A stretch of DNA of 63,184 nucleotides, the filler included, from Conidiobolus incongruus B7586 (lineage: Eukaryota): the NCBI GenBank assembly GCA_000697335.1. It is 12 parts of 12 records of this genome, joined end to end, with 100 filler letters (N's around TTAATTAATTAA, not from the genome) between each part and the next. Parts side by side here need not be neighbours in the genome. Positions count along the whole stretch, not along the records: positions 1 to 6,462 come from JNEM01007142.1; 11 more parts are not named here. The stretch is one strand, 5' to 3'. The notes under the pieces are model-generated. The model worked only from the letters and a program-made list of their open reading frames with translations, had not been told where the DNA came from and did not search any database. Positions 1 to 63,184 of the stretch are shown here, piece after piece (within the stretch, counting starts at the first letter, position 1; each line of letters begins with the position of its first letter). Position numbers and translations under genes: made by a program.

Positions 1-771
1 ATTAAAATATTAAAACTAAAATTTTAATTAAAATAAGGTACATATTTATAGGATTTTGGTAATAATAAGAAAATCAAAACTTAGTATATTTATCTTTAAA
101 TTTCTAATTTTTTAAGTTTATACAATATAAAAAAAATTAATTTCTTATACTAAAAAGGATTAATTTTATTTTAAGCTTCTTAATTATATTTTTGAAATTA
201 ATTTTAATCTTTTATTAAATATAAAGTTTTAATAATAACTTTTAATTAATTTTAATAATATTTAATTAGGTAATGATTAAAAAATTAAAAAAGTTATTTT
301 ATAACTATTATTTTGCTATTTTTAAGCTATTTAGTAATAAAAATAATAATATAATTAAAAATATAATAATATTAGAAAATAATATTAAATTTATTTAACC
401 TATATTTTTTAATAATTTTTTTATTTATAATTTAAAATGCTTCAATATATCTTAATATTAATTCTGATATTAACTTTATAAAAATATCTTATATTTAAAG
501 ATAATATATATCCTTAAATAATAATTAACCTCTTATTATATTCTTTAGTGAAAATAATATAATAATTATAAAGTAATTGAATATTTTTTTAAAATATTTA
601 GCTTTTTTAATAAATTTATTAAAATATATTCTTATTATATTATACTAAATAACTTTACTTTAGCTAATTTAAAATTAATATTAATAATTATATTTAAATT
701 CTTATTTAACTCTATAATAGCATTTTTTTAATTAAGGTTGTTTTTTTTAAAATATAAGTATTATTTATTTA
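1..771 (-). mobile_element. Degenerate Tc1-family transposon fragment, interrupted at 772 by an LTR retrotransposon
   Basis: Colinear with the Tc1 copy at about 22970-23720 but much more AT-shifted; no open frame. Confidence 0.8.
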
Positions 772-1170
772 TGTAAGTGTAGTGGTAGTTAAACTAATAT
801 AGTGTAGAGGAAAACTTAATATAAAAGTAGTGTGGTGTAGAATGTGGTAATATAATGTAGCTGTAGTGTGCAAGTGTAAACAAAGTTTAATTAAGCTTCA
901 AACTAGGATGAGTCACTGATATATTAAGATTTATATTAGGTAGTGCCAATATCCTACAATATCAACAGAATATAGTCTCAATCTTAGAAATAGTGTAAAA
1001 GTAAAAATAGTAAGAATTAAGAGGAAAAAAGAAGAACTTAGTTTATTAGATAATTTAATACTATTTATACAATTAATTTAACTATATAAGTATAAATTAA
1101 TTATATAATTTATAGTTAATTGGATTATATGAAAATATATATAACAATTTAAAGAATTAGTCTTTTAACA
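772..1170 (-). repeat. 3' LTR of family A chromovirus (399 bp, TGT...ACA)
   Basis: Terminal TGT/ACA; matches 6089-6462, 54722-55119 and the reverse complement of 57312-57713. Confidence 0.95.
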
Positions 1171-4100
1171 CTCCCCTAGTAGGTTTCTTAAAAGAGACAC
1201 ACTCCCTAATTTTTTGTAAATAGGTATAATAGGCTAAGGTATTCTTAATATTTTCTAGAGGTTCTTATGTAGCTTCTTTAATAGGATAACCCATCCATTT
1301 TACATAAAAATAAAGCTTATTCCTAATAGATTTAGACTTAATTATATAATTAACATAGTATTCTTCTTCTCTATCTTGATTAATAATTGGATCTAGTTTT
1401 AAGGTTTTTAATTAATTAGGAAAAGTGTTAAAATCTTTAAAGTATAGTTTAATTTTAGATATGTGAAAGGTAGGGTTGATCCTCAAAGTTAAAGGTAATT
1501 CTAAGGTAATATTTTCAAAATTTGAATTAATAGATTAAATTTTATAGGGACTATAATATAATGGTAAGTATTTGGGATTTAAGCTAGATTTAAGTAAGGT
1601 AGGTTTAAGGGCAGATTGTTCTAAGTATACAAACATACCAGTTTCATATTTAAGAGGGTTTCTAGATAACTTTAAGTATTGTTGTTCTATGATCCTTTGA
1701 TTTTCTTCTAAGTTAAATTTAACAAGAGAATTGATATGTTTGATATTAGATTAAAATTCAACAATGTCCAAAGGTAAGTTGATTTGAAGTTTTAAAGTAA
1801 TTATTAAGTTAGGATATTTGCTATAATTAATGAAATAAAGGCTAAAACCTGTTGATCTATTGATAAAGGTGTTGAATAAATATTAGAGTTGGTAGATATA
1901 GGCATCTTAATTTAACTAATTAGTGTTAATATAGGCTTTAATCATTTGCTTCAAGGTTTTAATAGTTTTTTTAGCAAGTTTATTAGTTTAGTGATGATTG
2001 GTAGTAGACATAGCTAGGTTAATCTTAAAGGAAGAGGATAGTGACTTCTAGAATTAAGAGTTGAATTGTACATCTTTATCAGATATAATAGTTTGTAGAA
2101 TTCTATGGTAGGTAAAGATATTAGAGAATAACAATTGTGCAACATCTTTAGCTGTAGAAGTTTTGAAATAAAGAATAAAATAAGCATATTTAGAAAATAA
2201 ATCAATTGCAATTAGTAAGTTATTATAACTATTTGTTGATTTAAAAATTTCTATGAAATCAAGTTGGATTTGTTGTTAAATTTCATTAGGGATTTGTAAA
2301 GGAATAAGTTTACTATATTTTAGTTAAGTATTATATTTAGTTCTTTAGCATATATCACAGGTATTAGTGTATTTCTAAACTAATTTAACTAGGGAAAGTT
2401 AGTAGTACTTTGTTTTAATTCTCTCAGTGGTCTTTAACTAGTTTTAATGTCCTCTAACAAGTAAGTTATAGCATTCATTAAATATTATTTGTTAGATCTT
2501 AGGAATGTTAGGAATATATAGACAATCATTATAATATAGTAAGTTATTGATAATTTTAAATCTTTTAACATATTTTAGTTAGTTTTCTAATAGTTTAGAG
2601 AGTTCTTCTTTAACTAAAATAAAGAAATTATTATTTAGTAGTATTTTTTAAAGTAGTTTAATAAATTCTTTATTTCCTTCATTAATAATCATTAAGTTAA
2701 TATTTGCTGGATTTTTACAATTAGAACAAAAGGGTAGGTATACAAGATTTTTTAACAAAGTATCTACAACATAGTTCTATTAACCTAAAAGATATTAAAT
2801 AAAGAAAAGGTAAGCTTGGATAGTTTTAATCTATTTAACTTATTTTCTTGATAAATGCTTCTAAGTATTTAAGTAGATAAGTGATTTATAATTTATAAAT
2901 GCTAAGAAAAAGTTGCAAGATAAAAAGTGTGAGTGATTTTTGATTATTTCTACTAAAGCAAAGAGTTCTTGTTTATAAACTAGGTATTTCAATTCAGCTG
3001 GTTTTATTTTTCTTAACTAGAATGTTATTAGTTTTAAGGTAACATTTATAAGGTTAAATTTAACCTGTTCTCCTTTATTTATTATTTTATCCTATAGTTA
3101 TAAAGTAAAATATAAATTAAATTCAAACTAGGTTAACTATCCACCAATTATAAAAGAATTAGAGTCAGTAAAAATAATAGTAGGTAGTTTTAGATTAAAG
3201 ATAGATAAAGTAAAAGCATTAGTAATATAGAATATTAAAACATTTATGTAAAAAGTGTGTAGTGGGGTTTATTCAAAAAAAGAGTTTTTCTTCAAGAGAT
3301 TAGTAAGAAAAACAATAAGTTCAGTAAAAGAATCAATGAAATCTTTAAAGTAATTCAATAATCTAAGTATAAACATAAGTTAATCTTTATTTATAAGTAT
3401 AGTAAAGGCTTTAACACCATTGAGTTTAGTTAGATCAATACTAATTCTTTAAGATGAAACAATATAACCATAGAAAAAGATAGAAGAGGCACCAAAGATA
3501 CATTTTAATAGTTTCAAAGGTAATTTATATTCTTGAATAATTTATAAGACTTAATTAACATGTTGAATATATTCTTCTTTAGTTTTTGAATGGATCAGGA
3601 TATTATCAAGGTAAGTGATAACAAAGTTATTAAAAACAGGGTTGAAAAGGGAATTGATAAATCAAGTGAAAGTTACAAGAGCATTACACAATCTAAAGTT
3701 TATAATAGTAAATTCATAGTGGCTTAAAAGAGTGTTGAAAGTAGTTAAAGGGATAAAGTTTTCTTCAACTCTAATGTTGTAATATCTATTCTTAACATCT
3801 AGTTTAGTAAATATAGTTGATTTAAGTAGTTTATCCCTAACATCATGTAGGTTTAGTAATAAAGTTTTATCCTTGATAGTTTTAAAGTTTAAAACACAGT
3901 TATTAATATATAATCTCTAACCACCATTAGCCTTTTGTATAAAGAAGATTAAAGATTTTTATAGTGAGGAAAAAGGTTTAATGTACCTATTTTCAAGTAA
4001 TTTTTAGATTTCTTCTTTCAAGGTTTGGTATTATTCAGGAGATAAATGGTAAATAAACTTTAAGTATAGTTGTGTACCAAGGATTAGTTTAATTTTGTGT

Positions 4101-6088
4101 TTAATATTATATTTAGGTGGTAATCTATTCACAAGTTTAAAAACATTAGCAAATTAACTTACTGTATTGTATAAAAAGTGGTCATTAGATATAACTTCAT
4201 TAAAATCAACAAATGAAGTGCTGATAAATGAATAATAAACAGATATATATCCCCATAAATTATTTAAGTTTTTGATTAGTTTTTTACATTGATTTTTACT
4301 TATAATAATAGAATTATTTGCTATAATTGTAGAGTTAGTGTTAGGTAAAGTATTTAATAGTTTTATAGTAGGGTAATGTAGATTTTTTAAGATTAATTCT
4401 ACTAATTTCTTTTGGAATGTGAAAAAGATAAATTTGTAGCTTTCTGGGGTAATATCTATAGATATAAAACTGTGATATTCAAACTAATTTTAACTTAGTA
4501 TAAAATTATAACTAATGTTGTTAACTAGGAATTTAATATATTGGGAGTAGTTAAGGGGTAATGATAAGTATTTAGATATAGTGTTAGATGCTTGTTCTAT
4601 TAAGTTGTTAGCATATTTAATTATTAAGTTGCTTTTTTAGGTAGGTAAAGATAGCTTTACAACAATAAAAGAGGAGATAATATAACTAGAATAACTAGAG
4701 TTAATTAAAACACTAACAGGTGTATCTATAAAAAAACTAGTTAACATAAACAATAGGGTGATAGTTAAAGGTAAAGAATCACAGGGTAGATTAGTTACTA
4801 GAATATTTTTAGTTTCTAGTGGTTTAATCAGTTAGATTTCTCTAGTATACATAGTTTAATTTGTGGAATTATTGGTTTATTAGAACTTTTGTGGATTAGA
4901 TTAGAATCTGCTGACTAATTGTAAAAGGGGTGATTCTAAGGTTATATTAATATTATTCAAGTTTAATTTATGGTTGGCAAATTAAGATTATTGAGAATTA
5001 GATTAGTGTTGTTTCTTAAAGGGATATTTGTTAGCTCTATAGTTAACTTGAGTCTTTTAGCAGTAATAACAACCTTTGTTTGTTCTCAAGTAAGCTTTAG
5101 CTTCTTCACTAAAGGTTTTCTCATAAAGTTTTAAAGCAGAAACATCTATCATTTGAAACTTAGGTGGGTTAAAGTAAAGTTTAAAAGATTAATTTTTAGG
5201 GTAGGAAGATTTAGTTATAGAGTAAAGGATATCATCAATTATAATTGTTGTATCACAAATGTTAAAAAAAGACATATTATCAAAGTGTTCCCTACTAACT
5301 AACTAAAGCTTTACTTGGGGGTTAAAGCATTATAATAGTTTGTGGATTTGTTTTTCTTTAGTGATATTTAGTATATTTAAGCATATCTCATTAAATTTCT
5401 CAATTAATTATCTTGCAAAAGTTCTTTATTTAAGCTAGGAAAGCTTTTCTCTTGTTAATTAAACTTAATCTTTTAAGTAATACCTCTCTTTAAAAGCTTT
5501 TTCTAATTGTTTAAAAGTTTATATCTTTGTAGTAGGTTATCCTCTTGAAGATTCTTTAGGATTAAGCTTGTAATGAGTTAACTACTAAATATAAACAAAT
5601 TTTTCCAAAAAAGAAGTGGTTAATTTAAGGATATTCTCTAGATCTTTATTAAGAATTAAATCAAGGTAATTCTTTATGTTTTTAAGGTAGTTTTCAAGCT
5701 TGTAAAGGTTTTTTAAGTTATCATAAGTAGTTAATTTGTCTTTAAAAACACTAAGGAGGTGGTTTAATACATTAACTATAGTGAAGTAGCTAGTTTGTTA
5801 GATTTAAGCTCTTTGAGACATGTTTTTTTCAATCAAAAGTTGTTTAATATAAGCTTCTTGGAGGGTAGTAAGCTTTTAGGGACTAAAGTCTTAGATTCAC
5901 TCAATAATTAAGCTGCTATCATTATTAAAATAATATGAGGGTATCTCTTTTTTTAGTGGTATTATAGTGTATAGTGTTAAATTTAAATGAAATAAATTAT
6001 AAATAAGATTTAAAATAGTAATAGATAGGTTAGATACAAGTAGTTATTAATTTCTAGTAGGTTTTTAGCAGTTTTGTCACTGTTACCA

Positions 6089-6462
6089 TATAAATATAGT
6101 GGTAGTTAAACTAATATAGTGTAGAGGAAGATTTAATATAAAAGTAGTGTGGCACAAAACATAGTAATATAATGTGGCTGTAGTGTGCAAGTGTAAACAA
6201 AGTTTAATTAAGCTTCAAACTAGGATGAGTTATTGATATATTAAGATTTATATTAGGTAGTGCTAATATCCTATAATATCAACAAAATATAGTCTCAATT
6301 TTAGAAATAGTGTAAAAGTAAAAATAGTAAGAATTGAGAGGAAAAAAGAAGAACCTAGTTTATTAGATAATTTAATACTATTTATACAATTAATTTAACT
6401 ATATAAGTATAAATTAATCATATAATTTATAGTTAATTGGATTATATGAAAGTGTATATAAG
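6089..6462 (-). repeat. 5' LTR of family A chromovirus (truncated by gap)
   Basis: Ungapped match to 772-1145; adjacent PBS-like sequence at about 6076-6088 (minus strand). Confidence 0.92.
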
Positions 6463-6562
6463 NNNNNNNNNNNNNNNNNNNNNNNNNNNNNNNNNNNNNN
6501 NNNNNNTTAATTAATTAANNNNNNNNNNNNNNNNNNNNNNNNNNNNNNNNNNNNNNNNNNNN

Positions 6563-6790
6563 ATTTATTAAAATTTATAAAAATAAAATTATTATTATTA
6601 TTTCTTTAATTATTAGTAAAATAAAAAATATATATTAAGAAATATCTTTCTATAATAATTAAAGAATTTCTAAAGAAATTTAATTTAATCATATTAATAA
6701 ATTATATATTAAAATTTTAACTTGATTTTATTATAAAAAATATAAAATATATATTTTATAATTTAACAAAAATTTAAAAAAATATAATAT
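6563..6790 (+). mobile_element. Degenerate mariner fragment
   Basis: Colinear with about 51975-52200 of the mariner copy. Confidence 0.6.
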
Positions 6791-9399
6791 GGTTATAATT
6801 GACTATAATTTATTAATAATAGCAAATAATTATATCTATCACTTAAGAAACTGATTATCACACTGATATGAGAAATTATATTAAAAGTGCCTTATTTTAT
6901 AAACTGGTTAAACTTATCATTTTCTATATATAAGGCCTATATATTCATAAACATTCATAATTGAAACTAATATAAGATTACTACAAGCAAACTAATAAAT
7001 ACATTCTTTTATCTTTATTTTCAAAAGTATTCAGTCTTTAAGTTTTTCTTATAATATTCATAAAGGTATTGAGTTATGATAAGTGTAAGATATTTATTTT
7101 ATTTGCAATAAGTTATTTTCACCTAATTTGATAAACCCCCTTAATTTCCCTTGACTTTATGGTAATCTATCATTTACCACTGGTGATTCCCTGTTTAAGC
7201 TTTAAAAGACTACTTCCTCTTATATTTATAGTTGTCACTAAAATAAAATTAAAAAATTAGGATTTTATGTTTTATGATTATAAATAATAAATTATAAAAT
7301 TGTTATTAAATTCTAATATATAAATATTCTATTTATAAGGAATATTAATTATTATAATATAATATAATAATATATAACTTTTTTATTCAATTTTCAAAAA
7401 AAAAACATTAATTGAACAAAATATTTTTAATTAGTATTTTCAATAAAATTTAAAACTACATATTATTTTATGTAAAGTTATATATAATATGAAATTCAAG
7501 ATTTTAAAATTTCTGATTAAGAAAAGCTATTATATCAAGGATAATCACTTGATTATAACCTGTACGATTTTAATTGGTTTAGCCAAATAGAAATATTCTT
7601 ATTAAAAAGAATCATATAAATATATTTAATTAGTGTTTAAAATAACAAATTTTTGTTTTTATTAAGAACCAATTTTAAATGTTAAATGGTTGCCAAAAGT
7701 AAGCTAAAAAGTTATTAGTTATTAAAAAGGTATTGATTTTATATTATAAATTTATTTTTGTAAATTATAGATCAAAAATTATGTTTAATTTAAAAACTCA
7801 TTATTTAAAATTTGATATAATAATTTAGTAATATTTTAGTATCATAATATTAATAATATTTAACCCTGAAATAACTTAGGTGACCACTTTAGAAAGAAAA
7901 TTGTATATAATCAATTTAAATGTTAATTTTGGCTATCTACACTTTAGAGATAGTAGTACAAAATAGAATTTACATATACTTTAATCAAATTATTAAATGG
8001 TCATATTGATAACAATTAATTTCAATATATATATTATATTACTGAAACTGAGAGGATATAATTTAATATAACAATGTATTATTTTATACTTTAGAACTTA
8101 TACCGTACTCATAAAATATAGTATTGATATAAAGTTTGGATCTTTTAAATTCATATCACTTGTATATTGATCAAATATTTGAAATTAATCTTCAATTTTT
8201 GACAAGTTAGTTGGAGTTTTAATTTTTGATCTAACTAATATATATAATATGGGACAAAGTTACAAAAACAAACATTTATTTTATTAGAGTAAACTGTTTA
8301 TATATCATTTTATTGAAATATATTGCTTTTGTAGTTATAGTATAAAATTATATATACTTGTAAGTAAAAATTTAAATTATATTAAAATACAAAAGATTCC
8401 TATAAAATTTTCAAATATTTATTTTAGGTTCAATTTTATTAAAACCTTTTTTATTGGAAATATTAATATTGTATTAAAACTTAATTTTCTGATTAAAACT
8501 ATATAAACAATCAATTTGAAATATATATTTAATTATAATGAAAATTAAATAATCAGTATTTTCAAGTTTATTTCAGACCTGTTTGATAGCAAATTACACT
8601 TTTTATTCAGTAATTCAATATACAAGTCAATAATTGGTCTATCATTTAAATAAGAAATCTATCCATAACAAAGTCTTTCTAATACAGGTATTATATAAGT
8701 TTGTTAGATACAAAAGCTTGTAAAAAACACAAATGAACATTATAAGATCTTTGAACTAGAAAGTCATTTTTGATTGGTATAATAGATTTGATGGTTTAGT
8801 TATTTTTCAAATAAGTTGAACTCAAACAATAATCTATTTGAAATTAGAAACTCTAATAAGATTTGATTTAAAAAATGTCCAAAATAATTATCTTAATAAT
8901 TTCATAAATTAAATTTAATATAAATTAAAAATTTACTTTTAAAATTTGATTCATTTCTCAAGAATATTAAATAAATTTCTATATATATATATATATTGAT
9001 GAAATGATATAATATTATTGAAATATAACATTATTGTTACTATTGGTATTATTAAATCATTCAAAACTCATAATTATTAAAAATATATTTCATTTTGTTT
9101 CATTTATAAAAACATCGAATATTAATGAATAATTTTGTACTATAAAGGGTATATAAAATTATTTAATAATTGAAATTTGCATTTTTTTATAATACTCTAA
9201 AGCTTATAATCATTACAAATTAGGAAATTGATAAATTTGAAGTGTTAAAGATTCAATTTGAAAGTGCTATTGATATCAATTAAATAAAAATTGCATCATA
9301 ATCCCATTTCAGGGTAATGTGACATCATTATTATCTTATGATTATAAAAATGACTTTGAATCCAATTCTCATTCTCAAGTATAAATAACATCATTCACA

Positions 9400-10127
9400 A
9401 TGCTATTAAGATCTTCAGTACCAAAGACTTTATTTAGAATAAGTCAAGTGCAATTACAGAGGCAGTTCGTTAGAAATATGACTAGTGATAAATCTAATAG
9501 CGAATTTTATACTTTGAAGGGTACTGATATCTATGGGAATACTATTTTATTTGATAGATTTAAACAGAAGGTAATTTATAAAGATTAAAATAACTATCTA
9601 ATAACTAACAACTTGGTAGGTTGTTCTCATAGTTAATACCGCCTGTGCATGTGGCTTCACTCCTCAGCTAGAAGGTCTCCAAAAACTCCACGACAAATAT
9701 AAGGATCAGGGCTTTGAAGTTGTAGGTTTCCCTAGTAATTCTTTCTATCAAGACAAACAAGAAGGTCAAGAACTTATTGACTCTTATGTCAACAAGCACG
9801 GTGTTAAGTTTTTGTTAATGCAAAAGAGGTAATGCTTATACATAGTTTATGATATTCCCAACTAACTTGAAGAGATAGTGATGTCAATGGATCTAACACT
9901 AATGAAGTATTCCAATATCTAAAGAAACAAAAATCAGGTTTATTAGGCTTTAGTGGTATTAAATGGAATTTTGAAGTAAATTTATTTCATTAAATATATA
10001 TTATTTATTATCTTTACTAATTATTTTAAAGAAATTTTTAGTGGACCGTAACGGTAACGTTGTTGAAAGATACTCTTCCAAAACTACGCCTGAACAACTT
10101 GAAGCTGATATTAAAGCTCATTTGTAA
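9400..10127 (+). CDS. GPX: Glutathione peroxidase-family (thioredoxin-type) peroxidase; exons 9400-9570, 9620-9828, 9879-9975, 10032-10127
   Basis: Spliced translation gives VVLIVNTACACGFTPQL, VVGFPSNSFYQD and IKWNFEKFLVDRNG. Three canonical GT-AG introns. Arg/Ser-rich N-terminus resembles a mitochondrial presequence. Confidence 0.93.
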
Positions 10128-13100
10128 ATTCGTAATCATTCAATACTTGTGATCAAGTAATAAATTTTTTATTTTCTGCTTTATACATTTATTATTTTAA
10201 CGTGATACCGGTTATGAGTAAGTTTGATCTATAGGCTAATCTGATTTTTTCAAAAGATAAAATAAAACATTTCAAAGAATTACTTTTATTAAAAAATCTC
10301 GAAGTTCTTGCCATATTTTATCCTATATATTTATTACTAAATGTATTATGAAATTTGATTAGTAAACTTGGTTCTTCTTTTTGCCTGATATAATTGATTA
10401 TCTGCTTAATCAATATTTAACCCATTAGTTATAAGACTATTCATGTTGATTACTAATTATATTCGATACTATTAACTATATCTTAAATTATCTAAAATAA
10501 TTCAGTAAAGATATTTTCCAACTCAACTTTAATTTTTCCCCTGTACGATAACCTATTCTTCATCTGTAAGGTTATTTTAGTAGTTTTTCACAATTTTATT
10601 TAGAAATCAAATTTAAATTTAATTTTCAGTTTGATAATTGGACTGTTTCATGAATAGAAATTATACATCATATATAAAAATATTCCATCTTGTACTCTAT
10701 GATTAAAAATTGAAATTAAATACTTATAATTTTAAATAATATTTCAATTTATGATTCGAAAAAAATAATTATCAAAAATTTATAATGTTTTTGGAAAATT
10801 TAATTATATTTTATATAATATATATATATATATATATATCAAATTATTATTATTTTCTTATCAAAGTATGTTTATTTAAAAATTTATGATTAAATATAAT
10901 TTATATTTAAANNNNNNNNNNNNNNNNNNNNNNNNNNNNNNNNNNNNNNNNNNNNTTAATTAATTAANNNNNNNNNNNNNNNNNNNNNNNNNNNNNNNNN
11001 NNNNNNNNNNNATATTTTTTATATATATAGACATTATTCTATATATAAATATTAAAATTCTAATAATTATTTATTATTAATTATCTCTTTCTATATTTTT
11101 ATATAATATTATTTAATATCATTATATTTTATATTTTTATTTTAAAATAGAGTATATTATCTAGATCATTTAGTAATTATCTTGTAAAATAGCTATTATA
11201 GTAACTATATTATATATATTTCCACCTTTTTCAAATATAATAATATATATTTAATACTAAAATAATAAACGTATATATTAATAACATTAAACATAACACT
11301 TATATATATCACTTTTTGTTCTTAGATGATATGCTATATTCATGGCTTCAAAGCTATTAATAAATGATTCAGCCATATGCTCATTGATCCCAACAATTAT
11401 AACAAATAACTATTTTTACCATTTCTCAACTTGATAATAATTGTATTAGGAATAAAATATATAATAAATCACAGAAAAAAAATCCAAAATTAATATTTTA
11501 TTTGACAAGTTCAATATATTAATTGTTAAAGTATTTGGCATAATTAGAACTAAATGTAAAATATTATCTATGAAATATACTGTACTCAAATATGAAAGAA
11601 ATTACATTAATATAAAACAATGAAATCAAAATTTAAATAACGTTCAATATATGGATTAAAAAATCCGTACTATTGTTGTTAATAAATTTATAGAGATTAA
11701 TAATATGATTACCATTAGCCATATTCTCTGATATAAAATCATGGATTTTAATCAAAATATAATTTGAAAATTGTAACCCTGTATTAAATAATAGAGGTTG
11801 GTTTAAATTGCTCAAAATATAACTCGAATATTCGTATTTTGATTATATTTATTATTTTAGTGTAAAACAAAAGTGGTTTTAATCAAATTAATAAACAAAT
11901 CTTTGAAAATGATTTATCTTGTTATTAATTTTAATATCAAGCAATATGGAATGTCTATTTAAGATCACTGTATCTAATGCCTTAAAGCTATTCTAAAAGA
12001 TAATTATGAAATATTCGCTCAGATAAGAATTAAAATAATATTAAGTGTCTGATTGAAAACAAGATATTTAGATATCATTGATTTCCAGTTAAGTTTGGTT
12101 TATATTGGATTATTTTTTCAAATACCACAATAAATTTTATTTTTATTTTATTCATTCGAGATATTTTTTAAAAGATTAATAAATTTATTATCTAAATATA
12201 ATATATATATAATCAAAATCGTTTTATTGCTTTTTATAACCTTTTATTATTATTTTGCATATTGTTTCCAATACTAAGAATCAGGTTTCAATGAATTTTT
12301 TTTGTATTTTGACAATTATTGACAATATTATTATACATTATTGAACAAAATAATTTTATTAGTATAACCATTTTAAATATATATTTTTCAACCATGATAG
12401 AGTTATTAGGTGCGATGGTTCATTAAAAAGAATTAAATTCTGTCAATCACGATTAACTAATCAAGTATTAATTTGATCGTTATAGTCTTCATATATATTA
12501 AAATCCTTCATTTAATATAACTTTAAAAGACTTAATTATTTTAAGGTATTTTGAAAAAAATCATAACAAATGTTTAAAATTAATTAGAAAAAATTTTTAT
12601 AGGTAAAATAAGAATTAAATTGATAATTATAAATTCAATATTTGTTTAAAATTATTAAAAAATATGTAAAATTTTATTATATTAATAATATAATTAAAAT
12701 ACTTGAACTCTAATTATAATTTATTTATAATTTAAATTTGATATATTAATGCAATAATGTTCTTTAATTGCATTTCAATTTTTAAAAATTGTATATATCT
12801 TTTTATAGTCTGAAATATGAAATAAGGATAATAATATTTACCATTTTAGATTATTTGTTTAAAATTATCCCATATTCAACCATTCAATAATTATTAAAAT
12901 ATCAAAATTTTAAATTAATTTATTAATTGGACTTAAACACGATTTATTAAATAGTTTTAAAAAAATTGCAAAATTTTTGTTAATATAATAAATTTTAACT
13001 ATTTAAATCATAAAATTTTCTTTTATTTATAATGAAAATTATTTCACTATATTACTTAATATTCAATTATCTAATTTATCTATTAATAATTGTTTCTGAT

Positions 13101-13244
13101 AAATAATATCAACTTTAATAAAAAGAATTAATAATATAAAACTCCAATAAATCTGATATTTACTTGAATTAAAATAAATTTTAATTTAATAAATTGAAAA
13201 TTAATTAAAAATTAATAATAATTGAGGGTTAATAAAATTTGAAT

Positions 13245-13282
<38 letters not shown>

Positions 13283-13494
13283 ATAATTTAATCATTTGAT
13301 TTACTATTATCAGTTATATGAATTAAATTTTAATATTATTCATTTTGAATATTAACTAATTTGTTTAAATGTATTATTATTAACTTGACAATAAATTTTC
13401 GTAATATTAATATATTATAGCCACTGAGAGGAGACCGAAATAGGAGATTGAATGCAATGATGCGATTATTATAATAATTTAGTGTTTTATTAAA

Positions 13495-14739
13495 TTACAA
13501 AGCTTTTAAAAAAGTGATATTGGAGTTGGATGTTGAGCTATTGCTATGACGATGAAGTTGATCATCAATAGTGATAGCAGCTCCCATTGATAAATATTGT
13601 TCAGATTGTTCACTGAGTCGATTTTTCGTACAGGTCTGATAGTTTAAATAGCTCCTCTGAGATTTGTTCAATAATAAATAATAAATGCCTTTAGATAAGA
13701 TGGTATCAATCCACTGGATTCGAGTTGGTAACCTTGAAGCATTTCCATCCATCAAATCTATTGATAATTGGGATCTACTGGATGGTAGTTCGCGATGGAA
13801 TAAGGTGGGATAATAGGATTTTATCAGGGTCATTTTGGTGGATTTCCAAGCATTACTCACCACAGGGTCGAAGCAGAATACAATTCCAGTAATTATTCCT
13901 CTGCACGATAATGTAACCATTCCTAAAAACCACAGCACTTTACTAACATCCTTATTAATGTAAAAATAAAGTGTTGAAATAAAGGACATAGAAAGCGTCA
14001 AACAGGGGACCATGGGATATAGCAATACTCTAATAACAGTTCGATGGATGATTTTTTCATTCTTTTTTCTTTCTGCCAACTGGGCAGAGCTTTCTCTAAC
14101 ACTCACTCTGAATTTATTTAATTCATGTCGATTGCTGATTAATTTGCATAAAATTGTAACTATTACACCTGTGCAGTATATTACTCCAAATATTATCCAT
14201 CCATACATGACAGAAATTTGCCAAATGATCGATTGTAAACTAGACTCTTGGAAGAACCAGCATGAATTTTCAACTGTGTCATAACCAAAAGCACCAGCTA
14301 GCATTGGAATGCTAGCTATTAAAGCGGCTGCAAGAACTGAAGCGATATAATATAACACTTCTATCCTTCTTGGCAAGTCTCGATGGAATAATAATAACAA
14401 TTGAAGGTTAAGTGCAATCGACATATTAAGGAATAAAGAGCATAAAATGGAGAATATAAATAAAAATCCAGAAATATAACATTGATAGTCTGCATCTAGA
14501 CTTGATATTGTAATATGAGAAATTGCAAAAATTACATCCATTAAAGCAATTCCAATGACTAAATGAAAAGTTGCCCTTCTCTGGGCTTTTTTACCAAACA
14601 TGTAAATAAGGAAAATAACGAATAATACACACAAACCAACACCAATAGAAATAGAATTCATAACATATAGCGTTGATTTGTACACACTATCCCATATCTG
14701 ATTGACTATTTCTTGATCCATTGCTTGCGCATCTGACAT
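13495..14739 (-). CDS. Seven-transmembrane GPCR (cAMP-receptor-like/Git3-type), single exon
   Basis: Seven hydrophobic segments; TM3 Cys (YQCYISG); extracellular FGYD..SCWF; TM6 RVLLYPMV; TM7 CRGIITGIVFCFDP. Likely start MSDAQ at 14739 (the ORF is open to 14838). Confidence 0.85.
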   Translation of the reverse strand: MSDAQAMDQEIVNQIWDSVYKSTLYVMNSISIGVGLCVLFVIFLIYMFGKKAQRRATFHLVIGIALMDVIFAISHITISSLDADYQCYISGFLFIFSILCSLFLNMSIALNLQLLLLFHRDLPRRIEVLYYIASVLAAALIASIPMLAGAFGYDTVENSCWFFQESSLQSIIWQISVMYGWIIFGVIYCTGVIVTILCKLISNRHELNKFRVSVRESSAQLAERKKNEKIIHRTVIRVLLYPMVPCLTLSMSFISTLYFYINKDVSKVLWFLGMVTLSCRGIITGIVFCFDPVVSNAWKSTKMTLIKSYYPTLFHRELPSSRSQLSIDLMDGNASRLPTRIQWIDTILSKGIYYLLLNKSQRSYLNYQTCTKNRLSEQSEQYLSMGAAITIDDQLHRHSNSSTSNSNITFLKAL

Positions 14740-17700
14740 GTTGAAATGGATCACTGGTTGAAAAAAAATAAAAATAATGCAAAGGAAAACAAAATTAATA
14801 TTGATACAAACGTGTTCATAGGCCTCATTATATACCATTATCTCATAAGGGAGATCAAATAGGTTAAATATGAAGTGGAGTGGAATAAAGAGGCCAAGGG
14901 GATAAAATAATCAGGTTAAATTTTAATTGGTGATATAAACCGATACAAATTTGATCATTTTTATTATTCTATTTAAATTTGAAACAAACTTGAAATTAAT
15001 TAAAATTTCAATGTTCATTTAAAAGCATATCAATTTAGCCATACACTCTGGGTGAAAATATTATCGCTGAAATGACTGATTAGGCATTCACCAGTATTTT
15101 TATTCATGCTTTATTGGTTTATTCTCTTTATATTTAGCCTTCAATAAGCTTTAGTTACTTGAAATCAGCCAAATTCCGTTAAATATAAATCTGGTACAAC
15201 ATTGTTGTTGGATACCAATTTAATTTTCAGCATCGATTGGGATCTATCTCGGACTAGACCCTGTCAAATTTAAATAGCCAACCTAATATTGAATTTGCAG
15301 TTTTTATCTATTTTTCCAATCATATTGCCTATTTATCAATAGATAATAATAATAATAATAAAGCGGTGTTTATAAAAAATAGAATAAATTAAAAATAATT
15401 AAAAAAAGAAATAATAATTATTATTAATATTAATAAATTTTAATATTCTAAATATTAATTATTAAAATAAATAAAAAAGTATTATAATTTTCATATTATT
15501 ATTATTATTGTTCGGGATTTATGAAAAAAAAATAATCTCTCAATCAATATTAAAATGATTAAGAACCAATAAAAAGCGATAGCAACTACTATATAGATAG
15601 CATTTATTGGACAAGAGAAATTTAAAAATGGATTAATACCTGTGAAATTTTATTTTTAATTAATTTGTTAGTTTTTGTGAATAAAATAAAAGAAAAATTT
15701 AATTTAGAAAATATTGCAATATTTTTAATAATTAGAGGTGTATATTATATATCCTCAATTCAAATTTATTTCTATTTAATTTTGTATTACAATTAAAGTT
15801 TAACTATTTCTTTTAAAAATAATTTTTTAAATTGTAAAATTTAATAACCTAAAATTCAATATAATATAATTATATTTATAAATTAAATATTAATTAGGAA
15901 AAATAATAATTATAATTTTTTTATTAATAATTATTTTTTATTAATATTTTAGGTTATATTTAACTTCAACATTAGTGAGAATAAAATAAAAAATTTGTTC
16001 CAAAAATTATTTCATTATTATATCATAATATGAACCTAAATTGGATTAATGGGAATTTTTAAATATCAAATAATATCATTATTTCATTATATTATTATCT
16101 TTAATTTTTATCATCAAATATTTCATCAAAATTCATATGTAAATTAAAAAATAATTTTTATTATTTTTTAATATATTCCTTATATAAATTTTTAATAATA
16201 AAATAAAATAAAATTTTCGGGAATCAAGTTAATGACTTAAAAATATAATTTTAAAAATTTTGTCCTCATATTTTTTTTATTGTCATAATTATTAAATAAT
16301 CATTTTTCATTTTAAATTTAAATAAATTATTTTATAATCAGTTTTTTTTCAATATTTTATTTTATTTTAATTTGCGGATAATTTAACTAAATAAAAGTAT
16401 TTCAAAAAATTTAATTAATTAATCAGAAAATTTTATATTAAAATTAAATTCTTTATAATTGCAATATATATTGTAAATTAAAATAATTTTAATTTAATCT
16501 TGGCATTTTTATTTAAAATATTTAAATAATTAGAGATTAGTATCTTAATAGAGAAATAGTATATAATAATATTTATATATTCAAGGGTAAATGTTAAATA
16601 TAACCAACTATAAAAATGGATATATTAGTTTTTAGATATAATTTCAAAATAAAATATGTGCATTTATTGAGAATTACTTAATATGTCAATAGTGTTTAAT
16701 TTGAAAATATTTTACAATGTGGATCCCGCTATTTTTTTCAAATTTAGTATTATTAAAGGATAAATCTGGTATCAGATCAAATGCTACCATTTCCGATAAT
16801 TTATGTATATAATTTAAATATTTACACATCAAGATAATTTTTATCTAAAAGTAAAATATTTGAACTAATATTACAATATTCTGACACATAAAATAATCAA
16901 TCATTTCTCACATTTATTTTTAAAAATAATCATATATTATTATGTTTAGAAAAGTTTTATAATGAATGATTTGATCATTATTTTATTTTAACTCAAAGTT
17001 ACAAGCTTTTTTACAGGTTAAAATATGAAAGAAATATTTGTACATTTAATAAAATTTTAAATTTTGCAATATATTATCACAATAATAATTATATTTACCG
17101 ATATATTCTATTAATTTTGTTATTTTAATTTACAATTAATTAAATTATCACATAATATTTCAATACTGATGTTTATTATAATTATTGACTAATCAATATT
17201 TTCTACCTCAAATCAACTAAATCTTATTTGAAAAACCAGTAGTCAATATATAAATGATTAAAATTCAATAAATGTTATTAATTAATAAAACATATTATTT
17301 TAAATATAAATATCATTTGATATAAGTAAGTTGAAATTATCATTTATTTATCAATTAATATTCCACAAAAGCATATTACTATAATATTAGTTTTATTTAA
17401 TTATTGACTTATCTTCATTTATTTAGATAGTATTTATACTATTAATTCAAATATTATATCATTAAAATTTTAATTAATCAATTATTTAATTATTAAAATA
17501 TAAAATATTTAAAAAAAATTTAATATTTAAATAGTTACCAATCTAATAAATATTCGATTTATAACAAAAACTTGAAATGGTTTATATATTCAAAATTATC
17601 ATTTTTGAATAGTACTTTATTATCATATTAATTATTTTTATATAAATTAATTAATTAATTTAATTTTATTAATTCTACTAAAATTGGGATAGTTTCTAAC

Positions 17701-17828
17701 TCCTGAATTAATTATTTTTAATGCAATATTTATCAAAATAGATGTGCATAATAATTCTATTCATAGAGAATAATTTGTGAAATGAAATTTAATTGATGAA
17801 AAATAATATTTGAATATTTAAGATTATA

Positions 17829-17859
<31 letters not shown>

Positions 17860-19164
17860 GCTATTACTATTACTATTATTATCATCATATATTTAATAAT
17901 ATGTTAATTTTACTAATTTAAATTTCATAATGCTTATAATAAAAAAATTATCAAAATTTTGTTTAATGAGTTTTTAAAGAATTTCTCTAGATTTATTATA
18001 ATAACTCCATATACCAGCGAAAATTTTTTTAAAATAAATAAAACTGATAACATCTATATAATATGTAATCAATTAATATGACTATAATCTCTAAATATTT
18101 CTTTTTAACCTTTGGATAAATTCTTCTTATGATGAATATACTAATTTTGTCTAATATCTATATCTATTATCTTTGGTGATATACTTGATCCTGTATTATT
18201 AACTATAAAATATTTATCATGTGATTATATTTAAAGAAGTTACGATATAGAAAATAAGCAATATTGTTTAAAACGGTAAATTAATTCACATTTTTACTAA
18301 AATTGAAATAATTGAGGTTGATTTTATTATAGTTTTTATGTATTATCACCGCCATTAAATATGATTTAATCAACATTAGATTAATAGGACATTAAACTTG
18401 AATAATTTGTGAAAATTTTCATGACAATTTAACCAATTAAATAGTTTTTTTAGTTTTAATTAGTATTGAATGTCATTCTAATTGATCCAATATGTTGGTA
18501 ATATTGGTGGTTAACATAGCTGCTATTATATATTTCTTTTTATCTTTTTTAATAAAATCGAATAACAGTGTGGTTGATATTCATACATATTAATTAATTC
18601 AGTTAAATAGATCGATTTAATAAAAAATATCAGAACTTATATTTTAAGGATGAGACCATACTATTCCACACGTTACACTACCTTAATTCCCAGTTTTAAA
18701 TTTTTAACTTGTTTAAAATCTTTGAAACTCGAAATATGTATAAAATGATTTATTGAAATAGAAAATAAGTATATTTTAAAATATAAAAATTAATATTTTT
18801 TTAAAGAATCATATTAGTGTTAAGAAGTGAAAATTAAAAATATTTTATATAACTTCTTATGGACATTGGGAATTTTTGATTGCACATCTTTAATATTTAT
18901 TATATCTAAAATTCATATTATCCCAGAATTTGAGTTATAAAATTTAAAAATAAAAATTATTTGAATTTGAATTAATTTATTTTTTAATATATATATTAAA
19001 TTCATGAATAATTTTATTAAAATGTAGAAAGTTAATGAATCAAATTTTTTTTTATTATCAAATTCCCAAGGAGACTAATTTTTACTATGAATGAATATTT
19101 AATAATATTTTTTAGGGTTATTGATACAACAATTTGTCAAATCCAGATTGATAAGATCAAAATA

Positions 19165-19455
19165 CTAGTCCGACCGGAAAGTTTGATCATTTTGGAACAT
19201 TGAGAAAAGAAATATATCTAAAAATAAAATTGTTAATTGTTAAATATATATAATATAAATTATATAAAATCATTATTAGACTTAGTATTTTTATAAAATA
19301 TGATTAATTATTAAAAATGATATTAAATGATGAATTTAATAAAAACAGAAATCAAATTCATTTTTTTACTATATTTTAACAATATAATAGATCTTTTGTT
19401 TATAAAAATTGTGAATAATAATAACTATAATAACAATTTTTTACGGTCGGACTAT
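19165..19455. mobile_element. About 290-bp MITE
   Basis: Inverted termini TAGTCCGACCGGAAA (19166-19180) and TTTACGGTCGGACTA (19440-19454), with TA just outside each; AT-rich non-coding interior. Confidence 0.6.
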
Positions 19456-19772
19456 TATAACTTAGTTCATCCCTAGGAATCGCTATTATTTCCTTACAAC
19501 AAGAATTATATCAAATTTTCAATTATGTAAAATATTCTTATAATATATTAGATTAGATTTATTTAGGAAATTTTATCGTCAATTCTCGACTAGGAAGACC
19601 CTGCTTTATCCATTATACTAAGCTTCAATTCACATATACATATCATATTATTTTCAATATATAAAAATAGATATATTAAACTTTTGTTTGAAAATTATCA
19701 TAATATACCTTATATATATTGCGAAAATAAAATTATTATACTTTATATAAATATCGTTTGAATATTTATTTA

Positions 19773-20183
19773 TTACCTTGAATTTAAAATAATGGGAAAT
19801 TTTTTAATTTCTGATTTTTCAAACATATTATTAGTTTGAAATAAATAAATATATACAAAGTTAATAGGAAATTATATATTTTTAATATAAACTAAAATTA
19901 ATAAATAAAAATGTAAAATAAGTACCTTATAATTTAACTAAAGCTTAAAAAAAAGCTTGAGTAGCTATTGCTAAACAAAACCTATTGAAATATTACTAGA
20001 AGCCTAAACTTTTACAGCAAATCATTGTAATTGATGAATCTTAGATCTTTATATATAATCCTTTACTAAAACACAAATCAAAATGCTAGATTAAGCCAAA
20101 TCAACCCCCTCTATAAATCCCTTTAAATAAACACTTTGTTAATAAGTGAATGTTAATTATTGTAATGGATTATAATAGTATAT
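19773..20183 (+). mobile_element. Mariner copy, internally deleted, runs into gap
   Basis: TA + TTACCTTGAATTTAAAATAATGGGAAA terminus; encodes *VPYNLTKA..IIVIDES*IFIYNP. Confidence 0.85.
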
Positions 20184-20499
20184 NNNNNNNNNNNNNNNNN
20201 NNNNNNNNNNNNNNNNNNNNNNNNNNNTTAATTAATTAANNNNNNNNNNNNNNNNNNNNNNNNNNNNNNNNNNNNNNNNNNNNTGGAAAATTTAAAAATA
20301 ATTCATTATAATAAAATATTTTTATTAATACTAAAGATATTGATATAAAACCTATATTATTAATTTAAATAAATTGGAATAAAAATTTATTAATTAATTA
20401 TTTTATTAAGAATAATTATATTTTATTAATGAATTATCCAAATATTATAGTTAAATTATAATAATAGATAAAAAATACAAAAAATAAATTTGGTAAATA

Positions 20500-21802
20500 T
20501 TACTTTGTAATTTAAATAATAGGAATTTTTTGCAATTGAAAAAAAATAAACATTTTAATATATAAAAAGTAAAAATAAATATATAATATAAAATCAATAA
20601 TTTCTTTAATCTCTAATAACTTTTTGCTATACTTTTAGCAAAGATCTAATACCTAAAAAACAGTTCTTTTTATTAAAAACTGAAATTTGATGTTTTACAA
20701 ACTAATTAAATTTTCTTGTACAAATTTTTTTTCTTGTAAGCTGGTTTTTTAATTGCCTAAAACAATTATAATCACATAGGTTATAATCTAAGGAATATAC
20801 TAGATATGGTAGTTTTTTCTAGTTATTTTTAATTAAAAAGTTTTTTATAACTTTAAATTTATGTATTTTGTAATTATTATGCAAAATAATAGGTTTTCTC
20901 AAATTATATTGAGAATACCAATTAGAAATAGTTTTATTTAAAAAAGAAATATATAGTTTATTATTAATTGATTTTCCTTTAAAAATTAAATAAGAATAGT
21001 ATATACTATAATAATCTATTACAATAATTAACATTTGCTTATCAACAAAATGTTTATTTAAAAAAATTTGTAGAGGGGGTTGATTTAGCTTAATTTAACA
21101 TCTTGATTTAAGTTTTAGTAAAGGATTACACAAAAAAATCTAAAATTCATCAAATGTAATAATTTACTGTAAAAGCCTTGGTTTTTAGCTATACCTTAGT
21201 AAGTTTTGTTTAATATTAGCTACTTTAGCTTTTTTTTAAACTTTAGTTAAATTATAAAGTACCCATTTTACAATTTTATTGATTAATTTTAATTTAAACT
21301 TTAATATATATAAAATACTTATGTAACTAATATTAAAGTATCTTGATAATTTTTTATTTGAAATAAAAAGGTATTTTTTAATATGTTTTTTTATCTTATT
21401 AACAATTAGAAAAGTAACAATTAAAATTAGTTTTCTAGATTTTAATAGGTTTTAGATAGTTTCTCTCTTAACCTTAAAGTAATTTACCTAGCAATAAATT
21501 ATTGATTTAGATAATACTTCATTACTAAAAGCTGCTTGTAAATTTTAAATAATTTTAAAGGGTTTATGGTTAAGTTTTATTAATACTAAAATAAAAAACT
21601 TTTGATGGTTATTATTTGGTTTAAAAATAATTAAATTAAATAACTAATTTTAAAAAATTATTTTTTTTAATCAAAAAAGTTATTAAATATATATATATAT
21701 ATAATTTAAAACTATTTATTTTCCTATTTGTTTTATATATTTATTTTATTTAAAATTAATAATATGTTTGAAAAATTAGAAATTAAAAAATTTCCTATTT
21801 TA
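20500..21802 (-). mobile_element. Mariner (DD34D) transposon, degenerate
   Basis: Reverse complement of 51612-52923; includes track ORF 20819-21034 (..KPIILHNNYKIHK..). Confidence 0.92.
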
Positions 21803-22695
21803 TTAATANNNNNNNNNNNNNNNNNNNNNNNNNNNNNNNNNNNNNNNNNNNNTTAATTAATTAANNNNNNNNNNNNNNNNNNNNNNNNNNNNNNNNNNNN
21901 NNNNNNNNATAATAAAAATTATAAATATTAACAGTTTTTTTAAAACTTTTTTATATTAATTATAAGAGTTTTTTATTAAAAATTAATATTATTCTTAAAG
22001 TTATAAATAATATTCTTTTTATAATTATTATACCTTAATTTATTATCTTAATATTTTATTTATCTCTTTTATCCTTTTTTGATAACTTTAAGAAAAAAAA
22101 ATTAAATAATATTCCATTTTCTTTCATTGTTTTTTATACTTCTAGAGCTTTTATTTAAAGAAAACAATAATAAGTAAGAGTTATTATTACCTTATTTTTT
22201 ATTATTTAAAAAATTTAGTTCTTTATAGTAGAATTAATTATATAATGAAAAAATTATAGGAGTTATATTAAAAGTTTTAAAAAACTAAATTATTTTATGT
22301 TTTAAAATATTAATTATTATAAACAAAGGGTAATTTTTACCATATTATTTATTTATTAAAACTTATTCAATAATTTTAAATTTATCAATAAAAGTTCTTA
22401 TATAATTAAATATTTTATCATATTTCTTTCTTAAATTCATATAATTTTTTTTTAAAATAGCAATAAAGCTATATATTGTAAAAAACATTTAACTTATTAA
22501 AACACTAAGATTTATAATTTTCCTCCTATCTTAATTTATTAAATATAATTTCTATTAAGTATAATTCAAGGTAGTCATTATTATTATTAATAATATTAAT
22601 AATAGATGACATAAAAGAAAAAAAAGATAAAGCTTAAAAGTATAGTTTTTACTAATAGATATATGTGGTATTTAATCTAAAATAAAAATCATTTA

Positions 22696-25557
22696 TTACT
22701 ATAGAATTAAAGAAATGGGAAATTTTTTAATTTCTGATTTTTCAAACATATTATTAGTTTTAAATAAAAAAATATATATAAAATAAATAAAAAAATAAAT
22801 AGTTTTAAATTACACTAACCTGCAAAAGTAAGTTATAAAATCAAAAACACCTATATTTTTACTAATAACTTGATTAATATTTAATGAAATAAACTTAAAT
22901 TAAATAATTAAAATCTATTATATTTATTAGTTATATATATCATTAAATGATGATATTTAGCTATTAATTGGTTAAAATATAAACCCTTAAATTTTACCTA
23001 AGGTGAGTTATAAATTTGCAGGTTTTTGGTGATAAAAAAAAATTAAAACCTAGTGTATCTACCTTTAGCTTTTCTAACTTCTTTAAGTTTGTAGGGTATA
23101 GAATCAACTAACTTCTTATACANNNNNNNNNNNNNNNNNNNNNNNNNNNNNNNNNNNNNNNNNNNNTTAATTAATTAANNNNNNNNNNNNNNNNNNNNNN
23201 NNNNNNNNNNNNNNNNNNNNNNAGGTTAGGAGATTAAAGAAGCTACTTTATAACTGTTATCTTGTTATTTTTAAGCTATTTGGTAATAGAAGCTGTAGTA
23301 TAACAAGAGGTATTATCTTACTAGAAAATAACATTAGATTTGTTTAACCTATACCATTCAATGGTTTTTTTCAATTCATTGTTCAGAATACTTTAGTACA
23401 TCTCAACATTAATTCCCCCATTAACTTTACAAAGATACCCTACACCTAAAGACAACATACATCCCCAAACAATAATTGACCCACCACTATACTTTTAGGT
23501 AAAATTAACATGATGGTTATAAAGTAATTCTGCATCTTTTCTGAAGTATCTAGCTTTTCTATCAGATCCACTAAAGTATATTTTTGTTTCATCAGACTAA
23601 ATAACCTTACTCTAATTAATTTCAGTTTAATATCAGTAGCAACATTTAAACTCTTGCCTAGCTTTATAATAGGATTTTTTTAGTTGGGGGTGTTTTTTCT
23701 TGAAGTGTGAATGGTATCTATGCTAATATAAAGTACATATAATAGTATCAGTGCTAACTAATATTCTTGTATAGTCTTATAATTCCTGCTATATTTCTAC
23801 AGCAGTACCACACTTGCTTGTATTAACTAACCTATAGATATACTTCTCATCATGTTTATCTATAATCTTAACACACTTAAGTTTAAGTTTAAATGTTTCT
23901 TTATTGCTATTCTTAACAGCTTTAACTATAGTAAACTAGCTAACACTAATAATTCTAGCAATATCATAAGTTGATTTACCTTTTTTATAAAGTTGATTAA
24001 TACACAAATAGATTTTTTTAAAGAGGGATTTAAGTATAATGATACTAATAAAAAAAATTTAGTATATCTGTAAAATATTATATAAAATAATAGTAAAGAG
24101 AGAAAAAAGATATGGTTATATATTGTTAAATATATCCCTTTATCTCAAAAACCCACAAATTTATAACTTACCTTGGTTAAATATTAAAGGTTAATATTTT
24201 TGTTAATAGTTTACTAAATATATCTAAATATATTTATCTATTATTAAATAATATACCTTAATTATATATTATAATTTTAAGTAATCTAATATATACAATT
24301 GTTTTAGTTATTAATTAATATATATATATTTTTGATTTTATAACTCACTTTTGCAGGTTAGTGTATATATATATATAATAATTTTTTTGATTAAAAAAAT
24401 ATTTTTTTTAAAATTAGTTGTTTATTTTAATTATGCTTAAACTAAATAATAACCATCAAAAGTTTTTTATTTTAGTATTATTAAAATTTAACCATAAACC
24501 CTTTAAAATCATTTAAAATTTACAAGTAGTTTTTAATAATAAAGTATTATTTAAATTAATAATTTATTACTAGGTAAATTACTTTAAAGTTAAGAGAAAA
24601 AATACCTAAAACTTGTTAAAATTTAAAAGATTAATTTTAACTATTATTTTTTTAATTGTTAATAAAGTAAAAAAACATATTAAAAAACACCTTTTTATTT
24701 TAATTAAAGAATTTTTAAAATATTTTAATATTAGTTACATAAGTATTTTATATATATTAAAGTTTAAATTAAAATTAATTAATAAAAATATAAAATAAAT
24801 AATTTATAATTTAACTAAAGCTAAAAAAAATTAAAGTAGTTATTGTTAAACAAAACTTACTAAGGTATAACTAGAAACTAAAGTTTTTATAGTAAATTAT
24901 TATAATTAATAAATCTTAAATTCTTTTGTATAATCCTTTACTAAAACATAAATTAAAGTGTTAAATTAAGTTAAATCAACCCCTTCTATAAATTCCTTTA
25001 AATAAATACTTTATTAATAAGTAAATATTAATTGTTATAATAAATTATAATAACATATACTATTTTTATTTAATTTTTAAAGGAAAATTAATTAATAATA
25101 AACTTTATATTTTTTTTAAATAAAACTATTTTTAATTGGTATTCTCAATATAATTTGAGAAAACCTATTATTTTGTATAATAATTGTAAAATACATAAAT
25201 CTAAAGTTGTGAAAAACTTTCTAATTAAAAATAACTAGAAAAAACTACTACATCTAGTATATTCTTTAGATTATAACCTATGTGATTATAATTGTTTTAG
25301 CCAATTAAAAAACTAGCTTACAGGAAAGAAAATTTCTACAGGAAAATTTAATTGGTTTGTGAAACATCAAATTTCAGTCTTTAATAAAAAGAACTATTTT
25401 TTAAGTGTTAGCTCTTTGATAAAAGTATAGCAAAAAGTTATTAGAAATAAAGGAAATTATTAATTTTATAATATATATTTATTTTTATTTTTTATATATT
25501 AAAATGTTTATTTTTTTTCAATCACAAAAAATTCCCATTATTTAAATTACAAAGTAA
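22696..25557 (+). mobile_element. Mariner transposon split by a Tc1 insertion at 22813-24363
   Basis: Both termini present and TA-flanked; the sequence resumes colinearly after the Tc1. Confidence 0.92.
22813..24363 (-). mobile_element. Tc1-family transposon with IR/DR-like ends, inactivated
   Basis: TIR CACTAACCTGCAAAAGT(A/G)AGTTATAAAATCAAAAA at both ends with TA duplication. Minus-strand KVI*SDETKI, KYSGGSIIVWGCM and F**DNTSCY..*LL*SPN. Contains an assembly gap. Confidence 0.95.
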
Positions 25558-26025
25558 TAATTAATATGGAATAAAGTTATACTGCTATAAAATGCAATGA
25601 TAAACCCTTAACCTTATTTTTATAGTTTATGAGAGAAAATTAGTGGATTTTATGAATCAAAAAATTTGGTAGGCTATTATTTTATAACCAATTTTTTCTA
25701 AAACCAAAATCAGTCAAACAAAAAATCAGAAAAGATTGAGCAGATTTGACTAGACTCAATATTTTTATAAATTTTTACCAATTTGATTGATCAATCCCAT
25801 AATAATGAATATCATTGCAAAAATAAATACTTAGTGTAATATGAATAAATAATATTGAAATTTTAAACAGTCTTAATTCAAATTATTAGTTATATTAAAA
25901 AAAGTATTATTCAAAATATTCAGAGTTTTAAATACATCAAAAATAAATAAATATATATTAATAAGAAACTATTATCATAAATATATCAACAATAAAATCG
26001 AACTGTTAAAAATAATCAACAAAAT

Positions 26026-29000
26026 ATGTCTAACAGTCCGTTTCTAAGTTTTCAACCAACAGCTTCGGAACAAGCTTACTTCACCCAACTGTTCGGAATA
26101 GTCGACGTTCACGGAAAGGGTGTCGTCAATGGGATGCAAGCTGTACCTTTCTTTCGTAAATCGGGTTTAGATGGAGCTACCTTAGGCAAAGTAACTTTTA
26201 TTCGTTGACATATATATTATTAAATACTAATAATGTTGTAATAGATTTGGCAATTAGCCGACCAAAATAATGAAGGGTTCCTAAAATTATCGAATTTTAT
26301 GGTGGCTCTGAAATTAGTCGCATTAGCTCAGAATAATTTGGGTATTGAATTGAAGAATTTGGACATTCAGACACCTTTACCCCAATTTGAAAATATGGTC
26401 ACTCCTAAAAATGCGAGACCTGAAAGTATTGCAGTTGGTAGTAGTCCTCACTTTGGTGGAAATACTAGCGCTAATAATAATCAGAAGTTGAATCCGCCTT
26501 TGACGCAGATTGTAGCTGACAAGTATTTAAATATTTTTATGAAAGCAAGTCAGGATGGAAATATTCTGGAGGGAAATTCTGTCAAAGCAATTATGATGAA
26601 GAGTCAGTTACCGGTCGATCAACTCAAGAATATTTGGAGTTTAGCGGACTTTGGCAACAAGGGTTACTTAGATGCTAAGGAATTCGTTATTGCTATGTAC
26701 TATGTTGAAGGGTTGATGAGTCAGACTATAACCGATCTTCCTGTAGTTTTGCCGCCTCTGTTGTCTTCAACTGCTCAGTCGCTGGTTAATAGCTCGACCG
26801 TATTGTCTTTGAAGAAATCGTCATTTTCACCCCCTCAAAGAATGGGTTCAATTCGTCAATCCAGTATTCCTAGTATGACCTCTCCTCCCAATCCTTTGTC
26901 TATTACACCATCTTATACTTCTATGGATTCCATATTTATGGGACATAATAAAACTGGTAATGATGAAACTTGGGCAATCTCTCAAGAAGAACAAGTGAAA
27001 TTTTCTAACTTTTTCGAAACGACTATCCAAGGCCAAGATAAGAACTATTTAACGAGTGAAGAAGCTTACGAATTCTTCGCTAGATCTAAATTATCTAAGC
27101 CAGTCCTTGCTCATATATGGTATTCCAATTATACACATTTATTATAAATTTATTAATATATTTTATTTATAGGGAATTGGCTGACATTACAAAGAATAAT
27201 ACATTGTCCAAGGATGAATTCATTTTGGCTATGCATTTAATTTATCAAAAATTAGCTGGTAACCCTTTACCTGATGATCTCCCAAAAGATTTGATCCCTC
27301 CTTCATTGAGAACTTCAACACAAAGTAATTGATAATAATGCCTTCAAGTAAATAAATTATTAATATTCCTTTAGGTTCAATGGAAAACGAATTCGATTTA
27401 ATGATGATGGGTGGTGATGCCAGTTCTTTGGATCTTCATAAATCATTATCTCCTGGTACGTCGCGCATCATGCCTTCTGGATCTCAAACGTTTCCTCGTA
27501 TCAAATCCACAGTTGCAGCACCTACATCTTTTGAGGATATTATTAGCAATAATAGGAAGACATTCTACCAACCTTCTAGCATGTCACCTATTAATTTACC
27601 TATAAGCACTCCTTCCCAGCCCAGTGCGGAAGATATTCGCCAAAAACAGGATATCATCGATACGCATGAACAAATCATCCATTATACTAAACTCCTTGCT
27701 GAAATTCAGCCTAAGAACCAGCATCTCGAGTCACAAATAAATGACTTATCATCTAAAAAGCAAACAATCATGCAACAGATGGAGACTTTGAATGCTACTC
27801 TCAAACGTGAGAGGGATGCATTTGACAATAAGTCAAATCGCTACAATCAACAATTGGTACCTGAATTAGAGCAAGCTCAAGGCAAAATCCAGGAGTTACA
27901 TACCAAACTTGCTCCTATTAGGGAAGAACGTCAAACCCTTACAGCGGATATTGAAAGGTTTAAAACTCATTCTATTCAATATAAGTTCCATATTAACAAA
28001 GCTACCGAAATGATTAAACTCTTGAAGCAGAAGCTTGAAAAGCGCGCTGAAGAGGCGAGACTTGCTGAAGAAGCCAGGAGGCTTGAGGAAGCTAAGAAAA
28101 CTGAAGATGCTAAATTGGCAGAAAGTCAAAAGCAGGCATCTCAACTCCAATATTCTAAGTCTACTGGAGGAGCTGAATCCAGAGCTATCACCAATGCTGA
28201 GTTATCTGAATCTCCAGAATCTCACAAAGATCAACCACCTGAAGGCCCTAAAGAAGCTACTACTGCTAATGACGATTCCAATCCCTTCGAAGAAGAGTCT
28301 CCAGTTGTTTCATCTCCTGCCTCTGACCCATTCGCCAGAATCATTTCTAAGAAGTCAGCTCAGCCTCCAAGGCCTGCTCGTCCTCCTAGAAACAATGTTC
28401 CCCCTGCCCAACCCCAGACTCAACCCAGCCAAATTCCCGATTTTGCCAATTTTGAAGCCCAATTCCCAGTACCATCATCCACTCCCGATGTTCCTGCCGA
28501 ATTTGAAGCCAACTTCCCAATTGCTGGCCCCATTGTTGAAACTCCAATCGAAGAAAAGACTCCCGTCAGAAGACCTCATCAGATCGACGTCATCAAAGAC
28601 ATTGATGGCCTTACCAAGGCCTTTGAAAACTTCAAACCCGAAACCGATTTCATCCAAATCAAAGTTCTGAGCAATTTCGACCCCTCTAGCAAATCACCAT
28701 TTGACCCCAGCTATTTGCAAATTTTCAACGTTGATTTTGTTCCTAATTTCGACGAAGATTTCCAGCCTGCTCAACCAACCAACCAGCATTCAAGACCTTC
28801 CGAAAATCATGTTATTGCCGGTCCTTCATCCTTGTTTTTGAGTGATAATAACGATCCCTTCAAATCCAACGCACCCAACTTCGAGCCTACCCACGATGAA
28901 GGATGGACCAATTCTGCTCCTTCCAATCTGGATTTGGATCAAGTATTTGGTGGCAAGCGTGAATCCATCGCTGGTTCCATTAAATTTGAAGATATTTTTG

Positions 29001-29521
29001 GGGATGCTTTTACAGTACCTCCAGAAATTGCTGAAGTTGATAATGAAGAAGCTTCAACTGACGATCATAATAAGGAGATCAATCCCGAAGAATCTGTGAT
29101 ATTACCCCCAGCTCCTACAGAGGATGGTAAGTCTTCCAATACTTTGGAACCGGTCCCAGAGAGTCTCAATAGTAACAATGTTCAAAATGATCCAACATTT
29201 GAATATCCTCCATTACCTTCATCTCCATCACTTTCCGAACCCAATTCATTACAAGACAGATCCTCAAATATTCTGGTGACAACTCCTAACCTAGAAAAAG
29301 CTCAAGACAAATCAATTGACATTGCAGTAAATACTCCTATTCCAGATACTTCGTCACCAGAACTATCTGATGCAAAGGTGCCATCCCCTGTGGATATGGA
29401 TCGAACGATATCTTCCACAGCTCACGAGATCAACTTAGCAGATGGTACTGTTGAATTGGAACCCATCGATCCCAAGGATGAAGGCATCACTTCTTCAACT
29501 TCAGCTGTTAAACAAGATTGA
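26026..29521 (+). CDS. EDE1: Ede1/Eps15-like endocytic scaffold; exons 26026-26190, 26245-27119, 27173-27324, 27375-29521
   Basis: Three EH domains (LGKIWQLAD, LKNIWSLAD, LAHIWELAD), coiled coil, Pro-rich region, NPF/DPF motifs; GT-AG introns keep the frame. Confidence 0.9.
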
Positions 29522-29611
29522 TTTTCTGTTCAAGCTGATTTCTTTGATATAATTAATAATAAAAATATCATAATATATTATTTCATAAATCTCTTTTATT
29601 AAATGTTTTTT

Positions 29612-30893
29612 CTATTTCAATTTCAGCCCCTTCAAAACTTTCTCAGCAATCTCCGAATAAGCTTCGGCAACCTTGGATTTGGGCTCCATAACAGTAATAG
29701 GAGTACCACAATCCGATAATTTCATAATATTGGGATCTAAGGGAATGTCACCAAGTGAATCGATATTGAATCCACTCGCCATTTTGCTGCCGCCGTCCGT
29801 GCCAAATATATGAGAGGGTTTTTGGCAGTGAGGACATGTGTATAGGCTCATGTTTTGGACTACTCCTAATAACTAATGAAAGATACTATGATTAAGCAAC
29901 TCATGAGAATTTGTTTAATTACAAAACTTATAGGAGTATTCACTTTTCTAAGCATTTCAACACCTTTCCTAGCGTCGATTAATGCTAAATCTTGAGGGGT
30001 TGTTACAATGACAGCACCTAAATGCCCCATTAATCACCCAATAATTCAATTTAATAATGGCCAATTTACCTGATATGGGTACCAACTGGCTCATACTTAA
30101 CTGTACATCACCAGTACCTGGCGGTATATCAACAACAAGAATATCTAAACCATCCTGCCAATCTACTTCGTAAACGAGTTGCTGCAAAGCTTTCATCACC
30201 TAATTTCCAATAAATATTTTATTTGTTGAAAAGTTTCCATAGTTGTTACTATTAATCCTCTCCACACAATAGGGGCACCTTCAGGTACTAGAAAACCCAT
30301 TGACATTGCAGGAATACCATAATTTGTCAAGGGCAATAAATGACCTAATACCAGTGAATAAAACATCATAGCTTATACTAATAATAATCTACCTTTATCA
30401 TTAAACTCTGGTTCTCCCTTCAAATTCAACAACTTGGGAATGGAGGGTCCAAATAAATTGGCATCTAGTAAAGCAACTTTGAATTTGTGACAATTTAAGG
30501 CAATTGCCAAATTGACTATTATTAACCATAAATAACTGTTAAATGAATAATGTAATATTTGTTCTTACCTGAAGTAGTAGATTTCCCAACCCCACCCTTA
30601 CCACTCGCTATGGTAATAACGTGTCTGACTTTTGATATTCCTTGCTTTTGGGGTGATCCTCTCCTAGGATTCTTCCTAGCAGGCAGTGGATATGATTCAA
30701 ATCCTCCTTTCCTTGGTAGACCCTTAATTCAATTGTTAATAAATTATTATAATTTTAATTTTTTCATATTTACTAAAAGGTTTTTATGATAAATTTTAGT
30801 TAAAAAAGTAAAATTTCTTAAAATTAAATTATTTGTATTTTGTTAACTTTTAATAGGTTTAATTAATTTATTTATGGTGTGTAAAGATCTCAT
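29612..30893 (-). pseudogene. IND1: Mrp/NBP35-family Fe-S ATPase (Ind1/NUBPL), seven exons, disabled
   Basis: ASGKGGVGKST, MSMGFL..VWRG, DIPPGTGD and QNMS..CPHC motifs. In-frame TAA at codon 17 (30843-30845). Last intron donor reads ATAAGT (29931-29926). Confidence 0.85.
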
Positions 30894-31091
30894 TTTTGTA
30901 AGTACTATATATTAAATATTCTTTTTTAATTGAGACTTGTATTTGGATTAAATTGGGTAATGGATCTCCTTATAATTTAATTTTGATTTATTTATTTTAT
31001 GGGATCATTAATCAATCTTGAAATCATCCCATTACACTATCCATTTTGATGCTTTACTTGTTTTCCTAACAATATTTATTAACACATAAAA

Positions 31092-31361
31092 CTAATTCTT
31101 CTCTCTAACATTAATCATATCCAAATCCTCAATCCCTAAACTATTGGGCGTATCTTCAGGATGAATCCAATCGCCATCAAATAAGAAACATAACTGATTA
31201 ATATCTTTCCCCTTTTTATCACAATAAGCTTCCATAAGTTTTTTTAAAGGTGTCAGGCGGTGGATTTTAAAAGTGATTTTGCTAGTTTCGAGGTCAACTA
31301 CTTCTATATTGATGTGATTTGGATTGTTGGTATTAGGTGGGACTGTTGAATTATTGGACAT
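31092..31361 (-). CDS. SUMO-like protein lacking the C-terminal diglycine (possibly a pseudogene)
   Basis: FKIHRLTPLKKLMEAYC, FLFDG and DTPNSLGIEDLDMI match the SUMO fold; ends VREKN*. Confidence 0.8.
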   Translation of the reverse strand: MSNNSTVPPNTNNPNHINIEVVDLETSKITFKIHRLTPLKKLMEAYCDKKGKDINQLCFLFDGDWIHPEDTPNSLGIEDLDMINVREKN

Positions 31362-32157
31362 AATTATAAGTTTTAGAATGTATCAGATGATCATGGCATA
31401 CTTGGAATCAATCATTTATAATTTGGAAAAGAATTGAATTTGATTATTATGGGTTTAACATGAATATCAAGTTTATAAAGTTTTTATCCAAATCACATTC
31501 CAATAAAAATTTTCATAGATTGTTAATATGAATAATTAGTTGTATAGTTTTACTGAAAAATAAAGATATACATCAATTATGACCACGAGTTATATTTAAT
31601 TTGGTAAACATATTAGTAAAAATTATTTGCTAACTTTCTAATTGATCTTTGAATTATGTCATTAATATTTCTTTTAAAAACTATACAAAACGAATTTTGT
31701 TTATATTAAAACGTTGATCTTTGAATAACGTTAAATTTATTTTATCAAAGATGGTAATTTATACAATAAAGTTATTAAAAACAGGGTAAAGTTTATAATG
31801 GACACAATGTATGTATTTATTGTGTTGAAAATAGTTGTAATAAACAATATACTTGGTATTGAATTTTATATTCAATAATATATTTCTTTTGATAAAAAAT
31901 TTTAAGAGATATAATGATTAATATTTAATCTATATAATGATTGTATATATGATATCTAATTCTTGAAAACAATGGTGTCATAGACATGTTATCAACCATT
32001 TAATCAAATACTATTATATCCATATTAATATACTGTTTAGCAATAAATGTTAATATTTATTATTGTCAAATAATTTTATATTTAACGAATTTTTTTATTT
32101 AAATTAGATTTTTACTAAAACAAAGTAGATTTTGAATTAGTTTGAAAAATTACAATA

Positions 32158-32661
32158 TTACCTCAGAAATAAAAAATGGGAAATTCTTCAAATTCTCATT
32201 TTTCAAGCATATTTTTTGTTTAAAAAATTAAATTTATAGAGTTTAATATTTACTTTAATTATATTTAAGCTGAATAATTATCATTGAAAGTTTTTTATCT
32301 AGATATTAATAAAACTTAACCATAAAGTTTTTAAAATCTTTTAAAATATATAAGAAATTTATAAAAATAATATTTTATTTATTAGTAAACATAATATTAT
32401 ATAGCTAAAATAACTATATAGAATTTAATAAATAATTTTTAATCAGTGTTTGTTTAATAATTAATTAAATAAAAATTTATAATGAAAAATACTTTTTGAT
32501 TATAATCAAAAAATAATTAATATATTATAATATTAGTTATATAAGTATAAAATATAAAGTTTAAATTTAGATTAATTAATATAAATAGAAAACAAGTATC
32601 TTATAATAAAATTATTCCTTAAACAAAAGCTAAAATAATTATAATAAAATTAACCTTAATA
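32158..32661 (+). mobile_element. Diverged mariner 5' part
   Basis: TA + TTACCTCAGAAATAAAAAATGGGAAA terminus; colinear with other copies up to the gap. Confidence 0.75.
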
Positions 32662-32763
32662 NNNNNNNNNNNNNNNNNNNNNNNNNNNNNNNNNNNNNNN
32701 NNNNNTTAATTAATTAANNNNNNNNNNNNNNNNNNNNNNNNNNNNNNNNNNNNNNNNNNNNTA

Positions 32764-33583
32764 CACTAACTTGTAAAAATAAGTTATAAAATCAAAAACA
32801 CTTATATTTTTACTAATAACTTGATTAATATTTAATGAAATAAATTTAAATTAAATAATTAAAATCTATTATATTTATTAATTATATATATTATTAAATA
32901 ATGATATTTAGTTATTATTTGACTAAAATATAAACTTTTAAATTTTACCTAGGGTAAGTTATAAATTTGTAGGTTTTTGGTGATAAAAAAAATTAAAACC
33001 TAATATATCTACCTTTAGCTTTTCTAACTTCTTTAAGTTTGTAGGGTATAAAATCAATTAACTTTTTATATTAAGAAAGGTTAATTTTATTCTATGTTTC
33101 TTAAATATATTCTTAAAGTTAATTTAAATTTTTAACTAGGGGGAAAGCTTTAATAACTTTTTTTAATTAATCCTAAAAGTGTTTAATTAGATTAAAGTTA
33201 AAAAATTAAAGAGGTTATTTTATAATTATTATCTTGTTATTTTTAAGCTATTTGGTAATAAAAGTTATAGTATAGTAAGAGGTATTATCTTACTATAAAA
33301 TAATATCAGATTTATTTAACTTATATTATTTAATAGTTTTTTTCAATTTATTATTTAGAATACTTTAGTATATCTCAGTATTAATTCCTTTATTAACTTT
33401 ATAAAGATACCTTATACTTAAAGAAAACATACATCCCCAAATAATAATTAACCTACTATTATACTTTTGGGTAAAATTAACATGATGGTTATAAAGTAAT
33501 TTTACATTTTTTCTGAAGCATTTAACTTTTTTATCAAATCCACTAAAGTATATTTTTGTTTCATTAAACTAAATAACCTTACT
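32764..33583 (-). mobile_element. Tc1 copy (3' half), interrupted by an LTR element
   Basis: TA + CACTAACTTGTAAAAATAAGTTATAAAATC; colinear with 22813-23612. Confidence 0.92.
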
Positions 33584-34020
33584 TATAACAGGGCAATGTA
33601 TACAAGTTGTTTCAATGTGAACAGTGTGGGAAAAAAGTCCTTGTTTATTTGGCAATGGTTCCTATTTTTATATGTAAAAGTTGGTGAGGGTTCAGAGGTA
33701 AAATTAGACAAGATAAGATCAAGTAGATAAAAGAGATAAGATAAGGTAAGCAGATATGATTGACAGTGTCACGATGATGACAAAGTGATCTGATCTATGA
33801 CACTCCCCTCAGATTGAGGTGTCCTTATTAGGAGACGCTCTAATCTTTGAATGCTTCTCAGCGTAGGCATGATAGGCATTGGTCTTTTTAACGCTATTAT
33901 AGCGTTCCCAAGTAGCTTCATTTTTAGGGTATCCTTTCCATTGGACGAGGTATAGATCTTGGTCATAATAGTGTCTATGGCTGAGGATTTTATCGACGAT
34001 GAAAGGATGATCTTGTTGAT
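33584..34020 (-). mobile_element. 3' end of a second chromovirus (family B): chromodomain, PPT and about 220-bp LTR
   Basis: Minus frame FIVDKILSHRHYYDQDLYLVQWKGYPKNEATWERY..* (stop 33809-33811); PPT gaggggag followed by TGTCATAG at 33802; LTR about 33584-33802. Confidence 0.88.
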
Positions 34021-34120
34021 NNNNNNNNNNNNNNNNNNNNNNNNNNNNNNNNNNNNNNNNNNNNTTAATTAATTAANNNNNNNNNNNNNNNNNNNNNNNN
34101 NNNNNNNNNNNNNNNNNNNN

Positions 34121-34277
34121 TTTTTTAATCAAAAAATTATTTTATATATATATATATATATATTTTAAAACTATATAATTTCCTATTTATTTTATAGAAA
34201 TTTATTTATTTAAAATTAATAATATGTCTAAAACATCAGAAATTAAAAAATTTCCTATTATTTCAAATTTAAGATAA
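34121..34277 (-). mobile_element. Mariner 5' terminus
   Basis: Reverse complement of the mariner left end, including its TA run. Confidence 0.8.
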
Positions 34278-34599
34278 TAATTATAAGAAATTTATTAATT
34301 CTAAACTTGATAAACTTAAAAAAATAGAAAAAAAAGATATACTAAGATTTGATTTTTATTATTATTAAAATTTGCATATTTATAATATATTTAAATTAAA
34401 CTTTATGATTAAATATATCACTTAATAACTAGCTAATTTTAATAAAATATAATTTATTAATAAAAAATATATTTTAACTTTATAATTGAATATAAGCTGG
34501 ATTAAATTAGAATTAATTAAGCTTTTAATAAAAATATAAATAAAATTAATTATATGACTGATTTTTATAAATTAATATATATAGCTTAAAATTATTAAT

Positions 34600-34689
34600 T
34601 TTTTTTATTTATAATATTTTTCTAAAACTAATAATTTGTTTGAAAATTCATAAATTAAAAATTTTCCCATTTTTTCAATTTGGTGGCAA
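34600..34689 (-). mobile_element. Mariner-like terminal fragment
   Basis: Minus strand reads TA + TTGCCACCAAATTGAAAAAATGGGAAAATT; left boundary approximate. Confidence 0.55.
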
Positions 34690-35498
34690 TATTTATATAT
34701 ATTCTATTACTTATAATAAAGAAAATTTCCATAGACCAACAAATTTTAAAATTAATTAGATTAATTTATATTACTATATATAATTAATTCAACCATTGTA
34801 AATAAAGAAAGTTAATAATATTTATCTATCAATTTTCAATTATATTTATTAAATATCAATATAAACAAATATAATCAAAATTTCAATCCTAATTTTCTCA
34901 AATTTGTTAATAAACTAAGAAATAAAATAATAATTTAAAATATCAATAGAATATTAATATATATTGACAACGACTTAATGTTTTACTATTCAAGAAAATA
35001 TTAGTTTAGTGTATATATCTAATTTTTATTAATTTTATATTAAGTCGAATAAAGGTATAAAATTCTTCATAATTATAATTTATTTAAAAAATTCATTTAA
35101 ATAAAAATAATAATATAATTCAAGTTCAGAACTATTACATTTGATACCTTAAATGCCAAACAGGTTACAACTACAAATTTTCTATATTTCATCTTTTTAA
35201 ATACCAATATAATCAGTAATATATATTTATCTTAATTTTTCATATGCTCAATAGTTAGATATTATTTTGAACTGAAAAAAATGTATGATATTGAATAATA
35301 AACTAATAAATATTACTCTTTTAATAGAAAAGGATTCACTTGAAGATTTAAATTATTGATGTTAATAATATATCAAATAATTAAATGATAACATAGTTTA
35401 TTTAAATAAATGATGATATAAATAATTAAATATAGTAAAATCCAAGCAGTCAAGTAATGTGAATTAAAATGAAAACAGCAGTGCTCATCAAATGTAAC

Positions 35499-36032
35499 TT
35501 ATTCCTTTTCAGGATATTCATCGCCGGCATAATGGCTGTTGTAGCTATCATCGTAATCATCATTGTCATAATCGTCTCCATAGGACCATCCACCATATCC
35601 TTTAGAGTACCCATAGTCTCCTTTTCCTCCATAATGCTTTCCTCTTCCATAATCTTTTCCGTATCCATCATATCCATCATATCCACCATATCCACGACGG
35701 TAGTAGGATGGACGGTAATCCTTGTTATATCCATATCTACCTTTGCCACCATAGCTATCATAATCATCATAGTCATCATAATCACCATAGCCTTTCCATC
35801 CACGACGATAGTATGATGGACGGTAATCTTTTCTATAGCCATCATAGTCATAGTCATCATATCTGTCATAACCTCCATAGCCTCCATAGCCTCCATAACT
35901 CTTCCAACCACGACGATAGTAAGAAGGACGATAATCCTTGGAATATCCATAATCATCATAACCACCATAGTTCTTATAACCACCAGCCAAAGTGGGTAAG
36001 ATTAAAGTCAAAGTAGCCAAGAATTTGTTCAT
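35499..36032 (-). CDS. Secreted Gly/Tyr/Asp-rich repeat protein, copy 1 (177 aa)
   Basis: Signal-peptide-like MNKFLATLTLILPTLA; three KDYRPSYYRRG repeats; upstream TATAAATA. Confidence 0.88.
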   Translation of the reverse strand: MNKFLATLTLILPTLAGGYKNYGGYDDYGYSKDYRPSYYRRGWKSYGGYGGYGGYDRYDDYDYDGYRKDYRPSYYRRGWKGYGDYDDYDDYDSYGGKGRYGYNKDYRPSYYRRGYGGYDGYDGYGKDYGRGKHYGGKGDYGYSKGYGGWSYGDDYDNDDYDDSYNSHYAGDEYPEKE

Positions 36033-36510
36033 TTTAAAACTGAATTGAATGATTAATTACTAAACAGATGAAATCGATATTGTATAATGCTACTATCAAT
36101 TGCATATTTATATCTGTTTGAATTGCAATTAGTCAGTTTCGTGCCAAAATTTCCATGAAAATCATAATCAATTATTATTTGCACTTGAAAATTTCGATTA
36201 ATGATTTTAAATTATTTTATCCTTTATGCTAAACAAATCAATTTGTTTGAATTTCGTTGATTTTCGAATTTATTAATCATCGATTTATTACTTGTTTATC
36301 AATTTCTGAAATTAGTGTAATTGCGAGTAGGTTTACTGACAATGACAATAAAAACAAGAAAAGTCTTTAGTAATATATTGAAAATTTTATATTTAAAATC
36401 CTGTTATAGTGATATATATATTATGAAATTATTATATAATATCTACATGCTTTGAGACATTTTATTCTAGAGTTCGGTTCTTTATTCTTATTATAATCAT
36501 TAAAAATGAA

Positions 36511-36818
36511 TGTTAAATCCATTTTGTTCTCTGACTATCGCGACATCCCAAAATTCTAATTGTGACATCACATCTGATCTCAGGTTTTTATTCAATTAGG
36601 TTTCCCTACCTCAAACGACCGCTATCTGAAATACATACTGTAAACCTGCAACAAGCCTTTACACATCGAAACTCTACCTCTCACCGAAAACTGCACTATA
36701 TAAGAATCAGTCCTAATGGCTAAATTCTCAGCCATCTCACGCTTAATCAGCAGTTTTACTATACGCATCTTTATCCAATAAACCCTCAAACACGTCTTCC
36801 AGCTACCAATTATTAACA
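36511..36818 (+). mobile_element. Possible solo LTR
   Basis: GC-richer island bounded by TGTTAA...TTAACA, with internal TATATAAG and AATAAA; no TSD found. Confidence 0.4.
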
Positions 36819-36912
36819 GTATTAATTATCTCTCATGTTAAATCATCTCCTATACACTTAGAGAAGCTCAATATCTATTATTCCGCTGAATCTAAAGGAA
36901 TAGCTAAAATAT

Positions 36913-37282
36913 TGTCGCGGATCGGGAGGTCCGCTCGCCTTTCAATTTTAATCGTCCGTCAAGATTCCAGATGTAATCCACTCACAAATATCAGGAACAA
37001 CCCTTGCACAATGGAAAATTCCAGACTATAGCAGAAGCTGGAGCCTCAACACATTGGCCAAGGATCAACCACACTATAAAATAGTCACTGGACAGATATT
37101 TGCTGAGGGATCACTTCGATCAGGGCCAAGCCCTAGATCTTGCAATTTTAATAAAACTCCTCTAAAGTATCTAGTTAGCCATCTTTGGCCCGTTTCATCG
37201 AGCTCACGTGATCTTTATCGCAAGACTACTTCCCAGAAGCCTTGCAATATATACTAACCTTTAAAGATATAGTCCAACAACA
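36913..37282 (+). mobile_element. Possible solo LTR
   Basis: TGTCGCGGA...TCCAACAACA; internal TATAAA and AATAAA; flanks AATAT/AATTT (4/5 TSD match). Confidence 0.5.
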
Positions 37283-37443
37283 AATTTATATATTACGTTG
37301 ATCAAGATATCTAGAATAAATTGGTAAGCAATATTAGAATGATTGAATATTACACCAAGTTTATAATTATCAGATTACAAAATAAATTTCAACTAAGATC
37401 AGTCATATATTACAAATTATAATATTTGTATTTAATCAATAAA

Positions 37444-38613
37444 TTATGACTTAGATTTTAAATAGTGAGAATTTTTTGAAATTGAAAATAAATAAACATT
37501 TTAATATATAAGTTACAAAAATAAATATATAATATAAAATTAATACTCTCTTATTAAAAACAATTTGTTATATTTTTAGCAAGCTTTTAACACCTAAAAA
37601 ACAGGTTTTTTATTAAAGTCTAAAAATTGATTTTTTATAAACTAATTATATTTTCCTAGATATTTTCTTTCTTATAAATTAGTTTTTTAATTGCTTAAAA
37701 CAATTATAGTTATATAAGTTACAATCTAAAGAATATATTAAATCTGATATTATTTCTAGTTATTTTTAATTTGAAAATTCAATAATAAATATATTATCAA
37801 TTAATTTTTTAATATCTAAATAAAAATAACTTATATTATTATTTATTAAAATAATTTATATTTGCTTATAAAAAATATATATATTTATAATAATTTATAT
37901 AAAAGATTTTTTTTATTTAATTTAACATTTTGATTTATATTTTTATAAAAGATTATATAAAAAGATTTAAGATTTATTAATTATAATAATTTGTTATAAA
38001 AGCTTTAATTATTAAATATACTTTAATAAGTTTTATTTAGTAGTACCTAATTTAGTTTTTTTAAGCTTTAGTAAGATTATTAAATATTTATTTTATATTT
38101 TTATTAATTAATTTAAGCTTCAACTTCAATAAATATAAAATACTATTATAATTATTATTAATATATCTCTATCATTCTTTAACTAAAATAAAAAAAATAT
38201 TATTTAGTATATTTTTAGCTCTATTAATTATTAAAAAAATAATAATTAATATCAATTTTAAATAATTTTTTTAAAATATTTTACCTAATAATAAATAATT
38301 CATTTAGATAATATTTTATGATTAAAAATTATTTATAAATTTAAAAACCTTTAGAAGGCTTATGATTAAGTTTTATTAATACTAAAATACAAAGCTTTTG
38401 ATAATTATTATTTATCTTAAATATAGTTAAATTAAATAATTAATTTTTAAAATTAATTATTTAATCAAAAAAAATATTATATATTTGTATATATATATAA
38501 TTTAAAACTATATATATTTTAATTATTTTGTATATATTTTATCATTTGAAATTTATAATATATTTGAAAAATCAGAAATTAAAAAATTTCCTATTTTTTC
38601 AAATCTAAAACAA
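37444..38613 (-). mobile_element. Degenerate mariner with internal deletion
   Basis: Colinear with 20500-21802. Confidence 0.85.
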
Positions 38614-39457
38614 TATAAATATAAATTAAATTCAATTGATTATAATCTCTTATATAAATTCAATTAAAATAAAAATATACTAAAGATGGAAATAAACTAT
38701 AAAGAGCAAAATGGCTTTTATAATTTTCAGGATTTAATATTACTATATATAAATCTTATTTTCAATATTCAGGTAATAAGTTAAAAATTTTATTATTATT
38801 TATTTGAATCACTGCAAGAGATTTGATAGTGAAATTTGAATCTTAGATTTTTTATGAAAAGTTAATTCAATCAGAATTGAATTTAATTTTATTTTTTATG
38901 TCATCAAAATTAAAAATATCGTTAGATTAATACATTTATTAAGAGTTTTGATTGATTTATATTGAAAATATTTTGATCAAAAGCATAATCCAATCACAGC
39001 CCAATAGTAAAATGATGGACATTATTATTCGTTCAATCTGATATCCTCTCAATTACATACTTGTCATTAATAGAAAAGAGCATAAAGAGCGCATGTTAAT
39101 AAATCGGGTATTTAAACAATCTATTTCAAATAAATCAAATATAGAGAAAGGAATAAATTTGAAATGCTAACAAATTACAGATTAATTGCCTCTTTGTAGA
39201 AAAGATTTGCCAAATTTAAATTTTTGTAATCAAAAGAATGAAAATCAGTTGAAATTTTGAGTTGAATTGGGATGATTGAAAATAGAGTAGAATATGAAAA
39301 AAATATTGTAAATAATAATTGATTATGATTTTCATGGAAATTTTGGCACGAAACTGACTAATTGCAATTCAAACAGATATAAATATGCAATTGATAGTAG
39401 CATTATACAATATCGATTTCATCTGTTTAGTAATTAATCATTCAATTCAGTTTTAAA

Positions 39458-39982
39458 ATGAACAAATTCTTGGCTACTTTGACTTTAATCTTACCCACTT
39501 TGGCTGGTGGTTATAAGAACTATGGTGGTTATGATGATTATGGATATTCCAAGGATTATCGTCCTTCTTACTATCGTCGTGGTTGGAAGAGTTATGGAGG
39601 CTATGGAGGCTATGGAGGTTATGACAGATATGATGACTATGACTATGATGGCTATAGAAAAGATTACCGTCCATCATACTATCGTCGTGGATGGAAAGGC
39701 TATGGTGATTATGATGACTATGATGATTATGATAGCTATGGTGGCAAAGGTAGATATGGATATAACAAGGATTACCGTCCATCCTACTACCGTCGTGGAT
39801 ATGGTGGATATGATGGATATGATGGATACGGAAAAGATTATGGAAGAGGAAAGCATTATGGAGGAAAAGGAGACTATGGGTACTCTAAAGGATATGGTGG
39901 ATGGTCCTATGGAGACGATTATGACAATGATGATTACGATGATAGCTACAACAGCCATTATGCCGGTGATGAACAATATTAA
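39458..39982 (+). CDS. Secreted Gly/Tyr/Asp-rich repeat protein, copy 2 (174 aa)
   Basis: Identical to copy 1 except for the last residues (DEQY vs DEYPEKE). Confidence 0.88.
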   Translation: MNKFLATLTLILPTLAGGYKNYGGYDDYGYSKDYRPSYYRRGWKSYGGYGGYGGYDRYDDYDYDGYRKDYRPSYYRRGWKGYGDYDDYDDYDSYGGKGRYGYNKDYRPSYYRRGYGGYDGYDGYGKDYGRGKHYGGKGDYGYSKGYGGWSYGDDYDNDDYDDSYNSHYAGDEQY

Positions 39983-42926
39983 GATTACTAGATTTTATGG
40001 TAATAATGCTATAATTTTATTTATGAAGCTATTCTCCTAATACTATACCTTAAACTACTTTGTATTATTTCAATAAAATGATCTTCATTAAATTTACTAT
40101 ACTCAGTGATCACTACAATCCCAATCAATATTCATAAATAAGAATTATACTAATAATCTAACTTTTATGAACATTAACAGTATATTTTATCCTCCAATAA
40201 GATATATTAAATGTTCTGAATTCAATTTCATAATGATCAAAACTTAATAACAGTATTCATAGCTATCAATCACAGTGAATCTTTTAATTTGGTGCTATCA
40301 AATTTAACAGCCACTTAAAAATTATAAGGTATATAAAATCAATTTATTATATTTTGATAATGGTTCTTATAATATATATTTCAGTAATTTCTAACAACAT
40401 ATTTCATAATTTATAAAATACTACAAGATCATTAATTATATATCTGAAATAATAACAAAATCTTCATTACATCATTGGGAATATATTTTATTTTCAAAAT
40501 GTATGTGTAAAATCTGTATTTTTAAATTGAATGGTGCCAAATCAAGGAGACATAGTTGTGCTAAATATTATTTATTAATAAAATAATTTCGATATTATTA
40601 TATCGAAATTCTATTAAAATAATTATATATCAATAGTAATATTTAATTAATCAAATTCTTTATGTCCTTTGATTTTGATGTATATTATTTATAATCCTCC
40701 TTTTATATGATATTATTTCATATTATTGTTGCCATAATAACAATTTGTTTCAATTTAATTATAAAAATTATAAAATTTGAAAAAACATTCTTTTTACCTT
40801 CTAGTGTGAACAGTTGTTCATATTTTAATATAGTATAATGGAATCAATTGTAATATATATGCGCTATTTTCCATTCAAAAATATTCAATCCATAAATTTC
40901 GTATTTATTATGGAACTCCCAGTAGTCAATAGAGAGTAATTGACTAAAGGTTAATTTTAACTTTTTAAATATAAGAATAATTGTTTGAAATTACTAATCT
41001 TCATCTGTTCAGTTTACGCGAAATAACGTCCTTATTCTGAATATTATCACAAGTCCATCGAATTTAATAATATAGAAATGTATATTGGATACTTGGACAT
41101 GCGCGAATTGAATAGTCAATAGTAGGTAAAACATAATATATTAACAAGCTTAAAGTCTAAATTCCGCTTTTTATATATTAGTATAATTTAATAGTGGGTA
41201 TTTCTTTCATATCAAAAATGATATTCAGTAAGAAAATTTTTAAAAAGAATTAGAGTGAAATAGTGAAATAGTGAAATAGTGAAATAAATAGTCATTAAGA
41301 ATACAGTTCATGTTTAAGATTATTATATCCATTTTTTGGATTAACTGACGCATTATAAAATTATTTTACTAAGAAATCATCTAATTGATGTAGTTTATAT
41401 AATATTTCAAAAATGACAATAGCAAAAGAATATTAATATGAATAATAATATGAATTTTAATTTAAAGTGAAGTTTGATATTTGTATGAAAATATTACAAA
41501 ATTAATTAATAATTGTATAATCTTAGATTTCCAATATACAGTAAAATCAATAGAATGATAATATTGAGGGAGTGATGATATTTTTAGCTTTATTTAGTTA
41601 TTATTTAATAATAAACATCAAAATCGATGCTACAGTCCCTATATATTTAACACAAAATGAAGTAAATATTAAAAGAAAAGATAATCGAATATATAAATAT
41701 AATTTAAATATTTTACTGAAATATTAATAATAATTTACTATTATAATATTGCCATTATCCTCTCTCAATACCTCATTTGATTAATTTTTTATGTTGAAAT
41801 TTAGTTATCATTATGATAGAAAATTTTCTGAACTTTAATTGATATTAATATCATTACACGTCAATAATATTATTCAGCAAGTATAATTAACAAAAAATTT
41901 GACTAACAGAAATAGGATATAAAAATAAATTTCAAATTTAAGCAATTTTACTTGACAGAGGATTGGATGTTATATCATAGGTTTCACGACATTAATATTC
42001 AAATGTTTCATTTAGACCAGAAATAAAATCATGTTAAACTTATATAAAAAAGACTAAAAGAATTAAAACCAAAATTTACATTATGGAAAAACTATGTCCT
42101 AATGGCCAAGTCTTTGAAAAAAATTGGCATATTTATTAAATTATCATGTTTTTTATCGAATAGGAATCTGTATAATCGTCGAAATTTAGTAACAAATTTT
42201 CTTTAATATAAATTATATTTATTATTCAAACTAATATAATCTTTTAATTTTATCCAATCTAAATAATTTTACACCATTATTTTAAGTGATTATTCAATTC
42301 CAGAAATAAAGAATCTCAAATGAGCAAATATTTTATTATTGCAATGTTAATATAAAAAGATCTAATTTAAGAATTAAATGTAAAAATAAAGATTACATTA
42401 TTATATTTATTATATAATCAAAAAACTATTATTAATAGAGTCAGACTAATTTATATATTAATAATAATTGTTTAAAAAAATTAGAATCAAATTAATTTTA
42501 AAGAATATATAAATAAAAAAAATTTTATTTTAAATTAATAAATACTAATTAACTATAAAAAATTTAAATTGTTGAAAATAATTAATTGAAATATAATCAT
42601 TATTTTAACATTTGAAAATTTATTCATATTACTTATCATAATGAAATTCAAATTCAATAATTGCCAATTTTTAGAATATATCATTTCATTATACCCTATA
42701 TATCAAGTCAACTCAAGATAACTGATTGAGTTAATAGTTCGCGTCATTTTATTCATTTAAATTGAAATTTTTTAGGGTTAAGGGGATTTTATTGGTGACG
42801 TATTGGTTAAAAGCCACCAAAAATTTCTATTCTTTCTAAATTTCATATAAATTATTGTCCTTGTACTTTTTCTGAACGATTTTTAAACTCTTATCTTAAT
42901 AAAAACACTAGTTTGCTAATTCAAAA

Positions 42927-43850
42927 ATGGTTTTGAGCTATATTTTCAACTTATTTAGCGGTTGGGGTGGAAGACACAGTGGTAGTTATACTTCCAATCG
43001 ACAGCAACAAGCTTTGGTCCAGCAAATTCAAGAACAGGTACTTGAACAGGTAGTTAGCTTAGCTGATATTATTGAGCACATTGCTGAGCACCAGCTCGAA
43101 CGCCCCGATCCTGGGCATTTGCACAAGAAGTTGTTGCGCGTGACTTCCGAACAAGACCACATTATCAACAACGTTCAATTGATTGTCAACACGTTGAATG
43201 TTGATATCAAGTATCAAACCCCCCAAGAGACTCAATATAAGCAACAGATTGCTAATCGTTTGGTACAAATTGCTCAATTGAACCAGCAGTTGTATCACGT
43301 TTTGGTTTCTGCTAAAAACACTCTCAATCAGCAGCACGTACGTGACAATGCCAAGCAAGCTATTCACTTAACTCAGCTCATCCGCTTGTATGCTCAAGAT
43401 TTTGAACAATACTTGCAACACGTCGCCCGCTTTGGTGTCGACTATGAGAATTTGTCGCAGCATGGCACTCAGGGTCAAATGTATGGATCCCAGCCCTATG
43501 ATCACCATCATCACAGATTTGGTTTACACAATTTAGCTAGTCACCTTCCTGGCTTCCATAGCCATGAGTTTGGCGCCAGCCAATTCGGAGGTCATCATCA
43601 CCACAGATTTGGCATTCACAACTTGAGCCATAAATTCGGCAACAAGTTTGGATTGGGCCACCACGGCCACCCCTCCAACAGCTCCTGGGGAAATGAATTC
43701 AACCACAGCAACCAATCCAGCTCCATTTTCGGCCAGGGATTCGGTGGTCAATTCAGCCAGCAAGGTGGTCACCATGGTCAATTCGGAGGAAAGCACCCCA
43801 ACGATTTCAACCTTAACAACCCCGTTTTCGGTACTGGTGAACTCATTTAA
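42927..43850 (+). CDS. Unknown protein: Gln-rich helical N-terminus and His/Gly/Phe-rich low-complexity tail
   Basis: 307-aa ORF in a GC-rich island, good start context (aaaaATG), upstream CATATAAA. Confidence 0.8.
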   Translation: MVLSYIFNLFSGWGGRHSGSYTSNRQQQALVQQIQEQVLEQVVSLADIIEHIAEHQLERPDPGHLHKKLLRVTSEQDHIINNVQLIVNTLNVDIKYQTPQETQYKQQIANRLVQIAQLNQQLYHVLVSAKNTLNQQHVRDNAKQAIHLTQLIRLYAQDFEQYLQHVARFGVDYENLSQHGTQGQMYGSQPYDHHHHRFGLHNLASHLPGFHSHEFGASQFGGHHHHRFGIHNLSHKFGNKFGLGHHGHPSNSSWGNEFNHSNQSSSIFGQGFGGQFSQQGGHHGQFGGKHPNDFNLNNPVFGTGELI

Positions 43851-44153
43851 TTTTCTTTTCTATCCAACAATTATCAAATTACTTGATATTTAATACATTG
43901 GGATAAATTTTTTTTTTCAATTTATTTTTAAAGGAAAAAAAAATTAACTAAATGTAATAAATATCCTCTCTACCTTTGATTATTATAAATTTATTAATAT
44001 TAATTTTCTTTTTATTTGGATTAAGGGTTCTATTAAAATTAATTGAATTTAATTTTTATTATAATTATTAAGATAAATTTATTGAATATAATAGTCACAT
44101 CATGTGAATAATTTATTATTATTATTTTTATTATTATTCAAAATATTTTAATA

Positions 44154-44191
<38 letters not shown>

Positions 44192-44518
44192 AAAATATTA
44201 CGATGATTATTATTATTATTATCCATATATTAAATTAAAATAAATTAAAAAATATTTAATTAATATTTTTTTTTATTTTTGAATTTTATATATAAAAAAA
44301 TAAAATAAAATTTTTAATTATATATAAAAAGAACCAAATTGTAAAAGAAAAAAGATTAAATAACTTTTTTAAAAAAATTTTTTATGAAAAATATAATATG
44401 AATAAATAATTAAAAAATTCTTGATTTATTATAAAAATAATGGTATGATTGGATAAAAGTACAAAATATTGATGAGTATGATAATGATGAAAATGACTAT
44501 GAACTGATTTGATATCTA

Positions 44519-46612
44519 TTATAAAAATTCTTGGAGTAAGGGTTGCAAACTGTACCAAACATCTCTGACTACACAATGGCGCTTAGAACCTTCTCGAGTG
44601 GCATCAATGAGCATGTCGAGTTGTCGCTGATGGATAGCTCTTGTGCTGCCTAGTGTATCCTGACAGTTTTTGATCATGTACACGTGGACTCGGATGAGGT
44701 TGATCACACACCACCATTTGTAAGTGTCAAGGCATTGGATGTATGAAGCCATCATGGTTTCCATTTGGAAGGATCCTAAACTTGCTGCTATTTGACACTT
44801 TTGGAGAGGGTTCAACTGATGCCAGGTATTCATCGAGAGTGCTGTTTGGGATTCAAATTGATGCAAGGGCAAGTGGTTGGTATCGATGAGTGGCATATTG
44901 ATCTCAATCAAAAGAGACCAAAAATTAACATGCAAATTGACAGAGAATATCGAACTGGGTACTAGTTGTTCATTGTGGGAGAATATATGGAAGATATCAT
45001 CAGAATAACTGGTCTTAAAGATGTTGGGTAAGCGTCTGTACCATTCAATGACAAATCTTTCAAGGCTTAAGCAGCGCTTTTGGTAAGTTTCCAACTTGTT
45101 CTCGTTATTATCATATACTGAACGCTGCGAGATGAAGGGAAATTGATTACATGGGGCTCGTTTGATGAAGGTGGTGAACTCCAGTCGAAGAGTAGTCATT
45201 TGGGAGATGAGGTAGATAAAAGAAGCTTTTGCTGTGAAGTAAGTGGCAAGGAGTTCTGAATTAAACTGACTGAGATTGAGCTGTGGTGGGAATTCGGCTG
45301 AAGTTTTAGGGAGTGACATGGATGTATCATGGATATTAAAAAAGTTGGGCCAGCCTACACTATGAGCTTTAGTGATATCTCTACAGGCAGCTGTCCACCA
45401 CATTCGCTTACGCATTTCTCGAATTCTAGGTGGGAGATCGGGGCGATCGATATGTAGTCCAAGCTGAAGTGCATAGCGGTAAGCAATGCCCTGGTAGTAC
45501 CAACCTCTTTCCATGAGACGATCATAGGATAAAATATCTAGACAGGGACAAATTAATAGAAGTGCTTGCACTAGAAAAAGGGAAGGCTTGTTATAAATAC
45601 TGCACATGTATTTTTTAATCAATCGCCGGAATGGTAGATATAAAACCTGTGCTTCCCCTGGAGGATAGCATCCTGAACCAAGGGTGCAAACAACCCCAAA
45701 TAGGAGCAAAAAGTCGGGCTGTCTGCTGTTACTGAGCCAATGGTTGCAGAATGCCACAGGATCTATTACTGGGTGGTGTGGATGCAAGTATTGGAAAAAC
45801 CAGGTAATCAATTGATTTATTTTCCAGAAGGGAATTTCCGATATATCTTGGAAGATGTCAGAAGTAATTTTACCAAGCTTCATCTTCCTGACTGGAGGAT
45901 TAAGCACAAATGGAGATGATGAAGATAAATCAAGCGTTATAACGAAGTGCACATCGCTTTTTATGTTAAATAGTGTTGAAAAACGCTTGCCTGATAATTG
46001 AATAGGTGAAGTAATACATACACGTGACTTTGAACTTCTTGAAGCTTGAACTAAAGAATTGTTAGCATTAGATGCTGGTAAATTTGTATTTATATCAAAT
46101 GGTGTCAAAATAACAAAATTGCGTTCGTTGTTATTAAAAATAGGAGGACTGTTACTTTGAGAGTATGGCTGTAAAGGTGGTAAAACTGAAGAGAGTTTGT
46201 GCGGTGGTGAAATAGTACCAGTAGACTCTGAAGATGAGCTGCTAGAATCCGAACCTATAGAATACTTGTCCTGATATCTTGAGGGTTTTCTTTTTCTTAA
46301 AGTTGTATCAAGACATTCTATATTAGATTTAACGCAATTTTGGCATCGGCCAGTATCGGTCGGTGTACAGCGTTTTTTATGGTGTCTACACCAATCACAG
46401 GCTTTGCTATAGGGTTTTCTTTTCTTGACAGGTTTTTTAGCTTCGGTTTTATTTTTAGGTAATTCATTATTTTCATTTTGAATAGATGAACTTGGAGAAC
46501 ACTTCATCTGAGAAGTTGCAGAATTAGAAGTAAACTTAGTAATATCAGTCATCAAAGTTGCCTCAGAATATTTATTAAATAATTCTTGAGGAAAAGAGTA
46601 TTGTTGAATCAT
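44519..46612 (-). CDS. Zn2Cys6 fungal transcription factor with a fungal-specific middle homology region
   Basis: ACDWCRHHKKRC..CQNCVKSNIEC; FFQYLHPHHPVID; ALQLGLH..EMRKRMWW. Confidence 0.95.
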   Translation of the reverse strand: MIQQYSFPQELFNKYSEATLMTDITKFTSNSATSQMKCSPSSSIQNENNELPKNKTEAKKPVKKRKPYSKACDWCRHHKKRCTPTDTGRCQNCVKSNIECLDTTLRKRKPSRYQDKYSIGSDSSSSSSESTGTISPPHKLSSVLPPLQPYSQSNSPPIFNNNERNFVILTPFDINTNLPASNANNSLVQASRSSKSRVCITSPIQLSGKRFSTLFNIKSDVHFVITLDLSSSSPFVLNPPVRKMKLGKITSDIFQDISEIPFWKINQLITWFFQYLHPHHPVIDPVAFCNHWLSNSRQPDFLLLFGVVCTLGSGCYPPGEAQVLYLPFRRLIKKYMCSIYNKPSLFLVQALLLICPCLDILSYDRLMERGWYYQGIAYRYALQLGLHIDRPDLPPRIREMRKRMWWTAACRDITKAHSVGWPNFFNIHDTSMSLPKTSAEFPPQLNLSQFNSELLATYFTAKASFIYLISQMTTLRLEFTTFIKRAPCNQFPFISQRSVYDNNENKLETYQKRCLSLERFVIEWYRRLPNIFKTSYSDDIFHIFSHNEQLVPSSIFSVNLHVNFWSLLIEINMPLIDTNHLPLHQFESQTALSMNTWHQLNPLQKCQIAASLGSFQMETMMASYIQCLDTYKWWCVINLIRVHVYMIKNCQDTLGSTRAIHQRQLDMLIDATREGSKRHCVVRDVWYSLQPLLQEFL

Positions 46613-49600
46613 ACAGAGTGTTGAATTGGAATATTACGAAAAAACTCAGTATTATCCTTTTACCAAACTGATAAAACTGTCTAAAAAAATAAACCAATAA
46701 CAATGAAAATATCAAACTAAACCAATATTACTAATATAATTACCGACGTAAATAATAAGTTGAACAAACTAATGAAAAGTATTGGAAATAGTTTAAAAAG
46801 TAAAACAAAATTTAGTTTATTCGAATTTTATAATCCACAAATTTGTTTTTATTTAACCCTAAATATAGTTCACATGAACCAATAATAGAACACTGATAAT
46901 TGCTATTTTAAATTTAATTAAGATTCAAATAATTATTCGATTTGATTTGAATCTGAAACTGATTTATATATTCAGTTTCCATTCGATTGTCATTATATTA
47001 CTCAATTTGGAATGTACAATGTTTTTAGATTCACTTAAATGGGGGGTACTTTATCAAAATGAAAAACGAATTTTTGAAATGTAACTCTAAATAGTTAAAA
47101 TAGTTCAGTATTTTAAACACATATATTTTCAAATTCTTTAGTGTGAGTATTAATCAAGTTATGATTTTTAAATACTGTTTATTCTCCATAATTTGATAAA
47201 ATGCTGCATATGAAGTTGAATTCTATTATATGTATTAAATAGTCTTACATATTATTATCAACATAACATATTTGCTATATGGTCCAATTAAATTATTCAT
47301 GTTATTGGTAAAAGTTTGCACAGTACATATCATGATCAAAATTAATCCATATATCTGATAATTTATCACTATATGTAACTCCCACATGATTTATTTTATT
47401 ACCATTACACTCTGAATGATTAAAATTTATATTAAAAGCAATTTTTACTGATAAATAGAAATTATTGGTTGATTAATTTTGAGCCAAACTTTAAATGCAA
47501 TGTATTTTAACGATTGTTTATTCTAGAATATCCCTAAAGTACTTGAAAACAACGATTAATTGTAATGTTTTGGTTTTCAAATTGTTAATTTTAACGTATG
47601 GAAAGAGAATGAACAGTCTATTTCTTTACCGAATTTGGTAAATATATCTTTCAAATCAACTATGGAATTAATAAAGGGCATGAATATTTTAACAAATTTT
47701 AATTATTTCTAAGTTCATATTAAAATTTATATTTATTATAATTAATTACCTTTATATTGTTTTTTTAATTTTTATAAGTTGTTTAATTTCAATATTTAAA
47801 CTCAATCAACCACTTTTCAAAAACTCTTCAAAAGTACTTGATTAAATTTCATAATAAATTGAATTATATTTGTCTTGGTTTTAAAATTATGATAGTAAAT
47901 TCATTTTGGCATATATATTTTGGTTATTATGAAAATTGAATATTTATCATTTTGATGTAAATAACTATAGCTAGTACCTTTAATCTACACTCATTATACT
48001 ACCCATTAAATATTTTACTAAATTTGATCATATACTAATATCATTAATATAAAGAATTGAGTATATGAATAAATATTTTAAATAAATTTCCAAATTCAAG
48101 TAAATTAATCTCTTAAAAAAGAGTTAAAAAACATTCAATATTCAGAGTATATAATATAATTAATTCAATTGTTATATACTATTTGATATAAATAAATTTT
48201 CTTAAATATTAATTTATAAATTTATCCAAAATATAGAATATAACATTAAGATAAGAATATTTTTAATAAAAATTTTGAATATTAAAATTTAACTATATTT
48301 AATAAGTGAGTTTTAATAAAGAACCATATATTATTAATTCAAATATAATCAAATTTTAAACTTGATACTATTAATTCCTATTTTCTTTTATAATATCATA
48401 TATCATAAATCAATTATTATTTGTAATTTGGACAATATATTATTGATACTTAAATTAAGATTTTGAAATGAATGAATTTATAATAATATTCAATTATGTC
48501 CCAAAAGTTTTAAATAAAATTTTTTTCATTATATTTTTATTTTTACATTTTATAATAAATAAACTATTGATAGATTAATTTACTAATATTGAATTCAATA
48601 TAAAAAGCCTCTTAATAGCTCAGTCATTTCAGTCTTTGAAACTATAATTATTGCTGATATAATATTTGTCGAAATACCCGCTAAAGCCTTTTCATGTTTT
48701 AAAATATATGTATCGGACTATTGTTCTTCTTCGAATGTTTGGAGTATTGAGTGAAATTCATATTCTTGAAACATGATTAGTATTTCAATGGAGCTTGTTT
48801 AAACTTTTTAATATGTTACTCTATTCCACAAGAATTATTTTTCTGTAAACGTGGGATCATAATGTCTTCAATAATTTAAGTGATAATAATAAAATAAAAT
48901 ATTTCATTTAAAACTTTTAAAATAATATTAAAATTTAAAATAAGAATAATTTTTTATATTAAGATAAATTATTCGAAAAAAACAGTAATTAAATTAATAA
49001 ATCATTAATTTTGAAATTTTTGAATAAATTAATATTGATAACTTGTAATAAAAATTAATAAAGGACTTTGTGATTTTTCTATTTTTATCTCAAAATTTAA
49101 TACAAATCATATTTTAATTAGTTTATGATTAATTAATAATAGTTAATAAAATTAGATATGATGCAAGTTTGAAACTAAGTTTGTTAATTAAAGTGAGAAT
49201 ATTAACTAGATTTTTATGCGAAATGGATATTTATTTTACAATATGCGAATGTTGCAAATTGGTTGATTTTCGATGGTGATTTTTATAGTTAATTTTATTG
49301 AGTTTAGTTTGGTGGGATAGATTCATTAAGTTATGTGATACTTGGTTTTAGATATACAAATTGTACTCTTCCATTTAATGCGCTTACATTGATATTAAAA
49401 TTTCAAGATATGCCGTCATAATTTCACTATCAAAGTCAAGAAATGGAATTAATTAAAGTTTCGATTTAATTACACTATTCGGTGAACCAATGTGTGTTTG
49501 AAACCAAAAAAGATTAACATCGAGTATTTTGATCTGTGAAGAGATTATGCTTAGTCGAAACCTGAGTAACTATTGATATTGATTTTGGTATTGTTTTAAC

Positions 49601-51611
49601 TTTGGAATTCCTTTTAATAAAATTTTTAGTTTTGTTTTAAGATTTTCAAAATATAAATATTGATGATGATAACATTATTTATCATTCATATCAAGCATTT
49701 GATCAATTACAAAACTAATTTAAAACCCATCTTAAATAGTTTATTATTCGAAATATCTTTCGGATTTATTTAAATTTATATTATATTATATATTATATAT
49801 TAATAATATTATTAGCATCCTTCGATTTAAAATATATAAGTATTTTAATTATTATGAGCGTGTGAGAGTAAAATTCACTTTCAGGCATTTATATCATAAA
49901 TTAATGAGGTTAAAGTATTGTTAAATGAATTTTATTCCAAGAAAATATTATGAATATTATATGATTATTCTGCTCATTACTCTTTAATAAATATCAAAAC
50001 ACTATATAATATATAATATATAACATTGAAGTATATTTTTTATTTCAACTTTGACAAAAAATTCAGTATTATTCAATAGAAAATTTAGTTTGATTTAGCT
50101 TTAAAATAATTGTTAAAAATCATATAGATAAATAATTAATTTATAAAATTATTATATTTTTACTATATAATTATAAAATTTAATCAAATACTTTGATTTT
50201 TATCAAATAAAAATATTTTACCCGATTTAGTAATTGATTAATCAATTTCAAATTTAATATTATTCCTTATAAATTAAACAAATTTAAAATAGTAATATTA
50301 AATTATCATATATATAATTTACATAATTAATTAGAAAAAATTTTTTTAATTAAAATATATTCTATTAAAAGTAATTAAAACAACTATCTTTTTAATTATC
50401 AAACTTAAATTATTACTAATTTTATAATTAAATAAAACTGAGACTTGATTAAAACAAATATATATGTGATATTGGTGATTGTTTCAGTCAATGAAACAAA
50501 TTTACAAATTGTCTTAGTTATGAACCTTAAACAAAGTTTAAATAATCACGGTTGGAGTTTGAATCATATATTTTAAGAGGACATGTTAAAAAATTCATAA
50601 AATTATTATTATCCATATTATTCAATCATAAGAGCAAATAATTATTAAATATTATAAATTTATAAATTTTTTTTATAATTTTCATTTATTAATTAAATAA
50701 TTAATTTTAAAATTATAAATATTTTGTAATTAATTTTTATTTAATAATTTATATAATAATTTGTACTAAAATTGGTATGATATAATATTAATTATTATGA
50801 ATTTTATTCCATATATATACTTAGTAATATATTATTCTTTTTATTATATATNNNNNNNNNNNNNNNNNNNNNNNNNNNNNNNNNNNNNNNNNNNNTTAAT
50901 TAATTAANNNNNNNNNNNNNNNNNNNNNNNNNNNNNNNNNNNNNNNNNNNNTATATTATTATATTATAAAATTATTAAATACTTTATTGAATAATAATTC
51001 TACAATTATAACAAATAATTTTATTATTATTAATAAAAAATTAATATAAAAAGCTAATTAAAAACTTAAATAATTTATAAAGATATTTATATAATCATTA
51101 CTTATCTATTAATATTTTATTTATTGATTTATTAAAGTCAAATCTAGTAACTATTTCTTATATAATATAATAAGTTAATTTGCTTATATTTTTAAACTTA
51201 TAAGTAAATTACCTTTTAAATATAATATTAAATATAATATTAAATTTCTCTTTAGTATATAACTATATTCAAAACCTACTTATCATTTATCTTTTTAATA
51301 ATATTAAATTTTAAAAGGAGAAATTTAAAAATTACTTGGAAATAAATATATTAAACTTTTTTTCTATTTATAAAAATTATTTATTTTATTTATATAACAA
51401 ATTAATAATAGTTAAAGATTATATATTATTAATTACATTTTAAACTTTAAAACTATTAAGGATAATATTCTATTACTAAACTTATATAATAATAAGGATA
51501 TATTACTTAAATCAATTATATTCACTAAATTAAATATTCAAAATAAATATTATAATATCAAAGTAAAAATAATTTTATTCCCTTAATTACTTTCAATATT
51601 CTTTTAAACTA

Positions 51612-52923
51612 TTATTATAGAATTGAAGAAATGGGAAATTTTTTAATTTCTGATTTTTCAAATGTATTATTAGTTTTAAATAAAAAAATATATACAAAAC
51701 TAATAGAAAAATAAATAGTTTTAAATTATATATATATATATATATAATAACTTTTTTGATTAAAAAATAATTTTTTAAAATTAATTATTTAATTTATTCA
51801 TACTTAAACTAAATAGTAACCATCAAAAGTTTTTTATTTTAGTATTAGTAAAACTTAACCATAAACCCTCTAAAATCATTTAAAATTTACAAGTAGCTTT
51901 TGGTAATGAAGTATTATCTCAATCAACAATTTATTGCTATGTAAATTACTTTAAAGTTAAAAAAAACTACCTAAAACCTATCAAAATCTAAAAGACTAAT
52001 TTTAACTCTTACTCTTCTAGTTGTTAATAAAGTAAAAAAATATATTGAAAAACACCTTTTTATTTTAGCTAAAGAATTATCAAAATATATTAATACTAGA
52101 TATATAAGTATTTGATATATATTAAAGTTTAAATTAAAATTAATTAATAAAAATATAAAATAGATATCTTATAATTTAACTAAAGCTTAAAAAAAGTTAG
52201 AGTAGCTATTGTTAAACAAAACTTACTAAGATATAGCTAGAAACCAAGACTTTTACAATGAATTATTATAATTGATAAATCTTGGATTTTTTTATATAAT
52301 CCTTTATCAAAATATAAATTAAGATATTGGATTAAGTTAAATCAACCCTTTTTATAAATTCCTTTAAATAAACACTTTATTGATAAGTGAATATTAATTG
52401 TTATAATGGATTATAATAGCATATGCTATTCTTATTTAGTTTTTAAAGGAAAATCAATTAATAGTAAACTTAATATTTCTTTTAAATAAAACTCTTTTTA
52501 ATTAGTATTCTTAATATAATTTGAGAAAACCTATTATTTTGCATGGTAATTACAAAATACATAAATCTAAAGTTATAAAAAATATTTTAATTAAAAATAA
52601 CTGGAAAAAACTACCATATTTAGTAAATTCCTTAGATTATAACCTATGTGACTATAATTGTTTTAGGCAATTAAAAAACTAGCTTGTAGGAAAGAAAATT
52701 TTTGCAAAAAAATTTAATTAGTTTGTGAAACATCAAATTTCATTCTTTAATAAAAAGAACTGTTTTTTAAGTATTAGATCTTTGTTAAAAGTATAGCAAA
52801 AAGTTATTAGAAATAAAAGAAATTATTAATTTTATATTATATATTTACTTTTACTTTTTATATATTAAAATATTTACTTTTTTTCAATCACAAAAAATTC
52901 CCATTGTTTAAATTACAAATTAA
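51612..52923 (+). mobile_element. Full-length (1312 bp) mariner DD34D element, inactivated
   Basis: TA-flanked imperfect TIRs; remnants IIIIDKSWIFLYNP, IILHGNYKIH and WKKLPYLVNSLDYNLCDY. Confidence 0.95.
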
Positions 52924-54721
52924 TATTATAAATTTATTATTTATTTTAAATTATATAATATCCTTATAATTTTCACTTAATTTATCAATTCCTTTTTTAA
53001 TTTTGTTTTTAATAACTTTATTATTATTTATTTTGATAATATCTTAATCTATTTAAAAATTAAAAAAGAATATATTTAATATGTTAATTAAATCTTATAA
53101 ATTATTCAAGAATATAAATTACTATTAAAGGCTATTCAAATATATTTTTACTATTTTTCTTATTTTTCTCTATAGTTATATTTTTTCTTCTTAAGGAATT
53201 AATATTAATTTAACTAAATTAAATAGTGTAAAGGCTTTTACTATATTTATAAATAAAGATCAACTTATATTTATACTTAGATTATTAAATTACTTTAAAA
53301 ATTTCATTGATTCTTTTATTAAATTTATAACTCTTCTAACTATTTTTTTAAGAAAAGACTTTTTTTTAATAAACCCTATTATATACTTTTTATATAAATG
53401 CTTTAATTTTCTATATTATCAATATTTTTACCCTATATATTTTTAATTTTAAGCTATTTACCATTATTTTCACTATTTTTAATTCTTTTATAATTAGTAA
53501 ATAATTAATTTAATTTAAATCTAATTTAATTCTTACCCCTCAATTATAAAATAAAATAGTAAATAAAGGATAATAAATTAAGTTTAACTTTATAAATATT
53601 ATCTTAAAGTTAATAATATTCTAGTTAAGAAAAATAAAACTAGCTGAATTAAAATACCTAGTTTATAAATAAAAACTCTTTATTTTAATAGAAATAATTA
53701 AAAATCATTTATATTTTTTATTTTATAATTTTTTTAATACTTATAAATCATAAATTACTTATTTATTTAAATACCTAAAAGTATTTATTAAGAAGATAAG
53801 TTAAATAAATTAAAATTATCTAAGCTTATCTTTTTTTATTTATTATCTTTTAAGATAATAAAATTATACTATAAATGTTTTATCAAAAAATCTTACATAT
53901 ATATTTTTTTATTTTAATTGTAAAAACCTAACAAATATTAACAAAATGACTATTAATAAAAAAAATNNNNNNNNNNNNNNNNNNNNNNNNNNNNNNNNNN
54001 NNNNNNNNNNTTAATTAATTAANNNNNNNNNNNNNNNNNNNNNNNNNNNNNNNNNNNNNNNNNNNNAACTTAAAGATTATTAATAAAAGAAATAAAAAAT
54101 TTATTAAATTATTTTAAAAAATATTATTAAATAATAATATCTTTATTTTAATTAAAGAACTCTTTAAATTCTTAAAAAATTAATTAAAATATGTCAAAAA
54201 ATTTAAAATTATTGATAACCTAGTATTTTATAATTATTATTTATATATCTATAATATTTTTAAGATTTAATAAATATTATTTATTATATATTATAACTTA
54301 TCTATTAAAAAATATTAAAATTAGTTAAAGATTGTTAAGAAAATTGAAACAAAGTATTACTAGCTTTCCCTAGTTAAATTGATTTAGAAATACATTAATA
54401 CCTATAATATATATTAAAAATTAAATATAATACCTAATTAAAATATAGTAAACTTATCCCTTTATAAATTTTTAATAAAACTTAATATCAAATCTAATTT
54501 AATTTTATAAAAATTCTTAATTTAACAAATGATTATAATAACTTACTAATTGTTATTAATTTATTCTTTAAATATATTAATTTTATTTTTGATTTCAAAA
54601 CTTTTAGAGTTAAATATATTATATAACTATTATTTTTTAATATCTTTACCTATTATAAAATTTTACCAACTATTATATTTGATAAAGATATATAATTTAA
54701 CTTTTAATTTTAAAAGTCATT

Positions 54722-55119
54722 TGTAAGTGTAGTGGTAGTTAAACCAATATAGTACAAAGGAAGACTTAATATAAAAGTAATGTGCACAGAATATGGTAAT
54801 ACAATGTAGCTGTAGTGTGCAAGTGTAAACAAAGTTTAATTAAGCTTTGAACTAGGATAAGTCACTGATATATTAAGATTTATATTAGGTAGTGCCAATA
54901 TCCTATAATATTAACAAAATATAGTCTCAATCTTAGAAATAATATAAAAGTAAGAAATAGTAAGAATTGAGAGGAAAAAAAAGGAACCTAGTTTATTAGA
55001 TCATTCAATGCTATTTATATAATTAATTTAACTATATAAGTATAAAAAATCATATAATTTATAATTAATTAAATTATATGAAAGTATATATAAGAATTTA
55101 GAGAACTAGTCTTTTAATA
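54722..55119 (-). mobile_element. Solo LTR of family A with 5-bp TSD TCATT
   Basis: Matches 772-1170; TCATT at 54717-54721 and 55120-55124. Confidence 0.95.
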
Positions 55120-55417
55120 TCATTATCTTTTTCTTTTAAAATGAATCTAGTTATGTTTATTATTAATTATCATTAAACTAATAAACTTATTAAAATAATT
55201 ATTAAAATTTTAAAATAAATAATTAATACTTATATTAATACTTATCAATTAAATTAAAATAATTATATTTAATAATTTGAATATTTATTCAATATTTTTA
55301 TTGATAAATCAATAGGTTTTTATTTTTATTTCATCAATTATAACAAATATCTTAATTTAATAGTTATTTTAAAATTTTAAATTAACTTTTCTTTAGATAT
55401 TATTGAACTTTAATTTA

Positions 55418-56734
55418 TTAGTATAGAAATTAAATAATGGCACAATTTTAAGATTAAAATGAAACAAATAAATTAATAAATAATATATAAAAATTAATTA
55501 ATAATATAAAATTAATAGCTTCCTTTATTATTAGTAATTCTTTTCTATATTTCTAGTAAGCTTCTAAAATCTAAAAAATAGTTTTTTTTATTAAGGACTA
55601 AAATTTAATATTTCATAAACTAATTTAATTTATTTGCAGGAATTTTTTTTCTTGCAAGCTATTTTTTTAATTGTCTAAAACAATTACAATCACATAGGTT
55701 ATAATCAGGTGAATATACTAGATATGGTAACTCCCTCCAATTTTTTTATATAATAAATCTTTTATGGCTTTAGTTTTATATATTTTATAATTATCATGCA
55801 AAATAATAGGTGTTTTCAATTTATATTGAGAACATTATTTAGAAATTATTTTATTTAAAAAAGTAATATATAACTTACTATTAATTGATTTTCCTTGAGA
55901 TATTAAATAAAAAAACTATATATCATTAAAATCTATTATAACAATTAATATTCATTTATATTAAAAGTATTTATTCATTAGAATTTATAAAGGGGATTGA
56001 TTTAGCTTAACCTAATATCTTGTTTTATTTTTAGGTAAAGGATTATATAAAGGAATCTAAAATTCATCAATTGTAAGTATTTGTTATAAGAAGCTTTATT
56101 TTTAGTTATACCTTAATAAGTTTAGTTTAGCTATAGCTACTCTAGTTTTCTTTTAGGCCTTTATTAAATTATAAGGTATCTATTTTATATTTTTATTAAT
56201 TAATCCAAGTTTAAACTTAAGTAAATATAACATGCTTATATAATTAATATTAAATTGCTTTGATAGTTCTTTAGCAGAAATAAAAGGGTATTTCTTAATA
56301 TATTTTTTACTCTATTAGTAAGTGAAAGAATAACAATAGCAATTAGTTTTTTAGATTTTGGTAAATTTTGAATAATGTCCCTTCTAGCTTTAAAATCACA
56401 AATCTAGTGATATATAGTAGTTTTAGATAAAACATCATCTCTATAAGCTGTTTGTAAGTTTTAGATGATTTTAGAGGGTTTAGGGTTAAGTTTTAAAGAT
56501 ACAAAAATAAAAGCCTTTTGATAATTATAATCTAGTTTAAGTATGATTAAATTAAAATATAAATTTTAAAATCAAAACATTTTAATAAAAAAATAATTAA
56601 AATTGAATATATATATATAATTTGAAAATATTTATCTTCCTATATATTTTATATATATATAATCATTCAAAATATATAATATATTTGAAAGATCAGAAAT
56701 TAAAAAATTTCCCATTTTTTAATTTCAATATTAA
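55418..56734 (-). mobile_element. Full-length mariner of a diverged subfamily
   Basis: TA-flanked; retains IILHDNY and YSPDYNLCD on the minus strand. Confidence 0.92.
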
Positions 56735-58928
56735 TAATATTAAATATATTAACTTTCTTATTAAATTTAACTTGGAAAAAAATTAAACAATTATAGAATA
56801 ATAATATTGAAAGTTAATTAAAAATCCATTTAAATATAAACTTAGTATATTTATATACTTAAAATAATTTACCTTTAAACTTATCTTACTTAAGTTTAAT
56901 TTAAATCTAAAATACTTATTATTATATTATAATCCTTATAAGATTTAATTTATTAATTTAAATTTTAAAAATATTATTCTAAAATTATCTTTAAATTTAA
57001 GGATTAACCTTATTTTCATATATACAAAATTAAGCTTTATTTTAAAGATTTTGATATATATTTTAAATAATTAAAAGCTTTAAAACTAGATTTCATTATT
57101 AATTAAAATAAAGAAAAAGAATATTATATCAATTATATAATTAAATTCAAACTGATTAGGAATAAGCTTTATTTTTATATAAAATAAATAGGTTATCTTA
57201 TTGAAAAAACTATATAAGAACTTTTAAAAAATATTAAAAATATCTTAATTTATTATACCTATTTATAAAAATTTAAAGAGTATATCTCCTTTAAAAAACT
57301 TATCAAAGGACTATTAAAAGACTAGTTTTTTAAATTCTTATATATATTTCTTTATAATTCAATTAACTATAAATTATATAATTAATTTATACCTTTATAA
57401 TTAAACTAATTATATAAATAACATTGGATTATCTATGAAACTAGGTTTTTTTTCCTTTTAATTCTTATTATTTCTTATTTTTTTTTCACTATTTCCAAGA
57501 TTGAAACTATGTTTTATTAATATTATAATATATTAGCACTATATAATATAAATTTTAATATATTAGTGACTGATCCCAGTTTGAAGCTTAATTAAACTTT
57601 GTTTATATATTCACATTATATCTTATATTTTATTATCATGTTTTATGCTATACTACCCTTATATCAAGTTTTCCTTTATATTATATCAATAATCTTTTAT
57701 TATTATACTTATAAATATTAATAATAATATTTTAATTTTTATTTTAGTTTATTACGGATTTTTTTTAATTAAAGATACTTTTATTAAAATATAGGTTATA
57801 TTTATTCTAATATATAATTTTATAATAATATTATTTNNNNNNNNNNNNNNNNNNNNNNNNNNNNNNNNNNNNNNNNNNNNTTAATTAATTAANNNNNNNN
57901 NNNNNNNNNNNNNNNNNNNNNNNNNNNNNNNNNNNNTTCAATTTCATAATGAAAATATAATAGTATTATATTAATTAATGATATACCAATTTTTAACTTT
58001 CATAATTGAATATTTATTTGAGTGTATTGTGAGGAGTATGTATAATTTGAAATTAATATTGATTCAAACTAATACAATATTGAATTTAGTTTTGTTAGAA
58101 TACACTTTGAACACTATAATAATATTTAAAACGATAAAATATCTAATAACCATTTCAAACCTAATGGAAATATATTTAACATAATCGAACTGTGACACAG
58201 CTCGTTAAACAGTGATACTATTAAGAAAACAGATTATTAAAACAAACAAGTAGAAAACAATATCATTGTATATAATAAATAACAATATTTAATATAATTT
58301 ACTAATAAATTTTTGCATTAAATTAATAAAATCTTTATTTCAAAGATACAATTAATAATCCTGATTAAAATTTGATATTTAAAACACTATATCAACTAAA
58401 AAGTTTGTTCTCAATCTATAAAGGGAAAATAATATTGTAAACTATTAGTGTACAAAAAATTGATTTAAAAAGGTCCCGTATATAATATATAACAAAAGAG
58501 AAGAAAAATATCTTTAATATTAGTTATAATTTAATTTTAATAGCAGTGATTGTCTATATACATCATTTAATTTATATATTTTTAATAATAATTCCGATAT
58601 GATTATTTAAAAACCAGAAAAAACTTTTGGGAATGACTAATATTCATTCTGGTCCTAAACCAATTATCCAATTAATTGGTGTTAAATTGGTTTTAAACTT
58701 AAAAAAATATCGATCCAATTAAATCAAATTGAAATCCATCGATTTTCACACCGATTGGCTAAGGGATATATATTTATATCCACAATTTTCCAGAATCCTA
58801 TTACATCAGTTTCCTTCTAATCTTGCTTTTTCTACTTATTTAATTTACGATTTATTCAAATTCGACTTTAATACTGCTGTCATTGAAATATTTTCATCAT
58901 CGCCTTATTATAAACTGTAAATTGAAAA

Positions 58929-59333
58929 ATGATTCCAGCAAAACAAAACAAAATTGATATTAGTGTAAAATTCTTTATATTTTGCTATCATTATTATACT
59001 AACTTAACAATTAGAAACTAACTGAAGAAGAACAAAAGGCTTTCCGAATGTATGGTAAGCTTCCTACTGGAAAAGATTTATTAGCTCATAAATTCAAGGT
59101 ATGACATTTATTGTTATGTAAAATAAGTGTTAATGTTTTTTTACTTATTAATTTAGGAACGCAAATATTTTGATTCAGGAGACTATGCTATGCAGAAAGC
59201 TGGTAAAAGCGTTCCTGTAGGTTCTGAGCACCCTGCCCCTGATACGATCCCTCATTCAATTCCTTCAACACAAAACTCTAATTTGAGTACTTCGCCTGCA
59301 AAAGAAACTCCACTTCATGAAGCTCAGCATTAA
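58929..59333 (+). CDS. IGO1: Endosulfine/ARPP-19 family protein (Igo1/2); exons 58929-58964, 59015-59098, 59157-59333
   Basis: Spliced MIPAKQNKIDISKLTEEEQKAFRMYGKLP..ERKYFDSGDYAM, containing the Greatwall/Rim15 site FDSGDY. Confidence 0.93.
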
Positions 59334-61482
59334 CTCACTAACTAGAGTTTTATTTCTAATTTCTTGTGACTTGATTATTTTGAGGCTATTTCATTTTTTA
59401 CAATATCGCTAACTTCCAAAATGGTCTTTTCAATTTATTCACATTGAAATCTCTTATTTTTATTGGTATTCCTTATTGCTTGAACTAGGAAATCTAACTC
59501 TGTACTCTCAACTGCCAATTATTAAAGTCACTTTGTATTAACACGTTTTTCACTTGAATTAATTTCATCGTTTTATTGTATATTATATTTGTTTATCTGA
59601 ATATGCAACTACTTTATCATGTCATTATATTTTTATTTATTCTAACGGTTTTAAACTTAATGTAATGTTTAGAAATATTTAGTTCGACAAATGTACCCAG
59701 GTATATTATTTCAGTATTTTATCTATTATAATATTTCAGATATTTATTATTATCTTTTATTTATGACTAATGTATAATATACAACTTTTTTCTATCTACA
59801 AACTAATTCATATAATATACACTCAGCTTTGTCTCTCATTATATTCATTTTAAACCGAATAATAATTTTATTAACAAAATACGGATTTTACAGTTGATAT
59901 TTATTCATTACATCAAATTAAATATATTTCACTTCATATAACAATTAGAATTCATTAAAATCATTTATTTTCATTTTTATTAAAAATATTTATTGCAAAC
60001 TAATTCTAAAATATATTTCAAATAACAATAATGATATACAAATAATAAATACAAGTATTAAGAGATTTATTGAATTAGCAGTTTAATGCAATAAATATAG
60101 TATGAGATTATTAAACTTTTATTGTGTTCCATTTTGAATGACGAATTATATATTTTTATTCATATCTTAAACTTGAAATATTGTATTTAATCTTGGATAA
60201 ATTATTTTGATGGCCTTTTGTATTATTAAAATTAATTCCAAATTATATTTTATTTCAAATATGATACTTAAAAGAATAATTATCAACAATTGGATAGTTA
60301 ATTAATCTGATAAATTATTTATTATATACGAGAGTTTGTTATTGATGTCATTATATTTTTGTGATAATATTTTATTTTGAGTATCTAGTCTGATATTTGT
60401 AATCAATGTGTTTACTTTTGCAAATATCAAGTAAATTTTTAAAATATGAGGATTTAATATTATTCCTATTAAAATTTATAATAAATTATTTTATTTCTTA
60501 AAAATATGACCAATACTATTTATTCATATAATTAAATCATATTTTTATAAATATTTCATTTACTTCAGAATATTAATTTATTTATCATTATTATAGTATT
60601 AAGTTGATTACTATGTTGTTTTAGATATTTCAGTAATAGAGTTCCAACTTAAAATACTTAAGATTGAATATTTTGGAAACTATTTTATGTTATTATTATC
60701 AACTAAAATAACTATATTATATTAATACAGTTTAAAACATTTTAATAATATTTAATAATAATTCAAAATTAATAATAATATGTAATAATTTGATTTGGAA
60801 GATATATTCAATTAAATAAATTATCAATTATATTTAACAACTGGTCTTTATTATTTTAATAACTCAATAAATATAATTAATTATGATTGAATAACTGTAA
60901 TTTATATTTTTTTAATATTAATTCAAGAAGGCTAATAAATTTTTAATTGATAATATAGATTAATAATATGAATGAAAAACCTGAGAAATTATAAAATAAT
61001 AAAAATATTTTAATACAAGCTATACTAAAATAAACAAAACTCTTATTTAATCAAAATATAAATATCATAAAGTTTGTATTTTTAAATTATTTATTGTTAG
61101 AATATTTTATATAACTATATAAACATAATATTAGCTTCTAATATCAAAATTTTTATTTTTATATNNNNNNNNNNNNNNNNNNNNNNNNNNNNNNNNNNNN
61201 NNNNNNNNTTAATTAATTAANNNNNNNNNNNNNNNNNNNNNNNNNNNNNNNNNNNNNNNNNNNNAATTTATTAAAATATCAATGTCAATTTGAATTATTA
61301 ATTATTTTTTTTAATATTAAAAATAAATAATTATATAATATATAATTTATAAATATATATATTTATATATATTATAGAACCAATATTATTTTTTATTATT
61401 AATAATATTGGCCATATTTCTTATAGGTATCTAATATTAAAAAATAATTTTTTATTAAAAATTGATAATGGATATTTAATAT

Positions 61483-61818
61483 TATCACAGGCCAGAGAAC
61501 CTGTTTTTCCTTAACAATTCAATTCATACGAGAACCCCGTCACAGATCCACCTGCAACTTAACCACAAAATACACCCGAGCAATGCAATCAATTGTTCCA
61601 TCCAACATACAGTTTGTACGCTGGGAAGACACGTCAAGCAAACTATAAATATGCCAACTACAACCAAGTTAGCACATAGGTCCTCTTCCTAGGATACAGT
61701 CTAATAATCCAGGTTAAACAATAAATTACCCCTTTTATATCACCAAACAGGTGCTGTCCCAGAAGACAACTATTTATTTAAAAGTTATTAGACACTTGAT
61801 TTCCCATCCAGTGTCAAT
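61483..61818 (+). mobile_element. Possible solo LTR remnant
   Basis: GC-richer non-coding island starting TATCACAGG, with TATAAAT and AATAAA; ends uncertain. Confidence 0.3.
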
Positions 61819-61888
61819 ATTTTAATTAATCTATTTATAAATATTTATTTTTTTAAATTAATTAAATTATTTAAAATTATTATAACTA

Positions 61889-63182
61889 TTACCTTGAATT
61901 TGAAATAAGGGGAAATTTTTTAATTTCTGATTTTTCAAACATATTATTAGTTTGAAATAAATAAATATATACAAAGTTAATAAGAAATTATATATTTTTA
62001 ATATATATATATATAATAATTTTTTTTGATTAAAAAATTAAATTTTTAAAATTGGTTGTTTAATTTAATTATACTTAAATTAAATAATAATTATTAAAAG
62101 CTTTTTATTTTAGTATTAATAATATTTAACTATAAATCCTTTAAAATTATTTAAAGTTTACAAGTAGCTTTTAGTAATGAAGTATTATTTATATTTACAA
62201 TTTATTGTTAGGTAAATTATTTTAAGGTTAAGAGAGAAACTATCTAAAACCTATCAAAATTTAAAAGATTAACTTTAATTATTACTCTTTTAATTATTAA
62301 TAAAATAAAAAAATATATTAAAAAATACTTTTTTTAGTTAAAGAATTATTTAAACACTTTAATATTAGCTTTACAAGTATTATAATATATTAAAGTTTAA
62401 ACTTAAATTAATTAATAAAAAAGTAAAATAAATACTTTATAATTTAACTAAAGCTAAAAAAAAGCTAGAGTAGTTATTATTAAATAAAACTTACTAAAAT
62501 ATTATTAGAAGCTTAAACTTTTATAGCCAATAATTATAATTAATGAATCTTAAATCTTTATATATAATCTTTTATTAAAACACAAATTTAAATATCAAGT
62601 TAAATTAACCCATTTTATAAATTCTTTTAAATAAATATTTTATTAATAAGTGAATATTAATTATTATAATAAATTATAATAGTATATGCTATTCTTATTT
62701 AGTTTTTGAAGGAAAATCAATTAATAATAAACTTTATATTATTTTTTTTAATAAAAGTATTTTTAATTAATATTTTTAATATAATTTAAGAAGACTTATT
62801 TTATATGAAAATTATTAAATATATAAATTTAAAGTTATAAAAAACTTTTTAATTAAAAATAACTAGAGAAAACTACTATATCTAATATATTCTTTAAATT
62901 ATAACCTATATAACTATAATTAATTCAAACAATTAAAAAATTAGCTCACAAAAAAAATTTTTATAAAAAAATTTAATTTGTTTGTAAAACATGAAATTTT
63001 AATCTTTAATAAAAAAAATTATTTATTAAATATTAAATCTTTGTTAAAAATATAGAAAAAAATTATTAATAATAAAAGAAACTATTAAATTTATATTATA
63101 TATTTTTATTTATATTTTATATATTAAAATATTTATTTATTTTTAATTGCAAAAAATTCCCATTATTAAAAATACTAAGTAA
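61889..63182 (+). mobile_element. Full-length degenerate mariner
   Basis: Both TA-flanked termini present; colinear with 51612-52923. Confidence 0.92.
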
Positions 63183-63184
63183 TA

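What the first reader, a model, noticed from the sequence alone, without database searches (positions are those of the whole stretch)
772..6462. RIP-like transition hypermutation of repeats in an apparently non-Dikarya fungus
Seen: by manual alignment the two LTRs of one element differ by about 24 transitions, 1 transversion and no indels over about 374 bp. One site reads ggTGtagaaTGtgg in one LTR and ggCAcaaaaCAtag in the other, which implies ancestral CpGs resolved on opposite strands. Coding motifs are broken by C>T/G>A, often at CpA/TpG (YLDD>YLDN, TGG>TAG/TAA; CAG CAA>TAG TAA in Tc1), and I saw essentially no CpG left. All major repeat families in the window show this, while most genes keep their CpGs. 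Known: RIP (RID/DIM-2) is characterised in Pezizomycotina, with RIP-like patterns in some Basidiomycota. Inference: a repeat-directed mutator with broad CpA+CpG(+CpT) context in an early-diverging fungus, more than passive mCpG decay.
Basis: partly seen in the sequence, partly recalled or inferred. Interest (0 to 1): 0.88.

Follow-up and report, generated by a model that had tools for sequence, protein, structure and literature searches.

The report
All-context C-to-T transposon erosion, Conidiobolus
In a fungus whose closest named relative is Conidiobolus coronatus, far from the groups where a repeat-mutating defence is established, dead transposons have lost cytosines to C-to-T changes in every sequence context while genes and spacers keep their CG sites, likely because a DNA methyltransferase marks the repeats and the marked cytosines decay one at a time rather than in the bursts of classical RIP.

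Summary
Observation confirmed: the two LTRs differ by 24 transitions, 1 transversion and no indel in 374 bp. The 1,586-codon Ty3 frame has 71 stops and no frameshift. In 20.6 kb of decayed transposons 1 CpG remains of 159 expected; single-copy spacers keep o/e 0.73. The host is a close relative of Conidiobolus coronatus (73-77% protein identity; Zoopagomycota), not Dikarya. Fitted C>T rates are CpG >=8 : CpA 1.7 : CpT 1 : CpC 0.4, and CpT alone runs 20 to several hundred times faster than A<->T, so this is more than mCpG decay. But RIP's testable hallmarks fail: no CpA preference and no same-strand tracts (0.55 vs 0.54 permuted). Not every repeat is hit: a second Ty3 family has about 70-100 near-identical CpG-intact copies, and a 667-bp inverted gene duplicate is intact. 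Best reading (0.6): all-context cytosine methylation of transposons with site-by-site C>T loss; enzyme and methylome untested. Weak RIP-like mutation over many sexual rounds stays open (0.25). The scan noted similar patterns before in Endogonales and Dimargaritales; none in Conidiobolus. New variant of a known kind.

The parts
772..1170 (-). 3' LTR of chromoviral Ty3/gypsy element (TG...CA ends intact)
1171..1182 (-). polypurine tract next to the 3' LTR
   Evidence: sequence
1172..5929 (-). single gag-pol frame (gag, RT, RNase H, integrase, SH3, chromodomain); 71 stops, no frameshift, no CpG
6071..6088 (-). primer-binding site starting TGG directly after the 5' LTR
   Evidence: sequence; label from general knowledge of LTR elements
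6089..6462 (-). 5' LTR, cut by the contig end; terminal CA reads TA
3..660 (-). heavily mutated Tc1 (family B) relic, GC 9.9%
20494..21806 (-). mutated mariner-like copy (family A), no CpG
22811..24363 (-). Tc1 family B copy 1, inserted at a TA run inside a family A copy; no CpG; spans an assembly gap
24364..25563 (+). family A host copy (left part 22649-22810)
32762..33590 (-). Tc1 family B copy 2; 73 transitions and 4 transversions from copy 1 in 700 bp
33597..34020 (-). CpG-intact LTR and chromodomain end of a second Ty3 family, inserted into mutated Tc1 copy 2 (internal control)
35517..36183 (-). arm 1 of a 667-bp inverted gene duplication, unmutated (control)
39307..39973 (+). arm 2 of the inverted gene duplication
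50952..57735 (+). older, more mutated copy of the finding's Ty3 family carrying three insertions; spans an assembly gap
51616..52934 (+). family A copy nested in the old Ty3
54722..55119 (-). solo LTR of the finding's family nested in the old Ty3, 5-bp target duplication TCATT
55434..56712 (-). diverged family A copy nested in the old Ty3 (dose not scored)
61900..63184 (+). heavily mutated family A copy
44519..46612 (-). Zn2Cys6 transcription factor gene used to place the organism; keeps its CpGs
13495..14736 (-). 7-transmembrane receptor-like gene used to place the organism; keeps its CpGs

Best explanation
Transposon copies in this close relative of Conidiobolus coronatus lose cytosines to thymine on both strands in all contexts (CpG fastest, then CpA, CpT, CpC) with no same-strand tracts, likely because a DNMT1/DIM-2-type methyltransferase methylates silenced transposons and the methylated cytosines deaminate and go unrepaired over many cell generations. 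Shown: the spectrum, its restriction to TEs, the context order, strand symmetry, absence of tracts, more damage in older hosts than in their nested guests, and escape of a young Ty3 burst and a gene duplicate. Inferred: methylation, the enzyme, and whether deamination is spontaneous or enzyme-driven (as proposed for Zymoseptoria Dim2).
For: Rates CpG >=8, CpA 1.69 (48 bootstraps 1.34-2.06), CpT 1, CpC 0.37 (0.10-0.57); reverse T>C only 0.7 of the A<->T rate. 10 TG/CA discordant pairs and 0 retained CpG in five copy pairs. Neighbouring mutations on the same strand 0.551 vs 0.537 +- 0.014 permuted, n=944; same-minus-opposite-strand correlation -0.005, against >=0.024 in every simulation of 16 or fewer one-strand rounds. 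Neurospora RIP clusters are 91.9% single-strand (PMC7296669). Guests are less mutated than hosts in 4 of 4 scored nests. DNA and LTR elements are hit alike. Repeat-confined 5mC is reported in early-diverging fungi, including CG and CHH in Phycomyces TEs and repeat-rich regions of Linderina (PMC11258239). The order mCG > mCA > mCT > mCC is the recalled off-target order of CpG methyltransferases (no call).
Against: No methylome and no methyltransferase gene was seen (no genome held). The excess is very large for passive decay: CpT C>T is about 20-90 times A<->T in three older pairs and 40 to several hundred times in the LTR and Tc1-B pairs; as I recall, that equals or exceeds fully methylated CpG in mammals. 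The ratio is highest in the least diverged pairs, which hints at front-loaded damage. The seven lightly mutated copies show a small, non-significant same-strand excess (0.567 vs 0.524, p=0.074; per-copy strand imbalance p=0.085). 5mC is described as scarce in Zoopagomycota (PMC11258239). [quoted passage not shown]
Confidence: 0.6

Rival explanations
1. A true RIP-like defence: a homology-sensing mutator acts in the sexual stage (zygospores), weakly per round and with broad CpG/CpA/CpT preference, and dozens of rounds have averaged out the strand signal.
For: 867 transition vs 16 transversion places across the family; 71 stops with no frameshift; damage per unit background change highest in young pairs. 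The second Ty3 family looks two-class: one contig at depth 1300.7 plus about 7 single-copy contigs, the three shown 11-18% diverged without gaps, as if a burst followed the last mutagenic episode. RIP index 24.2% in Zoophthora radicans (PMC11105155). Slight same-strand excess in lightly mutated copies.
Against: Needs more than about 16 one-strand rounds even though the LTRs carry only 15-18 scored changes each, i.e. about one change per round per LTR, which is not RIP's clustered behaviour. CpG, not CpA, is the top target. A linked 667-bp duplicate is unmutated (age unknown). RID/Masc1 homologues were found only in Dikarya (PMC5751038). The two-class pattern could be an old and a new burst, and contigs drop rare variants.
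Confidence: 0.25
2. Ordinary mCpG decay plus a general AT-biased mutation pressure acting on unselected TE sequence; the non-CpG changes are background.
For: CpG is the hottest context; single-copy non-coding DNA is itself only 19% GC; old family A pairs have about as many transversions as transitions.
Against: 748 of 770 scored transition differences are outside inferred CpG; C>A and C>G stay at 1.5 and 0.6 of the A<->T rate while CpT C>T is 20 to several hundred times it; CpA o/e is 0.73 in TEs vs 1.10 in spacers although CpG decay should raise it. The single-copy substitution spectrum itself could not be measured.
Confidence: 0.08
3. A cytidine deaminase (APOBEC/AID-like) edits single-stranded TE DNA during transposition or transcription.
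For: Almost pure C>T; the two LTRs share 7 changes against the solo LTR (2.9 expected, p=0.007), so some damage predates this insertion.
Against: The twin LTRs diverged after insertion; DNA transposons are hit as hard as retroelements; both strands are hit about equally; no tracts; the rate depends on the 3' neighbour, whereas these enzymes are recalled to read the 5' neighbour.
Confidence: 0.05

Closest known systems
Repeat-induced point mutation (RIP), Neurospora crassa and other Pezizomycotina (RID, DIM-2)
   Same: C:G>T:A only, confined to repeats, both strands, kills DNA and LTR transposons without indels; composite RIP index positive in these TEs (TpA/ApT 1.19, (CA+TG)/(AC+GT) 0.75).
   Different: CpG is the top target and CpT is 0.6 of CpA; no same-strand clusters (91.9% in Neurospora, PMC7296669); a linked duplicate and about 70-100 near-identical copies survive; host lies outside the known RID range (PMC5751038).
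Dim2-dependent mitotic C>T mutation of methylated repeats in Zymoseptoria tritici (PMC8016269)
   Same: C>T dominated, restricted to repeats, tied to a methyltransferase, needs no sexual cycle.
   Different: There >98% of C>T are at CA and CG is spared; here CpG is fully lost and CpT and CpC are also hit.
RIP-index signal in Entomophthorales (PMC11105155)
   Same: Same order of fungi; repeat DNA with RIP-like dinucleotide bias (Z. radicans 24.2%).
   Different: In the passages read, that work used window indices and domain counts, no copy alignments, context rates or strand tests, and gave no RIP figure for C. coronatus.
Repeat-confined 5mC in Phycomyces and Linderina (PMC11258239)
   Same: TE-restricted cytosine marking in CG and CHH in early-diverging fungi is the substrate my best explanation needs.
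   Different: The passages read report methylation, not mutation; no Conidiobolus methylome was found.
Passive CpG decay of methylated TEs (basidiomycetes, vertebrates; recalled)
   Same: Total CpG loss in repeats with TG/CA discordance between copies.
   Different: Here most visible changes are outside CpG.

Membership tests
RIP (RID-dependent) | C:G>T:A transitions almost exclusively | tested here: met
   24:1 in the LTR pair, 73:4 in the Tc1-B pair; 867:16 places family-wide; T>C at background
RIP (RID-dependent) | confined to repeated DNA | tested here: met
   CpG o/e 0.01 in TEs, 0.73 in spacers, 0.60 in CDS; by composition only
RIP (RID-dependent) | CpA/TpG as preferred context | tested here: not met
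   CpG >=8, CpA 1.7, CpT 1, CpC 0.37
RIP (RID-dependent) | clusters of mutations on one strand per round | tested here: not met
   0.551 vs 0.537 permuted; simulations of <=16 one-strand rounds excluded, 64 rounds not clearly
RIP (RID-dependent) | any long near-identical duplication is hit, whatever its origin | tested here: inconclusive
   667-bp inverted gene duplicate and a near-identical Ty3 family are intact, but may be younger than the last sexual cycle
RIP (RID-dependent) | acts in the premeiotic sexual stage | not testable with these tools
   needs progeny sequencing
RIP (RID-dependent) | RID/Masc1 methyltransferase present and required | not testable with these tools
   no genome held; survey found RID only in Dikarya (PMC5751038)
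Dim2-dependent mitotic mutator (Zymoseptoria) | C>T in methylated repeats at CA, with CG spared | tested here: not met
   0 CpG retained, 10 TG/CA discordant pairs vs PMC8016269 section 11
Dim2-dependent mitotic mutator (Zymoseptoria) | DIM-2-type enzyme and non-CpG 5mC on TEs | not testable with these tools
   no genome, no methylome
Passive mCpG decay | CpG depleted in repeats | tested here: met
Passive mCpG decay | non-CpG cytosines mutate near background | tested here: not met
   CpT C>T 20 to several hundred times A<->T
APOBEC-type editing of retroelement cDNA | one strand of the element, retroelements only | tested here: not met
   both strands and Tc1/mariner copies hit

The most novel reading that the evidence does not exclude
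Zoopagomycota carry a RID-independent, enzyme-driven repeat mutator: a cytosine methyltransferase (or partner) that actively turns C into T in all contexts of silenced transposons. Repeat-directed mutagenesis would then be older than Dikarya or have arisen again, and the k-mer screens that call it an ascomycete trait miss it in AT-rich genomes. The 70-100 unmutated Ty3 copies in this genome are a ready reporter for catching it in the act.
Probability: 0.33. Interest if true: 0.85.

Novelty: new variant of a known kind. Interest (0 to 1): 0.6.

Why it matters
A 2025 kingdom-wide screen concludes that RIP-like signatures are unique to ascomycetes and scores C. coronatus 'no_rip' (PMC12543289), while a 2024 paper hints at RIP in other Entomophthorales from indices alone (PMC11105155). 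Here copy alignments in a close relative of C. coronatus show strong repeat-restricted C>T loss with a context order matching neither Neurospora RIP nor the Zymoseptoria Dim2 mutator. It bears on whether repeat mutagenesis predates Dikarya and on how RIP could grow out of plain TE methylation. It is directly testable, because the genome holds many unmutated copies of one retrotransposon beside mutated ones.

Tried and rejected
No whole genome was held, so DNMT1/DIM-2/RID/DNMT5 and deaminase genes could not be searched. No RNA holder was listed. Runs X5, X6 and X7 gave no usable cover (0, 0 and 1 contigs laid), so no between-isolate single-copy spectrum. A CHG (CAG/CTG) preference was looked for and not seen: CAG 0.62 vs CAA 0.56 and CAT 0.58; CTG 0.43 vs CTA 0.45. 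The short-range same-strand clustering (1-5 bp, z 3.3) lies mostly at distance 1 and is largely reproduced by independent neighbour-dependent mutation (0.177 vs 0.104 +- 0.044), so it is rejected as evidence of processivity; one of six bins (101-200 bp, p=0.03) was also nominally positive. Bootstraps of the CpG rate stayed at the upper bound and are uninformative; only the profile lower bound is used. The 40 best-supported rows (of 943) are biased to slow sites and were not used for rates. The 52 Ty3 homologues were at most 35% identical and were not used. Left out of the rate fit: 4 of 8 family A copies, 1 of 3 family B copies and 2 of 4 LTRs (older or non-independent). No PF00145 rows in the three held supplements of PMC11105155 and no per-species Dim2/Rid table in the held supplements of PMC12543289 (the data are on Zenodo). 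The Bewick 2019 methylome survey was not held. Segments 36540-37270 and 61480-61810 matched no Pfam family convincingly in six frames.
Full report
OBSERVATION. The window is 12 contigs joined by N-linkers. Positions 772-6462 hold one chromoviral Ty3/gypsy element on the minus strand: 5' LTR (6089-6462, cut at a contig end), primer-binding site, one 1,586-codon frame with gag, RT, RNase H, integrase, SH3 and chromodomain matches, polypurine tract and 3' LTR (772-1170). The LTRs differ by 24 transitions, 1 transversion and no indel in 374 bp. The frame has 71 stops (52 TAA, 17 TAG, 2 TGA) and no frameshift; only 2 TGG, 1 CAG and no CGN codons remain. The element has no CpG. Across 20,587 bp of decayed TEs there is 1 CpG against 159.1 expected, and CpA o/e is 0.73. 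Single-copy non-coding DNA (27,685 bp, 19.3% GC) has CpG o/e 0.73 and CpA 1.10, and CDS 0.60 and 1.16 (compartments drawn by hand). Contigs of a run that holds this genome (36,041 laid) differ from the element at 867 transition places and 16 transversion places; the second run, same sample, gives 895 and 16 (>=10% share, >=80% identity, not all counted).

ORGANISM. The Zn2Cys6 factor at 44519-46612 is 77% identical to a cluster containing C. coronatus KXN66924.1. The next six hits by score are Entomophthora muscae (3), Neoconidiobolus thromboides, Massospora cicadina and Basidiobolus at 24-34%; the first ascomycete comes eighth (9 of 150 listed hits were looked up). The receptor-like gene at 13495-14736 is 73% identical to a cluster with C. 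coronatus KXN71679.1, and its top two Atlas clusters are mostly Zoopagomycota. The Ede1 exon has one unnamed 76% hit. So the host is a close relative of C. coronatus but not that genome; the placement rests on best hits, not on a tree.

SPECTRUM. Self-BLAST gave three decayed families: the Ty3, a mariner-like family A and a Tc1 family B. Young pairs are almost pure transitions (solo LTR vs twin LTRs 34:3 and 33:2; Tc1-B 22:2 and 51:2); old family A pairs approach 1:1. Scoring ten aligned pairs (one LTR used twice) by inferred 3' neighbour, differences were CpA 302 of 451 sites, CpT 357 of 687, CpC 89 of 255 and CpG 22 of 22. A neighbour-dependent composite-likelihood fit to five independent pairs gave C>T rates of CpA 1.69, CpT 1 and CpC 0.37 with CpG saturated, and background rates T>C 0.73, C>A 1.46, C>G 0.60 and A>C 0.31 relative to A<->T. 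The profile puts CpG at about 8 or more times CpT; 48 block bootstraps give CpA 1.34-2.06 and CpC 0.10-0.57. The CpT dose per unit of A<->T change is about 20-90 in the Ty3 and two family A pairs, 40 and 260 in the Tc1-B pair, and several hundred for the LTRs, where it rests on one transversion. Background in old pairs includes divergence between master lineages, so the fall of this ratio with age is only a hint. The five pairs hold 10 TG/CA discordances and no retained CpG. No CHG preference was seen. Both strands are hit about equally.

IS IT PROCESSIVE? In Neurospora 91.9% of RIP clusters are all C>T or all G>A (PMC7296669, passages). Here neighbouring mutations lie on the same strand in 0.551 of 944 cases against 0.537 +- 0.014 permuted (p=0.15). 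In the seven lightly mutated copies it is 0.567 vs 0.524 (p=0.074), and per-copy strand imbalance has p=0.085. The same-minus-opposite correlation at 6-100 bp is -0.005; simulations of one-strand rounds give 0.68-0.69 for 1 round, 0.18 for 4, 0.04 (minimum 0.024) for 16 and 0.01 for 64 (5 replicates each, tracts of 300 and 2,000 bp). The excess at distance 1 is largely reproduced by independent neighbour-dependent mutation. So the damage came one site at a time or in dozens of very light rounds.

TIMING AND ESCAPE. Five nested insertions are visible and four could be scored; in all four the guest is less damaged than its host. Tc1-B copy 1 (CpT dose 0.06) sits in a family A copy (0.44); a family A copy (0.25) and a solo LTR with a TCATT target duplication (15 of 92 sites) sit in the old Ty3 (0.94; 449 of 698 sites); and a CpG-intact Ty3 sits in Tc1-B copy 2 (0.42). 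Doses count only from each pair's common ancestor. Tc1-B copies 1 and 2 share 7 of copy 1's 8 stops in the aligned part, and the twin LTRs share 7 changes against the solo LTR (2.9 expected, p=0.007). This suggests that already-mutated copies were mobilised again, which would explain why the finding's frame (62% of Q/W-derived codons are stops) is more damaged than its LTR divergence implies. The CpG-intact family is informative: one 2,412-base contig at depth 1300.7 against 12.2-18.9 for single-copy contigs implies roughly 70-100 near-identical copies (my estimate; the tool warns that depth is no exact copy number). Beside them are about 7 single-copy contigs; those shown differ at 45 of 246, 16 of 141 and 18 of 151 bases without gaps. 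Of the 28 places listed, 22 are C>T or G>A from the window copy, 4 are T>C and 2 are transversions. In the coding part the shared changes fall at CpG, CpA and CpT (4 each, leaving out one place that no contig shares with the window) and none at CpC. Contigs drop rare variants, so the two-class pattern is suggestive only. A 667-bp inverted gene duplication 3.1 kb apart differs at 2 sites and keeps 16 CpG in one arm; I did not verify it with reads and its age is unknown.

MECHANISM. Best reading (0.6): TE-targeted cytosine methylation in all contexts with cumulative, unrepaired deamination, spontaneous or enzyme-assisted. It explains the CpG-first order, strand symmetry, lack of tracts, the age gradient and the spared gene duplicate. 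Its weak points are the size of the non-CpG excess, the reported scarcity of 5mC in Zoopagomycota (PMC11258239, passages) and the lack of any enzyme or methylome here. A weak many-round RIP-like process (0.25) explains the purity and the young-versus-old contrast but needs about one change per LTR per round. Background AT pressure plus mCpG decay (0.08) and deaminase editing (0.05) fit poorly.

WHAT IS KNOWN. PMC12543289 (abstract, passages, sections 8 and 9, supplement rows) finds RIP-like signatures only in ascomycetes and lists C. coronatus as no_rip. Its table 3 also gives C. coronatus 0 repeats of >=1 kb at 95-100% identity against 555 at 80-95%, which would fit similar erosion there (my inference). 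PMC11105155 (passages; supplements searched) reports RIP indices of 24.2% in Z. radicans and 2.4-5.7% in three other Entomophthorales with stated caveats; its figures were not visible. PMC5751038 (passages) found RID/Masc1 only in Dikarya, apart from a likely bacterial transfer in a chytrid. PMC8016269 (passages and section 11) shows a Dim2-dependent mitotic C>T mutator with >98% at CA. PMC7862722 (passages) has no Conidiobolus data. Nine library searches listed no alignment-level report for Conidiobolus; subscription papers, the Bewick 2019 survey and Zenodo data were not visible and may bear on this. This scan has noted like patterns in Endogonales and Dimargaritales (AI notes, unchecked) and none in Conidiobolus or this genome.

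VERDICT. Real and strong; it works like RIP in outcome but fails two testable defining features, so I do not file it as RIP. New variant of methylation-linked repeat mutagenesis in a lineage scored as lacking it. Interest 0.6.

Noticed in passing
window 33597-34020: End of a young chromoviral Ty3 family with roughly 70-100 near-identical copies by contig depth; probably recently active. The window copy has T where nearly all depth has C at 33663 (CpA), 33972 and 33982 (both CpG), which may be early decay or contig-end error.
   Followed up: partly
window 35499-36183 and 39307-39982: Inverted duplication of a gene for a short Gly/Tyr/Asp-rich repetitive protein with a signal-peptide-like start, no Pfam match; arms differ at 2 of 667 bases and the C-termini differ.
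   Followed up: partly
window 36540-37270: GC-richer, CpG-intact segment between the duplicated genes with stops in all six frames and no Pfam match; possibly a single-copy relic that escaped hypermutation.
   Followed up: partly
window 61480-61810: Similar short CpG-containing segment next to a mutated mariner copy, no convincing Pfam match.
   Followed up: partly
window 22811-23611, 32762-33590, 3-660: Three Tc1 copies share most stop codons, suggesting that dead copies were mobilised in trans after mutation.
   Followed up: partly
window 31092-31382: Intronless SUMO-like gene (Rad60-SLD match) whose frame ends in REKN rather than a di-glycine; possibly a divergent paralogue.
   Followed up: no
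window 42927-43850: Intronless 307-aa Gln/His/Gly-rich ORF at 41% GC with no convincing Pfam match.
   Followed up: no
window 6563-7825, 34121-34700, 37279-38806: Very old mariner relics at 13% GC whose CpA index has drifted back towards spacer values, so RIP-index scans would miss them.
   Followed up: partly
window 6463-6562 and 10 other gaps: Contigs are joined by 44 N + a 12-base six-frame-stop linker + 44 N; many breaks fall inside or beside TEs.
   Followed up: yes

What the first reader, a model, noticed from the sequence alone, without database searches (positions are those of the whole stretch)
29612..30893. Host Ind1/NUBPL gene disabled by the same C>T/G>A process
Seen: TAA at codon 17 (CAA expected). 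Exon 1 ends HKNLL|GLPR where fungal Ind1 typically has HENPLGLPR (GAA>AAA, CCT>CTT). LLDANLFGPS replaces DxD (GAT>AAT) and WRGLI replaces WRGLM (ATG>ATA). The last donor is ATAAGT; restoring GTAAGT gives [13 protein letters not shown] found no frameshifts. Most hits are at CpA/TpG while many CpGs survive, density is highest at the 5' end, and adjacent Ede1 looks untouched. Known: Ind1 is needed for complex I Fe-S assembly. Inference: a duplicated gene caught early in a RIP-like event, or leakage from a neighbouring repeat. This lightly hit gene gives the clearest view of the mutator's preferred context.
Basis: partly seen in the sequence, partly recalled or inferred. Interest (0 to 1): 0.85.

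Follow-up and report, generated by a model that had tools for sequence, protein, structure and literature searches.

The report
Dead spare copy of Ind1 gene
This fungal gene for a mitochondrial complex I assembly factor is broken by a stop codon and a lost splice site, but the same sample holds a second, about 90% identical copy with the splice site intact, so it is likely a spare copy decaying after duplication, with probable extra loss of CpG sites rather than classic RIP.

Summary
All named lesions are real: TAA at codon 17, E37K, P39L, D111N, M164I and an AT donor in intron 6, with no frameshift. Contigs of four runs of one sample match the window letter for letter. The same runs hold a second Ede1-Ind1 copy, 89-92% identical at equal depth, with a GT donor and the conserved residue at all 3 listed amino-acid differences. 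The window copy is therefore very likely a duplicate pseudogene, in a Conidiobolus-like fungus.

The proposed CpA/RIP cause is not supported. Of 4 lesions polarised directly, 1 is G>A, 2 are T>C and 1 is G>T. The window holds the A/T state in only 33 of 77 transitions between the copies. Against C. coronatus, hit rates are CpG 5/15, CpA 4/50, CpC 4/72, CpT 2/53 and reverse transitions 11/207, so only CpG is in excess. The 5' half keeps 2 CpGs where composition predicts 16.

Nearby transposons are CpG-free, and their closest copies differ almost only by transitions. The best reading is ordinary decay of a redundant copy plus probable CpG methylation-deamination. The second copy's 5' half was not seen.

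The parts
30774..30893 (-). Ind1 exon 1: predicted mitochondrial presequence, premature TAA at 30845-30843, E37K and P39L
   Evidence: letters matched by contigs
30569..30722 (-). Ind1 exon 2 with the intact P-loop; candidate changes P53L, L63S, V78I
   Evidence: PF10609, E 4e-5, below the curated cut-off
30393..30515 (-). Ind1 exon 3: G106A, D111N (30459, CpG context; inferred branch point with the second copy), L129F (G>T against the second copy)
30250..30344 (-). Ind1 exon 4, ending in M164I
30070..30199 (-). Ind1 exon 5 with M189I
29932..30017 (-). Ind1 exon 6: F230L and I235T, both T>C against the second copy
29873..29931 (-). Intron 6 with an AT donor; the second copy has GT. Retaining the intron gives a stop inside it
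29612..29872 (-). Ind1 exon 7 with the CxxC motif and stop
   Evidence: PF10609, E 3.8e-22
29416..30451 (.). Stretch over which pieces of a second copy (89-92% identical, equal depth) were laid: Ede1 3' end, intergenic gap and Ind1 exons 3-7. 29733-29848 was not resolved in the shown pieces
   Evidence: table 8
26027..29521 (+). Ede1/Eps15-like EH-domain gene with open frames; its 3' end is part of the duplicated block
32087..33770 (.). Nearest CpG-free repeat stretch upstream of Ind1 (0 CpG, 11 expected)

Best explanation
The window's Ind1 carries an early stop and a lost splice donor while a second, about 90% identical Ede1-Ind1 copy in the same sample keeps the donor, so it is likely a redundant duplicate that was released from selection and is decaying, probably with extra CpG-to-TpG loss in its 5' half. 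Shown: the lesions; the second copy over exons 3-7; lesions of mixed type (G>A, T>C, G>T); no overall A/T excess in the window copy; CpG as the only enriched context. Inferred: the second copy is complete and supplies Ind1 function; the block arose by segmental or whole-genome duplication or by hybridisation; once silent, the spare copy acquired cytosine methylation at CpG and lost those sites by deamination, the same CpG-first decay that emptied the neighbouring transposons. The donor lesion is not at a CpG, the ancestral codon of the stop is unknown, and neither needs a special mutator.
For:: second-copy pieces with 35/317, 17/164, 26/306 and 17/160 other letters; X1 depths 42.4 vs 38, 39.4 vs 35.6 and 33.9 vs 30.3; both 1-nt gaps fall in introns; of 10 listed Ind1 coding differences 7 are synonymous, and at the 3 nonsynonymous ones the second copy matches C. 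coronatus; 9 departures at 102 conserved columns, none of 125 homologs has as many; contig ends fit k=31 at all 4 checkable ends and place the next branch exactly at 30459 (D111N). CpG 5/15 vs other C contexts 10/175, Fisher p=0.003; reverse transitions 11/207; exons 2-4 hold 2 CpGs vs 15.1 expected, other genes o/e 0.61, Poisson p=0.005 (region chosen after looking). CpG-context transitions are 3 of 11 with the A/T state in the window vs 0 of 18 in the second copy, p=0.045; unique intergenic DNA keeps CpG (21/25.8 and 24/29.7), so CpG loss is not genome-wide.
Against: Only 40 of 105 difference rows were shown. None of the 20 listed Ind1 transitions is at a CpG; the 3 directly seen CpG differences are at the Ede1 3' end. 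Over 30322-30421 the second copy shows no CpG at the 12 listed sites (of 17), so CpG poverty there is not shown to be specific to the window copy. The CpG tally rests on 5 sites polarised against one outgroup at protein level, and some may be shared by both copies. Phasing between bubbles was not checked. All four runs are one sample. No methylation data were seen.
Confidence: 0.68

Rival explanations
1. Purely neutral decay of a duplicate under AT-biased mutation; the CpG excess is chance or shared by both copies.
For: A neutral AT-biased model predicts 3-5 C>T/G>A per T>C/A>G at conserved codons, and the observed ratio is no higher (15 vs 11 rare-state candidates). No CpG-context change among the 20 listed Ind1 transitions.
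Against: CpG 5/15 vs 10/175 (p=0.003); 2 CpGs vs 16.4 expected in the 5' half; 3/11 vs 0/18 asymmetry between the copies.
Confidence: 0.17
2. A RIP-like, CpA-directed event or leakage from an adjacent repeat disabled the gene.
For: Repeats in the window show near transition-only divergence (LTR pair 24:0; another pair 50:2). In a four-copy family CpA sites keep C in all copies in 6 of 85 columns, CpT in 30 of 114 and CpC in 6 of 8. The donor, E37K, M164I and M189I are at TpG. The 5' end faces a repeat 1.2 kb away. The unseen 5' half has most of the candidates.
Against: CpA 4/50 is not enriched (3.9 expected); 3 of 4 directly polarised lesions are not C>T/G>A; 33 vs 44 A/T states; 77 transitions to 28 transversions between the copies; Ede1's start keeps its CpGs next to a repeat; a 667-nt inverted gene duplicate 3 kb apart is 99.7% identical.
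Confidence: 0.1
3. The second copy is 5'-truncated, so the sample may lack a working Ind1, or the window is a mosaic of two copies each carrying some lesions.
For: No second-copy contig was laid above 30458; bubbles are unphased in the contigs.
Against: The branch falls exactly on an invariant Asp codon. The second copy is conserved wherever it is seen. The tool warns that a filter drops some records, so a hole proves nothing. Three shared stretches between bubbles are only 37-47 nt, which short reads would likely span (read length not on record).
Confidence: 0.04
4. The gene works after RNA editing, or the lesions are assembly errors.
For: Several lesions are G>A, which A-to-I editing could mask (own knowledge).
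Against: Contigs match the window exactly. The C>T, T>C and G>T lesions could not be reversed by A-to-I editing. A better copy exists.
Confidence: 0.01

Closest known systems
Ind1/NUBPL (Mrp/NBP35 family, Pfam PF10609); nearest protein P0001, Conidiobolus coronatus
   Same: N-terminal extension, HENPLG-like motif, P-loop, WRG, DxPPGTGD and CxxC; 71% identity over the last exon. Loss of Ind1 lowers complex I to about 28% in Yarrowia (PMC6196649, passages).
   Different: Premature stop, AT donor and 9 departures at highly conserved columns. The human D105Y variant is likely the first Asp of DxD (my reading of L104/D105); the window lesion is the second Asp.
Duplicate pseudogenes after segmental or whole-genome duplication or hybridisation (duplications reported in Mucoromycotina and Basidiobolus; PMC10079182 and PMC10386755, passages)
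   Same: One copy conserved and the other relaxed; the duplicated block spans two neighbouring genes.
   Different: The extent and origin of the duplication are unknown. The passages read gave no such report for Conidiobolus.
CpG-type repeat hypermutation (Pucciniomycotina TpCpG, PMC3318451, abstract; methylation then deamination linked to Masc2-like Dnmt1, PMC4352252, passages)
   Same: Repeats stripped of CpG; CpG is the enriched context in the lightly hit gene.
   Different: Here it is in a Zoopagomycota-like genome. The repeats also lose CpA more than CpT and far more than CpC. Among Ind1's five CpG candidates the base 5' of the C was not tested for the TpCpG rule.
Neurospora-type RIP and RIP leakage into genes (Leptosphaeria AvrLm genes, as cited in PMC6152946, passages)
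   Same: A gene beside AT-rich decayed repeats, with several G>A changes at TpG.
   Different: No CpA excess, no one-way transition bias between the copies, and an unmutated linked duplicate nearby.

Membership tests
Ind1/NUBPL | PF10609 NUBPL P-loop NTPase with P-loop, WRG, DxPPGTGD and CxxC motifs | tested here: met
   the best named hits are NUBPL/IND1-type proteins
Ind1/NUBPL | N-terminal presequence-like extension without the Cys cluster of Nbp35 (family distinction recalled) | tested here: met
   35 residues before the HENPLG-like motif, none acidic and none Cys; no targeting predictor or tree was run
Ind1/NUBPL | Intact reading frame and splice sites | tested here: not met
   TAA at codon 17, next Met at residue 146, AT donor
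Duplicate pseudogene | A conserved second copy in the same genome | tested here: met
   exons 3-7 only, one sample; allele versus paralog not resolved
Duplicate pseudogene | Relaxed selection on this copy | tested here: met
Duplicate pseudogene | No functional transcript | not testable with these tools
   no RNA holder listed; this is no evidence either way
Canonical RIP | One-way C>T/G>A excess in the affected copy | tested here: not met
   33 vs 44; covers the 3' part only
Canonical RIP | CpA preference | tested here: not met
   4/50, 3.9 expected; composite RIP index -0.38 over the gene
Canonical RIP | Linked duplications over about 400 nt are mutated (threshold recalled) | tested here: inconclusive
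   a 667-nt inverted duplicate has 2 differences, but it may post-date the last sexual cycle or be partly an assembly artefact
Canonical RIP | RID methyltransferase and premeiotic timing | not testable with these tools
   no genome is held
CpG methylation-deamination of repeats (MIP-like) | CpG-specific C>T excess | tested here: inconclusive
   enriched, but on 5 candidate sites and 3 direct sites
CpG methylation-deamination of repeats (MIP-like) | 5mC on the locus and a Dnmt1-type enzyme | not testable with these tools
   no methylome or genome

The most novel reading that the evidence does not exclude
This Conidiobolus-like fungus has a duplicated genome and a repeat-defence mutator outside Dikarya with the order CpG > CpA > CpT >> CpC. 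The mutator also acts on one copy of duplicated host genes, so it steers which duplicate is lost, and Ind1's 5' half is a snapshot of its first, CpG-only stage.
Probability: 0.2. Interest if true: 0.65.

Novelty: new member of a known kind. Interest (0 to 1): 0.3.

Why it matters
As a single locus this is ordinary: a spare housekeeping gene dying after duplication, with no sign that complex I is lost. It matters as a pointer to two things. First, a second, 10% diverged copy of a two-gene block suggests a duplicated or hybrid genome. Second, the CpG-free, transition-dominated transposons are copy-to-copy evidence of repeat hypermutation in an entomophthoralean-like fungus. PMC11105155 (passages) says RIP has been observed only in Dikarya and offers dinucleotide-index evidence for other Entomophthorales. 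If duplicated genes are hit CpG-first across the genome, the pairs would allow a direct test of the mutator's context and of how genome defence biases gene loss.

Tried and rejected
No whole genome is held, so the genome could not be searched for complex I genes, DNA methyltransferases or the second locus. 65 of 105 difference rows stayed unseen, including all 26 in 29998-30304. A protein search with exon 2 found 24 weak hits and no close fragment of the second copy. A search for a close Ede1 ortholog as a control gave only 26-36% identical proteins, so no Ede1 baseline was made. Look-ups of earlier findings returned nothing. A first exon model with wrong boundaries was corrected. P0008, a fused 474-residue hit, was left out of the alignment (125 of 126 proteins used). 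L129F was first counted as C>T and removed once the second copy showed G>T. A downstream restart after the stop was rejected because the next Met is residue 146. The lower depth above 30429 (17 vs about 35 in X1) varies between runs and is read as likely AT bias, not copy number; this was not tested. Literature searches turned up no description of CpG-type hypermutation or duplicate decay in Conidiobolus. I read passages of 2 of the 20 papers listed and no supplements, so this is weak evidence of absence.

Full report
Observation. The minus strand of 29612-30893 gives a seven-exon gene of 969 coding bases with six introns of 48-59 nt and no frameshift. Five donors are GT; the sixth, at 29931, is AT. 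Codon 17 is TAA and the next Met is residue 146. The nearest protein is from Conidiobolus coronatus (P0001, 71% identity over the last exon), and Pfam PF10609 matches. Against 125 homologs the window departs from consensus at 9 of 102 columns that are at least 90% conserved; the homologs have a median of 1 and a maximum of 8. Contigs from four runs of one sample match the window with no other letters across the donor, M164I/M189I and the 5' half. An assembly error is therefore unlikely, although the sample may be the window's own source.

Second copy. The same runs hold a second sequence at about equal depth, in pieces 29416-29732 (35 differences), 29849-30013 (17 plus one gap), 29998-30304 (26 plus one gap) and 30292-30451 (17). 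It covers the end of Ede1, the gap and Ind1 exons 3-7, so a block was duplicated and not only the gene. Only 40 of 105 difference rows were shown. Among them the donor is GT. Of 10 Ind1 coding differences 7 are synonymous, and at the other three (L129F, F230L, I235T) the second copy has the C. coronatus residue. Contig ends fit a 31-letter word at all four checkable ends, which places the next branch at 30459, the invariant Asp changed to Asn in the window (inference). Above that point no second-copy contig was laid. The tool warns that records can be filtered out, so the 5' half is unseen, not shown to be absent. Allele of a hybrid and paralog cannot be told apart here.

Mutation type. Of four window lesions with the base change seen directly, one is G>A (the donor), two are T>C and one is G>T. 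Over all 105 places there are 77 transitions and 28 transversions, and the window holds the A/T state in 33 of the 77 (p=0.25). The four pieces account for 95 differences, so a few of the 105 may come from unrelated AT-rich contigs. Single-step changes from the C. coronatus residue to a residue found in at most 10% of homologs were set against opportunities of the same kind: CpG 5/15, CpA 4/50, CpC 4/72, CpT 2/53, reverse transitions 11/207. Non-CpG forward changes (5.7%) match reverse changes (5.3%); only CpG stands out (p=0.003). A neutral AT-biased model predicts 3-5 forward changes per reverse change at conserved codons, so no extra CpA mutator is needed. These candidates are polarised at protein level against one outgroup, and some may be shared by both copies. 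The ancestral codon at position 17 is unknown; the aligned residue is Lys.

CpG. Thirteen of the gene's 15 CpGs lie at or below 30175. The 5' half has 2 where composition predicts 16.4, while other genes in the window average o/e 0.61 and unique intergenic DNA about 0.8. The region was chosen after looking, so its p of 0.005 is optimistic. Among listed transitions between the copies, 3 of 11 with the A/T state in the window are at CpG, against 0 of 18 in the second copy (p=0.045). Against this reading, those three are at the Ede1 3' end, none of the 20 listed Ind1 transitions is at CpG, and the second copy shows no CpG at the 12 listed sites of 30322-30421.

The repeats. The window has CpG-free runs of 7.6, 7.2 and 6.2 kb; the first holds decayed reverse transcriptase and integrase fragments. 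An LTR-like pair (771-1144 and 6088-6461) differs by 24 transitions and no transversion, and another pair by 50 and 2. More diverged pairs carry many transversions. In a four-copy family, C survives in all copies at 6 of 85 CpA columns, 30 of 114 CpT columns and 6 of 8 CpC columns. A repeat-directed C>T process is therefore real here, with CpG exhausted and CpA next. Leakage is not general. Ede1's first 500 nt keep 17 CpGs about 0.5 kb from such a repeat, 8 CpGs lie between Ind1 and its nearest CpG-free repeat, and a 667-nt inverted gene duplicate is 99.7% identical.

How it likely works. Duplication made Ind1 redundant and one copy was released from selection. It gathered ordinary mutations in both directions, including the stop and the donor loss. 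Its 5' half probably also became CpG-methylated and lost those sites by deamination. The lesions, the second copy and the spectrum are shown; the function of the second copy, the methylation and the order of events are inferred.

Known context. Ind1 loss lowers complex I in Yarrowia (PMC6196649, passages). CpG-type hypermutation of repeats is described in Pucciniomycotina (PMC3318451, abstract) and attributed to methylation followed by deamination, as distinct from RID-dependent CpA/CpT RIP (PMC4352252, passages). 5mC confined to repeats is reported for Phycomyces and for Linderina in Zoopagomycota (PMC11258239, passages). RIP leakage into genes is known in Leptosphaeria (as cited in PMC6152946, passages). 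Index-based signs of RIP are reported in Zoophthora radicans with caveats (PMC11105155, passages). Genome duplications are reported in Mucoromycotina and Basidiobolus (PMC10079182; PMC10386755; passages). No supplements were read; they could bear on duplication in Conidiobolus.

Verdict. The lesions are real and the gene is very likely a duplicate pseudogene. A CpG overlay is probable but rests on few sites. Interest 0.3; new member of a known kind.

Noticed in passing
window 771-6461, 19755-25999, 50549-57755: Decayed repeats with no CpG over 6-7.5 kb; the first holds a Ty3-like element with RT and integrase remnants. The LTR-like pair differs by 24 transitions and 0 transversions; remaining C loss follows CpA > CpT >> CpC. 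This is copy-to-copy evidence of repeat hypermutation outside Dikarya and is more interesting than the Ind1 locus itself.
   Followed up: partly
window 31092-31361 (-): Uninterrupted SUMO-like ORF (PF11976, E 5e-20) ending 200 nt upstream of the Ind1 start. It lacks the C-terminal di-glycine, and TGT and TGG codons stand where Arg is seen in some solved SUMO chains, consistent with CpG loss. Possibly a decayed retrocopy; no second copy was laid there.
   Followed up: partly
window 35517-36183 and 39307-39973: Inverted 667-nt duplicate of a gene for a Gly/Tyr/Asp-rich protein with a hydrophobic N-terminus; 2 differences, CpGs kept.
   Followed up: partly
window 26027-29521 (+): The Ede1-like protein is shorter than most hits and has no obvious C-terminal UBA domain, which 8 of 13 hits carry (the C-terminal exon was not scanned). 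Both copies stop at the same codon.
   Followed up: no
window about 9400-10128 (+): Intron-containing glutathione peroxidase gene (PF00255); some usually conserved positions look altered (recalled motifs, not tested).
   Followed up: no
window 13495-14736 (-), 42927-43850 (+), 44519-46612 (-): Long open ORFs: a GPCR-like multi-pass membrane protein (no Pfam hit), a Gln/His/Gly-rich protein, and a Zn-cluster-like transcription factor judged by eye. Used only as CpG controls.
   Followed up: no
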